DNA from: Macrostomum lignano
Lineage: Eukaryota
DNA length: 64,000 nucleotides
Assembly: GCA_002269645.1 (NCBI GenBank)
Contig: NIVC01002064.1
Coordinates: forward strand, 144,133 to 208,132
Reading direction: 5' to 3'
Position 1 is the stretch's first letter, and the number at the start of each line of letters is the position of its first letter. Shown here in pieces: positions 1 to 64,000 of this stretch. The notes under the pieces were generated by a model, which saw only the letters and a list, made by a program, of their open reading frames with translations, did no database searches and had not been told where the DNA came from. Both the position numbers and the translations under genes were made by a program.

Positions 1-385
1 ATGATTAGTTGGAAATCTGTAGTCGGGAATCGGGAATCTGTAATGAGGAATCGGGAATCTGTAATGAAGAATCGGGAATCTGTAATGAAGAATCGGGAAT
101 CTGTAATGAAGAATCGGGAATCTGTAATGAAGAATCGGGAATCTGTAATGAAGAATCGGGAATCTGTAATGATTAGTTGGAAATCTGTAGTCGGGAATCG
201 GGAATCTGTAATGAGGAATCGGGAATCTGTAATGAAGAATCGGGAATCTGTAATGAGGAATCGGGAATCTGTAATGAGAAATCGGGAATCTGTAATGAAG
301 AATCGGGAATCTGTAATGAGGAATCGGAAATCTGTAATGAGGAATCGGGAATCTGTAATGAGGAATCGGGAATCTGTAATGAGGA
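1..385. repeat. 21-bp minisatellite (GAATCGGGAATCTGTAATGA[A/G])
   Basis: Direct reading; explains ORF 1..468. Confidence 0.95.
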
Positions 386-1335
386 GTCTGTATTCTTCGA
401 TGAAATTCATGTTAGTCTGTCTTGTAGAGGAGTTTAAGTGTGTAAAACTTAATTCTTTACTTAACTAGGCATTGTGATAAATTTCAATAAAAAACACCCA
501 CCCCAATGTCTTTGTTAACTTTTTTGCTCAAGAAAAGTTCGTCTGTCAGTCACTTGTTGGAATTTTCGAGGAGAAATACTTGAGTGGATATTTGGGAGTT
601 CAACTCCGGGATCTACCCGGAAATCGATGGCCGCTTTTTCTGCTGCCTGGCGACACTCCCTGAGCTCAAGTCTCTCCTTACTCACAAGCCAAGGCTTTTT
701 TAAGCTCTTGGGGATTTCTCTCCCAGGCTCAGGCAACCAACGGATTCGACTTTGATCGGCCTCCCCTGTCTCCCCTATTCCCCTCTGGAAGAATTGATGA
801 TCCCCTCAACTGGGATCCCAGATTTGCGCCGCCGCTGCTGGGGGCGCACAGACAGGCAATTAATCAGCCGGCGCCTGGCGACCTCCGAAACTGACCGCTC
901 ATGGAGAATGGAAGCTGCTGCTGCGGACTGCTGAACAGGGGGGGGGGCTTGAAGAAGGAGTGGGAGAGAGGGGATACTTAAGGGAGACTACCCGCCCTGT
1001 CGCGAATTTTACTTTCCCCAGTGATGAGCGTGTAGGGAAGTGACGGGATTTCTGGGAGAACGGGTCTCTGGGGGGGGGCAGAAGCAAAGGGAAATGGCGA
1101 GGTTGTTTGATCCCGCGAGCTGTGTTTTATGGCTGTAGCAAATTTTGAAGCTGGCAGATTTAAAAAAATCCGCAAAAATATTAACTCGTTAAAAATTTTC
1201 CAACGTTGAGCAGGCGGATATCTGCAGATGGAGTTCATCGTCAAGTAAGGAAATATTTTCTGAGGACAGCTGGACTCGAAAGCACAGAGTCTTGGGTGGG
1301 GAGGGCTCTTGAGAGTGGCCGGATTTTGGAAAAGG

Positions 1336-2323
1336 GCAAGTCTCAGGATAGAAGGGGGCAAGTCTCAGGTTAGAGGGGGCAAGTCTCAGGATAGAAGGGG
1401 CAAGTCTCAGGATAGAAGGGGCAAGTCTCAGGATAGAAGGGGACAAGTCTCAGGATAGAAGGGGACAAGTCTCAGTATAGAAGGGGCAAGTCTCAGGATA
1501 GAAGGGGACAAGTCTCAGGATAGAAGGGGACAAGTCTCAGTATAGAAGGGGCAAGTCTCAGTATAGAAGGGGACAAGTCTCAGTATAGAAGGGGACAAGT
1601 CTCAGTATAGAAGGGGCAAGTCTCAGGATAGAAGGGGCAAGTCTCAGTATAGAAGGGGACAAGTCTCAGTATAGAAGGGGACAAGTCTCAGTATAGAAGG
1701 GGCAAGTCTCAGGATAGAAGGGGCAAGTCTCAGTATAGAAGGGACAAGTCTCAGGATAGAAGGGGACAAGTCTCAGTATAGAAGGGACAAGTCTCAGGAT
1801 AGAAGGGGACAAGTCTCAGTATAGAAGGGACAAGTCTCAGGATAGAAGGGGACAAGTCTCAGTATAGAAGGGGCAAGTCTCAGTATAGAAGGGGACAAGT
1901 CTCAGGATAGAAGGGGACAAGTCTCAGTATAGAAGGGGCAAGTCTCAGGATAGAAGGGGCAAGTCTCAGTATAGAAGGGGACAAGTCTCAGTATAGAAGG
2001 GGACAAGTCTCAGTATAGAAGGGGCAAGTCTCAGGATAGAAGGGGCAAGTCTCAGTATAGAAGGGACAAGTCTCAGGATAGAAGGGGACAAGTCTCAGTA
2101 TAGAAGGGACAAGTCTCAGGATAGAAGGGGACAAGTCTCAGTATAGAAGGGACAAGTCTCAGGATAGAAGGGGCAAGTCTCAGGATAGAGGGGGAAAAGT
2201 CTCAGGATAGAGGGGGACAAGTCTCAGTATAGAAGGGGCAAGTCTCAGGATAGAGGGGGACAAGTCTCAGGAGAGAGGGGGAAAAGTCTCAGGAGAGAGG
2301 GGGAAAAGTCTCAGGAGAGAGGG
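1336..2323. repeat. 21-22-bp minisatellite (AAGTCTCAG[G/T]ATAGAAGGGG[A]C)
   Basis: Direct reading. Confidence 0.95.
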
Positions 2324-2911
2324 GGTTTGAAGTTTTAAGTGGCTCTTAGTATGTAGTTACGCAGCTCATAAATAATGAGAGGGCATGATAAGTGAAAAGA
2401 TCATGAATAGATTTAAATGCAATTGTTAAACATGCTGCGATAATTAGAGCCGCTAAAATAAAGAATGGATATGTAATTAGCCAAACATAGAATTTGCAGG
2501 TGCAATTAAAGCCTGCTAAATAAGAAAGCAATGTTAGGTTTTTGTTTTGATGAAACTCTCCACTTTAATCAGCTTTTTAGCAAACAGATTAGAGGCTCCC
2601 TTGATGCAGAGAAGGGCAGTTGGGGACCCAAATTAAGGCTGCGTTTTAAAACACCTGGCCGTCGAGTCATTTGGGGTGGAGAAAAAAAGAATAATTATCG
2701 AGTGAGTTTAGTAAATGCTGTTTGCAATCATTCCCCACGCATTTGGGAAATATACAGTGAGACTGCGATGCAGAGTTTTTGGGATGCTGCATTTCTGCTA
2801 AGAAATATGCTCTGTAGAAAAGCTGCTCGACAGATAAGGAATAAAAAATACAAGTGCATCTGGGGCAAGCAAGACTTGCAGGCAAAAAAGTAGACAAGAA
2901 GACTCACATTA

Positions 2912-5900
2912 AGACACTAGGACACTAGGACACTAGGACACTAGGACACTAGGACACTAGGACACTAGGACACTAGGACACTAGGACACTAGGACACTAG
3001 TATACTAGGACACTAGGACACTAGGACACTAGGACACTAGGACACTAGGACACTAGGACATTAGGACACTAGGACACTAGGACACTAGTATACTAGGACA
3101 CTAGGACACTAGGACACTAGGACACTAGGACACTAGGACACTAGGACACTAGGACACTAGGACACTAGGACACTAGGACACTAGGACACTAGGACACTAG
3201 GACACTAGGACACTAGGACACTAGGACACTAGGACACTAGGACACTAGGACACTAGGACACTAGGACACTAGGACACTAGGACACTAGGACACTAGGACA
3301 CTAGGACACTAGGACACTAGGACACTAGGACACTAGTATACTAGGACACTAGGACAATAGGACACTAGGACACTAGAACACTAGGACACTAGGACACTAG
3401 GACACTAGGACACTAGGACATTAGGACACTAGGACACTAGGACACTAAGACAATAAGACACTAAGACAATAAGACACTAGGACATTAGGACACTAGGACA
3501 CTAGGACACTAAGACAATAAGACACTAAGACAATAAGACACTAGAACATTAGGACACTAGGAAACTAGGACACTAGGACACTAGGACACTAGGACACTAG
3601 GACACTAGGACACTAGGACACTAGGACACTAGTATACTAGGACACTAGGACACTAGGACACTAGGACACTAGGACACTAGGACACTAGGACATTAGGACA
3701 CTAGGACACTAGGACACTAGTATACTAGGACACTAGGACACTAGGACACTAGGACACTAGAACACTAGGACACTAGGACACTAGGACACTAGGACACTAG
3801 GACACTAGGACACTAGGACACTAGGACACTAGGACACTAGGACACTAGGACACTAGGACACTAGGACACTAGGACACTAGGACACTAGGACACTAGGACA
3901 CTAGGACACTAGGACACTAGGACACTAGGACACTAGGACACTAGGACACTAGGACACTAGGACACTAGGACACTAGGACACTAGGACACTAGTATACTAG
4001 GACACTAGGACAATAGGACACTAGGACACTAGAACACTAGGACACTAGGACACTAGGACACTAGGACACTAGGACATTAGGACACTAGGACACTAGGACA
4101 CTAAGACAATAAGACACTAAGACAATAAGACACTAGGACATTAGGACACTAGGACACTAGGACACTAAGACAATAAGACACTAAGACAATAAGACACTAG
4201 AACATTAGGACACTAGGAAACTAGGACACTAGGACACTAGGACACTAGGACACTAGGACACTAGGACACTAGGACACTAGGACACTAGTATACTAGGACA
4301 CTAGGACACTAGGACACTAGGACACTAGGACACTAGGACACTAGGACATTAGGACACTAGGACACTAGGACACTAGTATACTAGGACACTAGGACACTAG
4401 GACACTAGGACACTAGAACACTAGGACACTAGGACACTAGGACACTAGGACACTAGGACACTAGGACACTAGGACACTAGGACACTAGGACACTAGGACA
4501 CTAGGACACTAGGACACTAGGACACTAGGACACTAGGACACTAGGACACTAGGACACTAGTATACTAGGACACTAGGACAATAGGACACTAGGACACTAG
4601 AACACTAGGACACTAGGACACTAGGACACTAGGACACTAGGACATTAGGACACTAGGACACTAGGACACTAAGACAATAAGACACTAAGACAATAAGACA
4701 CTAGGACATTAGGACACTAGGACACTAGGACACTAAGACAATAAGACACTAAGACAATAAGACACTAGAACATTAGGACACTAGGAAACTAGGACACTAA
4801 GACAATAAGACACTAAGACAATAAGACACTAGGACATTAGAAACTAGGACACTAGGACACTAGGAAACTAGGACACTAAGACAATAAGACACTAAGACAA
4901 TAAGACACTAAGACAATAAGACACTAAGACAATAAGACACTAAGACAATAAGACACTTAGACAATAAGACAATAAGACACTAAGACAATAAGACACTAAG
5001 ACAATAAGACACTAAGACAATAAGACACTAAGACAATAAGACACTAAGACAATAAGACACTAAGACAATAAGACACTAAGACAATAAGACACTAAGACAA
5101 TAAGACACTAAGACAATAAGACACTAAGACAATAAGACACTAAGACAATAAGACACTAGGACACTAGGACACTAGGACACTAGGACACTAGGACACTAGG
5201 ACACTAGGACACTAGGACACTAGGACACTAGGACACTAGGACACTAGGACACTAGGACACTAGGACACTAGGACACTAGGACACTAGGACACTAGGACAC
5301 TAGGACACTAGGACACTAGGACACTAGTATACTAGGACACTAGGACAATAGGACACTAGGACACTAGAACACTAGGACACTAGGACACTAGGACACTAGG
5401 ACACTAGGACATTAGGACACTAGGACACTAGGACACTAAGACAATAAGACACTAAGACAATAAGACACTAGGACATTAGGACACTAGGACACTAGGACAC
5501 TAAGACAATAAGACACTAAGACAATAAGACACTAGAACATTAGGACACTAGGAAACTAGGACACTAAGACAATAAGACACTAAGACAATAAGACACTAGG
5601 ACATTAGAAACTAGGACACTAGGACACTAGGAAACTAGGACACTAAGACAATAAGACACTAAGACAATAAGACACTAAGACAATAAGACACTAAGACAAT
5701 AAGACACTAAGACAATAAGACACTTAGACAATAAGACAATAAGACACTAAGACAATAAGACACTAAGACAATAAGACACTAAGACAATAAGACACTAAGA
5801 CAATAAGACACTAAGACAATAAGACACTAAGACAATAAGACACTAAGACAATAAGACACTAAGACAATAAGACACTAAGACAATAAGACACTAAGACAAT

Positions 5901-6736
5901 AAGACACTAAGACAATAAGACACTAAGACAATAAGACACTAAGACAATAAGACACTAAGACAATAAGACACTAAGACAATAAGACACTAAGACAATAAGA
6001 CACTAAGACAATAAGACACTAAGACAATAAGACACTAAGACAATAAGACACTAAGACAATAAGACACTAAGACAATAAGACACTAAGACAATAAGACACT
6101 AAGACAATAAGACACTAGGACATTAGAAACTAGGACACTAGGACACTAGGAAACTAGGACACTAAGACAATAAGACACTAAGACAATAAGACACTAAGAC
6201 AATAAGACACTAAGACAATAAGACACTAAGACAATAAGACACTAAGACAATAAGACACTAAGACAATAAGACACTAAGACAATAAGACACTAAGACAATA
6301 AGACACTAAGACAATAAGACACTAAGACAATAAGACACTAAGACAATAAGACACTAAGACAATAAGACACTAGGACACTAGGACACTAGGACACTAGGAC
6401 ACTAGGACACTAGGACACTAGGACACTAGGACACTAGGACACTAGGACACTAGGACACTAGGACACTAGGACACTAGGACACTAGGACACTAGGACACTA
6501 GGACACTAGGACACTAGGACACTAGGACATTAGGAGACTAGGACACTAAGACAATAAGACACTAAGACAATAAGACACTAAGACAATAATACACTAAGAC
6601 AATAAGACACTAAGACAATAAGACACTAAGACAATAAGACACTAAGACAATAAGACACTAAGACAATAAGACACTAAGACAATAAGACACTAAGACAATA
6701 AGACACTAGGACATTAGAAACTAGGACACTAGGACA
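2912..6736. repeat. Compound satellite: (GGACACTA)n interleaved with the 16-mer (AGACAATAAGACACTA)n
   Basis: Direct reading; recurring blocks of variant units. Confidence 0.97.
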
Positions 6737-7397
6737 CCACAACAAGCAAGCAGCAGAGATCAAGAATCCCCGCAGGTCAAGGCTATGAAAACCACTTCCC
6801 TAGCTGTTGCCGACTACAAATCGATAATCGTATTTCCCGGAATTCATTCCCCAATACCGTAATCCCTCCGAGCTGCACAAGCATGCGGAATCTGGGTGAG
6901 AGATGAGGCAAGAGAGAGGTCACAGCTGCTGACAGGCTGGACTCCAAGAGAGCAACCATCCCACCAAAGTGTCACAATACGAGTATGTGCTCAATTTTGC
7001 ATCGCGGTGTGACACGTGCCGGCTTGCGGCATGGATATGGGGCAGGCTGCGATCTCTGCTATGCCTCTAAGCATGCAAAGAGTGTTCTCAGATGTGTCTG
7101 TCTACACCATGGCTCTCTAGAGCCACCTCAGCATGGCAGAGAGAATTTTTATTTAGCCATCGAAATTCAATGCCGAAATCAGCTTCACTAAAACGCCATT
7201 ATCGCCAGTTGGCTTTGTTGATGGGCTATGATTCTTCCTGTCGGGCTTTTTGGCTGATTGCTGCTCTGCTGCTTGCACCTCGGGAGCTTCAGGCGTTGCT
7301 AATCATTCTTCACACAGCATCTTTGTCAGGCCTGCCTCATCGGAGCCTGTGCGTTCTGAGTATTCTTTTGTAATTTTCTGCAAATGAAACTGTTTTC

Positions 7398-8150
<753 letters not shown>

Positions 8151-8683
8151 GTGGTGAAGCAATACTGCATTAGAAAAGTACATTCAGAGTCTGCATCACA
8201 AAGCATGCACTTTGCACCAGCCATTAGCCCTATTAGATTATCCTAAGCCAATGTTTCCCACAGTGAAGCAGCAATGCAAAAAAGAAACATGCGACCAGAA
8301 ATGCAGAAGGGAAAGTCTCAAACCGACAGATCGCGGCTTCGCTCCGCTGCTCAGAGCTCTGCAATCAGCTGACAAATGCATGTCACATCAAGCCAGCCAG
8401 ACCTTGCGTGTCACACTGAGTGATGGGGAGGGGGATGGCATTTCCCCAGTACGAGCCATGGCGCGCAGTTAATTTATATCGCCACGTGACTTTCTTATCG
8501 CACCTGCTGTCCGGGCAATTTATTAATTTACTGCAAATAAAAATGGGACAGAGCTGCAGCCGGCATCCCTAATCAGTGCTCAACAGGCCTGCTTGCACCT
8601 GTTGATGCGGGCGAGGGGTCCTGATGCGGTGCTTTTTCTGGATTAGAAGGGAAAGGTCAGATTGATTTGGGCACTAAATATAG

Positions 8684-9009
8684 GCCGGATTAGCAATGCA
8701 TTGTATTCCTTCATTGATGTTGGCTAGATTAGCAATCCACTCTATTCCTTCATTGATGTTGGCTAGATTAGCAATCCACTCTATTCCTTCATTGATATTG
8801 GCTAGATTAGCAATCCACTCTATTCCTTCATTGATGTTGGCTAGATTAGCAATCCACTCTATTCCTTCATCCATGCAGGCAAGATTAGCAATCCACTCTA
8901 TTCCTTCATCCACGCAGGCTAGATTAGCAATCCACTCTATTCCTTCATTGATATTGGCTAGATTAGCAATCCACTCTATTCCTTCATTGATATTGGCTAG
9001 ATTAGCAAC
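8684..9009. repeat. 39-bp minisatellite (GGCTAGATTAGCAATCCACTCTATTCCTTCATTGATGTT)
   Basis: Direct reading, ~8 units. Confidence 0.93.
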
Positions 9010-9334
9010 CCAGCTCAGACACTATCAGTGCAGGGGCACTTGTGCAACAATACTAATATTAAATTTTGCAGGTGCTCTTTGCTATCAAAATCAGCTGTCG
9101 AGCTCGGACTCAAAGTGTTTTCCCGGTTTTTCTTATAAAAGCAGATTCTAGAGCAACACGAATGGCACTGCAGGCCTTTGTCCAGGAGGGCCCTAATTGC
9201 TTTGTCCGAATTCGGTGCTCGCGTCTGGGCAAAAGCAGATTATTAGAAGATGAAAGAGCGAAGCACAAATTGAAGGGGAGACCCGCAGAAAGCGGCTTAG
9301 AAAAAGCAGAGGCGCTGCCGGTGATTCGTTCCGA

Positions 9335-9950
9335 AAGGCTGAGACTGAGAAGGCTGAGACTGAGAAGGCTGAGACTGAGAAGGCTGAGACTGAGAAGGCT
9401 GAGACTGAGAAGGCTGAGACTGAGAAGGCTGAGACTGAGAAGGCTGAGACTGAGAAGGCTGAGACTGAGAAGGCTGAGACTGAGAAGGCTGAGACTGAGA
9501 AGGCTGAGACTGAGAAGGCTGAGACTGAGAAGGCTGAGACTGAGAAGGCTGAGACTGAGAAGGCTGAGACTGAGAAGGCTGAGACTGAGAAGGCTGAGAC
9601 TGAGAAGGCTGAGACTGAGAAGGCTGAGACTGAGAAGGCTGAGACTGAGAAGGCTGAGACTGAGAAGGCTGAGACTGAGAAGGCTGAGACTGAGAAGGCT
9701 GAGACTGAGAAGGCTGAGACTGAGAAGGCTGAGACTGAGAAGGCTGAGACTGAGAAGGCTGAGACTGAGAAGGCTGAGACTGAGAAGGCTGAGACTGAGA
9801 AGGCTGAGACTGAGAAGGCTGAGACTGAGAAGGCTGAGACTGAGAAGGCTGAGACTGAGAAGGCTGAGACTGAGAAGGCTGAGACTGAGAAGGCTGAGAC
9901 TGAGAAGGCTGAGACTGAGAAGGCTGAGACTGAGAAGGCTGAGACTGAGA
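9335..9950. repeat. Perfect 15-bp array (AGGCTGAGACTGAGA)n
   Basis: Direct reading, ~41 identical units. Confidence 0.97.
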
Positions 9951-10090
9951 AGACTTCTATTTGTAAGTCTTTTAGTGACGTCACTTTTGCCTACTTTATA
10001 TTCTATGGCAAGACTTGGCTTGAGGGTGCTTGGCTCGGGGGCTGTACATGAAAATTGGCTGACGGGTTGTCGTGCGATTCGCAGCCATGA

Positions 10091-10489
<399 letters not shown>

Positions 10490-10699
10490 TAGGGCGCTGT
10501 TAAGCCGGTACGCGCCTATGATAGTGCGCACTTTATAGGGCGCCCCTTCTCCCCCTAGTAGCTAGACACTTTCCTAGGAATCTTATTAAAGGCAAAGATA
10601 GCAGATAGTTGAGTTTTTAACTCAATATCAATTGAATTGAATTGTAGATTGACACATTAAGCGACTCGAGAGAGAATGGATAGTTCCTGCAAGTTCCGC

Positions 10700-10958
10700 A
10701 GTCAAGGCTTACTGGGGGGAATTGCTGAGATGTCAAGGCTTACAGGGTGGAATTGCTGAGATGTCAAGGCTTACAGGGGGAATTGCTGAGATGTCAAGGC
10801 TTACCGGGTGGAATTGATGAGATGTCAAGGCTTACAGGGGGAATTGCTGAGATGTCAAGGCTTACCGGGTGGAATTGCTGAGATGTCAAGGCTTACCGGG
10901 TGGAATTGATGAGATGTCAAGGCTTACAGGGTGGAATTGCTGAGATGTCAAGGCTTAG
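10700..10958. repeat. 30-31-bp minisatellite (GTCAAGGCTTACAGGGTGGAATTGCTGAGAT)
   Basis: Direct reading, ~8 units. Confidence 0.92.
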
Positions 10959-11046
10959 AGGTCGGAAGCTACTGGTACATGTAGTTTATTCAAAAGTTTT
11001 ATTTCATTCTTTTTTGGGTCCCCAACGGGGGGGCGCTGCTTGCTAG

Positions 11047-11208
11047 TGCCTACCGATAAATAAAGTTAGGGCCGCTGTACACTCCTGTGTGAGTGTGCGC
11101 CTGCTCACTGTGCTCAGGGGAGTCGGTGAAATGGGCAGTTATGCCTCTCGCCGGTTGTGTGACAATGTCGCTTAAGTGCGCCATAGGGTGCACACAGCCT
11201 CTGCCTCT
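11047..11208 (+). mobile_element. SINE family B, 5'-truncated copy (GPCR intron)
   Basis: TGCCTACCGATAAATAAAGTTAG..CCGCTGTACAC...CTCAGGGGAGTCGG...GCCTCTCGCCGGTTGTGTGACAATGTCGC...GGTGCACACAGCC aligns to the 3' half of the 29.5-kb copy. Confidence 0.7.
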
Positions 11209-11404
11209 ATAAATAGGTGATATGTTGGGAATTCAATTGCAAAAAATGCATTTCGCAGCGTCTAGGGAATTCGCACGCACGATTTGCCAGTGTAGCGATC
11301 TTCTGCTTCAGTTGACCGAGTTCTCAGACAAAACTCTTGATCACGTCGAGATGTTGCTTACAAAGTCCCACAGTTAATACACAAAACAATTTGCACAGAC
11401 TCAC

Positions 11405-11819
11405 TGGAAAACGCGTTGGAGATGTTGTTCAGCGGCAGGCAGAAAATCGCCATTAGAATGTCCGCTGTGCTCAAATTGCAGATAAAATAATTTATAGTTG
11501 TGTGCATCGATGGTATACGATACACGGTTGCTATGACAACGAAGTTGCCAATCAGAGACAACAGGAACACTAGGGCATAGGCCGCTGTGATGACCACCAG
11601 AACTTCTGTGCTGAGCTTCACCTCCCAGAACGGCACCGCAGGCAGAGTCAGGTTCTCCATATCCTGCTTCAGTGACTGCTCGGTAAGCCAGAATCGGGAG
11701 CGATGTGGGCTGAGAGTCAAGCAGCGAGAACAGATTGTCAGTTTTGTAGCTGCAATGCTTATTGGAACCGGCCTTATCTGCGTCGGCCAATCAGATTCGC
11801 GTGGAATTGCGCGGTCCAT
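11405..11819 (-). CDS. Class A (rhodopsin-family) neuropeptide-type GPCR, first coding exon (N-terminus, TM1, ICL1, TM2); remaining exons not found in window
   Basis: Translation contains NLT sequon, TM1 ...LVFLLSLIGNFVVIATV (GN motif) and MHTTINYFICNLSTADILMAIFCLP (NLxxAD TM2 motif). Donor GTGAGT at 11404-11399, phase 1. Start is either 11819 (ORF track) or ATG 11660 (MENLTL). Confidence 0.85.
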
Positions 11820-11890
11820 TGAAAGACATCGCTTCCGGGTGCTTCCCTCTTTGCTGTGGGATTTTCTTAATGGTCTTTATGGAACTAGCC

Positions 11891-12945
11891 TATCTCACCC
11901 ACACTCACACCTGAGATCTACGCACACTCTCACCTGAGATCTCACCCACACTCTCACCTGAGATCTCACCCACACTCTCACCTGCGATCTCACCCACAAT
12001 CTCAACTGCGATCTCACCCACAATCTCACCCGAGATCTAACCGCAATCTCAACCGAGATCTACCCACACTGTCACCCGAGATCTACCCACAATCTCACCC
12101 GAGATCTACCCACACTCTCATCTGAGATCTGCCCACACTCTCACCCGAGATCTACCCACACTCTCACCCGAGATCTACCCACACTCTTATCTGAGATCTG
12201 CCCACAATCTCACCCAAGATCAACCCACACTCTCACCCGAGATCTACCCACAATCTCACCCGAGACCTACCCACACTCTCACCCGAGATCTACCCACACT
12301 CTCATCTGAGATCTGCTCACACTCTCACCCGAGATCTACCCACACTCTCACCCGAGATCCACCCACACTCTCACCCGAGATCAACCCACACTCTCATCTG
12401 AGATCAACCCACAGTCTCACCCGAGATCAACCCACAGTCTCACCCGAGATCTACTTACAATCTCACCCGAGATCTACCCACAGTCTCACCCGAGATTTAC
12501 CCGTAATCTCTACCGATATCTGCCCACACTCTCACCCGAGATCTACCCACAATCTCACCCGAGATCTACCCACACTCTCACCCGAGATCTATCCACAATC
12601 TCACCCGAGATCTACCCACACTCTCACCCGAGATCTACCCACACTCTCACCCGAGATCTACCCACACTCTCACCCGAGATCTACCCACACTCTCACCCGA
12701 GATCTACCCACAGTCTCACCCGAGATCAACCCACAATCTCACCCGAGATCTACCCACACTCTCACCCGAGATCTACCCACACTCTCACCCGAGATCTACC
12801 CACACTCTCACCCGAGATCTATCCACACTCTCACCCGAGATCTACCCACACTCTCACCCGAGATCTACCCACAGTCTCACCCGAGATCTACCCACAATCT
12901 CACCCGAGATCAACCCACACTCTCACCCGAGATCTACCCACACTG
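11891..12945. repeat. 23-bp minisatellite (CTCTCACCCGAGATCTACCCACA) immediately upstream of the GPCR exon
   Basis: Direct reading. Confidence 0.95.
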
Positions 12946-13460
12946 ATTTCACCTACACTGCCGAAACTGGTGTGCCAGCGCTCCAGTATTCCGAATCCCT
13001 CCGAAATAATCTGCTAGGAGTTCGCAAAAATGAACCACCTAATCCCTCACAGATTAGAACGGACTCAGCCTTTTCAATTGAGGCTCAATCCGCTATAGGG
13101 GCCGATTGCAATGCCAGAATTCCTAGAAATAGTGATTGACTGCCAGCCCTTATTCGCGTTACTAATTTATCCCCGAAATGGCCACTGCGATGGGATTTTT
13201 TCGGGATTGCAGACCGGAATAAACATTCGCGACACCGTCAGAGGACAGCGAGCTGAGGCGTGAAGCGAAATGTGATAATTGAATTTGCCAATATAAATTT
13301 AGCAATATCTGTATAAATTCTTTTGTCAGTGTGCAGCGTTGCTCTGCATGAGCAGTTTGCACTTCTTTCAGGCATAATTATTTCTGAGCCTCATTGCGGA
13401 AAATCTGCATCCAGACACTCATCGCACTGCCTGAGACCAGGAGAGACCAGGAACCACCTC

Positions 13461-13859
13461 AGCCCACACCAGTGACCCCACAGTCCCCTCATCAACCACC
13501 AGTGACCCCACAGTCCTCTCAGCAACCACTCGTGACCCCACAGTCCCCTCAGCAACCACTCGTGACCCCATAGTCCCCTCAGCAACCACTCGTGACCCCA
13601 CAGTCCTCTCAGCAACCACTCGTGACCCCACAGTCCTCTCAGCAACCACTCGTGACCCCACAGTCCTCTCATCAACCACCAGTGACCCCACAGTCCTCTC
13701 AGCAACCACTCGTGACCCCACAGTCCTCTCAGCAACCACTCGTGACCCCACAGTCCTCTCAGCAACCACTCGTGACCCCACAGTCCTCTCAGCAACCACC
13801 CGTGACCCCACAGTCCCATCAGCAACCACCCGTGACCCCACAGTCCCCTCAGCAACCTC
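13461..13859. repeat. 30-bp minisatellite (CGTGACCCCACAGTCCTCTCAGCAACCACT)
   Basis: Direct reading. Confidence 0.95.
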
Positions 13860-14782
13860 CAGAGATGGCACACAGGTTTTCAAACTGCGAGTAAAAAACT
13901 TCTCTGCAGCCTAATCAGACAACTCAAGATCGAACCTTGAAATAAGATACTCGCAAGCCACTGACAAGTTGTCAGTTTTTTTCTAAGAAAATCCCATACC
14001 AGGCTCAATTGCATAGTGTTAAAACTGTCAATAGATTTCAGACCGTCGGATGGACCGTGTGATCGGCACGAAGCTGTTCTCAGGTGTTCAAACTCAAGAC
14101 AACTAGATGAAGCTGTGCAAATTTGAATCTGGAAACAGAACCTGATAGCACTCATTTGCTGCCGTGCTTTTTTGTAGAATTGGAACACGAACTGCAAGCA
14201 ATCTGATTATTTAAATACAGATTGTTAACATGCTCATTGTCGTTGTCTGGCAAAATAAACAGCCGTTGCTATAGTAACCGAGGTCAACGGTATTTGGCGA
14301 ACCGTGTCTCGACCAAATCGGTTGATTTTTTTTTCGAAAAACCGAATTTGAAAGCTTGAAAAAATATTACTAGCTAAAATCACACTACTCTACTTTCTGC
14401 CAGATAGTAGTATCGTTGGGGCATATGTATTTAAATTTGCAGTACGCAGTAAAGCTGCAATAAAAATACAATACTCGTATATGCAATATAAAAAAATTTC
14501 GCAGAAGCAGAAAATCACTACACTCGCAAGCCGTGCAGATTGCGCTGGGGTGGTTTTCTGCTGCAAAATGCACTGCCGAGATTATGAATTTTCTGTTTCT
14601 TAGCCCTGAATTCCTAATATCCCACCCTCACAATTTTACTAAACTATTTTTCTATGAAATGCCATCAGAAACCGGCAGGCAAGCAAAGTTCCGGGTGAAA
14701 TTTCCAATTTTGATTTTAACTGTCCTTCACATGCAATATTTCCTAATTGAAGAGGGAACTAGAGCATATTTAAGTGGTTGAA

Positions 14783-15910
14783 ATGGATTGCTAAACTAGC
14801 CTACATATACGATGGATTGCTAATATAGTCGACTAGGATGATGGATTAGAATAGATAGCTAATCTAGCCTACATCTATGATGGATTGCTAATCTAGCCTA
14901 CATCTATGATGGATGGCTAATCTAGCCTACATCTATGATGGATTGCCAATCTAGCCTACATCTATGATGGATTGCTAATCTAGCCTACATCTATGATGGA
15001 TTGCTAATCTAGCCTACATCTATGATGGATTGCTAATCTAGCCTACATCTATGATGGATTGCTAATCTAGCCTACATCTATGATGGATTGCTAATCTAGC
15101 CTACATCTATGATGGATTGCTAATCTAGCCTACATCTATGATGGATTGCTAATCTAGCCTACATCTATGATGGATTGCTAATCTAGCCTACATCTATGAT
15201 GGATTGCTAATCTAGCCTACATCTATGATGGATTGCTAATCTAGCCTACATCTATGATGGATTGCTAATCTAGCCTACATCTATGATGGATTGCTAATCT
15301 AGCCAACTGGAATGATGGATTGCTAATCTAGCCAACTGGAATGATGGATTGCTAATCTAGCCAATTAGTTTGATGGATTGCTAATCTAGCCAACTGGAAT
15401 GATGGATTGCTAATCTAGCCAACTGGAATGATGGATTGCTAATCTATCCAACTGGAATGATGGATTGCTAATCTAGCCAACTGGAATGATGGATTGCTAA
15501 TCTAGCCAACTGGAATGATGGATTGCTAATCTAGCCAACGAGTTTGATGGATTGCTAATCTAGCCAACGAGTTTGATGGATTGCTAATCTAGCCAACTGG
15601 AATGATGGATTGCTAATCTAGCCAACTGGAATGATGGATTGCTAATCTAGCCAACTGGAATGATGGATTGCTAATCTAGCCAACTGGAATGATGGATTGC
15701 TAATCTAGCCAACGAGTTTGATGGATTGCTAATCTAGCCAACGAGTTTGATGGATTGCTAATCTAGCCAACGAGTTTAATGGATTGCTAATCTAGCCAAC
15801 GAGTTTAATGGATTGCTAATCTAGCCAACGAGTTTAATGGATTGCTAATCTAGCCAACGAGTTTGATGATTTCTTAACCTACTCAACAAGGATGATGGAT
15901 TGCTAGCCTA
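14783..15910. repeat. 29-bp minisatellite (GATGGATTGCTAATCTAGCC + variable 9 nt) with polarised variant blocks
   Basis: Direct reading; the variable part changes from TACATCTAT to AACTGGAAT to AACGAGTTT along the array. Confidence 0.95.
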
Positions 15911-16893
15911 CGAGTGATTAGAATTAATGCAGTCCAGCTATAGTTTCCTAAAGCCAGACAAGCCGATCAAATGCGCCACGCGCTGCAATTTTATGTGGGG
16001 TGGCAGCTGACTGACTGACAGAATGCCCAAGTGAGCGAGATTGAGTTGCAGAGCAAGCAACATAGGCAGCTGACGGAGGCGCAGCCTGTGGATCCCATGG
16101 AGTGGCTAGTGAGTGGTGTATAACGGATACACAACCAAGACCGTAGCCCGCACAGATCACGCCATGCCCCTCCCCCACCCAGCCAGGCAGGGACCTCCAG
16201 CCCTCCATGCGCACCCATTGGTTTCTCCAGTTGATGCGGAACTGGAGGATGAGGTGAGGGAGGAAGAGGGGACTGCCCCTGCGTGTGTGCCTCCCGCTTG
16301 CCATGCGGTGGAACAGGGAGCCGTGGGGATGCGACATGCAAATTGACCCCCTGGCGCTACCCCAGCCCTCCCTCACGACCTCCCCGTCCTCCCCCGCAGT
16401 CCTAAGCTCGACTTGTGTTTTTCGTACACCAGCCACCCCCCGCCTCTCTCTCTGCCCGGCTCTGCATCAACCGACCCCCCCCCCGGCGACCCCCAGCCGT
16501 TTCCTCTCCGCCCTACGCGCGGCATCATTTCTCCCAGATATCCCAGCGTCTTCTCTTACCCTTCGTCTCCTCATCCTCTGCTTCATCTCCCAGCATCTCC
16601 CCAGCTCCGACACACTTTTCCCTTCGGCCCGCTGCTTCCTCATCCTCCTTCGCTTCCTAGCAAACTCCCCACCAAAAGAAACGCGTTTTATCCCAATTCA
16701 ACTACGAGCGTAGAGGCAAGGCAAGATTTCGCTCTCTTAAAGTCCCGGAATCTCCCAGTCAGCCCAGATTCAACAAAGTTCAGTCGATCGGCCTTGGGTT
16801 GCCGGCGCCAATCTGCCTTCTTCTCGTCTCTCTACTGTCGATGCCCGACGCTGACGGGCAGCTCGACAGGCACCGCGGCGGCGGCCGAGTCGG

Positions 16894-19800
16894 ATGTCCC
16901 GTCTAGCGTCGGCCGCATCGGCGTCGGATTCGACTGTCGACGCGACAAAACCATTGTGGACAGAGCCGGAGCGGATCAACGGCGCCGGTGGAGGAGGAGC
17001 TCCTTATCAACATCGCCGTCTTCAACAAGAATTCGTTGACGAAGTTGACCAGCTGGACGGCGAGACGGCGGCGGCAGCGGCGGCGGTGGCGGCGGAGACA
17101 ACAGATCCTGCAGAGCTCGGCGAGGATGACTTGGAGACCTACGTCGCCGAGGAGGACGAAGCCGACGAAGAAATTGACGACGAGGAGGACGCCGAGGAGG
17201 AAGAGGAGCTGATGAACGGCGGCGGGCTCGGGCTGCACTACCCGACTCTGTCCGAGCCGTGCAGCGTCCGGCACCCCACCGAGCAGAACCCGGCAGCCGA
17301 GCTCTGCAGCTGGGTGCTGCGCTACGCCGGCCTGTCGCTCCTCTGCCTGCCGCTGCTGGCGCTGGCCTGCATGGCCTGCCTGCCGCTGGCCTGCCTCCGA
17401 CTGGCTGCCGGCGCGTTCGGCAAGACTCCGCTGAGCCACAGGGAGCTCGCCTGGTTCCGCCGGGACGCCAGAGCCGTTGTAGCTCGACTGGACGTGCGAA
17501 ATAACGGCGGCAGTACCGGCGGCGGTCTGACGCTGGCTCGGCTGCGTCAGCTGGTCGGCCAACGAGTGATCGGCGCCGAGGATAAATCTGGCGAGAGGCG
17601 CTATCCAAGATTTAGCCAGCGTGTCGAGGTCTGTTGGGACGGCTGGTTGGCTGTGCAGGGGGAGCGAGGTGGCTGTGTACGGGGAGTGAGGTGGCTGTGC
17701 AGGAGGAGTGGGGTGGCTGTGTACGGGGAGTGAGGTGGCTGTGCAGGAGGAGTGGGGTGGCTGTGTAGGGGGAGTGGGGGGTTTCCAGGGGGAGTGAGGT
17801 GGCTGTGCAGGAGGAGTGAGGTGGCTGTGCAGGAGGAGTGAGAGTGGCTGTGCAGGAGGAGTGAGGTGGCTGAGCAGGAGGAGTGAGGTGGCTCTGCAGG
17901 AGGAGTGAGAGTGGCTGTGCAGGAGGAGTGAGAGTGGCTGTGCAGGAGGAGTGAGAGTGGCTGTGCAGGAGGAGTGAGAGTGGCTGTGCAGGAGGAGTGA
18001 GAGTAGCTGTGCAGGAGGAGTGAGAGTGGCTGTGCAGGAGGAGTGAGGCGGTTTCCAGGGGGAGTTGGGTGGCGGAAAGAATACGATGGTTTCAGTGTGT
18101 TAGAAACTTTTTTAAACCTTTTCTACCACCTATATTACCGATTGCAGGACACCTGCGCAGGCCCAGTTTGGGCAACCGACACCACCTTCAGCTTAGATGA
18201 TCATGTCCGCGAGATCCAACCGCGACTGCGCGGCCCCGCCGACCTGTCCGCCTTCTTGGCCTCGGCGACGGCTCGCCCGTTCGCACGCGACCGCCCGCTC
18301 TGGGAGCTGCAGTTCCAGGCCGCCTACGGTTCGGCGGGCGACGCCCTGCTGGTCTACAGGCAGCACCCGAGCTTCGCCGACGGCCTCAGCATGACCCGCT
18401 TGCTGTCCGGCGCTCTCTGCGACTCGCCAGCACACGATGTGGCGTCCACGTTGGCGACAAATTCGGCAGCAACCTCGGCAGCGGCGGCGCAGCAGCCCGG
18501 AGTCACAGCGGCCGGCCTGCTCGAGGAGGCCCGCTGCCTCTTCCTGGCGCCATCGGTGCTGCTGCTGCACTACCTGCTGGGCCGGCCGGACTGCAACCCA
18601 CTGCACGGCGGCCCGCAGAGGTTGGCCAGGCGGCGGCGGCCGGCGCAGCTTCGGGCGAGTCTCGACGCCCGCCAGGTGTGGCGCGTCCGCCAGGTGACTC
18701 GGACCAGCCTTAATGATGCCTGCCTGCTGCTGCTGACCGGGGCGCTGCGCTCCTACAATCAGCTGCTGGGCCTGCCGCACCCGCCCGACTGCCGCGCCGC
18801 CCTGGCTGTCGACCTTGGCGGTGGCGAGGCCGCCGGCCGCCTGGGCAGTCGCTACGCGCTGTCCACTGTGCGGCTGCCAGTCAGCGTCGAAGGCATGCTG
18901 CCGCAGCTCTGGCAGCTTCGGGCTCGCCTCGCCGAACTCCGAGCCGAGGCCCGGTTTCGCGCTGTCCGCCTGGTGGACTCGCTGATGTTCTGCGCTCTGC
19001 CGGCCGGCTTGGCCAGCCGGGCTGTCCGGCTGCACACGGACAGGGCCAGCTGCTTGGCGCTGTGCCTGCCCGGCCCGGCCGGCCCGCTGTGGCTGGACGG
19101 CTGTCCGGTTGACGGCGTCTGCTTCTGGTTCCCCGCGTCCGAGCCCGTCCGGCTGTCCGTGACATTCTATTCTTATTCGGACAGCCTATCCGTCTGCCTG
19201 TCGGCTAGCCAGTCTGTCCGGTGTCCGCGCCTGCTCATCCGCTGCATGCGGGCTCAGGTCTGTGACTTGGTAGCCTGATTAATGACCGATTTCTTGAATG
19301 ACCAATTTCTTGAATGACCGATTTCTTGAATGACCAATTTCTTGAATGACCGATTTCTTGAATGATCGATTTCTTGAATGATCGATTCTTGAATGACAAT
19401 TTCTTGAATGACCGATTCTTGAATGACCGATTCTTGAATGACCAATTTCTTGAATGACCGATTTCTTGAATGACCGATTCTTGAATGACCGATTTCTTGA
19501 ATGACCGATTTCTTGAATGACCGATTTCTTGAATGACCGATTCTTGAATGACCAATTCTTGTATGACCAATTCTCGAATGACCGATTTCTTGAATGACCG
19601 ATTTCTTGAATGACCGATTTCTTGAATGACCGATTTCTTGAATGACCGATTTCTTGAATGACCGATTCTTGAATGACCAATTCTTGTATGACCAATTCTC
19701 GAATGACCGATTTCTTAAATGACCGATTTCTTGAATGACCGATTCTTGAATGACCGATTTCTTGAATGACCGATTTCTTGAATGACCGATTTCTTGAATG

Positions 19801-22800
19801 ACCGATTTCTTGAATGACCGATTTCTTGAATGACCGATTCTTGAATGACCGATTTCTTGAATGACCGATTCTTGAATGACCGATTTCTTATTGAATGACT
19901 AATTCCCACCCTTACCGAACACCACCCCTAAGTGTGGAGCAGTAGAAGTGAATTTTCGTTTGCCTTGTCGCAGATGCAGCAAAACGCTTCGAAGTTCCGC
20001 TAAGCTGCACTGAATTCTCAGTTGGCATCCGCCCCTTCTCTCCATCTTTGTCATATTTGATATATTTTATACCACCTAGAAAGTCTGCTTGGCTCTGCTG
20101 CAACTTAGAAGACTCAGCCTCAGGCTTAAAATAGGCTGAGTCTCCATCGCTCAATCTCGAGAATCTATCCTCCCAAAGCTGCTTTAAGTTTTTTGCCCGC
20201 TTTCCTTTCTCTTTTAGAAGAAGCAGAAGAAGTGCCGCTTCAGCCCGCCCAGGGGGGGGGAAGCAGCGGGGTGCCTAATTGTTGCCCGCAGCTTGGGACG
20301 GGATGGAGCAACTGCCAGCCAATTAATCTCCCCCAAGCTGAGAAGGGTTGGGATTATTTAGAAAGCTGGCAAATTTATCCCGTCCCGTTGGAAAAGTGCA
20401 ATCTTTTATTTTGATTTTTATGATTTTGACGTGGGTCGTAAGAGTCGGCTGAGCTGGGATAACGTCCAATGGACAGGTATAATGTTGCATAGGACATGTG
20501 TAATGTTGCATAGGACAGGTATAATGTTGTATAGGACAGGTATAATGTTGCATAGGACAGGTACAATGTTGCATATGACAGGTATAATGTTGTATAGGAC
20601 AGGTATAATGTTGCATAGGACAGGTATAATGTTGTATAAGACAGGTATAATGTTGTATAAGACAGGTATAATGTTGCATAGGACAGGTATAATGTTGTAT
20701 AGGACAGGTATAATGTTGCATAGGACAGGTACAATGTTGCATATGACAGGTATAATGTTGTATAGGACAGGTATAATGTTGCATAGGACAGGTATAATGT
20801 TGTATAAGACAGGTATAATGTTGTATAAGACAGGTATAATGTTGTATAGGACAGGTATAATGTTGCATAGGACAGGTATAATGTTGCATAGGACAGGTAT
20901 AATGTTGTATAAGACAGGTATAATGTTGTATAAGACAGGTATAATGTTGTATAGGACAGGTATAATGTTGCATAGGACAGGTACAATGTTGCATAGGACA
21001 GGTATATTAATTCGAAGTATGAGATTCTAAACGACAGGTATACCGGTACAAATACTCTAATTATAATCCAATTTCCAAACTCGAATGGCGGTGCCGTTGA
21101 TCCAACACAACCGAGCTTTCTCACCCTGACACAGTCACCTCAGGGCCCGCAAACATTTTCTGCTCAGGGCCAAGCAAGTTCGACGATCTGCTTTCACTTC
21201 CTCCCGCTTCGGCGCCCAACCCCCCTTCCCTAATCTTCTGCCTCGAGGGACTTCTCTCCATCTCCATCCCATCGTAGTTTTTCTATACGAGCGCACCCTT
21301 CTCACTCTCTCGCCGTCCTGTGTTATCCCACTGCTAGTGCGAGTTAGAAGCGGCTCAAACAGAGGAACAGAGCAAAATCCTGTAGCTACTATCCTACTTT
21401 TTCTTTCCCCACTCCCATCTATCTTCTTCCGAACCAGCAGGCCTAACTAAGTTTAAACCGAATACTCTCTACAACTCACGTGAGCGTGGGAACGAGCTCC
21501 CTTCTCTCTGACTGTCGGTCTGATATTGGCGTGGCTGTCTTTTGCGGACGAACTTTGTCCAGCAACTGGAAGCTTCAAAGCTTTCGCTCGATTAAAACAC
21601 AATTATTTAAATATCCGAGAAAAGTTGGCCTGGAATTTTTCGTGCAATTGGTGCTCATGAGGGCCGACACCCCCCCCCCCCCTATAGCACATAGAGTGGA
21701 CATGCCTGACGATTAGAAAGTGTGCGTGCTCAGGGGCCAGCGGAATGGGCTGGTTACCTTCTCGCTTGCTTTGAGTCTGTGCAGCGATGCAGTGAGGCAG
21801 TACACTAAAATACCGTACTTCTTTAACGTAGGAGGAGGAGCGAGCGACTTGTGAAAAGGGGCGTGGTAAGGGAGCCAAGAGGCGTCAACCAATCAGCTCT
21901 CGAGGAGGAACGACTTGTGGAAAGGGGTGTGGTTAGAGAGCCAAGAGGCGTCAACCAATCAGCTCTCGGGGAGGAACGACCTGTGGAGAGGGGTGTGGTT
22001 AGAGAGCCAAGAGGCGTCAACCAATTAGCTCTCGAGGAGGAATGACCTGTGGAAAGGGGTGTGGTTAGAGAGCCAAGAGGCGTCAACCAATTAGCTCTCG
22101 AGGGGGAACGACCTGTGGAAAGGGGTGTGGTTAGAGAGCCAAGAGGCGTCAACTAATCAGCTTTCGAGAAGGAGGGAGCGACTCGTACAGGCCACAACAT
22201 GGCTTCGACTTGGAGATCAGCATCGATCTTTAGCGGACCGCCCTCGCCTTCTGTTTGCAGGCCGCTGCGCTGAGCAAGCTCCTAGAGCATCGCCGAGTTC
22301 CAGGCGAGGGCCGCGAGCTCGCCAAACGGAATCGAGCCGCTCGAATCGCCGCGGCAAACAACCCGGAGGCTTCGTCGACTTCGTCGGCGGCGTTGAATTC
22401 GCGTCGCAGGTCGCCGTCGCCACAGCCTGGCGACTTCAGCGGCCTCGGAGTTGGCGGCGGCTCCGACCAGGCTCTTGCCGTGTCATCGGCGGACAGCCTG
22501 ACGGTGGCATCGACACCTCGAGGAAGCCGTGAATCCAGCGAGGAGCCGCACCAGCTGGAGGCCTCAGCCCTGCTGTTGGCGGCCCAGACAGCCAGCTACG
22601 ACGACCTGCAACTGCGACTTGCCGGCGTTCAGCTCCGGCTGCAGGATCCCGACGGCCTTGCCCCGGACGAGCGCGACCTGCTGAAGGCGGAGTTCCACCT
22701 GCTCATGACGGAGCTGCGTCGGCGAAAGACGAACCGCGGCGACGGCGACTTCGACGATCCGGAGTTCGACCGGGTGCCGGCGGCGCGGCGCAAGCAGTCA

Positions 22801-22944
22801 CTTGTGTCGCTTCGCTCGTTCGGCCGACGGCGCTCGACTTCGTCGCAGGTCGGTCTGGCGGTTGTCGGCGGCTCGTCTATGGAGCAGCCCAACATCACGG
22901 TGTTCACCAGCCGGCGCTTCGAGACCTGGGAGTACGAAGTCTGA
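16894..22944 (+). CDS. WS/DGAT-family (wax ester synthase/diacylglycerol acyltransferase fold) protein with acidic N-terminus, hydrophobic segment and long C-terminal extension, ~842 aa
   Basis: Exons 16894-17628, 18148-19257, 22261-22944, all phase 0 (donors GTCTGT twice, acceptors TTGCAG twice). Family-like segments: RFSQRVE|DTCAGPVWATDTTFSLDDHV, RPLWELQF, HPSFADG, VTRTSLNDACLLLLTGALRSY, LPGPAGPLWLDG...LSVTFYSYSDSL. Confidence 0.85.
17645..18048. repeat. ~22-bp G-rich minisatellite (GAG[G/A]TGGCTGTGCAGGAGGAGT) in WS/DGAT intron 1
   Basis: Direct reading. Confidence 0.92.
19281..19890. repeat. 15-16-bp minisatellite (ATTTCTTGAATGACCG) in WS/DGAT intron 2
   Basis: Direct reading. Confidence 0.95.
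20472..21004. repeat. 21-bp minisatellite (GGACAGGTATAATGTTG[C/T]ATA)
   Basis: Direct reading. Confidence 0.95.
21841..22170. repeat. 66-bp tandem repeat (~5 units) containing GGCGTCAACCAAT
   Basis: Successive GCCAAGAGGCGTCAAC motifs at 21874 and 21940 are 66 bp apart. Confidence 0.9.
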
Positions 22945-23067
22945 GCTGGGGTCTCCCCTGAGAGTCCCGAGAGTGCTCAGTCTGAGCTGTCACCAATGAG
23001 AGTCCCGAGAGTGCTCAGTCTGAGCTGTCACCAATGAGAGTCCCGAGAGTGCTCAGTCTGAGCTGTC
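22941..23067. repeat. 38-bp tandem repeat (~3 units) beginning at the WS/DGAT stop codon
   Basis: Direct reading. Confidence 0.85.
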
Positions 23068-24573
23068 AAAGTAAGAGTTTGGCTATTCAATTTTCATCTG
23101 CCTTTCAAGCAACACCAACTAAATTTGCTTCATTCAAATATTTGCTCCAGTTTGACGAACAAGCCTCACCTCATTTGTGATTGACACGTTTAATTGAAGG
23201 GCATCCGTACGCTCGCAGATCAGGGTTGTTATTTTTTTGACAGAGGATCAGCGCCACGCTTTACAAGTTTTGTGCTTTGCATTTCAACGCCACTTGATCG
23301 CACGAACAAGCGCATACTCACACAATGAAGTCAGACAGCTTTTATGTGGATAAAAAGTATAGTTGTCTAGACCACAGATACTAGAATATCTGGTTGGGCC
23401 ACTCAGAACATTTGTGTTTAAGCTACTTTCAGTTCAGTAGTATAGGTTAAACAGAAGCATTTTAATGTATTTTAAAGCCAAGGCTCAATTTATGGCTTTT
23501 ACCTCTCCCAGCTTAAACCTCCCCCCCAGCCGCACCTTTCCACACTACCCTCCCCAATTTTTGCCTTTCTCGAAATTCCAGCCTAAAGCTGCCATGTACA
23601 TTTCAGTGGACTGGCTAATGTACATTATGGCTGAACCAATTAGCAGTTGCTTACGTCTGCAAGCTTGGGCTTCTAAACTTATCAAAATCATTTCAGCTGC
23701 CCTTATTTTCATAAAATAGCTGATGTATTCTTCTTTGCTACTGAACTGAAAGTAGAAAGCTGTTTTAACAAGTATATATGCCTGAGTGGCCCATCTGGTC
23801 ATTTTAGTATCTGTGGACTAGACTAACTGAATTCTGTTTATAAATTGAAACAATAAATTTTAACTACTCATTTTATATCGATCTTGCATGCCCTTCAACT
23901 GAATTTGTTGCAGTGCTATTGTTAATAATGTTCAAGAACTGTGTTAGTAGAGCATAGTGTTAGCTAGTAGTGTTTCATCGCTAAATGCTATAATCTTGGT
24001 TCAACTGCAAATAAAAATACATTCGCGTTTTGAAGCAATGAAAAAGAGGATGTGAACTTAAGCGCGATTTGGAAGCCGTGAGTCCAGCAACCAAACTCAA
24101 AACTCAAACCAAACTGAAATTCTCACTATTCAGACCCAAAATAGACAAGAAAAGCGTAATTGATCTTTCTTCCACCCCGGCTGCTTCCGCATGGGATAAA
24201 TGGGGAAAAATTTGGATTTCATGTGAACTTAAGGCTCTGAAATGGAAGCGGTGGCCGATTGAGCCGGTTTCTCTATCGGATCTCTCTACTGGACCGACAA
24301 TGAGAGAAGAATCGTCGAAAACCGCATCTCTCTATCATTTGGTCTCCCTGAATGGGATAAATGGGGAAAAATGGGGATTTCATGTGAACTTAAGGCTCTG
24401 AAATGGTGTCTTTAATTGGTGAATTTTTATTTCTGATTCTCTGCGATTGGTTGTGCAAGAGGTCCCGGGCTCGATTTTGGAAAGGGCGTTTTATAAGCTT
24501 GAAAGTTCACAAGCTCGAAAGCTTGACAAAAGTGTTGTTGAGTCACTTCCTAAGCTTCTTTCTTGCGTACAAT

Positions 24574-25500
24574 GGGGGTTTTAGCCTAGTGGTTAGAGCG
24601 TCGGACTCACGACTTGAAGGTCGGGGGTTCGATTCCCGATCCTACTCGGAACTATTTGTGTCCTTGAGCAAGGTTGTGCGAGGCTGCGATTTTGTGCCGA
24701 GGCGCTGATGGACAGGCGACAGAGCTTCCGCGTTGTCAGCAGTTCGTCTACCTCGACGGTCTGGTTCCTGGCGTCCGCGAGAATTTGCGGCGTCGCCGCA
24801 GGCTTGCCTGGGCTGCCAGTGAGGGCAGTCCTGCAGTCCGAGGCCTTACCTGACCGCCAGAAGGCGACGTTGTTCCAGCGCGTGATCGAGACCGTCCTGC
24901 TGTACAACGCCGAGACCTGGACGCTGACGGAGTCACTCGAGCAACAAGTTGACGCACCGCCTTCAAGATCGGCTACGAGCGAGTGACCAACGCGGCTTTG
25001 TATCGCCGCGCCGGCCTGGTCCGTCCAAGCGACCTGTTGCGCCGTCGGCGACTCCAGCTGGCAGGCCACATCATCCGCGCCGAGTCCTACTGCCCAGAGC
25101 CGGTGCAGGAGGTGCTGCTGCTGACGCTGCAGGCACCCTACCGGCGGGGGCAGGCGCGCACTCGGCATTTCGTCGACTGCCTGCTGGCTGACGCCGGCGC
25201 CCCGGATTCGGCCGGCGGCTTGGCGTTCATTCGCGACCTGGCCTTGAAGCGCGCCCTGTGACGCAACTGCGTATTCTGTAGTTGGTGTTGAGCATGACAC
25301 TTAACTCTGCATTGCTTCAGTTCACCCAGCTGTATAAAATGGGTGCCAGCATTAGCTAGCTGTGGTAATTGAGGCTGTGTGGCTGCCCCCCAGTCCTTGG
25401 ACAGAACAGCCGTACGCAGCCTTCAGATGCACCGCGCAGTAGCTGCGGCTGAGCTGTCGGTTGCTCATCTGCCTATCAGGGCAGGTGATGTATCATAATT
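24574..25500 (+). mobile_element. tRNA-derived CORE-like SINE (family A), interrupted by a LINE fragment
   Basis: A box TAGCCTAGTGG (24582), B box GGTTCGATTCC (24626), CORE-like GTGTCCTTGAGCAAG...ACACTTAACTCTGCATTGCT...TAAAATGGG. Matches the second copy at 37731-37986. Confidence 0.8.
24673..25287 (+). mobile_element. 5'-truncated RTE-clade non-LTR retrotransposon fragment (RT thumb/C-terminus), degenerate
   Basis: QQFVYL...RRRRLAWAA / LPDRQKATLFQRVIETVLLYNAETWTL / NAALY...RRRLQLAGHIIR...; stop at 25261. Flanked by TTGAGCAAG (24664-24672) and TTGAGCATG (25288-25296). Confidence 0.85.
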
Positions 25501-26346
25501 ATAATTAGTATTTTAACCAGCTTGAACAAAAGCAGAACCTTGCACTGTTTTAAGCCGCCCAAGTTCACCAATATGAGAAACACAGAAGCCACACTGAAGT
25601 TTTTCAGGCCATATATTCTTGGCACACACAAAATAAGCTTCTTTTATTTTGCTTTTAAAAGACAATCTTGGCAAAACAGTTCGCATTGGACTGGCACGTC
25701 TTGAAGAAAATTTGAAAAGAAAAATAAATTTTGTAATTAGATTTGAAAGCAAGTTATTTAAGAGATTCGGCAGCATAAAAATCGATCAATAAAAGACAAA
25801 TAGAAGCAGATTAATTTGCTTTGCAAGAAGGAATAGGAGTTTGCCGATGTATCCAGGGCGTTTGTGTCATGGACAGTTTATTTGAAGGGCCTAATTTTGC
25901 CACAGAAAAAGCAAAATGTTTCAACAGAATGTGGTCAGTATGTCCTGGGTACAAGGGCAGCTTGGTGTCACTTGGGTCTCCTCACCGGCTTTTGTTTGTA
26001 CAAATTAACAGCAAATCAATTTGATCTGAATGAATGCGATTCTATTATAGGCAAAAAGACACTATGAGTTTAAAACAATTCGTTGCTATTAAAAAGTAAG
26101 TTACTTGACTTGGGTTTTTGCTTGGCTTAGACTTTTTCAAACCAAACTGAGACAACAGCAACAATAGAAACTCGAAGCACAACCATCTGTAAGTTGAAAA
26201 ATAGGAAATAACGTCAGTTTGCGAAAAAATCATAAATAGAAAATATAACAATAGTTTATTCCGTTAAAAGATATGAAACACGGTGAATATGACTGAAAGC
26301 ATTTATATAACAGTCACTCCTGTACTTTGGTTACAGTTGCCATCTG

Positions 26347-26958
26347 ATGTTCAAGTTTCAGATCCCGGTGTTCAAGTTTCAGATCCCGGTGTTCAAGTTT
26401 CAGATCCCGGTGTTCAAGTTTCAGATCCCGGTGTTCAAGTTTCAGATCCCGGTGTTCAAGTTTCAGATCCCGGTGTTCAAGTTTCAGATCCCGGTGTTCC
26501 AGTTTCAGATCCCGGTGTTCAAGTTTCAGATCCCGGTGTTCAAGTTTCAGATCCCGGTGTTCAAGGTTCAGATCCCGGTGTTCAAGTTTCAGATCCCGGT
26601 GTTCAAGTTTCAGATCCCGGTGTTCAAGTTTCAGATCCCGGTGTTCAAGGTTCAGATCCCGGTGTTCAAGTTTCAGATCCCGGTGTTCAAGTTTCAGATC
26701 CCGGTGTTCAAGTTTCAGATCCCGGTGTCCAAGTTTCAGATCCCGGTGTTCAAGTTTCAGATCCCGGTGTCCAAGTTTCAGATCCCGGTGTTCAAGTTTC
26801 AGATCCCGGTGTTCAAGTTTCAGATCCCGGTGTTCAAGTTTCAGATCCCGGTGTTCAAGTTTCAGATCCCGGTGTTCAAGTTTCAGATCCCGGTGTCCAA
26901 GTTTCAGATCCCGGTGTTCAAGTTTCAGATCCCGGTGTTCAAGTTTCAGATCCCGGTG
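26347..26958. repeat. 21-bp minisatellite (GTTCAAGTTTCAGATCCCGGT) just downstream of the PLD stop codon
   Basis: Direct reading; explains the VQVSDPG ORF. Confidence 0.96.
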
Positions 26959-27032
26959 CTCAATACTCAGGCTCCGGTGTTACATTTCCAGGTCTGGTTC
27001 AAAGTCCAGCCTCGGTGTAGGGGTTCAAGATG

Positions 27033-30000
27033 CTACAGCCAGGTGATCAGCGGCAGCAGCGAGGCGCTAGAAATCCGGCCAACCTGAAAGTCCAAGCTGA
27101 CCCCGTCCAGGAAGTTCAGCGGAAACTCCACCAGGAAGCCGCGAACCTCGGTCTCCAGCTGGTGCACCGCCTGCTCCCGGTCGGTGGCGGCCAGGCTGGG
27201 CTCGCTAACCCAGTCTCGAAGCTCCTTGTAGTTGCTGGTCCGGTCAGTGGGGTAGCAGTGGAACACCTGCTCGAATATCTCCGTGTTTCGCCGGGCCGTG
27301 GCCGACCAGACCTCGTGGAAGAATTGGTCGCTAGTTGGGTCGGCCAGAGCCTGGTTGGCGGGATCCGAGATGGACAGGCCGAGGTGCTCGCGCATCAGGC
27401 AGCGGCGCAGCGAGCCGCAGAACGAGCCGGCCTGGGCCGGAGCGGCTGACGCCGCCGCCTGCCAGTCGGCCGGTGCCAAATCCGAGCCGGAGTCCTCGAA
27501 TCGAACCGCGATCTCCGAGTCCCGGTAGCCTAGCAACGACCGGTCGTTGATGTTGGCGGAGCCGATGATGGCGACTCGATCGTCCGCTATCATCAGCTTG
27601 CTGTGCACGTAGATGAGCTCGGAGACCAGCTCGCCGCCAGCCAGCTGGCCCCAGGTTCGCAGCGCGCAAACGGACAAATAGTCGGACGCTTGAATGCCCG
27701 CATCGGACAGCTGGGCCATCATGGAGCTCTCAGATCGGCACAGGCAGGCGTAGGTGTGGTGCAGGATCTTCTTGATGCTGTCAGCGCTGCTGGGACTCTC
27801 GGCTACGTCGCCTTCGAACTGCGGCAGCAGCGGCAGCACCAAGTAGACGCGGAATTTCCGGCCCTCTCGATTGGCTCGGACGATCCGCTGGACAAGCCGG
27901 CTGGCTATGGGGTTCTGCACCGGCCACTTCCGGCCGAGGGTCTCGTCTGCGCAGCTGATGAAGAACTGGTTCTCAATGTAGACATAGTACTCTGAGTTGT
28001 CGATCGCGTCGCACATAGCGCTGAGCACGGACGTCTCGGGCTCCTCAATGCCGCCGGACCACATGCCCAGGCTGCGCAGTACGTTCACTCGATTGGCAGA
28101 CTTTGGCGCGATGCTCTTGAATGGCAGCGGCGGCTGACGGACCGACGGCTTGCTGTTCGAGTCTGTTTGGGACAGGTCAGATTTTACCTGGTATTGATGC
28201 TGCTGCTGCTGCTGCTGAGGCTGGTGGTGATGCAGCCGGTCCAGCAGCCCGAGAAAAGTGCGCCGCTGCCCCGGCTGCTTGGCCGCGCTGGCCGCATTCT
28301 CGCCGTCAGCGTCCGGCTCCAAGTCGCTGTTGTCCGGCCCGGCCGGCTCCGGCTTCAAAGATTTTGGCATGAGCAGCGGCAGCTGGCAGCCGGACTTGCT
28401 CTTCACGGTGAAGTTCCAGCGCTCGATGAAGTGTCGGGCCACGTCGCGGGCAGCGTTGCCGCCGACGACGCAGCCGATGTCGTGCCAGGGCATCCGGGGC
28501 ACGCGGCCGCGGTCAACCAGCTCTGCGGGTTGCGGTCGGGCGGGAGGGTTCAAGCTCGAAACTTCCCAAAAACTTGAAGATTCGGAAGGGGAGTGACAAT
28601 CTTATACCGTAGATCGAAGGTACTGAGGGGAGTGACAATCTCACAGATAGAAGGTACTGAGGGGAGTGACAATCTCACAGATAGAAGGTGCTGAGTGGAG
28701 TGACAATCTCACAGATAGAAGGTACTGAGGGGAGTGACAATCGCACAGATAGAAGGTACTGAGGGGAGTGACAATCTCACAGATGGAAGAACTAAACAGA
28801 GTGACAATCTCACAGATGGAAGAACTAAACAGAGTGACAATCTCACAGATAGAAGGTACTGAGGGGAGTGACAATCTCACAGATGGAAGACTAAACAGAG
28901 TGACAATCTCACAGATAGAAGGTACTGAGGGGAGTGACAATCTCACAGATGGAAGAACTAAACAGAGTGACAATCTCACAGATAGAAGGTACTGAGGGGA
29001 GTGAGCTCAACAAAGGTGCTAATTATCTTTTAAAAAACACGCAGATGCACGATGGCGAGACCGCTATCAACCAGAGGGGACCTCTATATTCTTTCTCTGA
29101 AACTCAGCTGAAGCAGAGAAAAAGAGGAAGGGAAAGTGTGTCTTCATCTCCCCAGTGAAGCGGAGCAGCTGTGGGGAGACGAGAAGCGGATTATCCCAGC
29201 CTTGCCTGCATTGCTCACTCAGTCTTTATCTTACGAAAAAAAGACTGAAGCATGAAACAAGCTGAATAAGGGGATGAAACTATTCAGAACCCAGGACTCA
29301 AAAATTTCCTGGATTGGCACCGTTTGTGGCTGTGTGCACCCTGGCGCACTTTAGGCGACATTGTCGCACAACCGGCGAGAGGCATTGCTGCCCATTCCGC
29401 CGACTCCCCTGAGCAGGCACACAAGCGGCGCGGATACGTACGCAGTCATACGCACAGGCACGCACTCACACAGAAGTGTACAGCGGCGCTAACTTTATTT
29501 ATCGTTAGGCATGTACACTTCACTGTGCCTTGGGGTTGGCCATCAAGACCGTTAATTGCACGAGCAGAGCCAAGCCGAGATTCCAATTCAGCCCCAAATT
29601 AATGTGGCTGGAATCGAGCCTGGGCCGCTGGCACATCAGAGGGCCGCGCTGGACCACTGGACTACGCCCCCCGTCTGCCCCCTACAACTTTAGCATAGTA
29701 GATAGACTAGCCTTTCCTGCCCCCCTTCGGGAAAATTAAGAATCCCTTTAAATAAGTGACACCCTCCCCAGCTTCTCAAAAAGTTTAGTCTACACTTTTT
29801 AGGTTGACAGAAATACAAGTAGAACGCACAATCAGTTTAGTACATGTAAAGTTTGTGCTTTCCTCCAGCTTTCCTCCAGTCCAGAACAGTTCCGGGGGTC
29901 CCTGTCGCGACTCTCGGTTCGAAACCTCCTTCTCAGGCCTCAGCAGCTGCTATAGATTTGTGCTTTAAAATCTATTCCAGAAAGCGGTAAATCCGATAAG

Positions 30001-33000
30001 TAGCTTACGACCACGAAAAACTTTTATAGACTATAGAGCTGTGTGAGTATGAAGTGGATAAATATCTTCCCCTTTAAAAGTCCCTTTTAATCAATTTCGC
30101 TAATCGCGAGAATATCGATTGGGATTCTGAGAGGCATGGAATATGGCTCGCAAAAATAGCATGCAAGAGTAACTTATGGAATGTAAAATTTCTAATTAGT
30201 TGCTTTTATACACCATGCTTTACTGCAAGTAGAATGATTCTGATTTTGTCATAGAGTGTCGGATTCGTAAAATCGTAACCTGCCGTCATTAGCTACCTGA
30301 TGAGTGATATCTGCGTACCATATGAAAAACAAATTATATACATGTAGGAATAATCCGGACTTGACCGATATGTAGCGCAACTCAGTTTATTAAGCTCAAT
30401 TTTATACACATTACCGAAGTTTACTTTTAGCCGATATGTAGAGTAAGAAACTAAATAAAGCAACATTTCATATTGAAAATAAAAAACCTGCTCACCCTCT
30501 TCGGGTAGGTGCAGTCGCACGGGCTCCTTGAGAATCCAGTTGACGTAGTCTTTGCCGCGCCACATCCGAATTTTCGCAGCCTCGTCCGGCCTGATGGCGA
30601 AGTTGGGGTCGATCTCGTAGCTGAAATGAATTTCCAGGTTTTCAGGGCGGGTTTTTAGATATATTTATGGCCTCCCCTACAGCACAGGTGTTATATTTAT
30701 GGCCTCCCCTACAGCACAGGTGTTATATTTATGGCCTCCCCTACAGCACAGGTGTTATATTTATGGCCTCTCTTACAACACAGGTGTTATATTTATGGCC
30801 TCTCTTACAACACAGGTGTTATATTTATGGCCTCTCTTACAACACAGGTGTTATATTTATGGCCTCTCTTACAACACAGGTGTTATATTTATGGCCTCTC
30901 TTACAACACAGGTGTTATATTTATGGCCTCTCTTACAACACAGGTGTTATATTTATGGCCTCTCTTACAACACAGGTGTTATATTTATGGCCTCTCTTAC
31001 AGCACAGGTGTTATATTTATGGCCTCCCCAACAGCGCAGGTGTTATATTTATGGCCTCCCCTACAGCACAGGTGGTATATTTATGGCCTCCCATACAGGA
31101 CAGATAATATATTTATGGCTTCCCCTACAGGAAAGGTGATATATTAATTTTGCCCTTCTACAGACGGAATGGAGATAGAGATAGTAAAAATATATTTGCC
31201 TTTTCCAATACACGGGGGGGGGTTGATTTATTTGCCTTGGATGATTACCCCCTCCCCCCACCAGCCAGTAAAGCTTTCGGGAATGGCAAGCAGACAGACA
31301 GAGCCACAGTGACTATGGATGCAGGGCATTAGGCAGGAGCAGCCAACAGGAACAGAAGACGAGATGGCGCCATTGTTTAAGAACTGATAATCAGCGGCGT
31401 AAGCTATAGACTCCCCAATATCCCGCCGCTCCATCAGCCAGTAGTTAAGGGCAAAAATTCAGTAAGGGATTTTTTCAGCCATAAGCTAACCCAGGATTGG
31501 CGCACTTTGGTAGGCACTGGGGAATTGCAATTCCACAGGGGAGACAGAAAATCCCGAGATGAGGGGAGAGAAGCGGGCGGTATGGGATTGAATGCAATAG
31601 GAAAGTGCACAGGTCCCGATTAAACTTTCCTATTGAATTGGGCGGCATAGTGACGAATGTAGAGACAAAGAGACAGAGGGGAGCTGAGAGGATGTTATGC
31701 TTCAGAATCTGAGTTATAAGTCTCAGGTTAGTAATGTGAGGCTTCAGAATCTGAGTTATAAGTCTCAGGTTAGTAATGTGAGGCTTCAGAATCTGAGTTA
31801 TAAGTCTCAGGTTAGTAATGTGAGGCTTCAGAATCTGAGCTATAAGTCTCAGGTTTAGTAATGTGAGGCTTCAGAATCTGAGCTATAAGTCTCAGGTTTA
31901 GTAATGTGAGGCTTCAGAATCTGAGTTATAAGTCTCAGGTTAGTAATGTGAGGCTTCAGAATCTGAGCTATAAGTCTCAGGTTTAGTAATGTGAGGCTTC
32001 AGAATCTGAGCTATAAGTCTCAGGTTAGTAATGTGAGGCTTCAGAATCTGAGCTATAAGTCTCAGGTTTAGTAATGTGAGGCTTCAGAATCTGAGCTATA
32101 AGTCTCAGGTTAGTAATGTGAGGCTTCAGAATCTGAGCTATAAGTCTCAGGTTTAGTAATGTGAGGCTTCAGAATCTGAGCTATAAGTCTCAGGTTTAGT
32201 AATGTGAGGCTTCAGAATCTGAGCTATAAGTCTCAGGTTAGTAATGTGAGGCTTCAGAATCTGAGTTATAAGTCTCAGGTTTAGTAATGTGAGGCTTCAG
32301 AATCTGAGCTATAAGTCTCAGGTTAGTAATGTTATGCTTCAGAATCTGAGCTATAAGTCTCAGGTTAATTAATGTGAGGCTTCAGAATCTGAGCTATAAG
32401 TCTCAGGTTAGTAATGTTATGCTTCAGAATCTGAGCTATAAGTCTCAGGTTAGTAATGTTATGCTTCAGAATCTGAGCTATAAGTCTCAGGTTAGTAATG
32501 TTATGCTTCAGAATCTGAGTTATAAGTCTCAGGTTAGTAATGTTATGCTTCAGAATCTGAGCTATAAGTCTCAGGTTAGTAATGTTATGCTTCAGAATCT
32601 GAGTTATAAGTCTCAGGTTAGTAATGTTATGCTTCAGAATCTGAGTTATAAGTCTCAGGTTAGTAATGTTATGCTTCAGAATCTGAGTTATAAGTCTCAG
32701 GTTAGTAATGTTATGCTTCAGAATCTGAGTTATAAGTCTCAGGTTAGTAATGTTATGCTTCAGAATCTGAGTTATAAGTCTCAGGTTAGTAATGTTATGC
32801 TTCAGAATCTGAGCTATAAGTCTCAGGTTAGTAATGTTATGCTTCAGAATCTGAGTTATAAGTCTCAGGTTAGTAATGTTATGCTTCAGAATCTGAGTTA
32901 TAAGTCTCAGGTTAGTAATGTTATGCTTCAGAATCTGAGCTATAAGTCTCAGGTTAGTAATGTTATGCTTCAGAATCTGAGCTATAAGTCTCAGGTTAGT

Positions 33001-36000
33001 AATGTTATGCTTCAGAATCTGAGTTATAAGTCTCAGGTTAGTAATGTTATGCTTCAGAATCTGAGCTATAAGTCTCAGGTTTAGTAATTTTATGCTTCAG
33101 AATCTGAGTTATAAGTCTCAGGTTTAGTAATTTTATGCTTCAGAATCCGATCTTTCAACTTATATCTCGGCGGCAAAGTTAAAGTAATGCAGTTGAGTCG
33201 GCAGCAGAGATGGACAGAGGCAGAAGGGAACAGATAAAAAGACAGGCAGGTGAAGTGCAGGCATCCTTGACAACGCTATTCAGGTCAGCACTAGCATATA
33301 TGGCCACTTAAATAGCCAATAGGCAGTGCATAGCATGCCTGCCCCCCGGTGATTTATTGGGGATTCTCAAAAAACAAAAGTGGCGCTGCTGCTGCTGTGT
33401 GTGTGTGTGTGTTTGCTAGCAGGCAATAGGTAGGTCCTTGAGTACAAAATTTGCTCAGCGGCGGTGAAGACTAACTAACTAATTAATTAGCAATTGTCAG
33501 TTAAATTAGTAAGAGAGGGCCTAAGCTGGCAAAGCTTAGAAAGAGACGGAAAAACTAGGAGCGCTGAAGAACCCAGGAGAAACAATGAGAATTCAGAGTT
33601 TGTGGCTACAATGAGTTTAAGCGCAACCTGAAGGCATAGAATTTCCGCTAGTCAAAAGTTTTGGTGCTTATAGAAGTTGAAAAAGGACATGAAATACTGG
33701 GAAATGAGGAACTGGGACATGAGAAACTGGGACATGAGAAACTGGGACATGAGAAACTGGGACACGAGAAACTGGGACATGAGAAATTGGGACATGAGAA
33801 ACTGGGACATGAGAAACTGGGACAAGAGAAACTGGGACATGAGAAATTGGGACATGAGAAACTGGGACATGAGAAACTGGGACATGAGAAACTAGGACAT
33901 GAGAAACTGGGACATGAGAAATTGAGACATGAGAAACTGGGACATGAGAAATTTGATATGAGAAACTGCGGCAGGAGAATCATTAGGCTTCAGCAGCTCA
34001 GACACTGATGACGCACACAGCAGCTTGACCGGGAGCTCACATTCCGTTGCTGTGCTCGCCTCGACGCAGGCGCTCCCTGACGCCACGCGTCACCCGTCGT
34101 TTCTCGGCGTTGCTCCGCAGAAAATTGCCCATCCGCTGCATTACGGGATCGTAATGCCGCACCTGCACCTGCCCGTCCTTCAGCCGCTTCGCGTCCGGTG
34201 TGTCCGCAACCAGGCGGCGATCGTCGTCGGCGCGACGCTCCTTGGCCGTCTCGACCTCGACGTCGGCACCAACGCCCGCTGCAGCCACGACGGCGTCAGC
34301 GGCCTCCGCTGTGGAAGCGTAGCGGCGGAGCACGACAGAGTCGCTGCCGCTGCCGCCGCCTCCGGCGACGTCGCCAGCGTCTCCTCCGCGACGAAGGATC
34401 TTGCGTAGTCGATCGCTGACAACTGAGGCGCGGCTCCAGGCACGGTCGGGCAGGGGCTGCTGCTGCTGCTTCTGGGCGACATCTTCAGCTCGCTCTGTCA
34501 CCAGAACTACCGTCCGACGAGTGTCCTGGCCTCCGACTTCGTCGGCTGAGCTCAACTCTGAGATTCTGTCCATCCCGGCCGGGCCAGCGGACGCGTCATC
34601 ACCGGCGGATGATTCGGAGTCGCTGTCGGCTCGGCGATCTGCCGCCGCGTTTTGCTGCAAGGTGTCGTTTTTTGTGTCGGTTTTGTGTTGATTTTGCTTT
34701 GTTGTTTTTGTTTTTGTTTTTTGTTTGTTTGTTTGTTGTTGTTGCTGTTGTTGTGGTTTTTGTTGTTGTGTTTGTTATTGATTTGTTGCTGTTGTTGTGG
34801 TTGTTGCTGTGGCTGCCGTTGTTTTGATTATTTTACTATCGTTTCTTTCTTTGTTGCATTTGTTGTTGTTTTTTTACAGAATTTTCTGTTCGCTAATTCA
34901 TTCATGCATGAACAACATGCATGTCAGGATAGTCTCTTTTGTTGGATTTTTTCCATTCAATTGTCTGCATTAGCAAACTTGCATGCAATAAACCGAGGGC
35001 CTCATGTATTATGCATTTTGTTCCATAGGCTGGCTGACAGTTTATTACAGGGGTCTGCTCAGGGTTCACAAAACAGCCTCGCGGATTATTGTTGAGCAGA
35101 GCAGTAAAGATGGATTAAGCGAGTCAGACCTGTACAGCTAAGGTCTCAGGAGGAGAGAGGAGAAGTACAGGGTTAGGGTTGGGGAGCAGATGGCGTCGAC
35201 TGGGATAAACTGGAGCTAATTCTTCCCTTTACTCCTTCGTTTCGCTTGCAAGGTTATCCATCTCAACTTGTCGCCTTAGAGTACAAGCACGCCTTGACAA
35301 GCGATTTTCAATGCCAAAGTGGTCCCAAGGCCCGTTTAGGCAGTCAAACAGAAACCTGGAGTTTTTATACATTAGGCAACTTACACTGTTTGTAGTGGCT
35401 GAGGCTCCGGCCGGTTTCACCTGGAAACGAGAGAGTTTGGAATATTTGTCTTAGTAATTATTGACTATAGTTACAGCCCTGTGAGTTCACTTTTAGTGCA
35501 AATAAAGGAAGACCTCTCTCAGGCAGAGGCTGTGCATTTAAAAGTACAAGCAGAACATGTAATATTTATGATTTTTATCAAAGAAGAAGACGTCTGCAAA
35601 AACATTGCTAAAGAAAAGCACAGGATCTAGACATCTGGATACCACAGTAAGTTTAGAATATAGTCAAGTTCTCTACTACCCAGAGAACAAAAACTGCATT
35701 AGAGCATGCAATGATTCTTATTGTGCGATAGCAGAAAGAATAAACCGTAAAAGAGTGAAACAAAAAAATGAGGAAGGACAACTTTAAATTTCGTTGCAAA
35801 ATGCACTGGGGAGATAGGAAGTGCTCAGTTTTTTAGCACTAAATTCGCAATATTTCAGTTTCTTGACTTCCGAATTACAAATTGAGCCAGCATGTCTTTT
35901 ATCCGAAGTGCGCTCACAAGTTTGTTGAGAAAAATAGAAAAAAGTGTTTTTTCAGCGGATTTCGAATCAAGGATCTGCTTGTTTTGCACTGCGCTAAATA

Positions 36001-39000
36001 GGCTTTCGCCGGTTCAGGAATAAGACATCTTGATAAACTTATAAAGACACACACTTGCTTCATTTGTAATTTATAAGTCTACAAGGTGAGATATTGAGAA
36101 TTTAAATGTAATGCATTTTTTCAGGAAAAACTTGCACGAGCGTCCTTCTACCAGTGCATGCAGTTGTCCGTGATAAACCGTAAGAAGAAACGCTTCAAAT
36201 GAGTTGACTCATTTATTGGTTTATTGATTATTGATTAATAATGTACTGTCGCGACCTTCCTATTCATTCTTTAGTTCATCGATCTTCACTTAATTGTCAT
36301 TGTTGTCTCTCTCTCTCTCTGGTTCAGTCTTGTTATTTTTTCTCTCTCCTCGCTGCCTTCTGATTGGCTCTTCGATCTCGCCTCTTTCTTTCGTCGCGCA
36401 CTCCACCCCATCCTTGTCTTATCTGGCACTCAACCCCCTCCCCTAGTTTATTGACGTGAATATACCCGGTTCACGCCCAAGGACCACTAGCATATAAGAG
36501 GACGTAAAACTCACGATTCGTGGAAAAATAGTTGAAGGTCGATTTTCGACGAAAAATGCATTAGCGAGATGGGAATTTTATACTTTTTAACCAAAAGCAA
36601 CACCTTGACCATACTATATCGTTGCAAGACATCAAAATATTTGTTTCCATTGAACCTTGCCGACATTGTTTTATATTGCTTTCTTTGGAATTTAATGTTT
36701 GCTTCGATTTATTTACATTTTAACTATATAGCAAATAATGCATAGCTATAGTATAGCTAGTCCTGTATGCCTACTATTTTGTGGCCTGTCAATCTATGCA
36801 AAAGTTTTCAGTTGACTTTGAACACTCTAATTTTCTGAACCATGTGTTGAGCTGTCGATATAATATAATATATCAGATTAAAAGTTAAAACATCATCTTC
36901 ATACGTGCGACTTATCAAAATTTATAGGGAAAAGAAAAATCGGCCTTCAACTATTTTGCCACCATTTTAGAGTGTTGGTGTTGCTTTCAACTCAAATTAG
37001 AGCGAGTGTCTCTTGATTTGCTCTACACCAGTGTTTTCTCTGCATAGTACATCTATATATGTAGAACATATATCAGCTTAATCATGCCCCTCGGACCAAT
37101 ATTCTCGAACAATAAGCAGCTACCTGAACTGTAGCTCTAAAGCAGCCAGGGAGTGTCTTTTGTCAAACTAATAGTTGTCTCAAGTTTCCTAAACTAATAA
37201 TTCACAATAGAAAGTCACGCTCTTGATGTAGACCTGCTATTGTTTGCAAGTTCAAGGGCTAGTAGTGAAAAGAAGCAAGCAGATGAATGAGAAAATGCCT
37301 AAATTGATTCAGCTGGGCATAGGATAGCATAGTAAAGCGTGAGCACACTGTATAGACAGAAAACTGAAAGAGAGACACGGGCTAAGCGCCAACTGACTTG
37401 AATAGTGCCCTGCGGCGTGAAAGCATTAGACTCGTATAGTCTGGAAAAGTGCTGCAACTCCTGAAGCTTGTGCAGCCAAGCGGCTCGTCTCAAATCGGCT
37501 CTGCGCGACGAGTTCGGCGAGTGCAACGACTGCGAATTGGCGAAGTTGTCCATTTTTTTGGGGTGGTGGTTGGCGTTGTTTCTCTTTTTAGAACGATTGT
37601 ACGCAGGGAAATGTACGGTAGCTAGCCAAAAGATACAAAAGCAAAAGCTTTTGATTCGCTAACGTCAATTGGCCAGGCATTTACGCAGAATACACATTGA
37701 AATGGGAAACTATAGGCTAATGTTATTAAAAATAATAATGATGGATTACACCTGCCCCAATTGGGCCAGATGCAGATATTGCGCGGCGCATCTGAAGGTT
37801 AGGTACGGCTGTTCAGTCCAAGGACTGGGGGGGGGGGTCGCCACACACACAACCCTCAATAGCCCCAGCTAGCTAATACTGGCACCTATTTTATAGAGCA
37901 ATGCAGAGTTAAGTATCTTGCTCAAGGACATACATTTGTTCTTCAAGTCGTGAGTCCGATGCTTTAACCACTGGGCTACAACTCCCTTATGGGCTAAATT
38001 TGCTATCGCTTATGCCAAAACTCACGAGGGCTATGAAATAAATGACTTTATCATAGGACAAGAGCTTATGTCATCAGCACTTCTGGGTGTTTGTGGCAGA
38101 GAGTTAGCCCAGTTCTACAGAATCATATATAAGATGCTGCAGACTATCAGCCTGCCTTAATGTCATTAAACTCTTACACGACAAATTAGCACTTAGCATT
38201 GGGACTCCCATCATATCAAATGCGCTTCAAGCTGTATTATAGAGCAGATCTGGGGCTGGTAGAGAAAATCCATAACTTTTTGGATCAACAGCATTGGTCG
38301 AAAATTTTCGCAGAACTAGATTGGCATTGGTTCGTATTAAATATCTTTACACTAATCCTAGTGAGCTATTTGATGCAACAGCTGACGATAATCCCTGTAC
38401 GAGTGTACTATTAAAGTCTAATATAAGCTGATTAAATTTAATTATGCACAGTTTCTGGAATAATTCTGCTAAACTCCACTATGCTAAACAAGATTTAAAT
38501 ACGTACGCAATGCAGCAAACTTACTGTTAGCACGGGAATGAGCGGCGGGTACTTGGTCCAGTCTGAGTCGCCCAAGTCCGTAATTCGATGCTGCTGAGTG
38601 TCCCAGCGCCCCCAGCACAGGTCGATTCCGCCAACGAATGCCAGCTTCTGGTCGACCACTACTAGTTTTTCGTGATGCGCCCACAGGAACTCCCAGGAGG
38701 ACAGGTGATTTGGATGACGCAACACGTGAATGTTACACTTGTTTAGCGTGCGCAGCATCAGCTTCGTGTACCAGCTGTCAATCTTCAGCGTGTATTTCAC
38801 CTATGGAAATTAAAGTCAAATTACGAGAAAGTAATTGCCTAGAGCATACAAAATTGATCTAAGTATAGGAATCCCTCTGTATGAAACTCTTGTCACGAAG
38901 ATGGAGCTGGGTAGGACTCACTCTGTGGGGGACTCTCTGTCACCAAGATCGAGCTGGGTGGGACTCACTCTGTGGTGAACTCTCTGTCACCAAGATCGAG

Positions 39001-40999
39001 CTCACACTCTACAGGGAGCTCTAGTTCAAACTTAGTGTCGGTTAACTCATGGAGATCAGCAACCCAAGCTATATAGTTTTGCATCGCCTCAACGCGCACC
39101 TCCTTATAGATGAGTATGAAGATCTGCACGCCGGCATCCGCTCGGCGCTGCAGCACATTCATCAGTCTGTAGTGCCCGTCATCGTCCGGCCTTTTTAGAT
39201 GTACCTCTGGCGTTAGCCACCAATCGCAGATGAAGATCTCTTCGTTGGCTTGCTCCATGGCGTCGAAGATGTCAGCAAAGTAGGTGGCACCGTCCACGTA
39301 CCATTTAGCTGGACAGTTGGCACGAGTGCCAGCAAAGCTGCCAAAATTGTGCTGGCCACCACCCTGAGACCGGCGACTTCGGTGCGTGACGATGAGCTCC
39401 AGCTGCTGGTCCTGGAGCTGCTGTTGCTGTTGCCGGTGCCGACGCTGCTGGCTCTGCTGCCTGGGAGTCGGATCAAGCAGTCTCTGATGCTGCGTAGACA
39501 GAAGCTCCTTAATGCGAGTCATCTCCGCAGCCAGCATCGGGTAGTCTCCGTAATCGCACTGAATGATCATCAACCTGTGGAATCAGTCGGAAAAGGTGGA
39601 TCTAAGTTTATATTCAAGTCTCTGAGATACGTAAATACGGATTTCGACGCGAATTCGTTTCTAGTATGTTTCTACCATATTGTATGTTTCTTCTATCCGT
39701 TTCTACTATATTTTCTAGCACTCGTTCCTAATGTCGACAGTGCTTTATTTGTAAAAAAAATAACTTTCCAGTGCGATCAATGACCGAATCGAACAACATA
39801 TACGAGCTGTAGGCTCTTATCATAGCAAAACGTTTATTTGCTTACATGCTGGAATTTCTCAGCACAAAGCCAGATAAGTAGTTCCGCATAGACGGGTCCA
39901 AGCCGTTGATAATCAGGCAGGTAGAGTCCAACAGGAACACCTCTTTGACTTCGGACAGGTTGTCCTTCAGGAAGACGATGCAGCGCTCTTTGATTACCAT
40001 CCACCTGAAAAAGAGTGTGCAACAATGAATTGTCAACAAACATCAGAGATTGAAGAACTGTAGACAGTGCTATATGCCAGGATCAGCAATGGCTCACATT
40101 GTCTTTTTCCGCGCGAACAGTCCAATGCAGGACTGGCAGCCGGTCAGCGGGGAGGCCGCATAACGCTGAATGTGAACGCTGACCTCCGCTTCGCCGCACT
40201 TGCCGCCGACTCCTCGAACAAAGGAGAGTCGCGATACGCCAAGAAACTTCAGCAGGTTCAGAGTTCGCTCAAGGCTGTCCAGCTTATCTAGAATCTTTTT
40301 CAGCTGCTCCTCAAAGCGGGACCTTTTGAACTCTTCGTTGTCCAGCACCGCCGATACTGTTGAATCTCGCCGGTGCTGCTGTTGGCTGCTCGACTCGATC
40401 ATCGAGGTCCCGTGCTCGCGCCTCGGCTTAGTGCCCATATGTGGGAGCAGGCCCGATGCCAGCAGCAAGGGGTAGAGCCGTCTCCAATGACTCCACTTCC
40501 GGGTGACTGTCCACGTGAAGATGCCGTGGCTGAAGGTGATTTCGAAGCTCAGGTCGAGGTTCAGCAGGCGCTGAATTCCACGTCGAAGTTGGCGCATTCG
40601 CTGCTTGCCGCCGGCCGACCCGACGCCGCTCTGACCTTCGCGCACGCTGAAGGTCAACCGCTCGCCAGTGAGGAAAAGGCCGCTCTCCGGCAGACGGTAG
40701 CGACAAGAGAACGGCATCCCTGTAGAGGGCATGTATGCCATGGCGGAGATGATGCGCAGCCCGCGCTCCATTTTTCCCAGAGCCACCAGCTTTTCAGCCT
40801 CTGCGGCAGATTCTGGAGACTCTTCCTGCAGTTGGTGCAGCTCAACGGACTCCTTGGCGATTAGAGAGTTCTGCGCCTCGTTCAGATTAAACAAGGACGC
40901 GCCCAGCATAGGATCGTCGCCTGAGTAGCAGCTTGTGATGCTGCCGCGATGACTGTAACAGCGAGAGTCCACGTAGGACACCGCTCCATCCGATGACAT
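27033..40999 (-). CDS. PLD: Phospholipase D (PLD1/2 family: PX, PH, two HKD motifs), ~1346 aa without optional exons
   Basis: Exons 40999-40098, 40004-39846, 39574-39100, 38800-38525, 34654-34041, 30620-30496, 28522-27033; phases match and total 4041 nt is divisible by 3. Motifs [29 protein letters not shown] (HKD1), [51 protein letters not shown] (HKD2), C-terminus LPLITWL. Confidence 0.96.
28589..29004. repeat. ~34-bp minisatellite (GAGTGACAATCTCACAGAT...) in PLD intron 6
   Basis: Direct reading. Confidence 0.93.
29328..29672 (-). mobile_element. tRNA-derived SINE family B, apparently full-length copy (PLD intron 6)
   Basis: Minus strand begins GGGGGGCGTAGTCCAGTGGTCC (A box) ... GGCTCGATTCC (B box). 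Its 3' part is shared with 11047-11208 and 52573-52658. Confidence 0.7.
30660..31143. repeat. 32-bp minisatellite (ATATTTATGGCCTCTCTTACAACACAGGTGTT) in PLD intron 5
   Basis: Direct reading. Confidence 0.95.
31692..33146. repeat. 42-43-bp minisatellite (GCTTCAGAATCTGAG[T/C]TATAAGTCTCAGGTTAGTAATGT[TAT/GAG])
   Basis: Direct reading; explains ORF 32374..33084. Confidence 0.96.
33701..33962. repeat. 15-bp minisatellite (GAGAAACTGGGACAT)
   Basis: Direct reading. Confidence 0.94.
34672..34872. repeat. (GTT/TTG)n low-complexity tract
   Basis: Direct reading. Confidence 0.85.
35385..35420 (-). CDS. PLD: Candidate 36-nt symmetric (phase 0-0) cassette exon of PLD encoding [12 protein letters not shown]
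   Basis: Acceptor TCGTTTCCAG ends at 35421 and donor GTAAGT starts at 35384. Length and phase fit between exon 4 (ends 38525, phase 0) and exon 5 (starts 34654, phase 0). Confidence 0.65.
37731..37986 (-). mobile_element. SINE family A, uninterrupted copy with an internal deletion of the B box, in PLD intron 4
   Basis: Reverse complement reads GGGAGTTGTAGCCCAGTGGTTAAAGCATCGGACTCACGACTTGAAG...GTCCTTGAGCAAGATACTTAACTCTGCATTGC...CAGTCCTTGGACTGAACAGCCGTAC, colinear with 24574-25500. Confidence 0.8.
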
Positions 41000-42307
41000 G
41001 CTGGCTATGTTTTTTAAAGTCTGTAATGTTACTTCTGGATCGTCATTGCTGAAGAAGCAAGTAGATTTTTAAGTATTAAAAATTCTCAAATTCATTACGT
41101 AATACTAATACCATGTGCAATTTTGGTATTTCGCATCCAATTTTGAAGCTATTTTTATTAAGTCTTATAAAACATACTGAAAACGCTTGAAGTTAGTTAA
41201 ACTTATTCTACTATAAAATTATATTGCGTTGAATGATACTAATTCAAATATGACAGGAATCACATGAGAATTAATAAAGCTAAAATTCATATTATAGTAA
41301 ACTAGAGCTTCTGCAGTAGGCATTAAATGTAAGAAAAAAAACTATAGCCTCAAACTACAATATTTGCTAGGAATGAGAAATTATTATCGTAGGTTGTTAC
41401 TACTAAATTGCAACCAAACGTTTGAGCATGTTGTAAATCGCCGTAAAGATGTACAAAAAACGAAAAAGAGTTTGTAAAGAATTCAAACTCTTTCTACATG
41501 TTTACTAACCAAATATACGTTCGACTTTGCTTATAAGCCGGAAACAGTAGGAAGGTATAGGGTATAGACGAGTGCGTGAAAATTCAGGTGATTTGCAGTA
41601 ATGCCAGCGGGCGATGCTGTTCTAAAATTAAGCTATAAAACGCAGAGTAAAAAATTGAATTAGAGCCAAAACTTTTTGCGCATTTCTAAAGACGCGTAAT
41701 ACTTGTAGTTAGCATAGTCTTTTTTATGTTTAATAAAGAAAACTCTAGGTCACATGTTCTGATTTACGCGCATACTCACGTTATCTTCTTAAAAATTGCA
41801 AGTCATCTGTTAAAATGAATAAAACTGTACTTAAAATACGACTTTTGGCACGTTAGGTCTATGTTGCTGCAATATCTGCATGGCTAGTTAGTCCATCGTA
41901 TAGCTCAGCTCCTCGCCCACTAGGGGAGCCTTTTTAATGCAGTTAACAAAAATTAATTACTTCTTAACTGTCAAGTCAGCATAGGCTTAACGTCTTATCG
42001 ACAGCTTGGCCTTATTCTGCATTAAATTGTAGGCCTAACCCAAAAACTAGAGCAGTATAACTAGGGCCTATGTTTGCATGCAAAATAACTGACTTGACTT
42101 AATTGCCTAATCTAGGCCTAGGCTTAGCCTACTATAGATAGACCCAAAATAATATGAATTAATTAAAGACCTTTCGCCTGTATTAATTTTTGTATATCAT
42201 TGATTAATGTGACAATATTAGGCCCCTATTAGTAAATAAATATGACAATAGAAAAAGCAGACAAAATTCACATGTTTACAATTTCAGCATTATCCTAGTT
42301 TCCCACG

Positions 42308-42751
42308 TTAAATTATTTTGAGTTAAAAATTGACTCAATAAGTTAAAACAAGTTAGTCCATAATTGATAGCACTCAATAGTCTGCTGAGCTCACTAAATG
42401 GCATAGCATATAGGCCTAATAATGAGCAATCCAAAACTAGTTAGAAACTAAGAACTTTGCATTTGCATATGAATGAATGCCATTGAAAGGACTTAGGCGC
42501 ATGTCAAGGCAAAGTTCAAGAACATATATGGCACCAGTGATAACTTATTCAATTCACACTTGAACAAGACCTCTGGAGTCTGGTGTCACCTTTACCTAGA
42601 GAAATTCTTCGACCTTTGTCCTTTGGCAACTTCTTGTTTTGGGTTGCCCATTATTATGCGATTTAGTGAGCTCAGCAGACTATTGATTACTATTAACTAG
42701 GCCTAACTTGTTTTAACTTATTGAGTCAATTTTTAATTCAAAATAATTTAA
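42308..42751. mobile_element. Foldback/MITE-like element with ~110-125-bp imperfect inverted arms
   Basis: 42308-~42432 is the imperfect reverse complement of ~42641-42751 (AAATTATTTTGA.TTAAAAATTGACTCAATAAGTTAAAACAAGTTAG ... AATAGTCTGCTGAGCTCACTAAAT); TTAA at both outer ends. Confidence 0.65.
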
Positions 42752-43582
42752 TGCAAGAAACTAAGATTAGGCCAGCCTATGCCACAATTTCTGTCTTGAT
42801 TGAGTTACAGAGTTGAGAATTTACATTTAGTTAGGAAATAAGTCAATGAAGAATTGTGTCAAAATTGAAGTCAATCACTTTATGTGGAGCAAACTTATAA
42901 TAGCCAAAGTTAGTCAGTTTTGAAACCCTCTTTTTCTACATCTAGCCACATAAGGGCATAAGGCTAGGGATTGAAAGAGAAAGAGATAAAGGTTAAAGTG
43001 GTTGCTATGCTAAAAAAAGCAGACTAACTTAAAGTGCACAATGCCATTCAAGACTGACTTTGAACCTCAAAATTTTAGGTAATTGTGTAAAAATATAAAA
43101 AAATTGATTGTGTCAAATTTAAAGAAGATTGGTAAAACTAAAGCGACACTAGGCCTATAGAGAATTTAGTGAAAAAATCACATGTTTAAGCATTTTTTTG
43201 CACTTTTTAGGTAAGAAGACTTAAATAATCTTCAAAGTCAAGTGCAAATTTGCACCTGGCATAAATTTGATTGTCATAGGCACAAAAGCACAAATTCTAA
43301 ACATATGGTGCAAATTTCTTTGCTTATCAAGGGTGCAAATTTGGAAGTACAATACCTCTTTGCCTATATAGACAATATGTTTTTTGCCTGGTTCTACCTA
43401 ATTATAAGTTTTGCATTGTACTCTCTAATATAGTGGATCTTAAATCTTTGTATTTATGGTATTTCTTAGTTTCCTAGTCATGATCTACAAGTGAATTGCA
43501 GCCAAATTTGCGTTGATTTTTGCTAATTTAATTAACTTCTTAAAAGTATATATACTGGCTATACATCTAAGCAGTAGCAAAT

Positions 43583-44368
43583 AGCTCATTCCATATAAGA
43601 TGGACATATTTGGAAAATAGAAAAAAGTCAATATTTTTGCTTGCCATTGCCTAATTAGCCTATTTTTTTACCAAATGTTTATATTGTGCAATATATACAA
43701 TCTAAGAATAAAGGAATGGTAAAATGTTGGATTAGTATGTTATCAATTGGAAAAAAGTCATTTTTGTAAAAATTTGGACATTTTTCGAAGCAAAAGACAT
43801 CATTAAGATTTTGTACCTTTTAAAAACAAATAGAAAGCTTTTGAAGGTTGAAACAAACTATAGATAAAAGTATAGTACTTGCATCATCAGGTAAAAGCAT
43901 TGGTGACCAAATAATCTATTATATTTTTAATGTATTAGTACCTCAAAGTTACTGAATTGACAGAAAAAAAAATGTTACGACCATAATGTTACGACCATAA
44001 GGCTGCCTTTTCTTTTGTATCTTTGTTGCCTTTTGAGTTTATATATTCTAATAAAAGAGTATTATTTCTAAAGATGTTCTTAGTCAAATTTTAAAAATGT
44101 ATTGCAAAATATTAAAAATGAAAAATGTTATAAGACTTTTACCTTTTAGTTTCTATATGTCAAAAATCCTGTCGTTACGACCATAAGTGTCATTTAAGGT
44201 TTAATAGCATCTATACTAATGATGATATCTATATGAAACTCTATAAATATATTCTAGACAAAATAATCTTTCATTTAAAATATAGGTTTAGTATATTCTA
44301 TTATTAGATTTCATTTTATAAGTAAAAATAACCTGTCATGTTACGACCATGCTTATATGGAATGAGCC
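43583..44368. mobile_element. Non-autonomous TIR DNA transposon (786 bp) with a 4-bp AAAT target duplication, Sola1-like
   Basis: Termini AGCTCATTCCATATAAG and CTTATATGGAATGAGCC (16-bp perfect inverted match). AAAT at 43579-43582 and 44369-44372. Four GTTACGACCAT motifs at 43974, 43988, 44174 and 44340. Confidence 0.65.
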
Positions 44369-46725
44369 AAATGCAGAGGAGGGGGCTTTGCTTGCTAGAG
44401 CCCCCCATTGACCCTAGAAAAGCTGTTTTTGTAGGTGCACAAACCCCTAAAAAGTAATTAAAAATGTCTATATTGGTTGAGTGGTTTTGAAGTCTATGAC
44501 CATAGCAAGTAAAATTGAAAATAGATACAAAGATAGAGTTTTGATTTTTATAGTTAGAGATTAGGTCTAGCTATTTTTATTTTTAATATTTCTAAAATAT
44601 GTCTATTAAAAATTTTGGCCTAGTCTAAGGCCTAATACTATGTTTTATACTAATTAAGACAATTGAAAATAATATTATCTTGCAAATTTAAAGTTGGGCC
44701 CTAGGCCTATTCTATGGTATAAGCAGATAAGTAGGTTAGATTATTAAATTAATAGAAATCAATTTGGCCTAGCCCTAGGGCCTAATGTTGCCCATTTCTA
44801 AATATCTTTCTTTAGCTATTCTTTTGAATTAGAGTTAGAAAAAAAAGTTTTTGTTTTCTATTATTAAAATTTTCAGTTCTATACTAGTAAGTAAGCTTTA
44901 GGCCTACCATTATTTTTTAGTATAAATATTACTTGGTAGGCCTAAATTACAAAATAAATAAAGAAGCAAAAAGCCAAAAATTTATAGTTTATGAAGGCAA
45001 AAATGGAAAAGGCAAAAAGGTATTGCAAAGCAAAAAAGAGAACCCTATTGAAGCAAGGTCTAAAAAATACTAGAAATCCTTTTTCTTTTATTAGATATCT
45101 AGATTACTTTGATATATTGCAGCTTAACATAGCCTTTTTTGCTTTCCCATATTGCCTTAGCTCCCTTACCTTTTATTCCTTATATGCAACTTTTTTATTC
45201 CCTTTGCATTTCATTGCTACATTACCACTAAGCTATTTTATATTAGATATTATCCATAAAATGGCCATTGTTTACAATAAGAAAAGAGAATAAAAAATAA
45301 AACAAGTTGCATAGCCAATATAGTTTCAGAGTTTATGCATTTGTTTATATATATATATTTAGTAAACCAAAATAGAGTAGACAATAGGCCTAATCAAAAC
45401 CTAAAAAGAACTAAAAAGATAAGTTTTTATATTTTCTGACATAATAATTCTATAGTAGTATATGTATAATCTTATTTGTTATTTGCTAGTTTCATTTTAG
45501 TGATTTTATCCATCATGGACATGGATATCCTAAATATATAAAATTTTGATGATAGGAAATAATTTATATCTTTTAAGCATTGATTTGGGCATCTGCTTCA
45601 AAAACAAATTAAATAGAAAGGTTGCCATGACATATTTATAATTATATAATTATAATTTATATAATATAGTATCATTTATTGTTTTAGTAGAAAATAGCAA
45701 TCAGCCCCCATTTATAAGGCAACAAATAAAGTAGCAGAATAATATCAAAAATATTTATAAAAATGCTAATATAGTTGTTTTCTTAAATTTTAGTGTGTAA
45801 AAATAAATCTTAAAATTAAGCATTTATAGTAACCTTTCAATTATCAACAATAAACAAAATCTATTTGCCTTGGCATTTCCAAGCTTATCTGTTAGAAAAG
45901 CAATTTTTAATTCTATTAGTTTATTTTGAAGAATATTTTATATATAAGTGAGCCTTTTATATAAGCATTTTTTATCTAAATTCAAGGTGCCAAATTAATA
46001 ACCAGAATGAAATTTAGCATCAATCAAAAAGTCAAATTAAATAGCATATCAAAATCTTTACTTATACTTTTTACATTGCTGCACCTCTCTAAACTACAGA
46101 AGTTGCAAAAGTTTGCAGATTCCTTATTTATAGATATATATTATTCAAATTTTACAATCAGTAGAAATCTCGAAATCCAAATGCTTATTGATACTTCAAA
46201 TAATATATAAATAGGTTACTATAAGCTACTAAATAAGTATGGAACTTGGATTAACAGTAAAACTACCAAGAGGGGTATTAATGTTTTGCTGCACCAGAAC
46301 AGAGCAATATAAGTACATTAAATTCAAGAACATTGTCTGACACAGGCGTCAAGGTGATGATATAATGCTTGAAAGACTCGCTAAGGATGTTAAGCAGTTG
46401 AGGTTTGCCCATTATTAAAGCTTGGTCAGCAAAATCAAGTAAATTAGCAAAGTGGTGTCCGTAATCATCTAGTAGCATCTGTTGAAAGTTCCAACAGCAT
46501 TGAGATGATGACAGAATGCTTGAAAGACTAGCTGATGATGTCTAGCAGTTGAAGTTTGCTATAGGGTGTCCATAGCGAACTTTAATAACACAATAGGGTG
46601 TCCATAGTCACCTGATGTTACATGTTGAAGGTCTAGAAGCTGCGCTTGGGTGAAGGCCAGTGATCAAATTCCAGACACATTTGTCGATGTGATGATGAGA
46701 TTTGGACTGGAGGCTTGGCAAAATA

Positions 46726-48025
46726 CGAGGGTCAGTCAAAAAGTAATGATAATTTTGTTGTACCGCCTAAAATATCAGAGTTATTGAACTGCAACTGGTT
46801 TCATTTGAAAAAAACATCTTTTGATCTTTATTTGACAGAGTTTTGGTTCTTCTAAAGTGATTGATGCTTGCATGGTGACACTCTAATCACAGTATATCCT
46901 TTAAGCAATGGAAAATTCAAAAATCGAAGCTCATACTAACGTGAAATTTCTTGTATAGCTTGGTTGGAAGCCAGCCGAAATCATTGACGCTTTGAAGAAG
47001 GTCTATGGGGACATTGCTCCACTAGATCCAACCATTTACTGCTGGATTCAGGCTTTTAAGGAAGGCCGAGAGTCCACGGAAGACGCCCAGCGGTCGGGAA
47101 GGCCCACAACATCGCGCACAGGGGAAAATGTGGTAGCTGTGCAGCCAGTGATTGAGCTGGATCGGCGCGTGACCATAGACAATATTGCTGAAAAAGTGGG
47201 CATTGCTCATGGCAGTGCTCACTCCATTGTGATGGACTATCTTGGTCTGAGCAAGCTGAGTGCTTGCTGGGTCCCGCGGCTGTTGCGGCCTGAACACCGG
47301 GTTCAATGCACTGAGTGCGCCATCAACCTGCTGAACCGCTTGGACGCTGATTCAGAAAACAGTTACCAGCGCTTAGTGACCGGGGATGAAACATGAATAT
47401 TTCAATGCAATCCCGAGTCCAAGGTCCAATCCAAGGAGTGGCTGCCACGAGATTCAGCAGGCCCCAAGAAGTTCCATTCGGAATGGTCTGCAGCGAAGGT
47501 CTTGGCGACAATTCTCTGGGATGTTGAGGGAGTGGTGACGGTGGACTTCTTGGAAAGCCAGAAGACCATCAATGCCACCTATTATGAGTCGCTTCTGTAA
47601 AAGCTCCGCACCGAACTGGCCAAAAAGCAACATGGCAAGTTGCACCTTGGGATTCTCTTTCACCACGACAAAGCACCAGCTCACACTTCTCGGCTCTGCC
47701 ATGAAGCCCTGCGAGATTTCTGCTGGGAAATCCTCCAGCATCTTCCATATAGCCCTGGTTTGGCTCTTTCGGACTTTTTTTGCTTCCCAAGCTGAAGGAA
47801 GCAATCAAAGGAGTCCAAGATGAGGACAAAGAGGCTGCCAAAAAGGCTACTGTACAGTGGCTTGCATCACAGCCTCCTGAGTTCTACGCAAACGGCCTGG
47901 AGAGATGGCGACACTGCATGGAGAAGTGCCTGACCCTGGAGGGGGACTATGTTGAAAAGTAGATTTCCATTTAAAGTTTGAGACTCGTGAGAACAAAATT
48001 ATCATTACTTTTTGACTGACCCTCG
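46726..48025 (+). mobile_element. Mariner (DD34D) DNA transposon, full length (1300 bp), transposase inactivated
   Basis: Perfect 34-bp TIRs CGAGGGTCAGTCAAAAAGTAATGATAATTTTGTT (46726-46759 and 47992-48025) with TA on both flanks. Transposase 46908-47962 with TGDET, HHDKA, YSPGLALSDF (34 residues between D2 and D3); stops at 46956, 47394 and 47598 and a frameshift near 47778. Confidence 0.96.
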
Positions 48026-48235
48026 TACACTAGTGCTTATTGAAAAAATCTGGCCTTCTGGCAGAATTTTTTCCATATCTCGATGGTCTGGAGGGCGCTG
48101 GCGACAAGAATTTCATCCATGTTCTTGCATTTTGTGTGCCTGCGTTGTAAGTTCTGGTACCAGCTACAAATCGTACCTTTCATACCTAGGTGTATTATTT
48201 CAAAACTGCTGTTAATATTTCAGACAACAACGGTT

Positions 48236-51200
48236 ATGTCAGCAACCCCGGCGCCGTCAGGTATCGAGCAGCAACTTGTTGACCGATTGCGCGCCACAGT
48301 GCAATCTTATTTATCCAGAATGCAATACAAATCTGCCGCATTCTGGGCCGATAAGCTTGTTAGTTTAAGCCGTGGCCAACCGAAAGATGTGTACAACTAT
48401 TGCCAGTGCTTGTACTTGACTAAGCAGTATCATCGGGCTATTCACCACCTGAAGCAGCGCCAATTGCACGTTCGCACAGTGGCTGGCTGCCATCTGACCG
48501 CACTGTGCCACTATGATAGTGGCGAATTCAATGACGCCTTGGCGGTGCTAGACAGTGCGGCCGCTGGTAATGGCGGCACGGCTGCTGACACTGGCGGCTT
48601 CAATGCCAGCCAATGGTTAGCCAGCGCTAGTCGGGTCCTTGACGATGATAATTTGACAGCATCAACCGAATGGCAACAGCTGCCACAGTTGGACGAATTC
48701 GGTCTGCCATGCCGTCCGCTTGCCGGTTCGCTGGCTCTGCTACGAGGTCGCGTGTTCGAATCTCTGGGCGTGAGGCCACGCGCAGTTCACTGCTTTGTAG
48801 ACGCCCTGCGCAAAGATGCCTATTGCTACGAAGCATTCGAAGCGCTATTCGGTTCGCAGAATTTGCGCGCATCCGAGGAGGCCGAACTATTAGCAAATTT
48901 GCATTTTGATGAGGCCTGCCAGACTCCCGAGGAGGCTAAGCTACTGCAGCTGGTGTACGGCAATCGGGTTAATAAGTACGGCCCACCAAAGGAGCTGGAA
49001 GTGCCGGACTCGATTGTGGCGCTGAAGGTGAGCTCGCTCAATTGAAAGCAGGTTTGGCCTGGGGTCGATGTACACCCTGTGTGAGCGTGTGTATGAGTGG
49101 GTGTACGTGCAGAGTGGCCGTCAGCACTCATTGTAGGACAATGTCACCGAATGCGTTGGCGCCAAGATGCCCACAATCTTCACGCAAATACTATTATCAT
49201 TATTGTTAGTTGGCAGGAGGCAGACAGCGGCCCTGACTTTTTCATCCATACTGAAAAGGTGTGGATTTTAGTGCACACTGAAATAAATTGGCCATCTCAC
49301 GGATTAAGGCCCTGACTAGTCATAGTCATAGCGTTTTTTGTTGTTGTTTTCTGAGGTAAAAAATAGCACCTCAACGCCCTGTGCCTTGGTGATTGTGAAT
49401 GGGGAGTTGGTGCGCATAATTGCACAAATTGATAAAAAAAACTTTTTATACCATCCCTAATCTCATTCAGGACAATGGCGACCTGGTAACTAGCCTGGCT
49501 GAGCGCTACTTCTACGCGTGCCACTTCCACGAATGCCAACAATTAACATCGAGCGTATTGGCCAACGATCCGTTTAACGATCTCTGCCTACCATTGCACA
49601 TCGCCGCTTTGAAAGAATTAGGCAAAGATAATCAATTGTTTTTGCTCGGGCATCAACTAGTTGAATTATATCCGTCTAGGCCTATTTCTTGGTACGCTGT
49701 TGGCTGTTATTATCTGTGCATACACGACAAGGAGATGGCTAGACGGTGAGTTTAAATATTTCATTCTTTCTACTACCAGTAGACGCAGTGTGTGCGACTT
49801 TCTCGGTCTCAGTCTAGACGCGTACATTAGAACATAGTTGAAACGCGCGGCAGCCCATCCGCTGAGAATATAGGATCAATACTTGGTTTTGAGTGCTTAA
49901 ATGTCTATGACACTCGTGCAGTCGTGACCGAGACATTTAAGCACTCCTATATCCTATATTCTCAGCGGATGGGCTGCCGCGCGTTTCAACTATCTTCTAA
50001 AGTCCAAGTTTAGAATACCAAAGTTCAAAACTAGGATGCCAGATGGGATTAGTCAGAATTGTTTTTTTTAATTTTAGTTCACTCTAGTTGCGACTTAGTT
50101 CACTCTAGTTGCGAATTAGTTCACTCTAGTTGCGACTTAGTTCACTCTATTTGCGACTTAGTTCACTTTAGTTGCGAATTAGTTCACTCTCGCTGCGACT
50201 TAGTTCACTCTATTTGCGACTTAGTTCACTCTAGTTGCGACTTAGTTCACTCTATTGCGACTTAGTTCACTCTAGTTGCGAGTTAGTTCACTTTAGTTGC
50301 GAATTAGTTCACTCTAGTTGCGACTTAGTTCACTCTATTTGCGACTTAGTTCACTCTAGTTGCGACTTAGTTCACTCTATTTGCGACTTAGTTCACTCTA
50401 GTTGCGAGTTAGTTCACTTTAGTTGCGAATTAGTTCACTCTAGTTGCGACTTAGTTCACTCTAGTTGCGAATTAGTTCACTCTAGTTGCGAATTAGTTCA
50501 CTCTAGTCGCGAATTAGTTCACTCTAGTTGCGACTTAGTTCACTCTAGTTGCGACTTAGTTCACTCTAGTTGCGAATTAGTTCACTTCAGCTACAATCCG
50601 CCCACGCATTGTAGCTACTTGATGAAGTGCACCAGAATGAATCGCTACTTCGGGCCTGGTTGGATCGCTCTTGGCCACGCTCTAGCTGAGGACACTGAGC
50701 ACGATCAGGCCATAGCTGCTTACACCACGGCTATACAGGCTATGCAGGGCAGTCACGTGCCCTACTTGTACATCGGCTTAGAGTACGGCCTCACAAATAA
50801 TCTACCATTGGCTAGCGAATTCTTTGATCAAGCTGTTGAACTGTGCCCGAACGATCCATTCTTATTGCACGAGCGCGGAGTTACGTATTTCAATGCGCGC
50901 GACTATGCCAAGGCTGAGGAGCAATTCCGGCTGGCTGTTGGCCGGATCGATGAACTGTCCGGCGAAATGCCCAGCTCATTCTGGGAGCCCGTGTTTAATA
51001 ATCTCGGGCACACCTGCCGGAAATTGAAGAGGTTTGCTTTTTGTACTTTAAATTAGTAGCAATAATAGTATAAACTAGCACCTTGTAAGTCACTTTTTAA
51101 TCGTTAAGTAAAATTGTTCAAGCAAAAAAGTATGGGCCTGAAAGCCAGCTGTCTAGCTTAAGATATCAGATCCCTTATGAGCTTTGGCTCAATGCATTTG

Positions 51201-51696
51201 AGCACCCCCATGAGTCGCAGGATTTCAGCTATCCCCCCATCTCAGCAATTTCCCATGAGCACGAAGAACCGTGTCTCACATAGTTGGACAGTTTAATACA
51301 ACTGGTCGTATTGAGAATCTTGCCTCGAGGAGGTGTCAAACGGAGGTCTTTCAGCGATGCTATGATGGAGAGCATTTGTATTTGTAAAGATGAAGCAAGG
51401 GCTCATCTTGACGTTTCTGGGATGTCGGTCGGCTATAGATGTCGGACGCTTTCTGCCGCCAAATTCACCCTTTATCGGATCCTGCAGAATCAGCACTGAA
51501 AGCGGCAGTGAAACAAAATTTAGGCCATATAATGTGAAGTCGCTGACAGAAACTTGGCTCAAGCAGCTACCCATGTTAGTGCTCAAGCGAGATGTAGAGG
51601 TCTCGATGAATGCCATCACTCAGCAGAAATGCATTCAGCGGGTGAACCATATTTAAACATGCATCTAGAGGTGTCTGACTGAATCACAACCAACTG

Positions 51697-51743
<47 letters not shown>

Positions 51744-52369
51744 TCTCCTATACCATAAGTAAACCCTCTCCTATAACATACCATAACTACCATAAGTAGT
51801 AGCTATAGTATTCTGATCAGTAAAACGTATAGAATCAACCGGATAGTTTGTAAGCAGGATATTATTACTGCTATTGTTCTCAATACCACAGATACGATGA
51901 GGCCATCCAGCACCACCAGCGAGCCTGGTCCCTGTATCCCGGCAACGCAGCCACCCTGACAGCTCTTGGCTACGCGTTCGCTTTAAACGGCGATTTCGAT
52001 CGAGCCGTTGATCACCTGACCCGGTCGCTTAGTTTAAACTATGACGATAAATTTAGTTCGCAATTGCTCAGCAAACTGGTTGAAGTGATGGCGGAGACTC
52101 ACCTGCCCTGGTTAGACTCTCTACTAGGCGATCGGGGCGACAGTTTGCCAACCATGAACTGGCAAGACCTGCCCGACCGGAAACCGGCGTCGTTGGCTAT
52201 GGAATCTCCTAGCGGCGCCTCGCTGTCCGGTCGGTGGCTGCAGTCGGCTACCACACAGACGCCGAATTCTGCTATGCGACTGCGGCAGCAGCAGCAGCAG
52301 CGTCAGCTGACCATGTCGGCTGGCAGCGTGGAAAGTGTCGATATGGAGGACGTTTCTATGGATATTTGA
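48236..52369 (+). CDS. CDC16: Anaphase-promoting complex subunit 6 / cell division cycle protein 16 (TPR protein), ~653 aa
   Basis: Exons 48236-49027, 49471-49745, 50615-51031, 51892-52369; phases 0,2,2; total 1962 nt. Motifs YKSAAFWADKLVSLS, QYHRAIH, ALRKDAYCYEAFEAL, LFLLGHQLVELYP..ISWYAVGCYY, FGPGWIALGH....EHDQAIAAY, WEPVFNNLGHTCRKLK.YDEAI. Confidence 0.96.
49830..49997. mobile_element. Hairpin MITE flanked by TA in CDC16 intron 2
   Basis: Outer arms 49827-49876 and 49951-50000 (50 bp, one mismatch); inner arms GAGTGCTTAAATGTCT 49891-49906 and 49931-49946 (perfect). Confidence 0.75.
50071..50587. repeat. 21-bp minisatellite (TTAGTTCACTCTAGTTGCGA[C/A]) in CDC16 intron 2
   Basis: Direct reading. 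Confidence 0.95.
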
Positions 52370-52572
52370 TTATATTGTTATATTTTGCTGCGGCAATCTT
52401 AGTACAGTGGGAATTCAACAGTCTTGCAGACTCAGTTAGTTACATATGATAAGGTCACTCTCTATTCTCCGCCAGTGTCGATACGTGTGGCTACTTTTTA
52501 TGACAGTAGTAGAATTTGCATGTGTAAAGAAAAAAATTGTAGGGAATTTAGGGAATTTCTGCCTTTTGTTTT

Positions 52573-52658
52573 AGGCAGAGGCTGTGTGCACTCTGGTGCA
52601 CTTTAAGCGACATTGTCACACAACCGGCGAGAGGCATCCCTGCCCATTCCGCCGACTC
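52573..52658 (-). mobile_element. SINE family B, short 3'-end fragment downstream of CDC16
   Basis: GGCTGTGTGCACTCTGGTGCACTTTAAGCGACATTGTCACACAACCGGCGAGAGGCAT..TGCCCATTCCGCCGACTC closely matches 29328-29407. Confidence 0.7.
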
Positions 52659-52671
52659 ATCTTGTATCTTG

Positions 52672-53148
<477 letters not shown>

Positions 53149-53780
53149 TATCTTCTTGTGTCGTGACTCAGTGCTGTGTCTCCAGAATGTTCGTTTAACC
53201 AGTTTATTTTCCGCTGGGAAAGATCTTGAAGAAGAAGAAGCCAGTCTTGTCCTTAAATGTTCTGGTGCAGCTAAATGTTTTTAAAAGGTATTAATTCTGT
53301 TACAGTGCTACTTTTATTAAGTAGTGCAACCACCGTGCTGATAATCTAGTAATCTGCATGCTTATTGATAAACTGTGGGTCATAAGGCATTTTCTATTCT
53401 CCATATATTTGGAGACAATTTTTTTTCCAAATAATTGCATTGTGTAATATTTTTGCAACTTGTAACGCTGTCTGACTCTTACAAAAATTACGAATAGAAA
53501 TAATACAAATAACTTTGACTATAATTGCTATGTGTATTTTATTATAAATCTGTAGTTCAACATTCTTTGTGTTTTTATTTTGTTTATTCAAATTCTAAGT
53601 GCTTAGTGTCATAGATGTCTTTGGGGTTCCTTTTAGCTACTTGCAGTAGTGTTGATAGTTTTGTTTTCAGCAGAAAAATTCAGTGAAACCTCCACAGTTT
53701 TATCCTCGGGGCAGTAAAATATCAGAAATCGAAGCCAGGTTTTTCTATCACGTTATTTTTATTAACATCGCAGACCCTTC

Positions 53781-53810
53781 TACTAACAGTAGTGCTGTCG
53801 CCAAATTTAG
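53781..53810 (+). promoter_or_regulatory. Branchpoint TACTAAC plus 3' splice acceptor (cis- or trans-splice site) in front of the glutaredoxin-like gene
   Basis: TACTAAC at 53781-53787; acceptor CCAAATTTAG ends at 53810. Confidence 0.6.
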
Positions 53811-54212
53811 ATTTTCAGCAGACTAATTTCAAGCGTTAGTAGCGGCGGCGGCGGCGCTGCTCGGTTTGCCCAGCTACTATCGGTCAGCAGCAGTCGCTCC
53901 TTTGCCACCAGTTCCAAGCCGAATCAGAGTTCGCCAGAACTGCCAGCAGTGCTAACAATGTATACTCGGCCGGGTTGCACTCTGTGCGAAGATGCGGTTG
54001 AAGAGGTTCAACATTTGATCGACGCTGGTCGGATTGTACTGCGTCGGGTTGACATCGACTTGCCAGAGAATGAGCGGTATCAGGTGTGGCGCTACGATAT
54101 ACCCGTGTTTAAAATTCGCGGCCTGCCAACTATGATGCATCAATTAGACTTGGACGCTTTGACCCGGCATTTGAATCAGTTGGAGCTTGCGGAGAGGAGC
54201 AAAACTGATTAA
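53811..54212 (+). CDS. C5orf63: Glutaredoxin-like protein (C5orf63/DUF836 type, CTLC motif) with a predicted mitochondrial presequence; no in-frame genomic ATG before the domain
   Basis: LPAVLTMYTRPGCTLCEDA...VDIDLPEN...WRYDIPVF...MMHQLD matches the family pattern. Frame is open back to the TAG at 53808-53810, giving IFSRLISSVSSGGGGAARFAQLLSVSSSRSFATSSK. Confidence 0.88.
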   Translation: MFSRLISSVSSGGGGAARFAQLLSVSSSRSFATSSKPNQSSPELPAVLTMYTRPGCTLCEDAVEEVQHLIDAGRIVLRRVDIDLPENERYQVWRYDIPVFKIRGLPTMMHQLDLDALTRHLNQLELAERSKTD

Positions 54213-54248
54213 TTGGTGAGCTTTTTACTTTTGTATGCGTACGTCTAT

Positions 54249-54808
54249 GAGTTAAGGATCGGGTAGGATTTATGAGTGAAGGATCGGGTAGGATTTATGA
54301 GTGAAGGATCGGGTAGGATTTATGAGTGAAGGATCGGGTAGGATTTATGAGTGAAGGATCGGTAGGATTTATGAGTGAAGGATCGGTGGTGTTCATAGGT
54401 GAGGGATCAGAGGGTAGGGATTAGGGAAGGGTTTATGGGTAAAGAATCGGAGGGTAGGGATTAGGGAAGGGTTCATGGATAAAGAATCGGAGGGTAGGGA
54501 TTAGGGAAGGGTTCATGGGTGACGGATCGGAGGGTAGGGATTAGGGAAGGGTTCGTGGTGACGGATCGGAGGGTAGGGATTAGGGAAGGGTTCGTGGTGA
54601 CGGATCGGAGGGTAGGGATTAGGAAGGGTTCGTGGGTGACGGATCGGAGGGTAGGGAAGGGTTTATGGGTGACGGATCGGAGGGTAGGGAAAGGTTTATG
54701 GGTGACGGATCGGAGGGTAGGGAAAGGTTTATGGTGACGGATCGGAGGGTAGGGAAGGGTTTATGGGTGACGGATCGGAGGGTAGGGAAAGGTTTATGGG
54801 TGACGGGT
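54249..54808. repeat. G-rich minisatellites (25-bp units, then ~33-40-bp units containing GGGTAGGGATTAGGGAAGGG)
   Basis: Direct reading. Confidence 0.92.
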
Positions 54809-55613
54809 ATTCATTCATGCAGCCTTTGACTCCTATTGTGCTAGTCAGTTATTCCAGCCCTTTACTGTCAAGTATGAACAGGTGAAAGTGCAGGACAGAC
54901 GAAGGACAGTCCAAGTGTATTAATTGTACTTTTGTTTTAGTGCACAATGCTTATTGGCTACTCGAAATTGCCTTCTTTATCTGTCAGTGTCAAATTCTTT
55001 AAATTCGAAGTGCTAAGCTACAAAACAAAATTACATTTAACGTCACCTTATTGAACATTTTTCTACTGTATATGCATATTTGTGTCTTAACACTCAGATT
55101 CGAGCAATATAATTATCAGTTTCTGCCGTTACGTTCAACAACTTCTCTCCGCTTGGTAATGCTTTTCTATATTGTTTGATTTACTCTCTGAGTCTCCGTA
55201 CCTCACAATATCTCTCTCTCCTCTCCCCCTCTCTCTTCTCTCAGTTTTGTTCTCAGTATGCAAGAGCCAAACTGCAGCAAACTAACATTTATGCCCTAGG
55301 ACATACCTCAATTTTTGTACACTGCTCTCATTTCCAAGAAAACTCCGTGACTGAGAATGACATTGTGTTGTACTTGCTGAATACGCGTCTGAAATTTTTT
55401 TTACGCAGATAGCCTAGTTCAAGTACACAGTCTGTAGAGCTGCTGTGGGTCTGTTTCCTGTTACGGATGTACTTGCGCTCCTATGTACACGCGCTCTGTG
55501 TATATATGTTTCATATCGAGAGACCGCCGCAGCTTTTATTATTGAATAGTAGCCGTGAAAAATGGCCATCGGCAAGCAGTGAAATATTTAAAAAAAGCTT
55601 TATCTATTTGAAA

Positions 55614-56019
55614 ATGTTTAATAAAAGTGGCGATGAAAACAATAATGATGATGAAGATTTCCACGCCGAATCGCCGAGTCAGCTTCGTCCTCGAGGCGGC
55701 GGCCTCGGCCGCATTGTACATTGATTGGCTCGAATCGGTGCTGCGATCGCATCGACAGATGGTTGCTGAGCCAGTTGGACTCGGCTTACCTGCCAGATCT
55801 AGTCTGGCTGGACAGGGCTAGCGGCCTGTTTCGCATCGATTGGCATCGGCGGCAGTGTGACAGGCGGCGGCTGCGGCCGTGACTGCGGAGGACACGGCTG
55901 TGGAACTGCTGCTGCCGCTGCTGCTGAGGACTGCGGCAGCGGCCGTGGTAGCGTATTCACTGCCTGGCACCGGTATCGAGGTGACTGCCTGTCTGTCCGT
56001 CTGGCTGTCTGCCTGTCTC

Positions 56020-56065
<46 letters not shown>

Positions 56066-56191
56066 CCTCTGTCTGTCTGTCCGTGTGTCTATCTGTCCGT
56101 CTGTCTTTCTATCTGTCTGTCTGTCTGTCTTAGTGTCTGTCTGTCTGTCTGTGTGACTCTGTCTGTCTGTCTGTCTGTCTGTCTGTGTGAC

Positions 56192-56222
<31 letters not shown>

Positions 56223-56951
56223 TAGTGTCTGTCTGTCTGCCCCTTTTCTTATATGCCTGTCTGCACTGCCTATCTGTCTGTCCCGTTAGTTAGTCTGTCT
56301 GTCGTGCCTTTGCGCATCTGTCTGTTTGTTAGTATGTATATCATCATATCTCTTATTCTTCTTTGTCTTGTAATACCTTGCAGTTTTGTCTAATACATTC
56401 AATTTCCTTATCAATCGATTAATAGGTAAAAATACTTTGCTAAGCGGACTCCAGCAGAGTAGTTCCGTATCAATTTTATATATTGTACTAAAGTACATTT
56501 ATAACTTCAGCATATCTGTAGCACATTGTTGCCCTCTTACTAAATTCGCAGGCCGCGACAGCCCGGCTGAATGGCGCCGACTTAAACAAAATTTTCGCTG
56601 CGCCCTAAACGGCAGCCGGCGCTATCTGCGCTATCGGCGCGACCTAAGCCGGCGCGGGGGCGCCAACGCCTACCGAGTCTACCAGTTCGTTGCTAACGAC
56701 GCCAACAGTCGCGTCGCCGTTTTGTCTACGCCAGCTACTAGTGTTGCTAGCACCCCACAGATGCCAGCTTTGACATTGCGGCCAATGAAAACTATGACCA
56801 ATTCGATTGTAAACCCGTTGCCAAGCATACTGTTGACATTGACAACGAAATTATCATTGATTGGCTGATCGACAAGTCGCCGCTGGTGTCCAGCATTGAT
56901 CCGTGCATGCATTCCAGCGGCAGCGCCTTGGCTGGCTTGCTGCAATCCTGA
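55614..56951 (+). CDS. IRF: Interferon regulatory factor (IRF)-family transcription factor, DNA-binding domain plus short acidic tail; reading frame interrupted by indels (sequence error or pseudogene)
   Basis: [33 protein letters not shown] (W at 55760, 55805, 55841; spacing 15 and 12 as in IRFs), [10 protein letters not shown] (W 55965), intron 55981-56551 (GTGACT...TACTAAATTCGCAG, phase 1), [19 protein letters not shown]...AYRVYQF. Start ATG 55614 and stop 56951 require frameshifts. Confidence 0.82.
55988..56300. repeat. (TCTG)n tract in the IRF intron
   Basis: Direct reading. Confidence 0.9.
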
Positions 56952-57320
56952 TCACTTCAAATAACTGTGGCTTGCTTTGTTTGATTGTATTCCATTTCAT
57001 TTTAATTTTTGTCTACTCAGTACAGTATTAATGGTGTATAGATATGTTATCATATTCCCATGGATATGTTATCGCTTATCGGACATCAATGATTAGCATG
57101 ACTTGATTCTAAATATATGTTATCAAAATTTAAATTATTTCACACGTTTGTCTATTTACTTACCGTTGTTAAAGGCCTTTTAGTTATTTTTTCAACATTT
57201 GGGTTGCTATCTAATTACCAGTTAGAAGAATAAGAATAAAGGTAAGTAATTTTAGATCAGGACGGATTATTTTACGACCTTTGGGATTTTAAGTGTAATA
57301 ATAATTTATAGATCAACAGG

Positions 57321-57738
57321 TTGAGCCACCCTCCCAGGTTGCTGGGCCACCCTCCCAGATCCTCAGTTTCTGGGCCAGTCTCCCAGATCCTCAGTTACTG
57401 GGCCAGCCTCCCAGATCCTAAGTTGCTGGGCCACCCTCCCAGATCCTCAGTTGCTGGGCCAGCCTCTCAGATCCTAAGTTGTTGGGCCAGCCTCTCAGAT
57501 CCTCAGTTGTCGGGCCACAGCCTCCCAGATCCTCAGTTGCTAGGCCAGCCTCCCAAATCCTCAGTTGTAGGCCAGCCTCCCAGATCCTCAGTTGCTGGGC
57601 CACCCTCCAGATCCTCAGTTGCCGGCCACCCTCCCAGATCCTCAGTTGCCGGGCCACAGCCTTCCAGATCCTCAGTTGTCGGGCCACAGCCTCCCAGATC
57701 CTCAGTTGCCAGGCCAGCCTCCCAGATCCTCGGTTGCT
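57321..57738. repeat. 28-bp minisatellite (CCTCCCAGATCCTCAGTTGCTGGGCCAG) upstream of NUP155
   Basis: Direct reading; same family as 61067-62272. Confidence 0.93.
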
Positions 57739-58024
57739 GAACCACTGCTACGCTCAAAGATCCTTAATAGCTTTGCTACCCTCCTAGATCCGTAGGCTAC
57801 CTTGGTACCCTCAAAAATCCTCATTTTATGGCATCCCATATCTTCAATTTGAGTGTCCAAATCCCTAAATTCTACCCTTTGTGTCGCTATCCCAGATTCC
57901 TAATACAGGAGAGGCAGAACGGATATCCTGTACAGTTGCCCCAACAATAAATATGCCAGATTTAGTACATTTTTGCCAGCTAAAGCCCATAGCGTCGCGC
58001 TAATTTCATGTCAGTCCTAACAAA

Positions 58025-61000
58025 ATGGTAAATGGACCGCCGTCAGTCGCCATCATGCAACAGCATCAGCAGCAGACTCCGCCATCAAGCGGCATTGCTA
58101 TTGGCAGCTGCGGAATCGCCGCTACCCCGTCGGCCGCAGCGTCCGGCGTTGCAGCGTCCGGCGCGCCAGGCGGCGACCTGATCGAGGAGGGCCTGCAATT
58201 CCTGGAGCCGTTCGTCCAATCGGAGCGCAGCTACCCGGATCTGGCCACCCTGCTAGGCGGCGTGGGCGATCGGGTGACCATGAGCGGCACCGACGTGGCG
58301 GCCTATCCGCCTAGTCCGAATGGCTCAGGCGGCGAAGTGTCGATCTCGCGCGTCACTCCGCTGCCAGGCGAACTAATGGAGAAACTGGGCGCTATGCAGA
58401 CCAACTGCCTCATGGGCGTGTTCCCGGAGGCTAGCCGGGCCTGGCTGACTGTTGATAACGAATTCTTCTTGTGGAACTACGAGGACGGCAGCGATTTAGC
58501 TTATTATGACGGGCTTCAAGACGCTATTGTTGCTGTTGGATTTGTACAGCCTAGGCGAGATGTGTTTGCAGACGAGGTGCACCATCTGTTGTGCCTGGCT
58601 ACGCCTTTAGAATTAGCTGTGCTAGGCGTTAGTTATCAGTCTGGCCAGGTGCACCTGCTGGCCGAACCGCTGTTGCGCCTGCCAACTGATGGACAGGTTG
58701 TCACCTGTATTGAAGGCAGCCGATCGACTGGCCGGCTGTTCGCTGGCACCCAGTCTGGCTGCCTGCTCGAGGTGGCGTATGAGGAGCGCCGAGTTGGATG
58801 GCTTAGCGGCCAGTACACGGTGGGTGGGGATCTGGGTGTGGAAAATATAGAGGTGTTAAATGATAAGACACAATATACAGAGTTACTTAACTAACTGACT
58901 GACTGACTGACTGACTGACTGACTGACTGACTGACTGACTGACTGACTGACTGACTGACTGACTGACTGACTGACTGACTGACTGACTGACTGACTGACT
59001 GACTGACTGACTGACTGACTGACTGACTGACTGACTGACTGACTGACTGACTGACTGACTGACTGACTGACTGACTGACTGACTGACTGACTGACTGACT
59101 GACTGACTGACTGACTGACTGACTGACTGACTGACTGACTGACTGACTGACTGACTGACTGACTGACTGATGACTGACTGACTGACTGACTGACTGACTG
59201 ACTGACTGACTGACTGACTGACTGACTGACTGACTGACTGACTGACTGACTGACTGACTGACTGACTGACTGACTGACTGACTGACTGACTGACTGACTG
59301 ACTGACTGACTGACTGACTGACTGACTGACTGACTGACTGACTGACTGACTGACTGACTGACTGACTGACTGACTGACTGACTGACTGACTGACTGACTG
59401 ACTGACTGACTGACTGAGTTAAAAACTAAAAACTAACTTGATAGTATTGCTACTTAAAGCAGTACATAAGTACATTAAAGATAATTGTTACACTCGCATC
59501 TTTTCAGGTACAGGGCCGCTTAATCAATCACAGCGTGTCCAGCCTCTCCCGCCTAGTGCCCAGCTTCATCAGTAGTTTAGCGGCAGCCGACGATCCAATA
59601 TGCCAGGTGTGCGTAGACGACAGCAGACGATTAGTGTACACCAGATCGCAGGAGTCGACCGTGTTTGCCTATGCCTTGTCTGCCGAGGCTGGCGATACGG
59701 CGGCCAGGCGGGTGGCGGCCTTGCGCGGCTCAGACCTGGCCGCTCATGCTGCCCGCATTGCTCACATGGTCGATCGCAGCTGTCTAACCGATATTGTACA
59801 CCTGTCGCCGCTGACTGCTCAGCATTCCGCTATGCTCTATCTTATGGCCGTCACCGGGTCCGGGGTTCGATTCTATTTCGATGCTCGCCTACGCCTGGCT
59901 CACGTTCGGCTAGGCCCGATGTGTCCGAGTCTGCCTAGGCTGGCCGATATTCGGCTGGCCACGGAGAGCCGCGGTACGGTCCTGATGCTGGCCAGTCGAG
60001 GGGAGGATCGGGACACACTCTATGTGCTCAGTCCGGACCCGTTTCCTAGGAGACCGCAGCTGCAGGTGCGCCTGGGGCTTTTCTATGTACTATTGCGTTT
60101 CATTGCGTGTACTTTTATGGTTTCAGAGTGTACTTTATGTGCTTCAGTGTAGCGCCAGTCCAGCCACTTACAATGCTTCAGTGTAGCGCCAGTCTCTAGT
60201 ATCCATTGTACTGTATGCTTCAGTATAGCGCCAGTCCAGCCACTTTCCAATGCTTCAGTGTGGCGCCAGTCCAGCCACTTTCCAATGCTTCAGTGTGTCG
60301 CCAGTCTTACTTACCAATGCTTCAGTGTGGCGCCAGTCCAGCCACTTTCCAATGCTTCAGTGTGGCGCCAGTCCAGCCACTTACTAATGCTTCAGTGTGG
60401 CGCCAGTCCAGCCACTTACCAATGCTTCAGTGTGGCGCCAGTCCAGCCACTCTCCAATGTTTCAGTGTGACGCCAGTCTTACTTACCAATGCTTCAGTGT
60501 GACGCCAATCCAACGGCACTGTATTTCAGATGGGTTCCACCTAATTAGCCGTACACACTTTAACTTAATTAACTTAGCCATGCAATAGTAAATTAAATAT
60601 TCTCCTTCATTTTCCCCTTTATTCAGGAGGCCTGCAGCGTGGCCTGGCCCCTGGCCGTGCCTGGATCATGTGCTGCCTGCCCAGCCCGCAGCTGATTATC
60701 GGGACATCGGCATCGATCCCCAGCTGCACGACGGTCCCCTAGTTGGCAGGCCGTATCCTCCTGTGTTTCTGACTCAACACGTTGATCCGGTCAGGCGGTT
60801 TCTATTAGTATCAGTGCACGGCCTTGTGCTGCTGGAATTGCAGACTCCGCTAATGCGTCTGGCCGGTTTGTTAGCGGCCAATCAGCCGGATTCTCGTCCG
60901 GTGACAGATTGGTTTGCCCACTTTGGCCCCGAGGAGAGCAGCTGCGTCTGTCTGATCCTAGCCTGCTGCGATAGCGACGATCTAGTTAGGGAGAGAGCGC

Positions 61001-63828
61001 TGGCCGCCGTCATGCTGCATGGCACTGCCGCGGCTGTTAGAGATGGTTGGTACTTTTATTTTGAGTCTCCTCAGTTGCTGGGCCAGCCTCCCAGATCCTC
61101 AGTTGCTGGGCCAGCCTCCCAGATCCTCAGTTGCTGGCTAGCCTCCCAGATCCTCAGTTGCTGGGCCATCCTCCCAGATCCTCAGTTGCTAGGCCACTAT
61201 CCCAGATCCTCACCAGCTGCCCGCATCCTCAGTTGCTGGGCCACCACCACCCTCCAGATCCTCACCTGCTGCCCAGATCATCAGTTGCTGAGCCAGCCTC
61301 CCAGATACTCAGTTGCTAAGCTAGCCCTCCCAGATCCTCAGTTGCTGGGCCAGCCTCCCAGATCCTCAGTTGCTAGGCCAGCCTCCCAGATCCTCAGTTG
61401 CTGGGCCAGCCTCCCAGATCCTCAGTTGCTGGGCCAGCCTCCCAGATCCTCAGTTGCTGAGCCACCTGCCAGTCCCAGATCCTCAGTTGCTAGGCCAGCC
61501 TCCCAGATCCTCAGTTGCTGGGAGCCAGCCTCCCAGATCCTCAGTTGCTGGCCAGCCTCCCAGATCCTCAGTTGCTAGGCCAGCCTCCCGCATCCTCAGT
61601 TGCTGGCCACCACCACCCTCACAGATCCTCAGTTGCTGGGCCAACCTCCCAGATCCTCAGTTGCTGGGCCAGCCTCCCAGATCCTCAGTTGCTAGGCCAG
61701 CCTCCAGATCCTCAGTTGCTGGGCCAGCCTCCGCAGATCCTCAGTTGCTGGTCCAGCCTCCCAGATCCTCAGTTGCTAGGCCAGCCTCCCGCATCCTCAG
61801 TTGCTGGGCCACCACCACCCTCACAGATCCTCAGTTGCTAGGCCAGCCTCCCAGATCCTCAGTTGCTGGCCAGCCTCCCAGATCCTCAGTTGCTGAGCCA
61901 CCTGCCAGCCTCCCAGATCCTCAGTTGCTGGGCCAGCCTCCCAGATCCTCAGTTGCTGGGCCAGCCTCCCAGATCCTCAGTTGCTGGCCAGCCTCCCAGA
62001 TCCTCAGTTGCTGAGCCACCTGCCAGCCTCAGATCCTCAGTTGCTAGGTCAGCCTCCCAGATCCTCAGTTGCTGGGCCAGCCTCCCAGATCCTCAGTTGC
62101 TAGGCCAGCCTCCCAGATCCTCAGTTGCTAGGCCAGCCTCCCGCATCCTCAGTTGCTAGACCAGCCTCCCAGATCCTCAGTTGCTGGCCACCACACCACC
62201 CTCACAAATCCTCAGTTGCTGGCCACCACCACCTCACAAATCCTCAGTTGCTGGGCCACCACCCCCTCACAGATCTTTATTTCTGTAGGCAACCCATTCT
62301 GGCCCATCGGCAGTTTATAAATACATGAAATGCCATCAAATTTCAAGCATAATTAATTTACACCATCTTCGCACCCATCGCAGCCGCCATGGCCGCCTCA
62401 ATCGATTGCCAGACGCCGGTTCCATCAAGCGCCGCGGCAGCCGACCCGTCGGCCAATGCCCTGCTGTCCGGCCTGTCCCGCTACGCCGCCAGAGTCCTGC
62501 TGCCTCTCTGGTACAGCCCGATCGTGTCTGAACGGCGCGGCTGCTTCTTAGTCAGCCGATTAGAATCCGACGAGCTTGGCTGGTTCTCGTCTCATCTGAC
62601 TCACCTGTTCAGATTTGTGCAATCCAATCTAAGCCCAGCTAAGCGCTTCGGCTAGGGGCCGCGTTGAAGCTGAGAGTCAACAGCGGGCCTACAAATTGTT
62701 GCAATTGATTTCTACTAATTTGGAACTGTTGAACCTGTGGAAACTGCTGGCTGAGCATCAGTTCTATCTTGTGGCAGGTTTGTACTGATTCAAATTGCAC
62801 ATTACCCTTGTGTACTTTATACTGCACATTACCCCTTGTTCCATACTTTATACTACCCATTACCCCTTGTCCCATACTTATACTGCACATTACCCCCTTG
62901 TTCATACTTTATACTGCACATTACCTTTGTCCCATACTTTATACTGCCATTACCCCTTGTTCCATACTTTATACTGCACATTACCCCTTGTCCCATACTT
63001 TATACTGCACATTACCCCTTGTTCCATACTTTATACTGCACATTACCCCTTGTCCCATACTTTATACTGCACATTACCCCTTGTTCCATACTTTATACTG
63101 CACATTACCCCTTGTCCCATACTTTATACTGCACATTACCCCTTGTTCCATACTTTATACTGCACATTACCCTTTGTCCATACTTTATACTGCACATTAC
63201 CCTTGTCCCATACTTTATACTCCACATTACCCCTTGTTCCATACTTTATACTGCACATTACCCTTTGTCCCATACTTTATACTGCACATTACCCCTTGTT
63301 CCATACTTTATACTGCACATTACCCATTGTGTCCCATGCTCTGCACTATTGTCACAGAAATTTCAAGCCTCAAGAACCTCCCCGACCACAATCGATTGTT
63401 TTACAGACGCCTGACAGAAGACGAGCGCGCACACGCTTCGTGGAACGCGTTTCGAGACCTACTTCTGGCTAAGAATCGCCTACTGCTCAATCGTTTAATC
63501 GCCTGTCTGCTTGAGCACTACCTGGCCGACAGCGCCAGCGTTGACAGCATCTCTAACAAGCTGCAGGAGGCCTGCTCATCGCTCTATACTCCGCAGGATG
63601 CCCTGTGTGCCAAGGCTAACGAAATGCTGCAAGCGCTGCCGGCGAGCCGCTCGACCGTCGGACCAGCCTGTTGGCCGAGGCCGGCCGGCTGTACAGGGAG
63701 GCCGGCACCTCCGTCAGCCTGGCCGATGTGCTGCCCCGGCTAGAGGCTCTGCAGGCCTACGAGACTATGGCCGGATTGTGCCTGGCCTTGGCCAAGCAGT
63801 GGGATCCTCAGGTGCGCGTCTGTGTGTG

Positions 63829-63864
<36 letters not shown>

Positions 63865-64000
63865 CTGTCTGTCTGTCTGTCTGTCTGTGTCAGTCAGTCC
63901 GCCCGCTTCGCATTAGCATTCCTACCCTTGCCGCCCCGCCCACCAGGATCGCGCTCTGCACTTCACACGCGAAGGCCGGAAGCCGCACACGGAGGCGGAC
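58025..64000 (+). CDS. NUP155: Nuclear pore complex protein Nup155 (Nup170 family), 5' part, runs off window end; several apparent frameshifts
   Basis: Exons 58025-58819, 59508-60065, 60627-61045, 62384-62777, 63358 (or 63407)-63811, 63947 onward. Motifs SYPDL, [107 protein letters not shown]. Confidence 0.93.
58893..59416. repeat. (CTGA)n microsatellite in NUP155 intron 1
   Basis: Direct reading. Confidence 0.97.
60140..60505. repeat. 35-bp minisatellite (CAGTCCAGCCACTTTCCAATGCTTCAGTGTGGCGC) in NUP155 intron 2
   Basis: Direct reading. Confidence 0.92.
61067..62272. repeat. 28-bp minisatellite in NUP155 intron 3
   Basis: Direct reading. Confidence 0.95.
62805..63330. repeat. 31-bp minisatellite (CACATTACCCCTTGTTCCATACTTTATACTG) in NUP155 intron 4
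   Basis: Direct reading. Confidence 0.95.

What the first reader, a model, noticed from the sequence alone, without database searches (positions are those of the whole stretch)
53781..54212. Glutaredoxin-like gene lacking its own ATG: initiator Met may come from a spliced leader
Seen: 46 codons of Arg/Ser/Ala-rich, almost acid-free, presequence-like sequence (IFSRLISSVSS...RFAQLLSVSSSRSFATSSK) precede the domain in frame with no ATG. They begin immediately after an acceptor TAG (53808-53810, itself an in-frame stop) with a perfect TACTAAC branchpoint ~24 nt upstream. Known: flatworm spliced-leader RNAs end in a conserved 3'-terminal AUG that can serve as the initiator codon, and C5orf63-type proteins carry an N-terminal mitochondrial-targeting-like extension. 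Inference: SL-AUG|ATT TTC AGC gives MIFSRLISS..., so trans-splicing would gate mitochondrial import, while an unleadered mRNA would start at MYTRPGCTLC (53958) and give a cytosolic form.
Basis: partly seen in the sequence, partly recalled or inferred. Interest (0 to 1): 0.75.

Follow-up and report, generated by a model that had tools for sequence, protein, structure and literature searches.

The report
Flatworm glutaredoxin-like gene without own ATG
A small mitochondrial-type redox gene of the flatworm Macrostomum lignano has no start codon of its own for its conserved N-terminus; the spliced leader's AUG could supply one, but only at a splice site that existing gene models do not use.

Summary
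The window is Macrostomum lignano (Mlig_3_7). ORF 53811-54212 (+) encodes the only C5orf63-type glutaredoxin-like protein found for this species. It opens right after stop/acceptor TAG 53808-10 and has no in-frame ATG for 49 codons.

The first ATG (53958, M50) cannot be the ancestral start. It lies mid-strand in beta1. The conserved LP-x-LT motif (Pro in 243/270 homologs) lies upstream of it. 88% of Met-started homologs carry at least 15 residues before that motif.

The M. lignano spliced leader ends in ATG. Joined at 53811 it gives MIFSRL... in frame (134 aa).

However, all three existing gene models are 5'-partial and begin at codon 53820 or 53823. That implies mRNA 5' ends at 53819/53822, the consensus tandem acceptors TTTTCAG|CAG|. 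There the SL AUG is out of frame (MQTNFKR*/MTNFKR*). No model starts at 53811.

SL-AUG initiation is already known in flatworms (Cheng 2006). At best this is a new member of a known kind. Counting SL-read junctions at 53811, 53819 and 53822 would settle it.

The parts
53781..53787 (+). TACTAAC branch-point-like heptamer. It lies 24, 32 and 35 nt upstream of the three candidate acceptor AGs. A second branch-like TATTAAC sits at 53760-66.
   Evidence: identical in all four genomic copies
53808..53810 (+). TAG: an in-frame stop that closes the frame upstream, and a candidate 3' splice acceptor (exon start 53811). It is the only acceptor that puts the SL AUG in frame (MIFSRL...). It is a weaker match to the M. 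lignano trans-acceptor motif (TAG, not CAG).
   Evidence: motif from PMC8629364
53812..53818 (+). TTTTCAG consensus acceptor #1 (exon start 53819). It fits the annotated 5'-partial protein RLISSV... that begins at 53820. Here the SL AUG gives MQTNFKR*.
53819..53821 (+). CAG acceptor #2 of a NAGNAG tandem (exon start 53822). It fits the partial proteins LISNVSS... (PAA48522.1) and LISSVSS... (A0A1I8IG53). Here the SL AUG gives MTNFKR*.
53837..53842 (+). TAG TAG double stop in the +1 frame. It ends the 6-7-codon upstream ORF opened by the SL AUG on CAG-spliced mRNAs.
53811..53939 (+). N-terminal extension, codons 1-43 (IFSRLISSVSSGGGGAARFAQLLSVSSSRSFATSSKPNQSSPE). It is Ser/Ala/Arg-rich, has one acidic residue, carries an R-S-F|A motif of the MPP R-3 type at codons 29-32, and is predicted disordered. 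It contains no ATG.
   Evidence: the presequence reading is inference
53940..53957 (+). Codons 44-49, LPAVLT: the conserved family motif (LP-x-LT) and the first half of strand beta1. It lies upstream of the first genomic ATG. CTG (53940) and GTG (53949) are in-frame near-cognate codons; CTG is CAG in copy L003.
53958..53960 (+). First genomic in-frame ATG (M50). The aligned column is Leu in 235/270 homologs and Met in 7. It sits in the middle of beta1.
53952..54173 (+). Glrx-like (PF05768/DUF836) thioredoxin-fold domain, residues 48-121. The CTLC redox motif is at 53976-53987 and the YDIPV cis-Pro loop is present.
54210..54212 (+). Stop codon TAA.
52370..53810 (+). Outron/intergenic spacer between the stop of the upstream same-strand 657-aa TPR/ANAPC3-domain gene (TGA 52367-69) and the acceptor cluster. 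It contains a 470-bp (TGTC)n array at 52677-53147. The repeat-adjusted distance is under 1 kb, the published operon criterion.

Best explanation
The locus is the single coding exon of the M. lignano ortholog of the mitochondrial-type glutaredoxin-like protein C5orf63/GLRXL. It is annotated as BOX15_Mlig003590g4, 5'-partial. It is the downstream gene of a same-strand gene cluster, and its 5' end is made by SL trans-splicing at a cluster of three acceptors within 11 nt: TAG|ATTTTCAG|CAG|.

The conserved full-length reading frame has no AUG in the genome. The mature mRNA contains only two AUGs before codon 51: the SL's 3'-terminal AUG and M50.

Most likely the acceptors are used heterogeneously:
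- mRNAs spliced at the upstream TAG (exon start 53811) read SL-AUG|AUU UUC... They give the full-length 134-aa protein with its presequence-like N-terminus.
- mRNAs spliced at the stronger, annotated CAG sites (53819, 53822) read the SL AUG as a 6-7-codon upstream ORF. They can then only start at M50 or at a near-cognate codon.

What is shown: gene identity, absence of a genomic ATG, conservation upstream of M50, the frame arithmetic, and the SL sequence.
What is inferred: that trans-splicing occurs here, that the TAG site is used at all, and that the extension is a mitochondrial presequence.
For: - Species and annotation.
- SL = ...TTGCATG, and trans-acceptor motif [T/C]TNCAG: PMC8629364.
- TBONE cut transcriptional units at SL-read peaks and trimmed the SL before ORF calling, so any SL-AUG-dependent ORF would necessarily be annotated 5'-partial: PMC5730564.
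- The ORF opens exactly at the acceptor cluster after a run of stops.
- P45/L48/T49 are conserved upstream of M50. The median N-extension in 255 Met-started homologs is 31 aa, and only 3% have fewer than 5 residues before the motif.
- AF2 places beta1 at residues 46-52.
- SL+53811 gives a 134-aa in-frame product, and the mRNA holds no AUG other than the SL AUG and M50.
- No in-frame upstream ATG exon with a GT[AG]AG donor exists within 3.8 kb.
- The acceptor cluster and TACTAAC are identical in four genomic copies. The N-extension frame is kept by a 3-nt indel in L003.
- The TAG is the first AG at a workable distance (24 nt) downstream of TACTAAC. Under the AG-scanning rule of 3' splice-site choice it should compete (established knowledge, not tested here).
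- Precedent: the SL AUG is needed as initiator by more than 40 S. mansoni cDNAs (Cheng 2006, as cited in PMC9851317).
- Human C5orf63 was used as a mitochondrial import substrate (PMC8664129).
Against: - All three available gene models start at codon 53820 or 53823: window/L001, L003 = PAA48522.1, and A0A1I8IG53 from the ML2 assembly. This implies exon starts at 53819/53822, where the SL AUG is out of frame.
- None starts at 53811.
- The TAG site deviates from the published CAG consensus.
- No transcript-derived protein beginning MIFSRL exists in the 15-billion-protein collection.
- The presequence-like composition is not statistically distinctive.
- Paralog comparison is too shallow to prove coding constraint on codons 1-43: 4 nonsynonymous and 2 synonymous changes.
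- No SL-containing reads could be inspected.
Confidence: 0.4

Rival explanations
1. Non-AUG initiation. The mRNA is spliced only at the CAG acceptors. The SL AUG is bypassed or read as a short uORF. The conserved frame is then opened at a near-cognate codon. Candidates are AUU inside the SL (the main frame is open through the SL at 53819: ...QFIACRLISS), AUU 53826, CUG 53940 or GUG 53949.
For: - The annotated 5' ends fit the CAG sites.
- The main frame is stop-free through the whole SL for the 53819 junction.
- CTG 53940 and GTG 53949 have a purine at -3 and lie just before or inside the conserved LPAVLT.
- Roughly 72% of schistosome trans-spliced mRNAs carry an out-of-frame SL AUG, so it must often be bypassed (PMC9851317).
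Against: - CTG 53940 is CAG in copy L003.
- The AUU codons have poor context.
- A start at CTG or GTG would discard the whole presequence-like extension that nearly all animal homologs have.
- Near-cognate starts are generally inefficient (general knowledge).
Confidence: 0.2
2. Only the 84-aa M50 protein is made, as annotated for copy L002. The upstream open frame is a recently orphaned relic of an ancestral presequence whose ATG was lost.
For: - M50 is the first AUG after the SL-AUG uORF on CAG-spliced mRNAs, with a good -3 A.
- NCBI annotates an 84-aa complete protein at L002.
- An ATG-free open stretch of this length is not very rare by chance, at 4.5%.
- The Leu-to-Met change at a conserved position would create this start.
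Against: - M50 is in the middle of beta1. The start would delete four strand residues and the 90%-conserved Pro45.
- LPAVLT is still intact in all copies despite the deep divergence of this lineage.
- The L002 frameshift is contradicted by the in-frame ML2 protein of the same allele, so it is probably an assembly error.
- Only 3% of homologs have fewer than 5 residues before the motif.
Confidence: 0.2
3. An unannotated upstream exon with its own ATG is cis-spliced to one of the three acceptors.
For: The acceptors would serve cis-splicing equally well. The M. lignano annotation is known to break in repeat-rich spacers (PMC8629364).
Against: - None of the 285 in-frame ATG-to-GT combinations in the 3.8 kb upstream has the GT[AG]AG donor consensus.
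- The upstream space is filled by the end of the neighbouring gene, its 3' region and a (TGTC)n array.
- Two independent annotations stop exactly at the acceptors.
Confidence: 0.1

Closest known systems
Flatworm mRNAs that take their initiator Met from the SL 3'-terminal AUG (Cheng, Cohen, Ndegwa & Davis 2006, J Biol Chem 281:733; summarised in PMC9851317 and PMC12582326)
   Same: The organism is a flatworm with an AUG-terminated SL. The conserved ORF is open from the acceptor and has no genomic initiator. The SL AUG is in frame at one candidate acceptor.
   Different: At the acceptors implied by existing gene models the SL AUG is out of frame. Use of the in-frame TAG acceptor is not demonstrated. 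The phenomenon has not been described specifically for M. lignano in the papers read here.
Glutaredoxin-like protein C5orf63/GLRXL (Pfam PF05768 Glrx-like, DUF836; yeast YDR286C type)
   Same: It has a thioredoxin fold, the C-x-L-C motif, the LP-x-LTLYTK beta1 motif, the YDIPV loop, and an N-terminal basic, acid-poor extension. The best hits are animal C5orf63 homologs at 36-49% identity.
   Different: There is no encoded initiator Met. Met replaces the conserved Leu in beta1. One extra residue (A46) is inserted between Pro and Val.
Dual targeting of T. brucei isoleucyl-tRNA synthetase by alternative trans-splicing (PMC3273800)
   Same: Alternative SL acceptor choice would decide whether a presequence is translated.
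   Different: In the trypanosome the AUGs are genomic and the sites lie far apart. Here the switch would be an 8-nt frame change relative to an AUG carried by the SL itself. Nothing has been tested here.

Membership tests
C5orf63/GLRXL glutaredoxin-like family (PF05768) | Pfam Glrx-like match above the gathering score | tested here: met
   44.8 bits against a cut-off of 26, E=1.6e-11, residues 48-121
C5orf63/GLRXL glutaredoxin-like family (PF05768) | C-x-x-C redox motif and YDIPV cis-Pro loop at conserved columns | tested here: met
   C56, L58, C59, D96?I97 P98 V99 are invariant or near-invariant in the alignments
C5orf63/GLRXL glutaredoxin-like family (PF05768) | LP-x-LTLY(T)K beta1 motif | tested here: met
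   LPAVLTMYTR. Pro in 243/270, Leu48 in 215/270, Thr49 in 234/270. Position 50 is Met here and Leu in 235/270
C5orf63/GLRXL glutaredoxin-like family (PF05768) | Met-initiated N-terminal extension of at least 15 aa in animal members | tested here: inconclusive
   The extension is present as an open frame (43 codons), but no ATG is encoded
C5orf63/GLRXL glutaredoxin-like family (PF05768) | Mitochondrial location | not testable with these tools
   Only composition and an R-S-F|A motif are available. The composition is not distinctive. The human protein was used in an import assay (PMC8664129)
SL-AUG-initiated flatworm mRNAs | The species' SL ends in AUG | tested here: met
   CGGTCTCTTACTGCGAAGACTCAATTTATTGCATG (PMC8629364)
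SL-AUG-initiated flatworm mRNAs | The mRNA is SL trans-spliced at this locus | tested here: inconclusive
   The evidence is indirect. The 5'-partial models end exactly at consensus acceptors. This is gene 4 of a transcriptional unit cut by SL peaks. No reads were inspected
SL-AUG-initiated flatworm mRNAs | SL AUG in frame with the conserved ORF at the acceptor(s) implied by existing transcript models | tested here: not met
   53819 gives MQTNFKR*; 53822 gives MTNFKR*
SL-AUG-initiated flatworm mRNAs | SL AUG in frame at some plausible acceptor | tested here: met
   TAG|53811 gives MIFSRL..., 134 aa
SL-AUG-initiated flatworm mRNAs | No genomic in-frame AUG upstream of the conserved N-terminus, and no upstream cis exon | tested here: met
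Dual targeting by alternative trans-splicing (T. brucei IleRS type) | Two or more acceptors in use that give mRNAs with and without a translatable presequence | tested here: inconclusive
   The annotation implies two acceptors (53819, 53822), and both lack an in-frame SL AUG. The third (53811) is hypothetical

The most novel reading that the evidence does not exclude
Choice among three acceptors packed into 11 nt (TAG|ATTTTCAG|CAG|) moves the AUG carried by the spliced leader into or out of frame. In frame, it makes a presequence-bearing, mitochondrial glutaredoxin-like protein. Out of frame, it becomes a 6-7-codon uORF followed by initiation at M50. M50 is a Leu-to-Met substitution at a conserved beta1 position that may have been fixed to create the second start. 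This would be a frame-toggle form of dual targeting that depends on an initiator codon not encoded in the gene.
Probability: 0.2. Interest if true: 0.6.

Novelty: new member of a known kind. Interest (0 to 1): 0.35.

Why it matters
If the SL AUG is the initiator here, this would be a clear case in a free-living, transgenesis-capable flatworm model of a conserved protein whose start codon is not in its gene. Mitochondrial import would then depend on trans-splice-site choice.

There is also a practical point. The current M. lignano annotation trims the SL before ORF calling. Such genes are therefore left '5'-partial' or truncated to an internal Met, as with the 84-aa model at L002. SL-aware ORF calling would correct them.

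If the SL AUG is not used, the gene becomes a candidate for non-AUG initiation, or for a truncated thioredoxin fold.

Tried and rejected
- Rfam gathering scan and tRNA scan of the window found nothing.
- No SL RNA gene is in the window.
- I looked for transcript-derived proteins carrying the SL-AUG junction. Only NCBI/UniRef genome-model proteins exist for this gene, with no Logan or transcriptome members. No direct RNA evidence could be obtained.
- The gene id Mlig003590 appears in no held paper. The supplements of PMC5730564 hold no per-gene tables.
- Cheng et al. 2006 is not held. It is cited second-hand through PMC9851317 and PMC12582326.
- Flatworm orthologs for a comparative test of the acceptor/frame relation did not surface. 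The closest named relatives are barnacle, bivalve, snail, mosquito and sponge proteins, and the profile search is dominated by vertebrates.
- The paralog test of coding constraint on the extension was uninformative. The copies differ by only ~1-3%.
- The composition test for a presequence was not significant.
- The S. mansoni phytochelatin synthase paper was checked as a possible precedent for SL-AUG-gated mitochondrial targeting and rejected. That gene is not trans-spliced.
- Assembly error as the cause of the missing ATG, or of the frame relation, was rejected. Four Mlig_3_7 copies and the ML2-derived protein agree on the sequence from the acceptors into the ORF.

Full report
**What is there**

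The window is the last 64 kb of contig NIVC01002064.1 of the Macrostomum lignano assembly Mlig_3_7 (GCA_002269645.1). On the + strand the frame that contains TAG 53808-10 is closed by frequent stops upstream. It is then open for 133 codons from 53811 to TAA 54210-12.

The first in-frame ATG is at 53958, codon 50. Pfam Glrx-like (PF05768) matches residues 48-121 at 44.8 bits, against a cut-off of 26. TACTAAC lies at 53781-87.

**Is it more than chance?**

- The open, ATG-free stretch alone is only mildly unusual. It is seen at 4.5% of ATGs in this window.
- The acid-poor, basic composition is found in 18% of stop-free 43-aa windows here.
- TACTAAC occurs at chance density overall: 7 non-repeat hits against 6.7 expected. 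That makes one in a given 30-nt stretch about a 0.002 event.

**Why the upstream frame must be coding**

An exhaustive HMMER search found 247 relatives. The named ones are 'glutaredoxin-like protein C5orf63 homolog' from animals. I aligned 270 of them:

- The column of P45 is Pro in 243.
- L48 is Leu in 215.
- T49 is Thr in 234.
- The column of M50 is Leu in 235 and Met in only 7.

Of 255 Met-started homologs, 88% have at least 15 residues before the LP motif (median 31), and 3% have fewer than 5. The AlphaFold2 model puts strand beta1 at residues 46-52 and leaves residues 1-45 disordered.

So M50 is an internal residue. The ancestral protein starts upstream, in a stretch that has no ATG in the genome. 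M. lignano has no other gene of this family in the protein collection.

**Copies**

Four genomic copies exist:

- The window and L001, which are 99.8% identical and represent the same allele.
- L003.
- L002.

The branch motif and the whole acceptor cluster are identical in all four.

L003 differs in the extension by five substitutions (three nonsynonymous, two synonymous) and an in-frame GGT insertion. The domain carries only synonymous changes.

L002 has a 1-bp deletion in a CC run. This explains its 84-aa 'complete' annotation. The UniProt protein from the older ML2 assembly carries the same E-to-G allele in frame, so the deletion is probably an assembly error.

**Trans-splicing context**

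M. lignano has one 35-nt SL, CGGTCTCTTACTGCGAAGACTCAATTTATTGCATG, and the trans-acceptor motif [T/C]TNCAG (PMC8629364). The Mlig_3_7 annotation cut transcriptional units at peaks of SL-containing reads and trimmed the SL before ORF calling (PMC5730564).

The gene is named Mlig003590g4 and is annotated 'partial'. It follows a same-strand 657-aa TPR/ANAPC3 gene that ends at 52369. It precedes a same-strand nucleoporin gene. The spacer holds a 470-bp (TGTC)n array. The repeat-adjusted distance is therefore under the 1-kb operon criterion.

**The critical point: which acceptor**

Three AGs lie within 11 nt: aaatttAG|ATTTTCAG|CAG|ACT. Joining the SL to each gives these products:

| Exon start | Reading from the SL AUG |
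|---|---|
| 53811 | MIFSRLISS..., 134 aa, in frame |
| 53819 | MQTNFKR*, out of frame |
| 53822 | MTNFKR*, out of frame |

In every case the mature mRNA contains only two AUGs before codon 51: the SL AUG and M50.

The available gene models begin as follows:

- The window/L001 model begins RLISSV, at codon 53820.
- The L003 model (PAA48522.1) begins LISNV.
- The ML2 model (A0A1I8IG53) begins LISSV, at codon 53823.

A 5'-partial ORF starts at the first complete codon of the transcript. These models therefore imply exon starts of 53819 and 53822, which are exactly the two CAGs of a NAGNAG tandem behind TTTT. None begins IFSRL.

So the existing evidence places the SL AUG out of frame. The in-frame reading needs the weaker TAG site 8 nt upstream.

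In favour of some TAG use: it is the first AG at a workable distance (24 nt) from TACTAAC. The fact that two neighbouring CAGs are both represented also shows that site choice here is loose. This is inference from general splicing rules, not a result.

**Alternatives**

- No upstream in-frame ATG exon with a consensus GT[AG]AG donor exists within 3.8 kb.
- In-frame near-cognate codons exist: ATT 53826, CTG 53940 and GTG 53949. There is also an AUU inside the SL in the open main frame of the 53819 junction. CTG is not conserved in L003.
- A pure M50 start would truncate beta1 and drop Pro45.

**Comparison with what is known**

The SL 3'-terminal AUG as initiator was established in Schistosoma mansoni. 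[quoted passage not shown] 2006, via PMC9851317; also PMC12582326). Dual mitochondrial/cytosolic targeting by alternative trans-splicing is known for T. brucei IleRS (PMC3273800). Human C5orf63 was used as a mitochondrial import substrate (PMC8664129).

If true for this gene, it is a new member or a minor variant, not a new kind.

**Verdict**

- Observation: confirmed.
- Interpretation: partly supported. The gene really lacks its own initiator for a conserved N-terminus, and the species has an AUG-terminated SL.
- Caveat: the acceptor needed for the in-frame join is not the one supported by three gene models.
- Estimated probabilities:
  - The SL AUG initiates the full-length protein on at least a fraction of mRNAs: 0.4.
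  - Non-AUG initiation: 0.2.
  - M50-only product: 0.2.
  - A missed cis exon: 0.1.
- Interest: 0.35.

Noticed in passing
window 53812-53821: The trans-acceptor is a NAGNAG tandem (TTTTCAG|CAG|). Gene models of different copies and assemblies start one codon apart (R at 53820, L at 53823). This suggests both CAGs are used.
   Followed up: partly
L002 about 2975 (equivalent to window 53934): There is a 1-bp deletion in a CC run in copy NIVC01000525.1, so NCBI calls only an 84-aa protein from M50. The ML2-assembly protein A0A1I8IG53 carries the same E-to-G allele in frame. This is probably a homopolymer assembly error in Mlig_3_7.
   Followed up: partly
window 54217-54221 and 54246-54806: A consensus GTGAG donor lies 5 nt after the stop codon. 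It is followed by ~560 bp of 25-, 33- and 40-nt tandem repeats, so a 3'-UTR intron is possible. The UniProt model A0A1I8IG53 instead splices from CAG|GTGTGG (54083|54084) to a foreign C-terminus, which is probably a prediction artefact.
   Followed up: no
window 52677-53147 and 55985-56239: Long (TGTC)n/(CTGT)n microsatellites flank the gene on both sides. One lies in the outron/intergenic spacer. Their length differs between the genomic copies.
   Followed up: no
window 1-34000 and 57000-63400: These regions have a very high density of minisatellites with periods of 15-66 nt. Examples are a 3.8-kb array of GACACTAG units at 2913-6737 and a 42-nt array at 31692-33147 that carries 23 TACTAAC copies on the minus strand. 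There is strong local GC/AT skew.
   Followed up: no
window 42000-46000: An AT-rich island (GC 26-31%) sits within an otherwise 40-55% GC window.
   Followed up: no
window about 48224-52369 (+) and downstream of about 57500 (+): The neighbours lie on the same strand. Upstream is a 657-aa TPR/ANAPC3-domain protein. Downstream is a 1328-aa nucleoporin (Nucleoporin_N/C domains), seen in the sister contig L005. The layout is compatible with a polycistronic unit.
   Followed up: partly

What the first reader, a model, noticed from the sequence alone, without database searches (positions are those of the whole stretch)
55614..56951. Hidden IRF (interferon regulatory factor) gene, split across reading frames and not evident from the ORF track
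Seen: a Trp-repeat DNA-binding domain across two exons, with W at 55760, 55805 and 55841 (spacing 15 and 12), FTAW at 55965, then [13 protein letters not shown] and YRVYQF after a phase-1 intron (55981-56551). Known: this Trp pentad plus the NFRCALN recognition helix defines the IRF family, which predates interferons and was lost in nematodes and insects. Atypical features: W3-W4 spacing is ~41 codons rather than ~20, because of a GGC/GCT-rich insert carrying a frameshift; three extra residues lie between W5 and KxNFRC; and no IAD/SMAD-like C-terminal domain is visible, only a short acidic tail ([16 protein letters not shown]...IDWLID, reached by a -1 shift at CCCC 56753-56756). Inference: a compact, divergent IRF in an interferon-less invertebrate, placed among housekeeping genes.
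Basis: partly seen in the sequence, partly recalled or inferred. Interest (0 to 1): 0.82.

Follow-up and report, generated by a model that had tools for sequence, protein, structure and literature searches.

The report
Flatworm IRF gene, frames broken artificially
The window holds a real but unannotated, compact interferon-regulatory-factor-type gene of the flatworm Macrostomum lignano; its "split across reading frames" comes from base-dropping errors at the end of an assembly contig, because an overlapping contig of the same assembly encodes it intact.

Summary
Window 55614-56951 encodes an IRF DNA-binding domain (Pfam PF00605, 54-60 bits against a cut-off of 27; every PDB hit is an IRF). It has a phase-1 GT-AG intron at 55981-56551, a long W3-W4 insert, no IAD and an acidic tail.

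The frame breaks are not biological. The window is the last 64 kb of GenBank contig NIVC01002064.1 (Macrostomum lignano, assembly Mlig_3_7). Contig NIVC01001123.1 overlaps window 44331-62336 with 0 substitutions and 53 indels. The window lacks bases at 34 sites after 54.3 kb, but at only 1 site in the 10 kb before that. All three IRF frameshifts are such sites: -G after 55692, -GC after 55879, -C in the C-run 56753-56. The overlapping contig encodes an intact 256-aa, two-exon protein.

No gene is called at this locus on any of the three contigs. Two UniProt models swallow fragments of it as chimeras. M. lignano already has annotated paralogous compact IRF-domain proteins, and flatworm IRFs have been known since 2007.

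Verdict: a new, unannotated member of a known family, not a pseudogene. Expression and function are untested. Interest is low to moderate.

The parts
55614..55980 (+). IRF exon 1: start codon, acidic N-terminus, Arg-rich stretch, W1-W4 of the DNA-binding domain and a Cys/Gly/Ala-rich insert. In the window it is 367 nt. The true length is 370 nt.
   Evidence: The frame-2 piece hits Pfam IRF profile positions 2-36. On L003, 11275-11644 is one open frame from the ATG to the donor. The choice of ATG is inferred: in-frame ATGs also exist at 55467 and 55506.
55692..55693 (+). Assembly deletion 1. The window reads CCTC-GAGG, while both other contigs read CCTCGGAGG. This shifts the frame from 0 to 2.
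   Evidence: Window against L001 and window against L003.
55879..55880 (+). Assembly deletion 2. The window reads GGCCG--TGAC, while both other contigs read GGCCGGCTGAC. This returns the frame from 2 to 0. With deletion 1 the net loss is 3 nt.
55981..56551 (+). Phase-1 GT-AG intron, 571 nt in the window, largely (CTGT)n microsatellite.
   Evidence: The same junction on L003 gives a continuous ORF.
56552..56951 (+). IRF exon 2: shifted W, recognition helix [12 protein letters not shown], beta-strand AYRVYQF, linker, acidic C-terminal tail and stop TGA 56949-51.
   Evidence: Pfam IRF profile positions 65-105. The tail is 100% identical over 65 aa to UniProt A0A1I8IG53, and in that protein it is in frame with the DBD.
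56753..56756 (+). Assembly deletion 3. The C-run is C4 in the window and C5 in L001, in L003 and (inferred from its protein) in the ML2-assembly copy. This shifts the frame from 1 to 0 just before the tail.
56656..56660 (+). G5 run. It is correct in the window and in L003. The second copy, L001, has G4, which would truncate the DBD in that copy.
53958..54212 (+). Upstream neighbour: a single-exon glutaredoxin-like (DUF836) gene. It is not part of the IRF gene, although UniProt A0A1I8IG53 fuses the two.
   Evidence: The read-through ORF matches Pfam Glrx-like positions 4-76 of 77 at 43 bits, against positions 2-40 for the chimera.

Best explanation
Window 55614-56951 is an intact, two-exon gene of Macrostomum lignano. 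It encodes a 256-aa IRF-family transcription factor.

Domain layout:
- acidic N-terminus
- Arg-rich, NLS-like stretch
- IRF winged helix-turn-helix DNA-binding domain
- short linker
- acidic, hydrophobic-studded C-terminal tail
- no IAD

The three frameshifts seen in the window are deletion errors of the long-read consensus near the end of contig NIVC01002064.1. They are not mutations.

Inferred mechanism: the recognition helix (NFRCALN, with the Arg, Cys and Asn that contact GAAA in IRF1) binds GAAA-core (ISRE/IRF-E-like) sites. The acidic tail serves as an activation domain. Regulation would then work through abundance or partners, as in the IRF1/2 type, not through phosphorylation-driven IAD dimerisation.

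What is shown: family membership, gene structure, and the artefactual nature of the frameshifts. What is inferred: expression, DNA specificity, activation function and any role in immunity.
For: IRF domain:
- Pfam PF00605 scores 54.2 bits on the stitched peptide and 55.9 bits on the intact protein.
- All PDB hits are IRF DBDs.
- In an alignment with five M. lignano paralogue DBDs and canonical IRFs, W1-W3, the F and the K..RCA of the recognition helix are invariant.

Artefact:
- L002 is 100% identical to window 38224-62369. This places the window at 144133-208132, the end of NIVC01002064.1.
- L003 (NIVC01001123.1, positions 1-18023) matches window 44331-62336 with 0 substitutions and 53 indels.
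- The window lacks bases at 34 sites from 54.3 kb onward, against 1 site in the preceding 10 kb. L003 lacks bases mostly in its own first 2 kb.
- The three IRF frameshift sites are all 'window lacks' sites. The independent copy L001 agrees with L003 at each of them.
- L003 encodes an intact 256-aa ORF with the same GT-AG intron.
- The same kind of deletions also fall within the Nup155 region of the window, for example 60647 -C. Nup155 is called on L003 and L001 but not on the window's contig.
- The assembly is Canu on PacBio reads with Pilon polishing (PMC5730564).

Functional family in this species: intact paralogous proteins are annotated, A0A1I8JBS5 and A0A1I8GTL5 (~265 aa, DBD plus acidic tail) and A0A1I8FU79.
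Against: - There is no transcript or read evidence. No gene is called at this locus even on the contig where the ORF is intact, so expression may be low, conditional or absent.
- The two copies differ too little in unique sequence (~2 substitutions per kb) for the 0 substitutions in 770 nt of exon to show purifying selection. About 1.5 substitutions would be expected.
- The copy L001 has a G4 run that breaks the DBD. I could not tell whether that is real.
- The canonical fifth Trp is replaced by Leu, and a ~20-residue Cys/Gly/Ala-rich insert sits between W3 and W4. DNA binding is therefore not guaranteed.
- A structure model of the paralogue was too poor to use (pLDDT 44).
- The start codon is not verified.
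Confidence: 0.78

Rival explanations
1. This copy is a true pseudogene. The three frameshifts would be real mutations in a redundant copy of a neopolyploid genome.
For: M. lignano is a recent polyploid with redundant gene copies (PMC10733133 abstract). No gene is called at the locus. The window's reading of the gene stops after 36 codons.
Against: The overlapping contig has 0 substitutions in 18 kb, so it is the same haplotype, yet it carries all the missing bases. Deletions in the window cluster in its last 10 kb whether the sequence is coding or not (34 against 1). They also fall within the Nup155 region. All the differences are deletions in the window.
Confidence: 0.03
2. The ORF is intact but the gene is silent or decaying in all copies. 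It would be a recently dead paralogue of the M. lignano IRF expansion, with no function.
For: The locus is unannotated on all three Mlig_3_7 contigs. L001 has a frameshifting G4 run. A low-complexity GC-rich insert sits inside the DBD, and the canonical W5 is lost. No selection signal is measurable.
Against: The 256-codon ORF, both splice sites and the start and stop codons are intact on L003. The DNA-contact residues of the recognition helix are retained. The tail is 100% identical in protein to a more divergent ML2 copy that differs elsewhere, SR against KE. W5-to-Leu is shared by the annotated paralogues, so it is a family trait and not decay.
Confidence: 0.17
3. The frame changes are decoded biologically, by programmed ribosomal frameshifting, RNA editing or an extra small intron. 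One candidate intron is GT 55855 to AG 55939, 85 nt in the window and 87 nt in the true sequence.
For: Removing 55855-55939 restores the frame in the window. It gives a single contiguous Pfam match at 59.9 bits, slightly above the 55.9-57.5 bits of the unspliced versions.
Against: The breaks vanish in the overlapping contig, so nothing needs decoding. The candidate intron is ~75% G+C and has no pyrimidine tract, unlike the gene's real intron and the several-hundred-nt introns of its neighbours. Splicing would leave only 13 residues between W3 and W4, against 20-25 in every relative.
Confidence: 0.02

Closest known systems
M. lignano 'IRF tryptophan pentad repeat domain-containing proteins' (UniProt A0A1I8JBS5, A0A1I8GTL5, A0A1I8I1F2, A0A1I8FU79), plus the two tandem IRF-like domains inside A0A1I8JFR9
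   Same: Same species and same compact layout: DBD plus acidic tail in ~195-267 aa, with no IAD. They share RID[KR]WL, Leu at the canonical W5 position and LKQ-x-[FL]RCAL-x-G. All but A0A1I8FU79 carry an aromatic residue three positions before the Leu. Pfam IRF scores are similar, 52-56 bits.
   Different: Only 29-31% identical. The window gene alone has the ~20-residue Cys/Gly/Ala-rich insert between W3 and W4 and the N-terminal acidic plus Arg-rich extension. It keeps Trp at W4, where some paralogues have Tyr. It is not annotated.
IRF1/IRF2 subfamily (vertebrate IRF1 and IRF2; short invertebrate 'IRF2-like' proteins such as Actinia tenebrosa XP_031554517, 256 aa)
   Same: N-terminal IRF DBD followed by a short, non-SMAD-like C-terminus. 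The recognition helix NFRCA-x-N is conserved. Lacking an IAD1 is normal for this subfamily (established knowledge).
   Different: 28-32% identity in the DBD. Canonical W5 is lost, the W3-W4 loop is longer, and no IRF1-type C-terminal motifs were detected. Subfamily assignment was not tested by phylogeny.
Schistosoma mansoni SmIRF (PMC2194728) and the planarian 'diverged IRF3/4 homolog' (PMC13563047)
   Same: IRF-family genes in Platyhelminthes. They show that the family is present in flatworms while absent from the nematodes and insects then sequenced.
   Different: SmIRF is 476 aa and is described with a SMAD/FHA-type C-terminal domain, with IRF4-like similarity over 434 aa. The window gene is 256 aa with no such domain (no Pfam hit).

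Membership tests
IRF family (Pfam PF00605 / SMART SM00348) | Significant match to the IRF DNA-binding-domain profile over its full length | tested here: met
   54.2-59.9 bits against a gathering cut-off of 27, covering profile positions 2-105 of 105. The top 20 PDB hits are all IRF1/2/3/4/7/10 DBDs. A profile search of 1.84 billion proteins returned 249 hits at E<=0.001; those I looked up were IRFs.
IRF family | Five spaced tryptophans (Trp pentad) at canonical positions | tested here: inconclusive
   W1, W2, W3 and W4 align with the canonical columns. The canonical W5 column holds Leu, and a Trp lies three residues upstream (W131). All M. lignano paralogues share the Leu. So four of five are canonical.
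IRF family | Recognition-helix residues that read GAAA (IRF1 Arg82, Cys83, Asn86; from established knowledge of the IRF1-DNA structure) | tested here: met
   NFRCALN aligns with NFRCAMN of IRF1 chain 1if1_A. R, C and A are invariant in the eight-sequence alignment.
IRF family | Winged helix-turn-helix fold of the DBD | not testable with these tools
   The intact protein could not be submitted for prediction. The paralogue model from a four-row alignment had pLDDT 44 and is unusable.
IRF family | Sequence-specific binding to ISRE/IRF-E (GAAA repeats) | not testable with these tools
   Needs EMSA, PBM or SELEX.
IRF3-9 type (IAD1-containing IRFs) | C-terminal SMAD/FHA-like IRF association domain (Pfam PF10401) | tested here: not met
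   No Pfam hit in the tail or in the whole 256-aa protein at E<=1. The stop codon lies 64 residues after the linker, and Nup155 starts ~1 kb downstream.
Processed or unitary pseudogene | Frame-disrupting mutations that are real in the genome | tested here: not met
   The overlapping same-haplotype contig and a second copy carry the bases missing from the window. The ORF is intact on L003.

The most novel reading that the evidence does not exclude
M. lignano carries a lineage-specific expansion of at least five compact IRF-like loci. In all of them the canonical fifth Trp is replaced by Leu, and in four an aromatic residue sits one helical turn earlier. The window gene is an undescribed member. 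Its unique insert, [18 protein letters not shown]...EDCGSG, holds four Cys and one His between W3 and W4. It could form a metal- or redox-sensitive loop next to the DNA-binding surface. That would give an IRF regulated in a way not seen in the family.
Probability: 0.06. Interest if true: 0.6.

Novelty: new member of a known kind. Interest (0 to 1): 0.22.

Why it matters
The result is mainly an annotation and quality-control finding.

- **Missing gene.** A real transcription-factor gene is absent from the GenBank annotation of Mlig_3_7. In UniProt it is represented only by fragments inside two chimeric models.
- **Unreliable contig ends.** Contig ends in this assembly carry about 4 deletions per kb, which mimic pseudogenes. 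Unmerged overlapping contigs can be used to detect and repair such errors.
- **Biology.** The gene adds a member to a small, divergent family of IAD-less IRF-like factors in a regeneration model whose innate-immune transcription factors are poorly known. A recent planarian study found no clear IRF3/NF-kB effectors downstream of TBK1 (PMC13563047). Macrostomum IRF-like genes are therefore reasonable candidates to test. None of this overturns what is known about IRF evolution.

Tried and rejected
- **Pseudogene test by indel rates.** I compared indel rates in the IRF exons with those in neighbouring exons, window against L001. IRF had 4 indels in 0.77 kb and the neighbours 7 frameshifting single-base indels in 5.8 kb. 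This looked suggestive, but L003 then showed that the window's deletions are contig-end errors.
- **Purifying selection.** The 0 substitutions in the IRF exons between copies are uninformative. Unique-sequence divergence is only ~2 per kb, so ~1.5 substitutions were expected.
- **Extra intron.** An 85/87-nt GT-AG intron at 55855-55939 would repair the frame, with a marginally higher Pfam score. I rejected it on its composition, on the resulting W3-W4 spacing, and because no repair is needed.
- **Fetching DNA for UniProt models.** P0001 and P0002 are not on record in the contig collection.
- **Paralogue structure model.** It was unusable, pLDDT 44, so I ran no fold search.
- **Literature.** I found no paper describing a Macrostomum IRF.

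Full report
**1. What is in the sequence**

The window is eukaryotic. Its long exons belong to several genes:
- phospholipase D, 27-41 kb, minus strand
- a CDC16/APC6-like TPR protein, 48.2-52.4 kb
- a glutaredoxin-like protein, 53.96-54.21 kb
- Nup155, from 58.0 kb

- An ATG at 55614 in frame 0, which runs into a stop after 36 codons.
- A frame-2 stretch, [32 protein letters not shown], with TGG at 55760, 55805 and 55841.
- A frame-0 stretch ending ...[12 protein letters not shown], at a GT donor (55981).
- An AG acceptor at 56550-51, giving a phase-1 junction.
- A frame-1 stretch, [46 protein letters not shown]...
- A frame-0 acidic tail, [16 protein letters not shown]...IDWLID...LLQS, ending at TGA 56949-51.

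The stitched peptide matches Pfam IRF (PF00605) at 54.2 bits, E=2e-14, against a cut-off of 27. Each half also hits on its own. All 20 sequence hits in the PDB are IRF DNA-binding domains, IRF1, 2, 3, 4, 7 and 10, with E down to 3e-10.

**2. Where the window comes from**

The only strong protein hit to the stitched peptide was UniProt A0A1I8IG53 of Macrostomum lignano, named 'Glutaredoxin-like protein'. A search with neighbouring exons returned M. lignano GenBank proteins, and these let me fetch three contigs of assembly GCA_002269645.1, Mlig_3_7:
- **L002** (NIVC01002064.1, 182356-206501) is 100% identical to window 38224-62369. The window is therefore positions 144133-208132 of that 208,132-nt contig, its last 64 kb.
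- **L003** (NIVC01001123.1, 1-18023) overlaps window 44331-62336.
- **L001** (NIVC01004124.1) is a second copy. It is ~98% identical overall and ~99.8% identical in unique sequence.

**3. The frameshifts are assembly errors**

L003 and the window differ by 0 substitutions and 53 indels over 18 kb. They are the same haplotype assembled twice, as an unmerged dovetail overlap of two contig ends. The indels are strongly polarised:
- The window lacks bases at 34 sites between 54.3 and 62.3 kb, about 4.2 per kb, but at only 1 site in the preceding 10 kb.
- L003 lacks bases mainly in its own first 2 kb (12 of its 18 sites).

Each contig is therefore degraded toward its own end.

The IRF gene lies inside the window's degraded zone. 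Its three frame breaks are exactly three 'window lacks' sites:
- a G after 55692 (CCTC-GAGG against CCTCGGAGG)
- GC after 55879 (GGCCG--TGAC against GGCCGGCTGAC)
- one C of the run 56753-56 (C4 against C5)

The independent copy L001 agrees with L003 at all three sites. The first two deletions sum to 3 nt. This explains why the frame goes 0, then 2, then back to 0.

On L003 the gene (11275-11644 plus 12217-12987) is an uninterrupted 256-codon ORF with the same GT-AG phase-1 intron. That protein scores 55.9 bits on Pfam IRF.

Deletions of the same kind fall within the Nup155 region of the window, for example 60647 -C. Nup155 is called as a gene on L003 and L001 but not on the window's contig. 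The published method explains residual indels where coverage is thin or reads map to several copies: Canu on PacBio reads, then Pilon polishing with Illumina and RNA-seq (PMC5730564).

My earlier comparison of indel rates between the IRF exons and neighbouring exons is superseded by this result.

**4. The other copies**

L001 has identical IRF exons apart from a G4 run where the window and L003 have G5 (window 56656-60). That would frameshift the DBD before AYRVYQF. I cannot tell whether it is real. The same contig also lacks single G or C bases in the N-terminal exons of phospholipase D.

The older ML2 assembly is represented by two chimeric UniProt models:
- **A0A1I8IG53** joins the glutaredoxin exon to IRF exon 2 through a false donor. 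The true glutaredoxin gene reads straight through that donor and matches Pfam Glrx-like positions 4-76 of 77. The model also implies an extra base in AAAATTTT (56588-95). In that copy, however, the acidic tail is in frame with RCALN...YRVYQF and is 100% identical over 65 aa.
- **A0A1I8FKE9** appears to join a garbled piece of IRF exon 2 to Nup155 (a weak match).

Every assembled copy is thus broken, or not broken, at a different place, and a simple composite of them is intact.

**5. What the gene encodes**

The 256-aa protein has these parts:
- acidic N-terminus, residues 1-24, pI 4.1
- Arg-rich stretch RPRRRRPRP, NLS-like (an inference)
- IRF DBD, roughly residues 46-171
- linker
- acidic tail, residues 193-256, pI 4.1, with 11 Asp/Glu and hydrophobic clusters ([13 protein letters not shown])

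Neither the tail nor the whole protein matches an IAD or any other Pfam family. Nup155 starts about 1 kb downstream, so there is no room for a missing domain.

I aligned it with five M. lignano paralogue DBDs and with canonical IRFs:
- W1-W3 and the K..RCA of the recognition helix are invariant.
- W4 is kept.
- The canonical W5 column holds Leu in all the M. lignano sequences. In the window gene a Trp sits three residues upstream; most paralogues have Tyr there.
- The W3-W4 spacing is 42 residues, against about 20-25 in the relatives. The extra length is a Cys/Gly/Ala-rich insert found only in this gene. The insert is in frame in the true sequence.

**6. Likely mechanism**

This section is inference. 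The gene probably encodes a sequence-specific transcription factor that reads GAAA-core sites. It would do so through NFRCALN; the Arg, Cys and Asn correspond to the DNA-reading residues of IRF1, from established knowledge of the IRF1-DNA structure and the alignment. The acidic tail would act as the activation domain.

Without an IAD, the protein cannot use the IRF3/7-type switch, in which phosphorylation drives dimerisation. It is functionally closer to IRF1/2-type factors, which are controlled by abundance or by partners. Expression, targets and any immune role are untested.

**7. Comparison with what is known**

- IRFs in flatworms are already published. SmIRF of Schistosoma mansoni is 476 aa, has a SMAD/FHA-type C-terminus, and was cloned in 2007. 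The same paper lists IRF among genes absent from the nematodes and insects then sequenced (PMC2194728).
- A diverged IRF3/4-like gene is mentioned for the planarian Schmidtea (PMC13563047).
- UniProt already labels several M. lignano proteins as IRF tryptophan-pentad proteins: A0A1I8JBS5, A0A1I8GTL5, A0A1I8I1F2 and A0A1I8FU79. Two more IRF-like domains sit inside the chimeric model A0A1I8JFR9.
- Short IAD-less IRFs are ordinary in invertebrates, for example the 256-aa 'IRF2-like' protein of Actinia.
- The window gene is only 29-31% identical to its nearest paralogue. No gene is called at its locus on any of the three contigs.

It is therefore a new, unannotated member of a known family.

**8. 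Verdict**

- The interpretation as a compact, divergent IRF is supported.
- The 'hidden, frame-split' character is an assembly artefact, and the pseudogene alternative is essentially excluded for this haplotype.
- Whether the gene is expressed remains open.
- Interest is low to moderate. Its value lies mainly in annotation and in flagging the unreliability of contig ends in this assembly.

Noticed in passing
window 54300-64000 (contig end); L003 1-2000: The window is the last 64 kb of NIVC01002064.1. It overlaps the start of NIVC01001123.1 by ~19.7 kb, with 0 substitutions, so this is an unmerged duplicate of one haplotype. Each contig drops bases toward its own end: ~4 per kb in the window's last 10 kb.
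   Followed up: yes
window 58025-64000 (Nup155): The Nup155 region in the window carries the same single-base deletions, for example 60647 -C. No Nup155 gene is called on this contig, although it is called on the two other contigs.
   Followed up: partly
window 53823-54212 and 56552-56951; UniProt A0A1I8IG53 and A0A1I8FKE9: Two UniProt M. lignano models are chimeras that contain pieces of the IRF gene: 'Glutaredoxin-like protein' (Grx exon plus IRF exon 2) and 'Nucleoporin_N domain-containing protein' (IRF exon 2 fragment plus Nup155). The true Grx-like gene is a single exon ending at 54212.
   Followed up: partly
L001 19609 (equivalent to window 56656-60); L001 1966, 2001, 2911: The second copy (NIVC01004124.1) has G4 instead of G5 in the IRF DBD, which is a frameshift. 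It also lacks single G or C bases in N-terminal exons of phospholipase D. I did not resolve whether these are real null alleles or residual consensus errors.
   Followed up: partly
proteins P0002-P0004, P0137, P0130 (not in the window): M. lignano has at least five compact IRF-like loci that share Leu at the canonical W5 position and an LKQxFRCALxG helix. Two of them lie in tandem inside a chimeric 'Phosphodiesterase' model (A0A1I8JFR9), and one copy is fused to a copia-type gag (A0A1I8I1F2).
   Followed up: partly
window 18043-19278 (+), 11358-11819 (-), 46992-47396 (+): Other content of the window: a WS/DGAT-type acyltransferase exon (an unusual family for an animal), the first exon of a rhodopsin-type GPCR, and a mariner-like HTH transposase fragment.
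   Followed up: no
window 1-470, 7587-10480, 13390-13880, 19280-21120, 26280-27090, 30660-31150, 32370-33090, 54240-54800, 57320-57740, 60900-63400: Mini- and microsatellite arrays are very dense. They produce long spurious ORFs in several frames, and they account for most of the apparent substitutions between the two copies.
   Followed up: no
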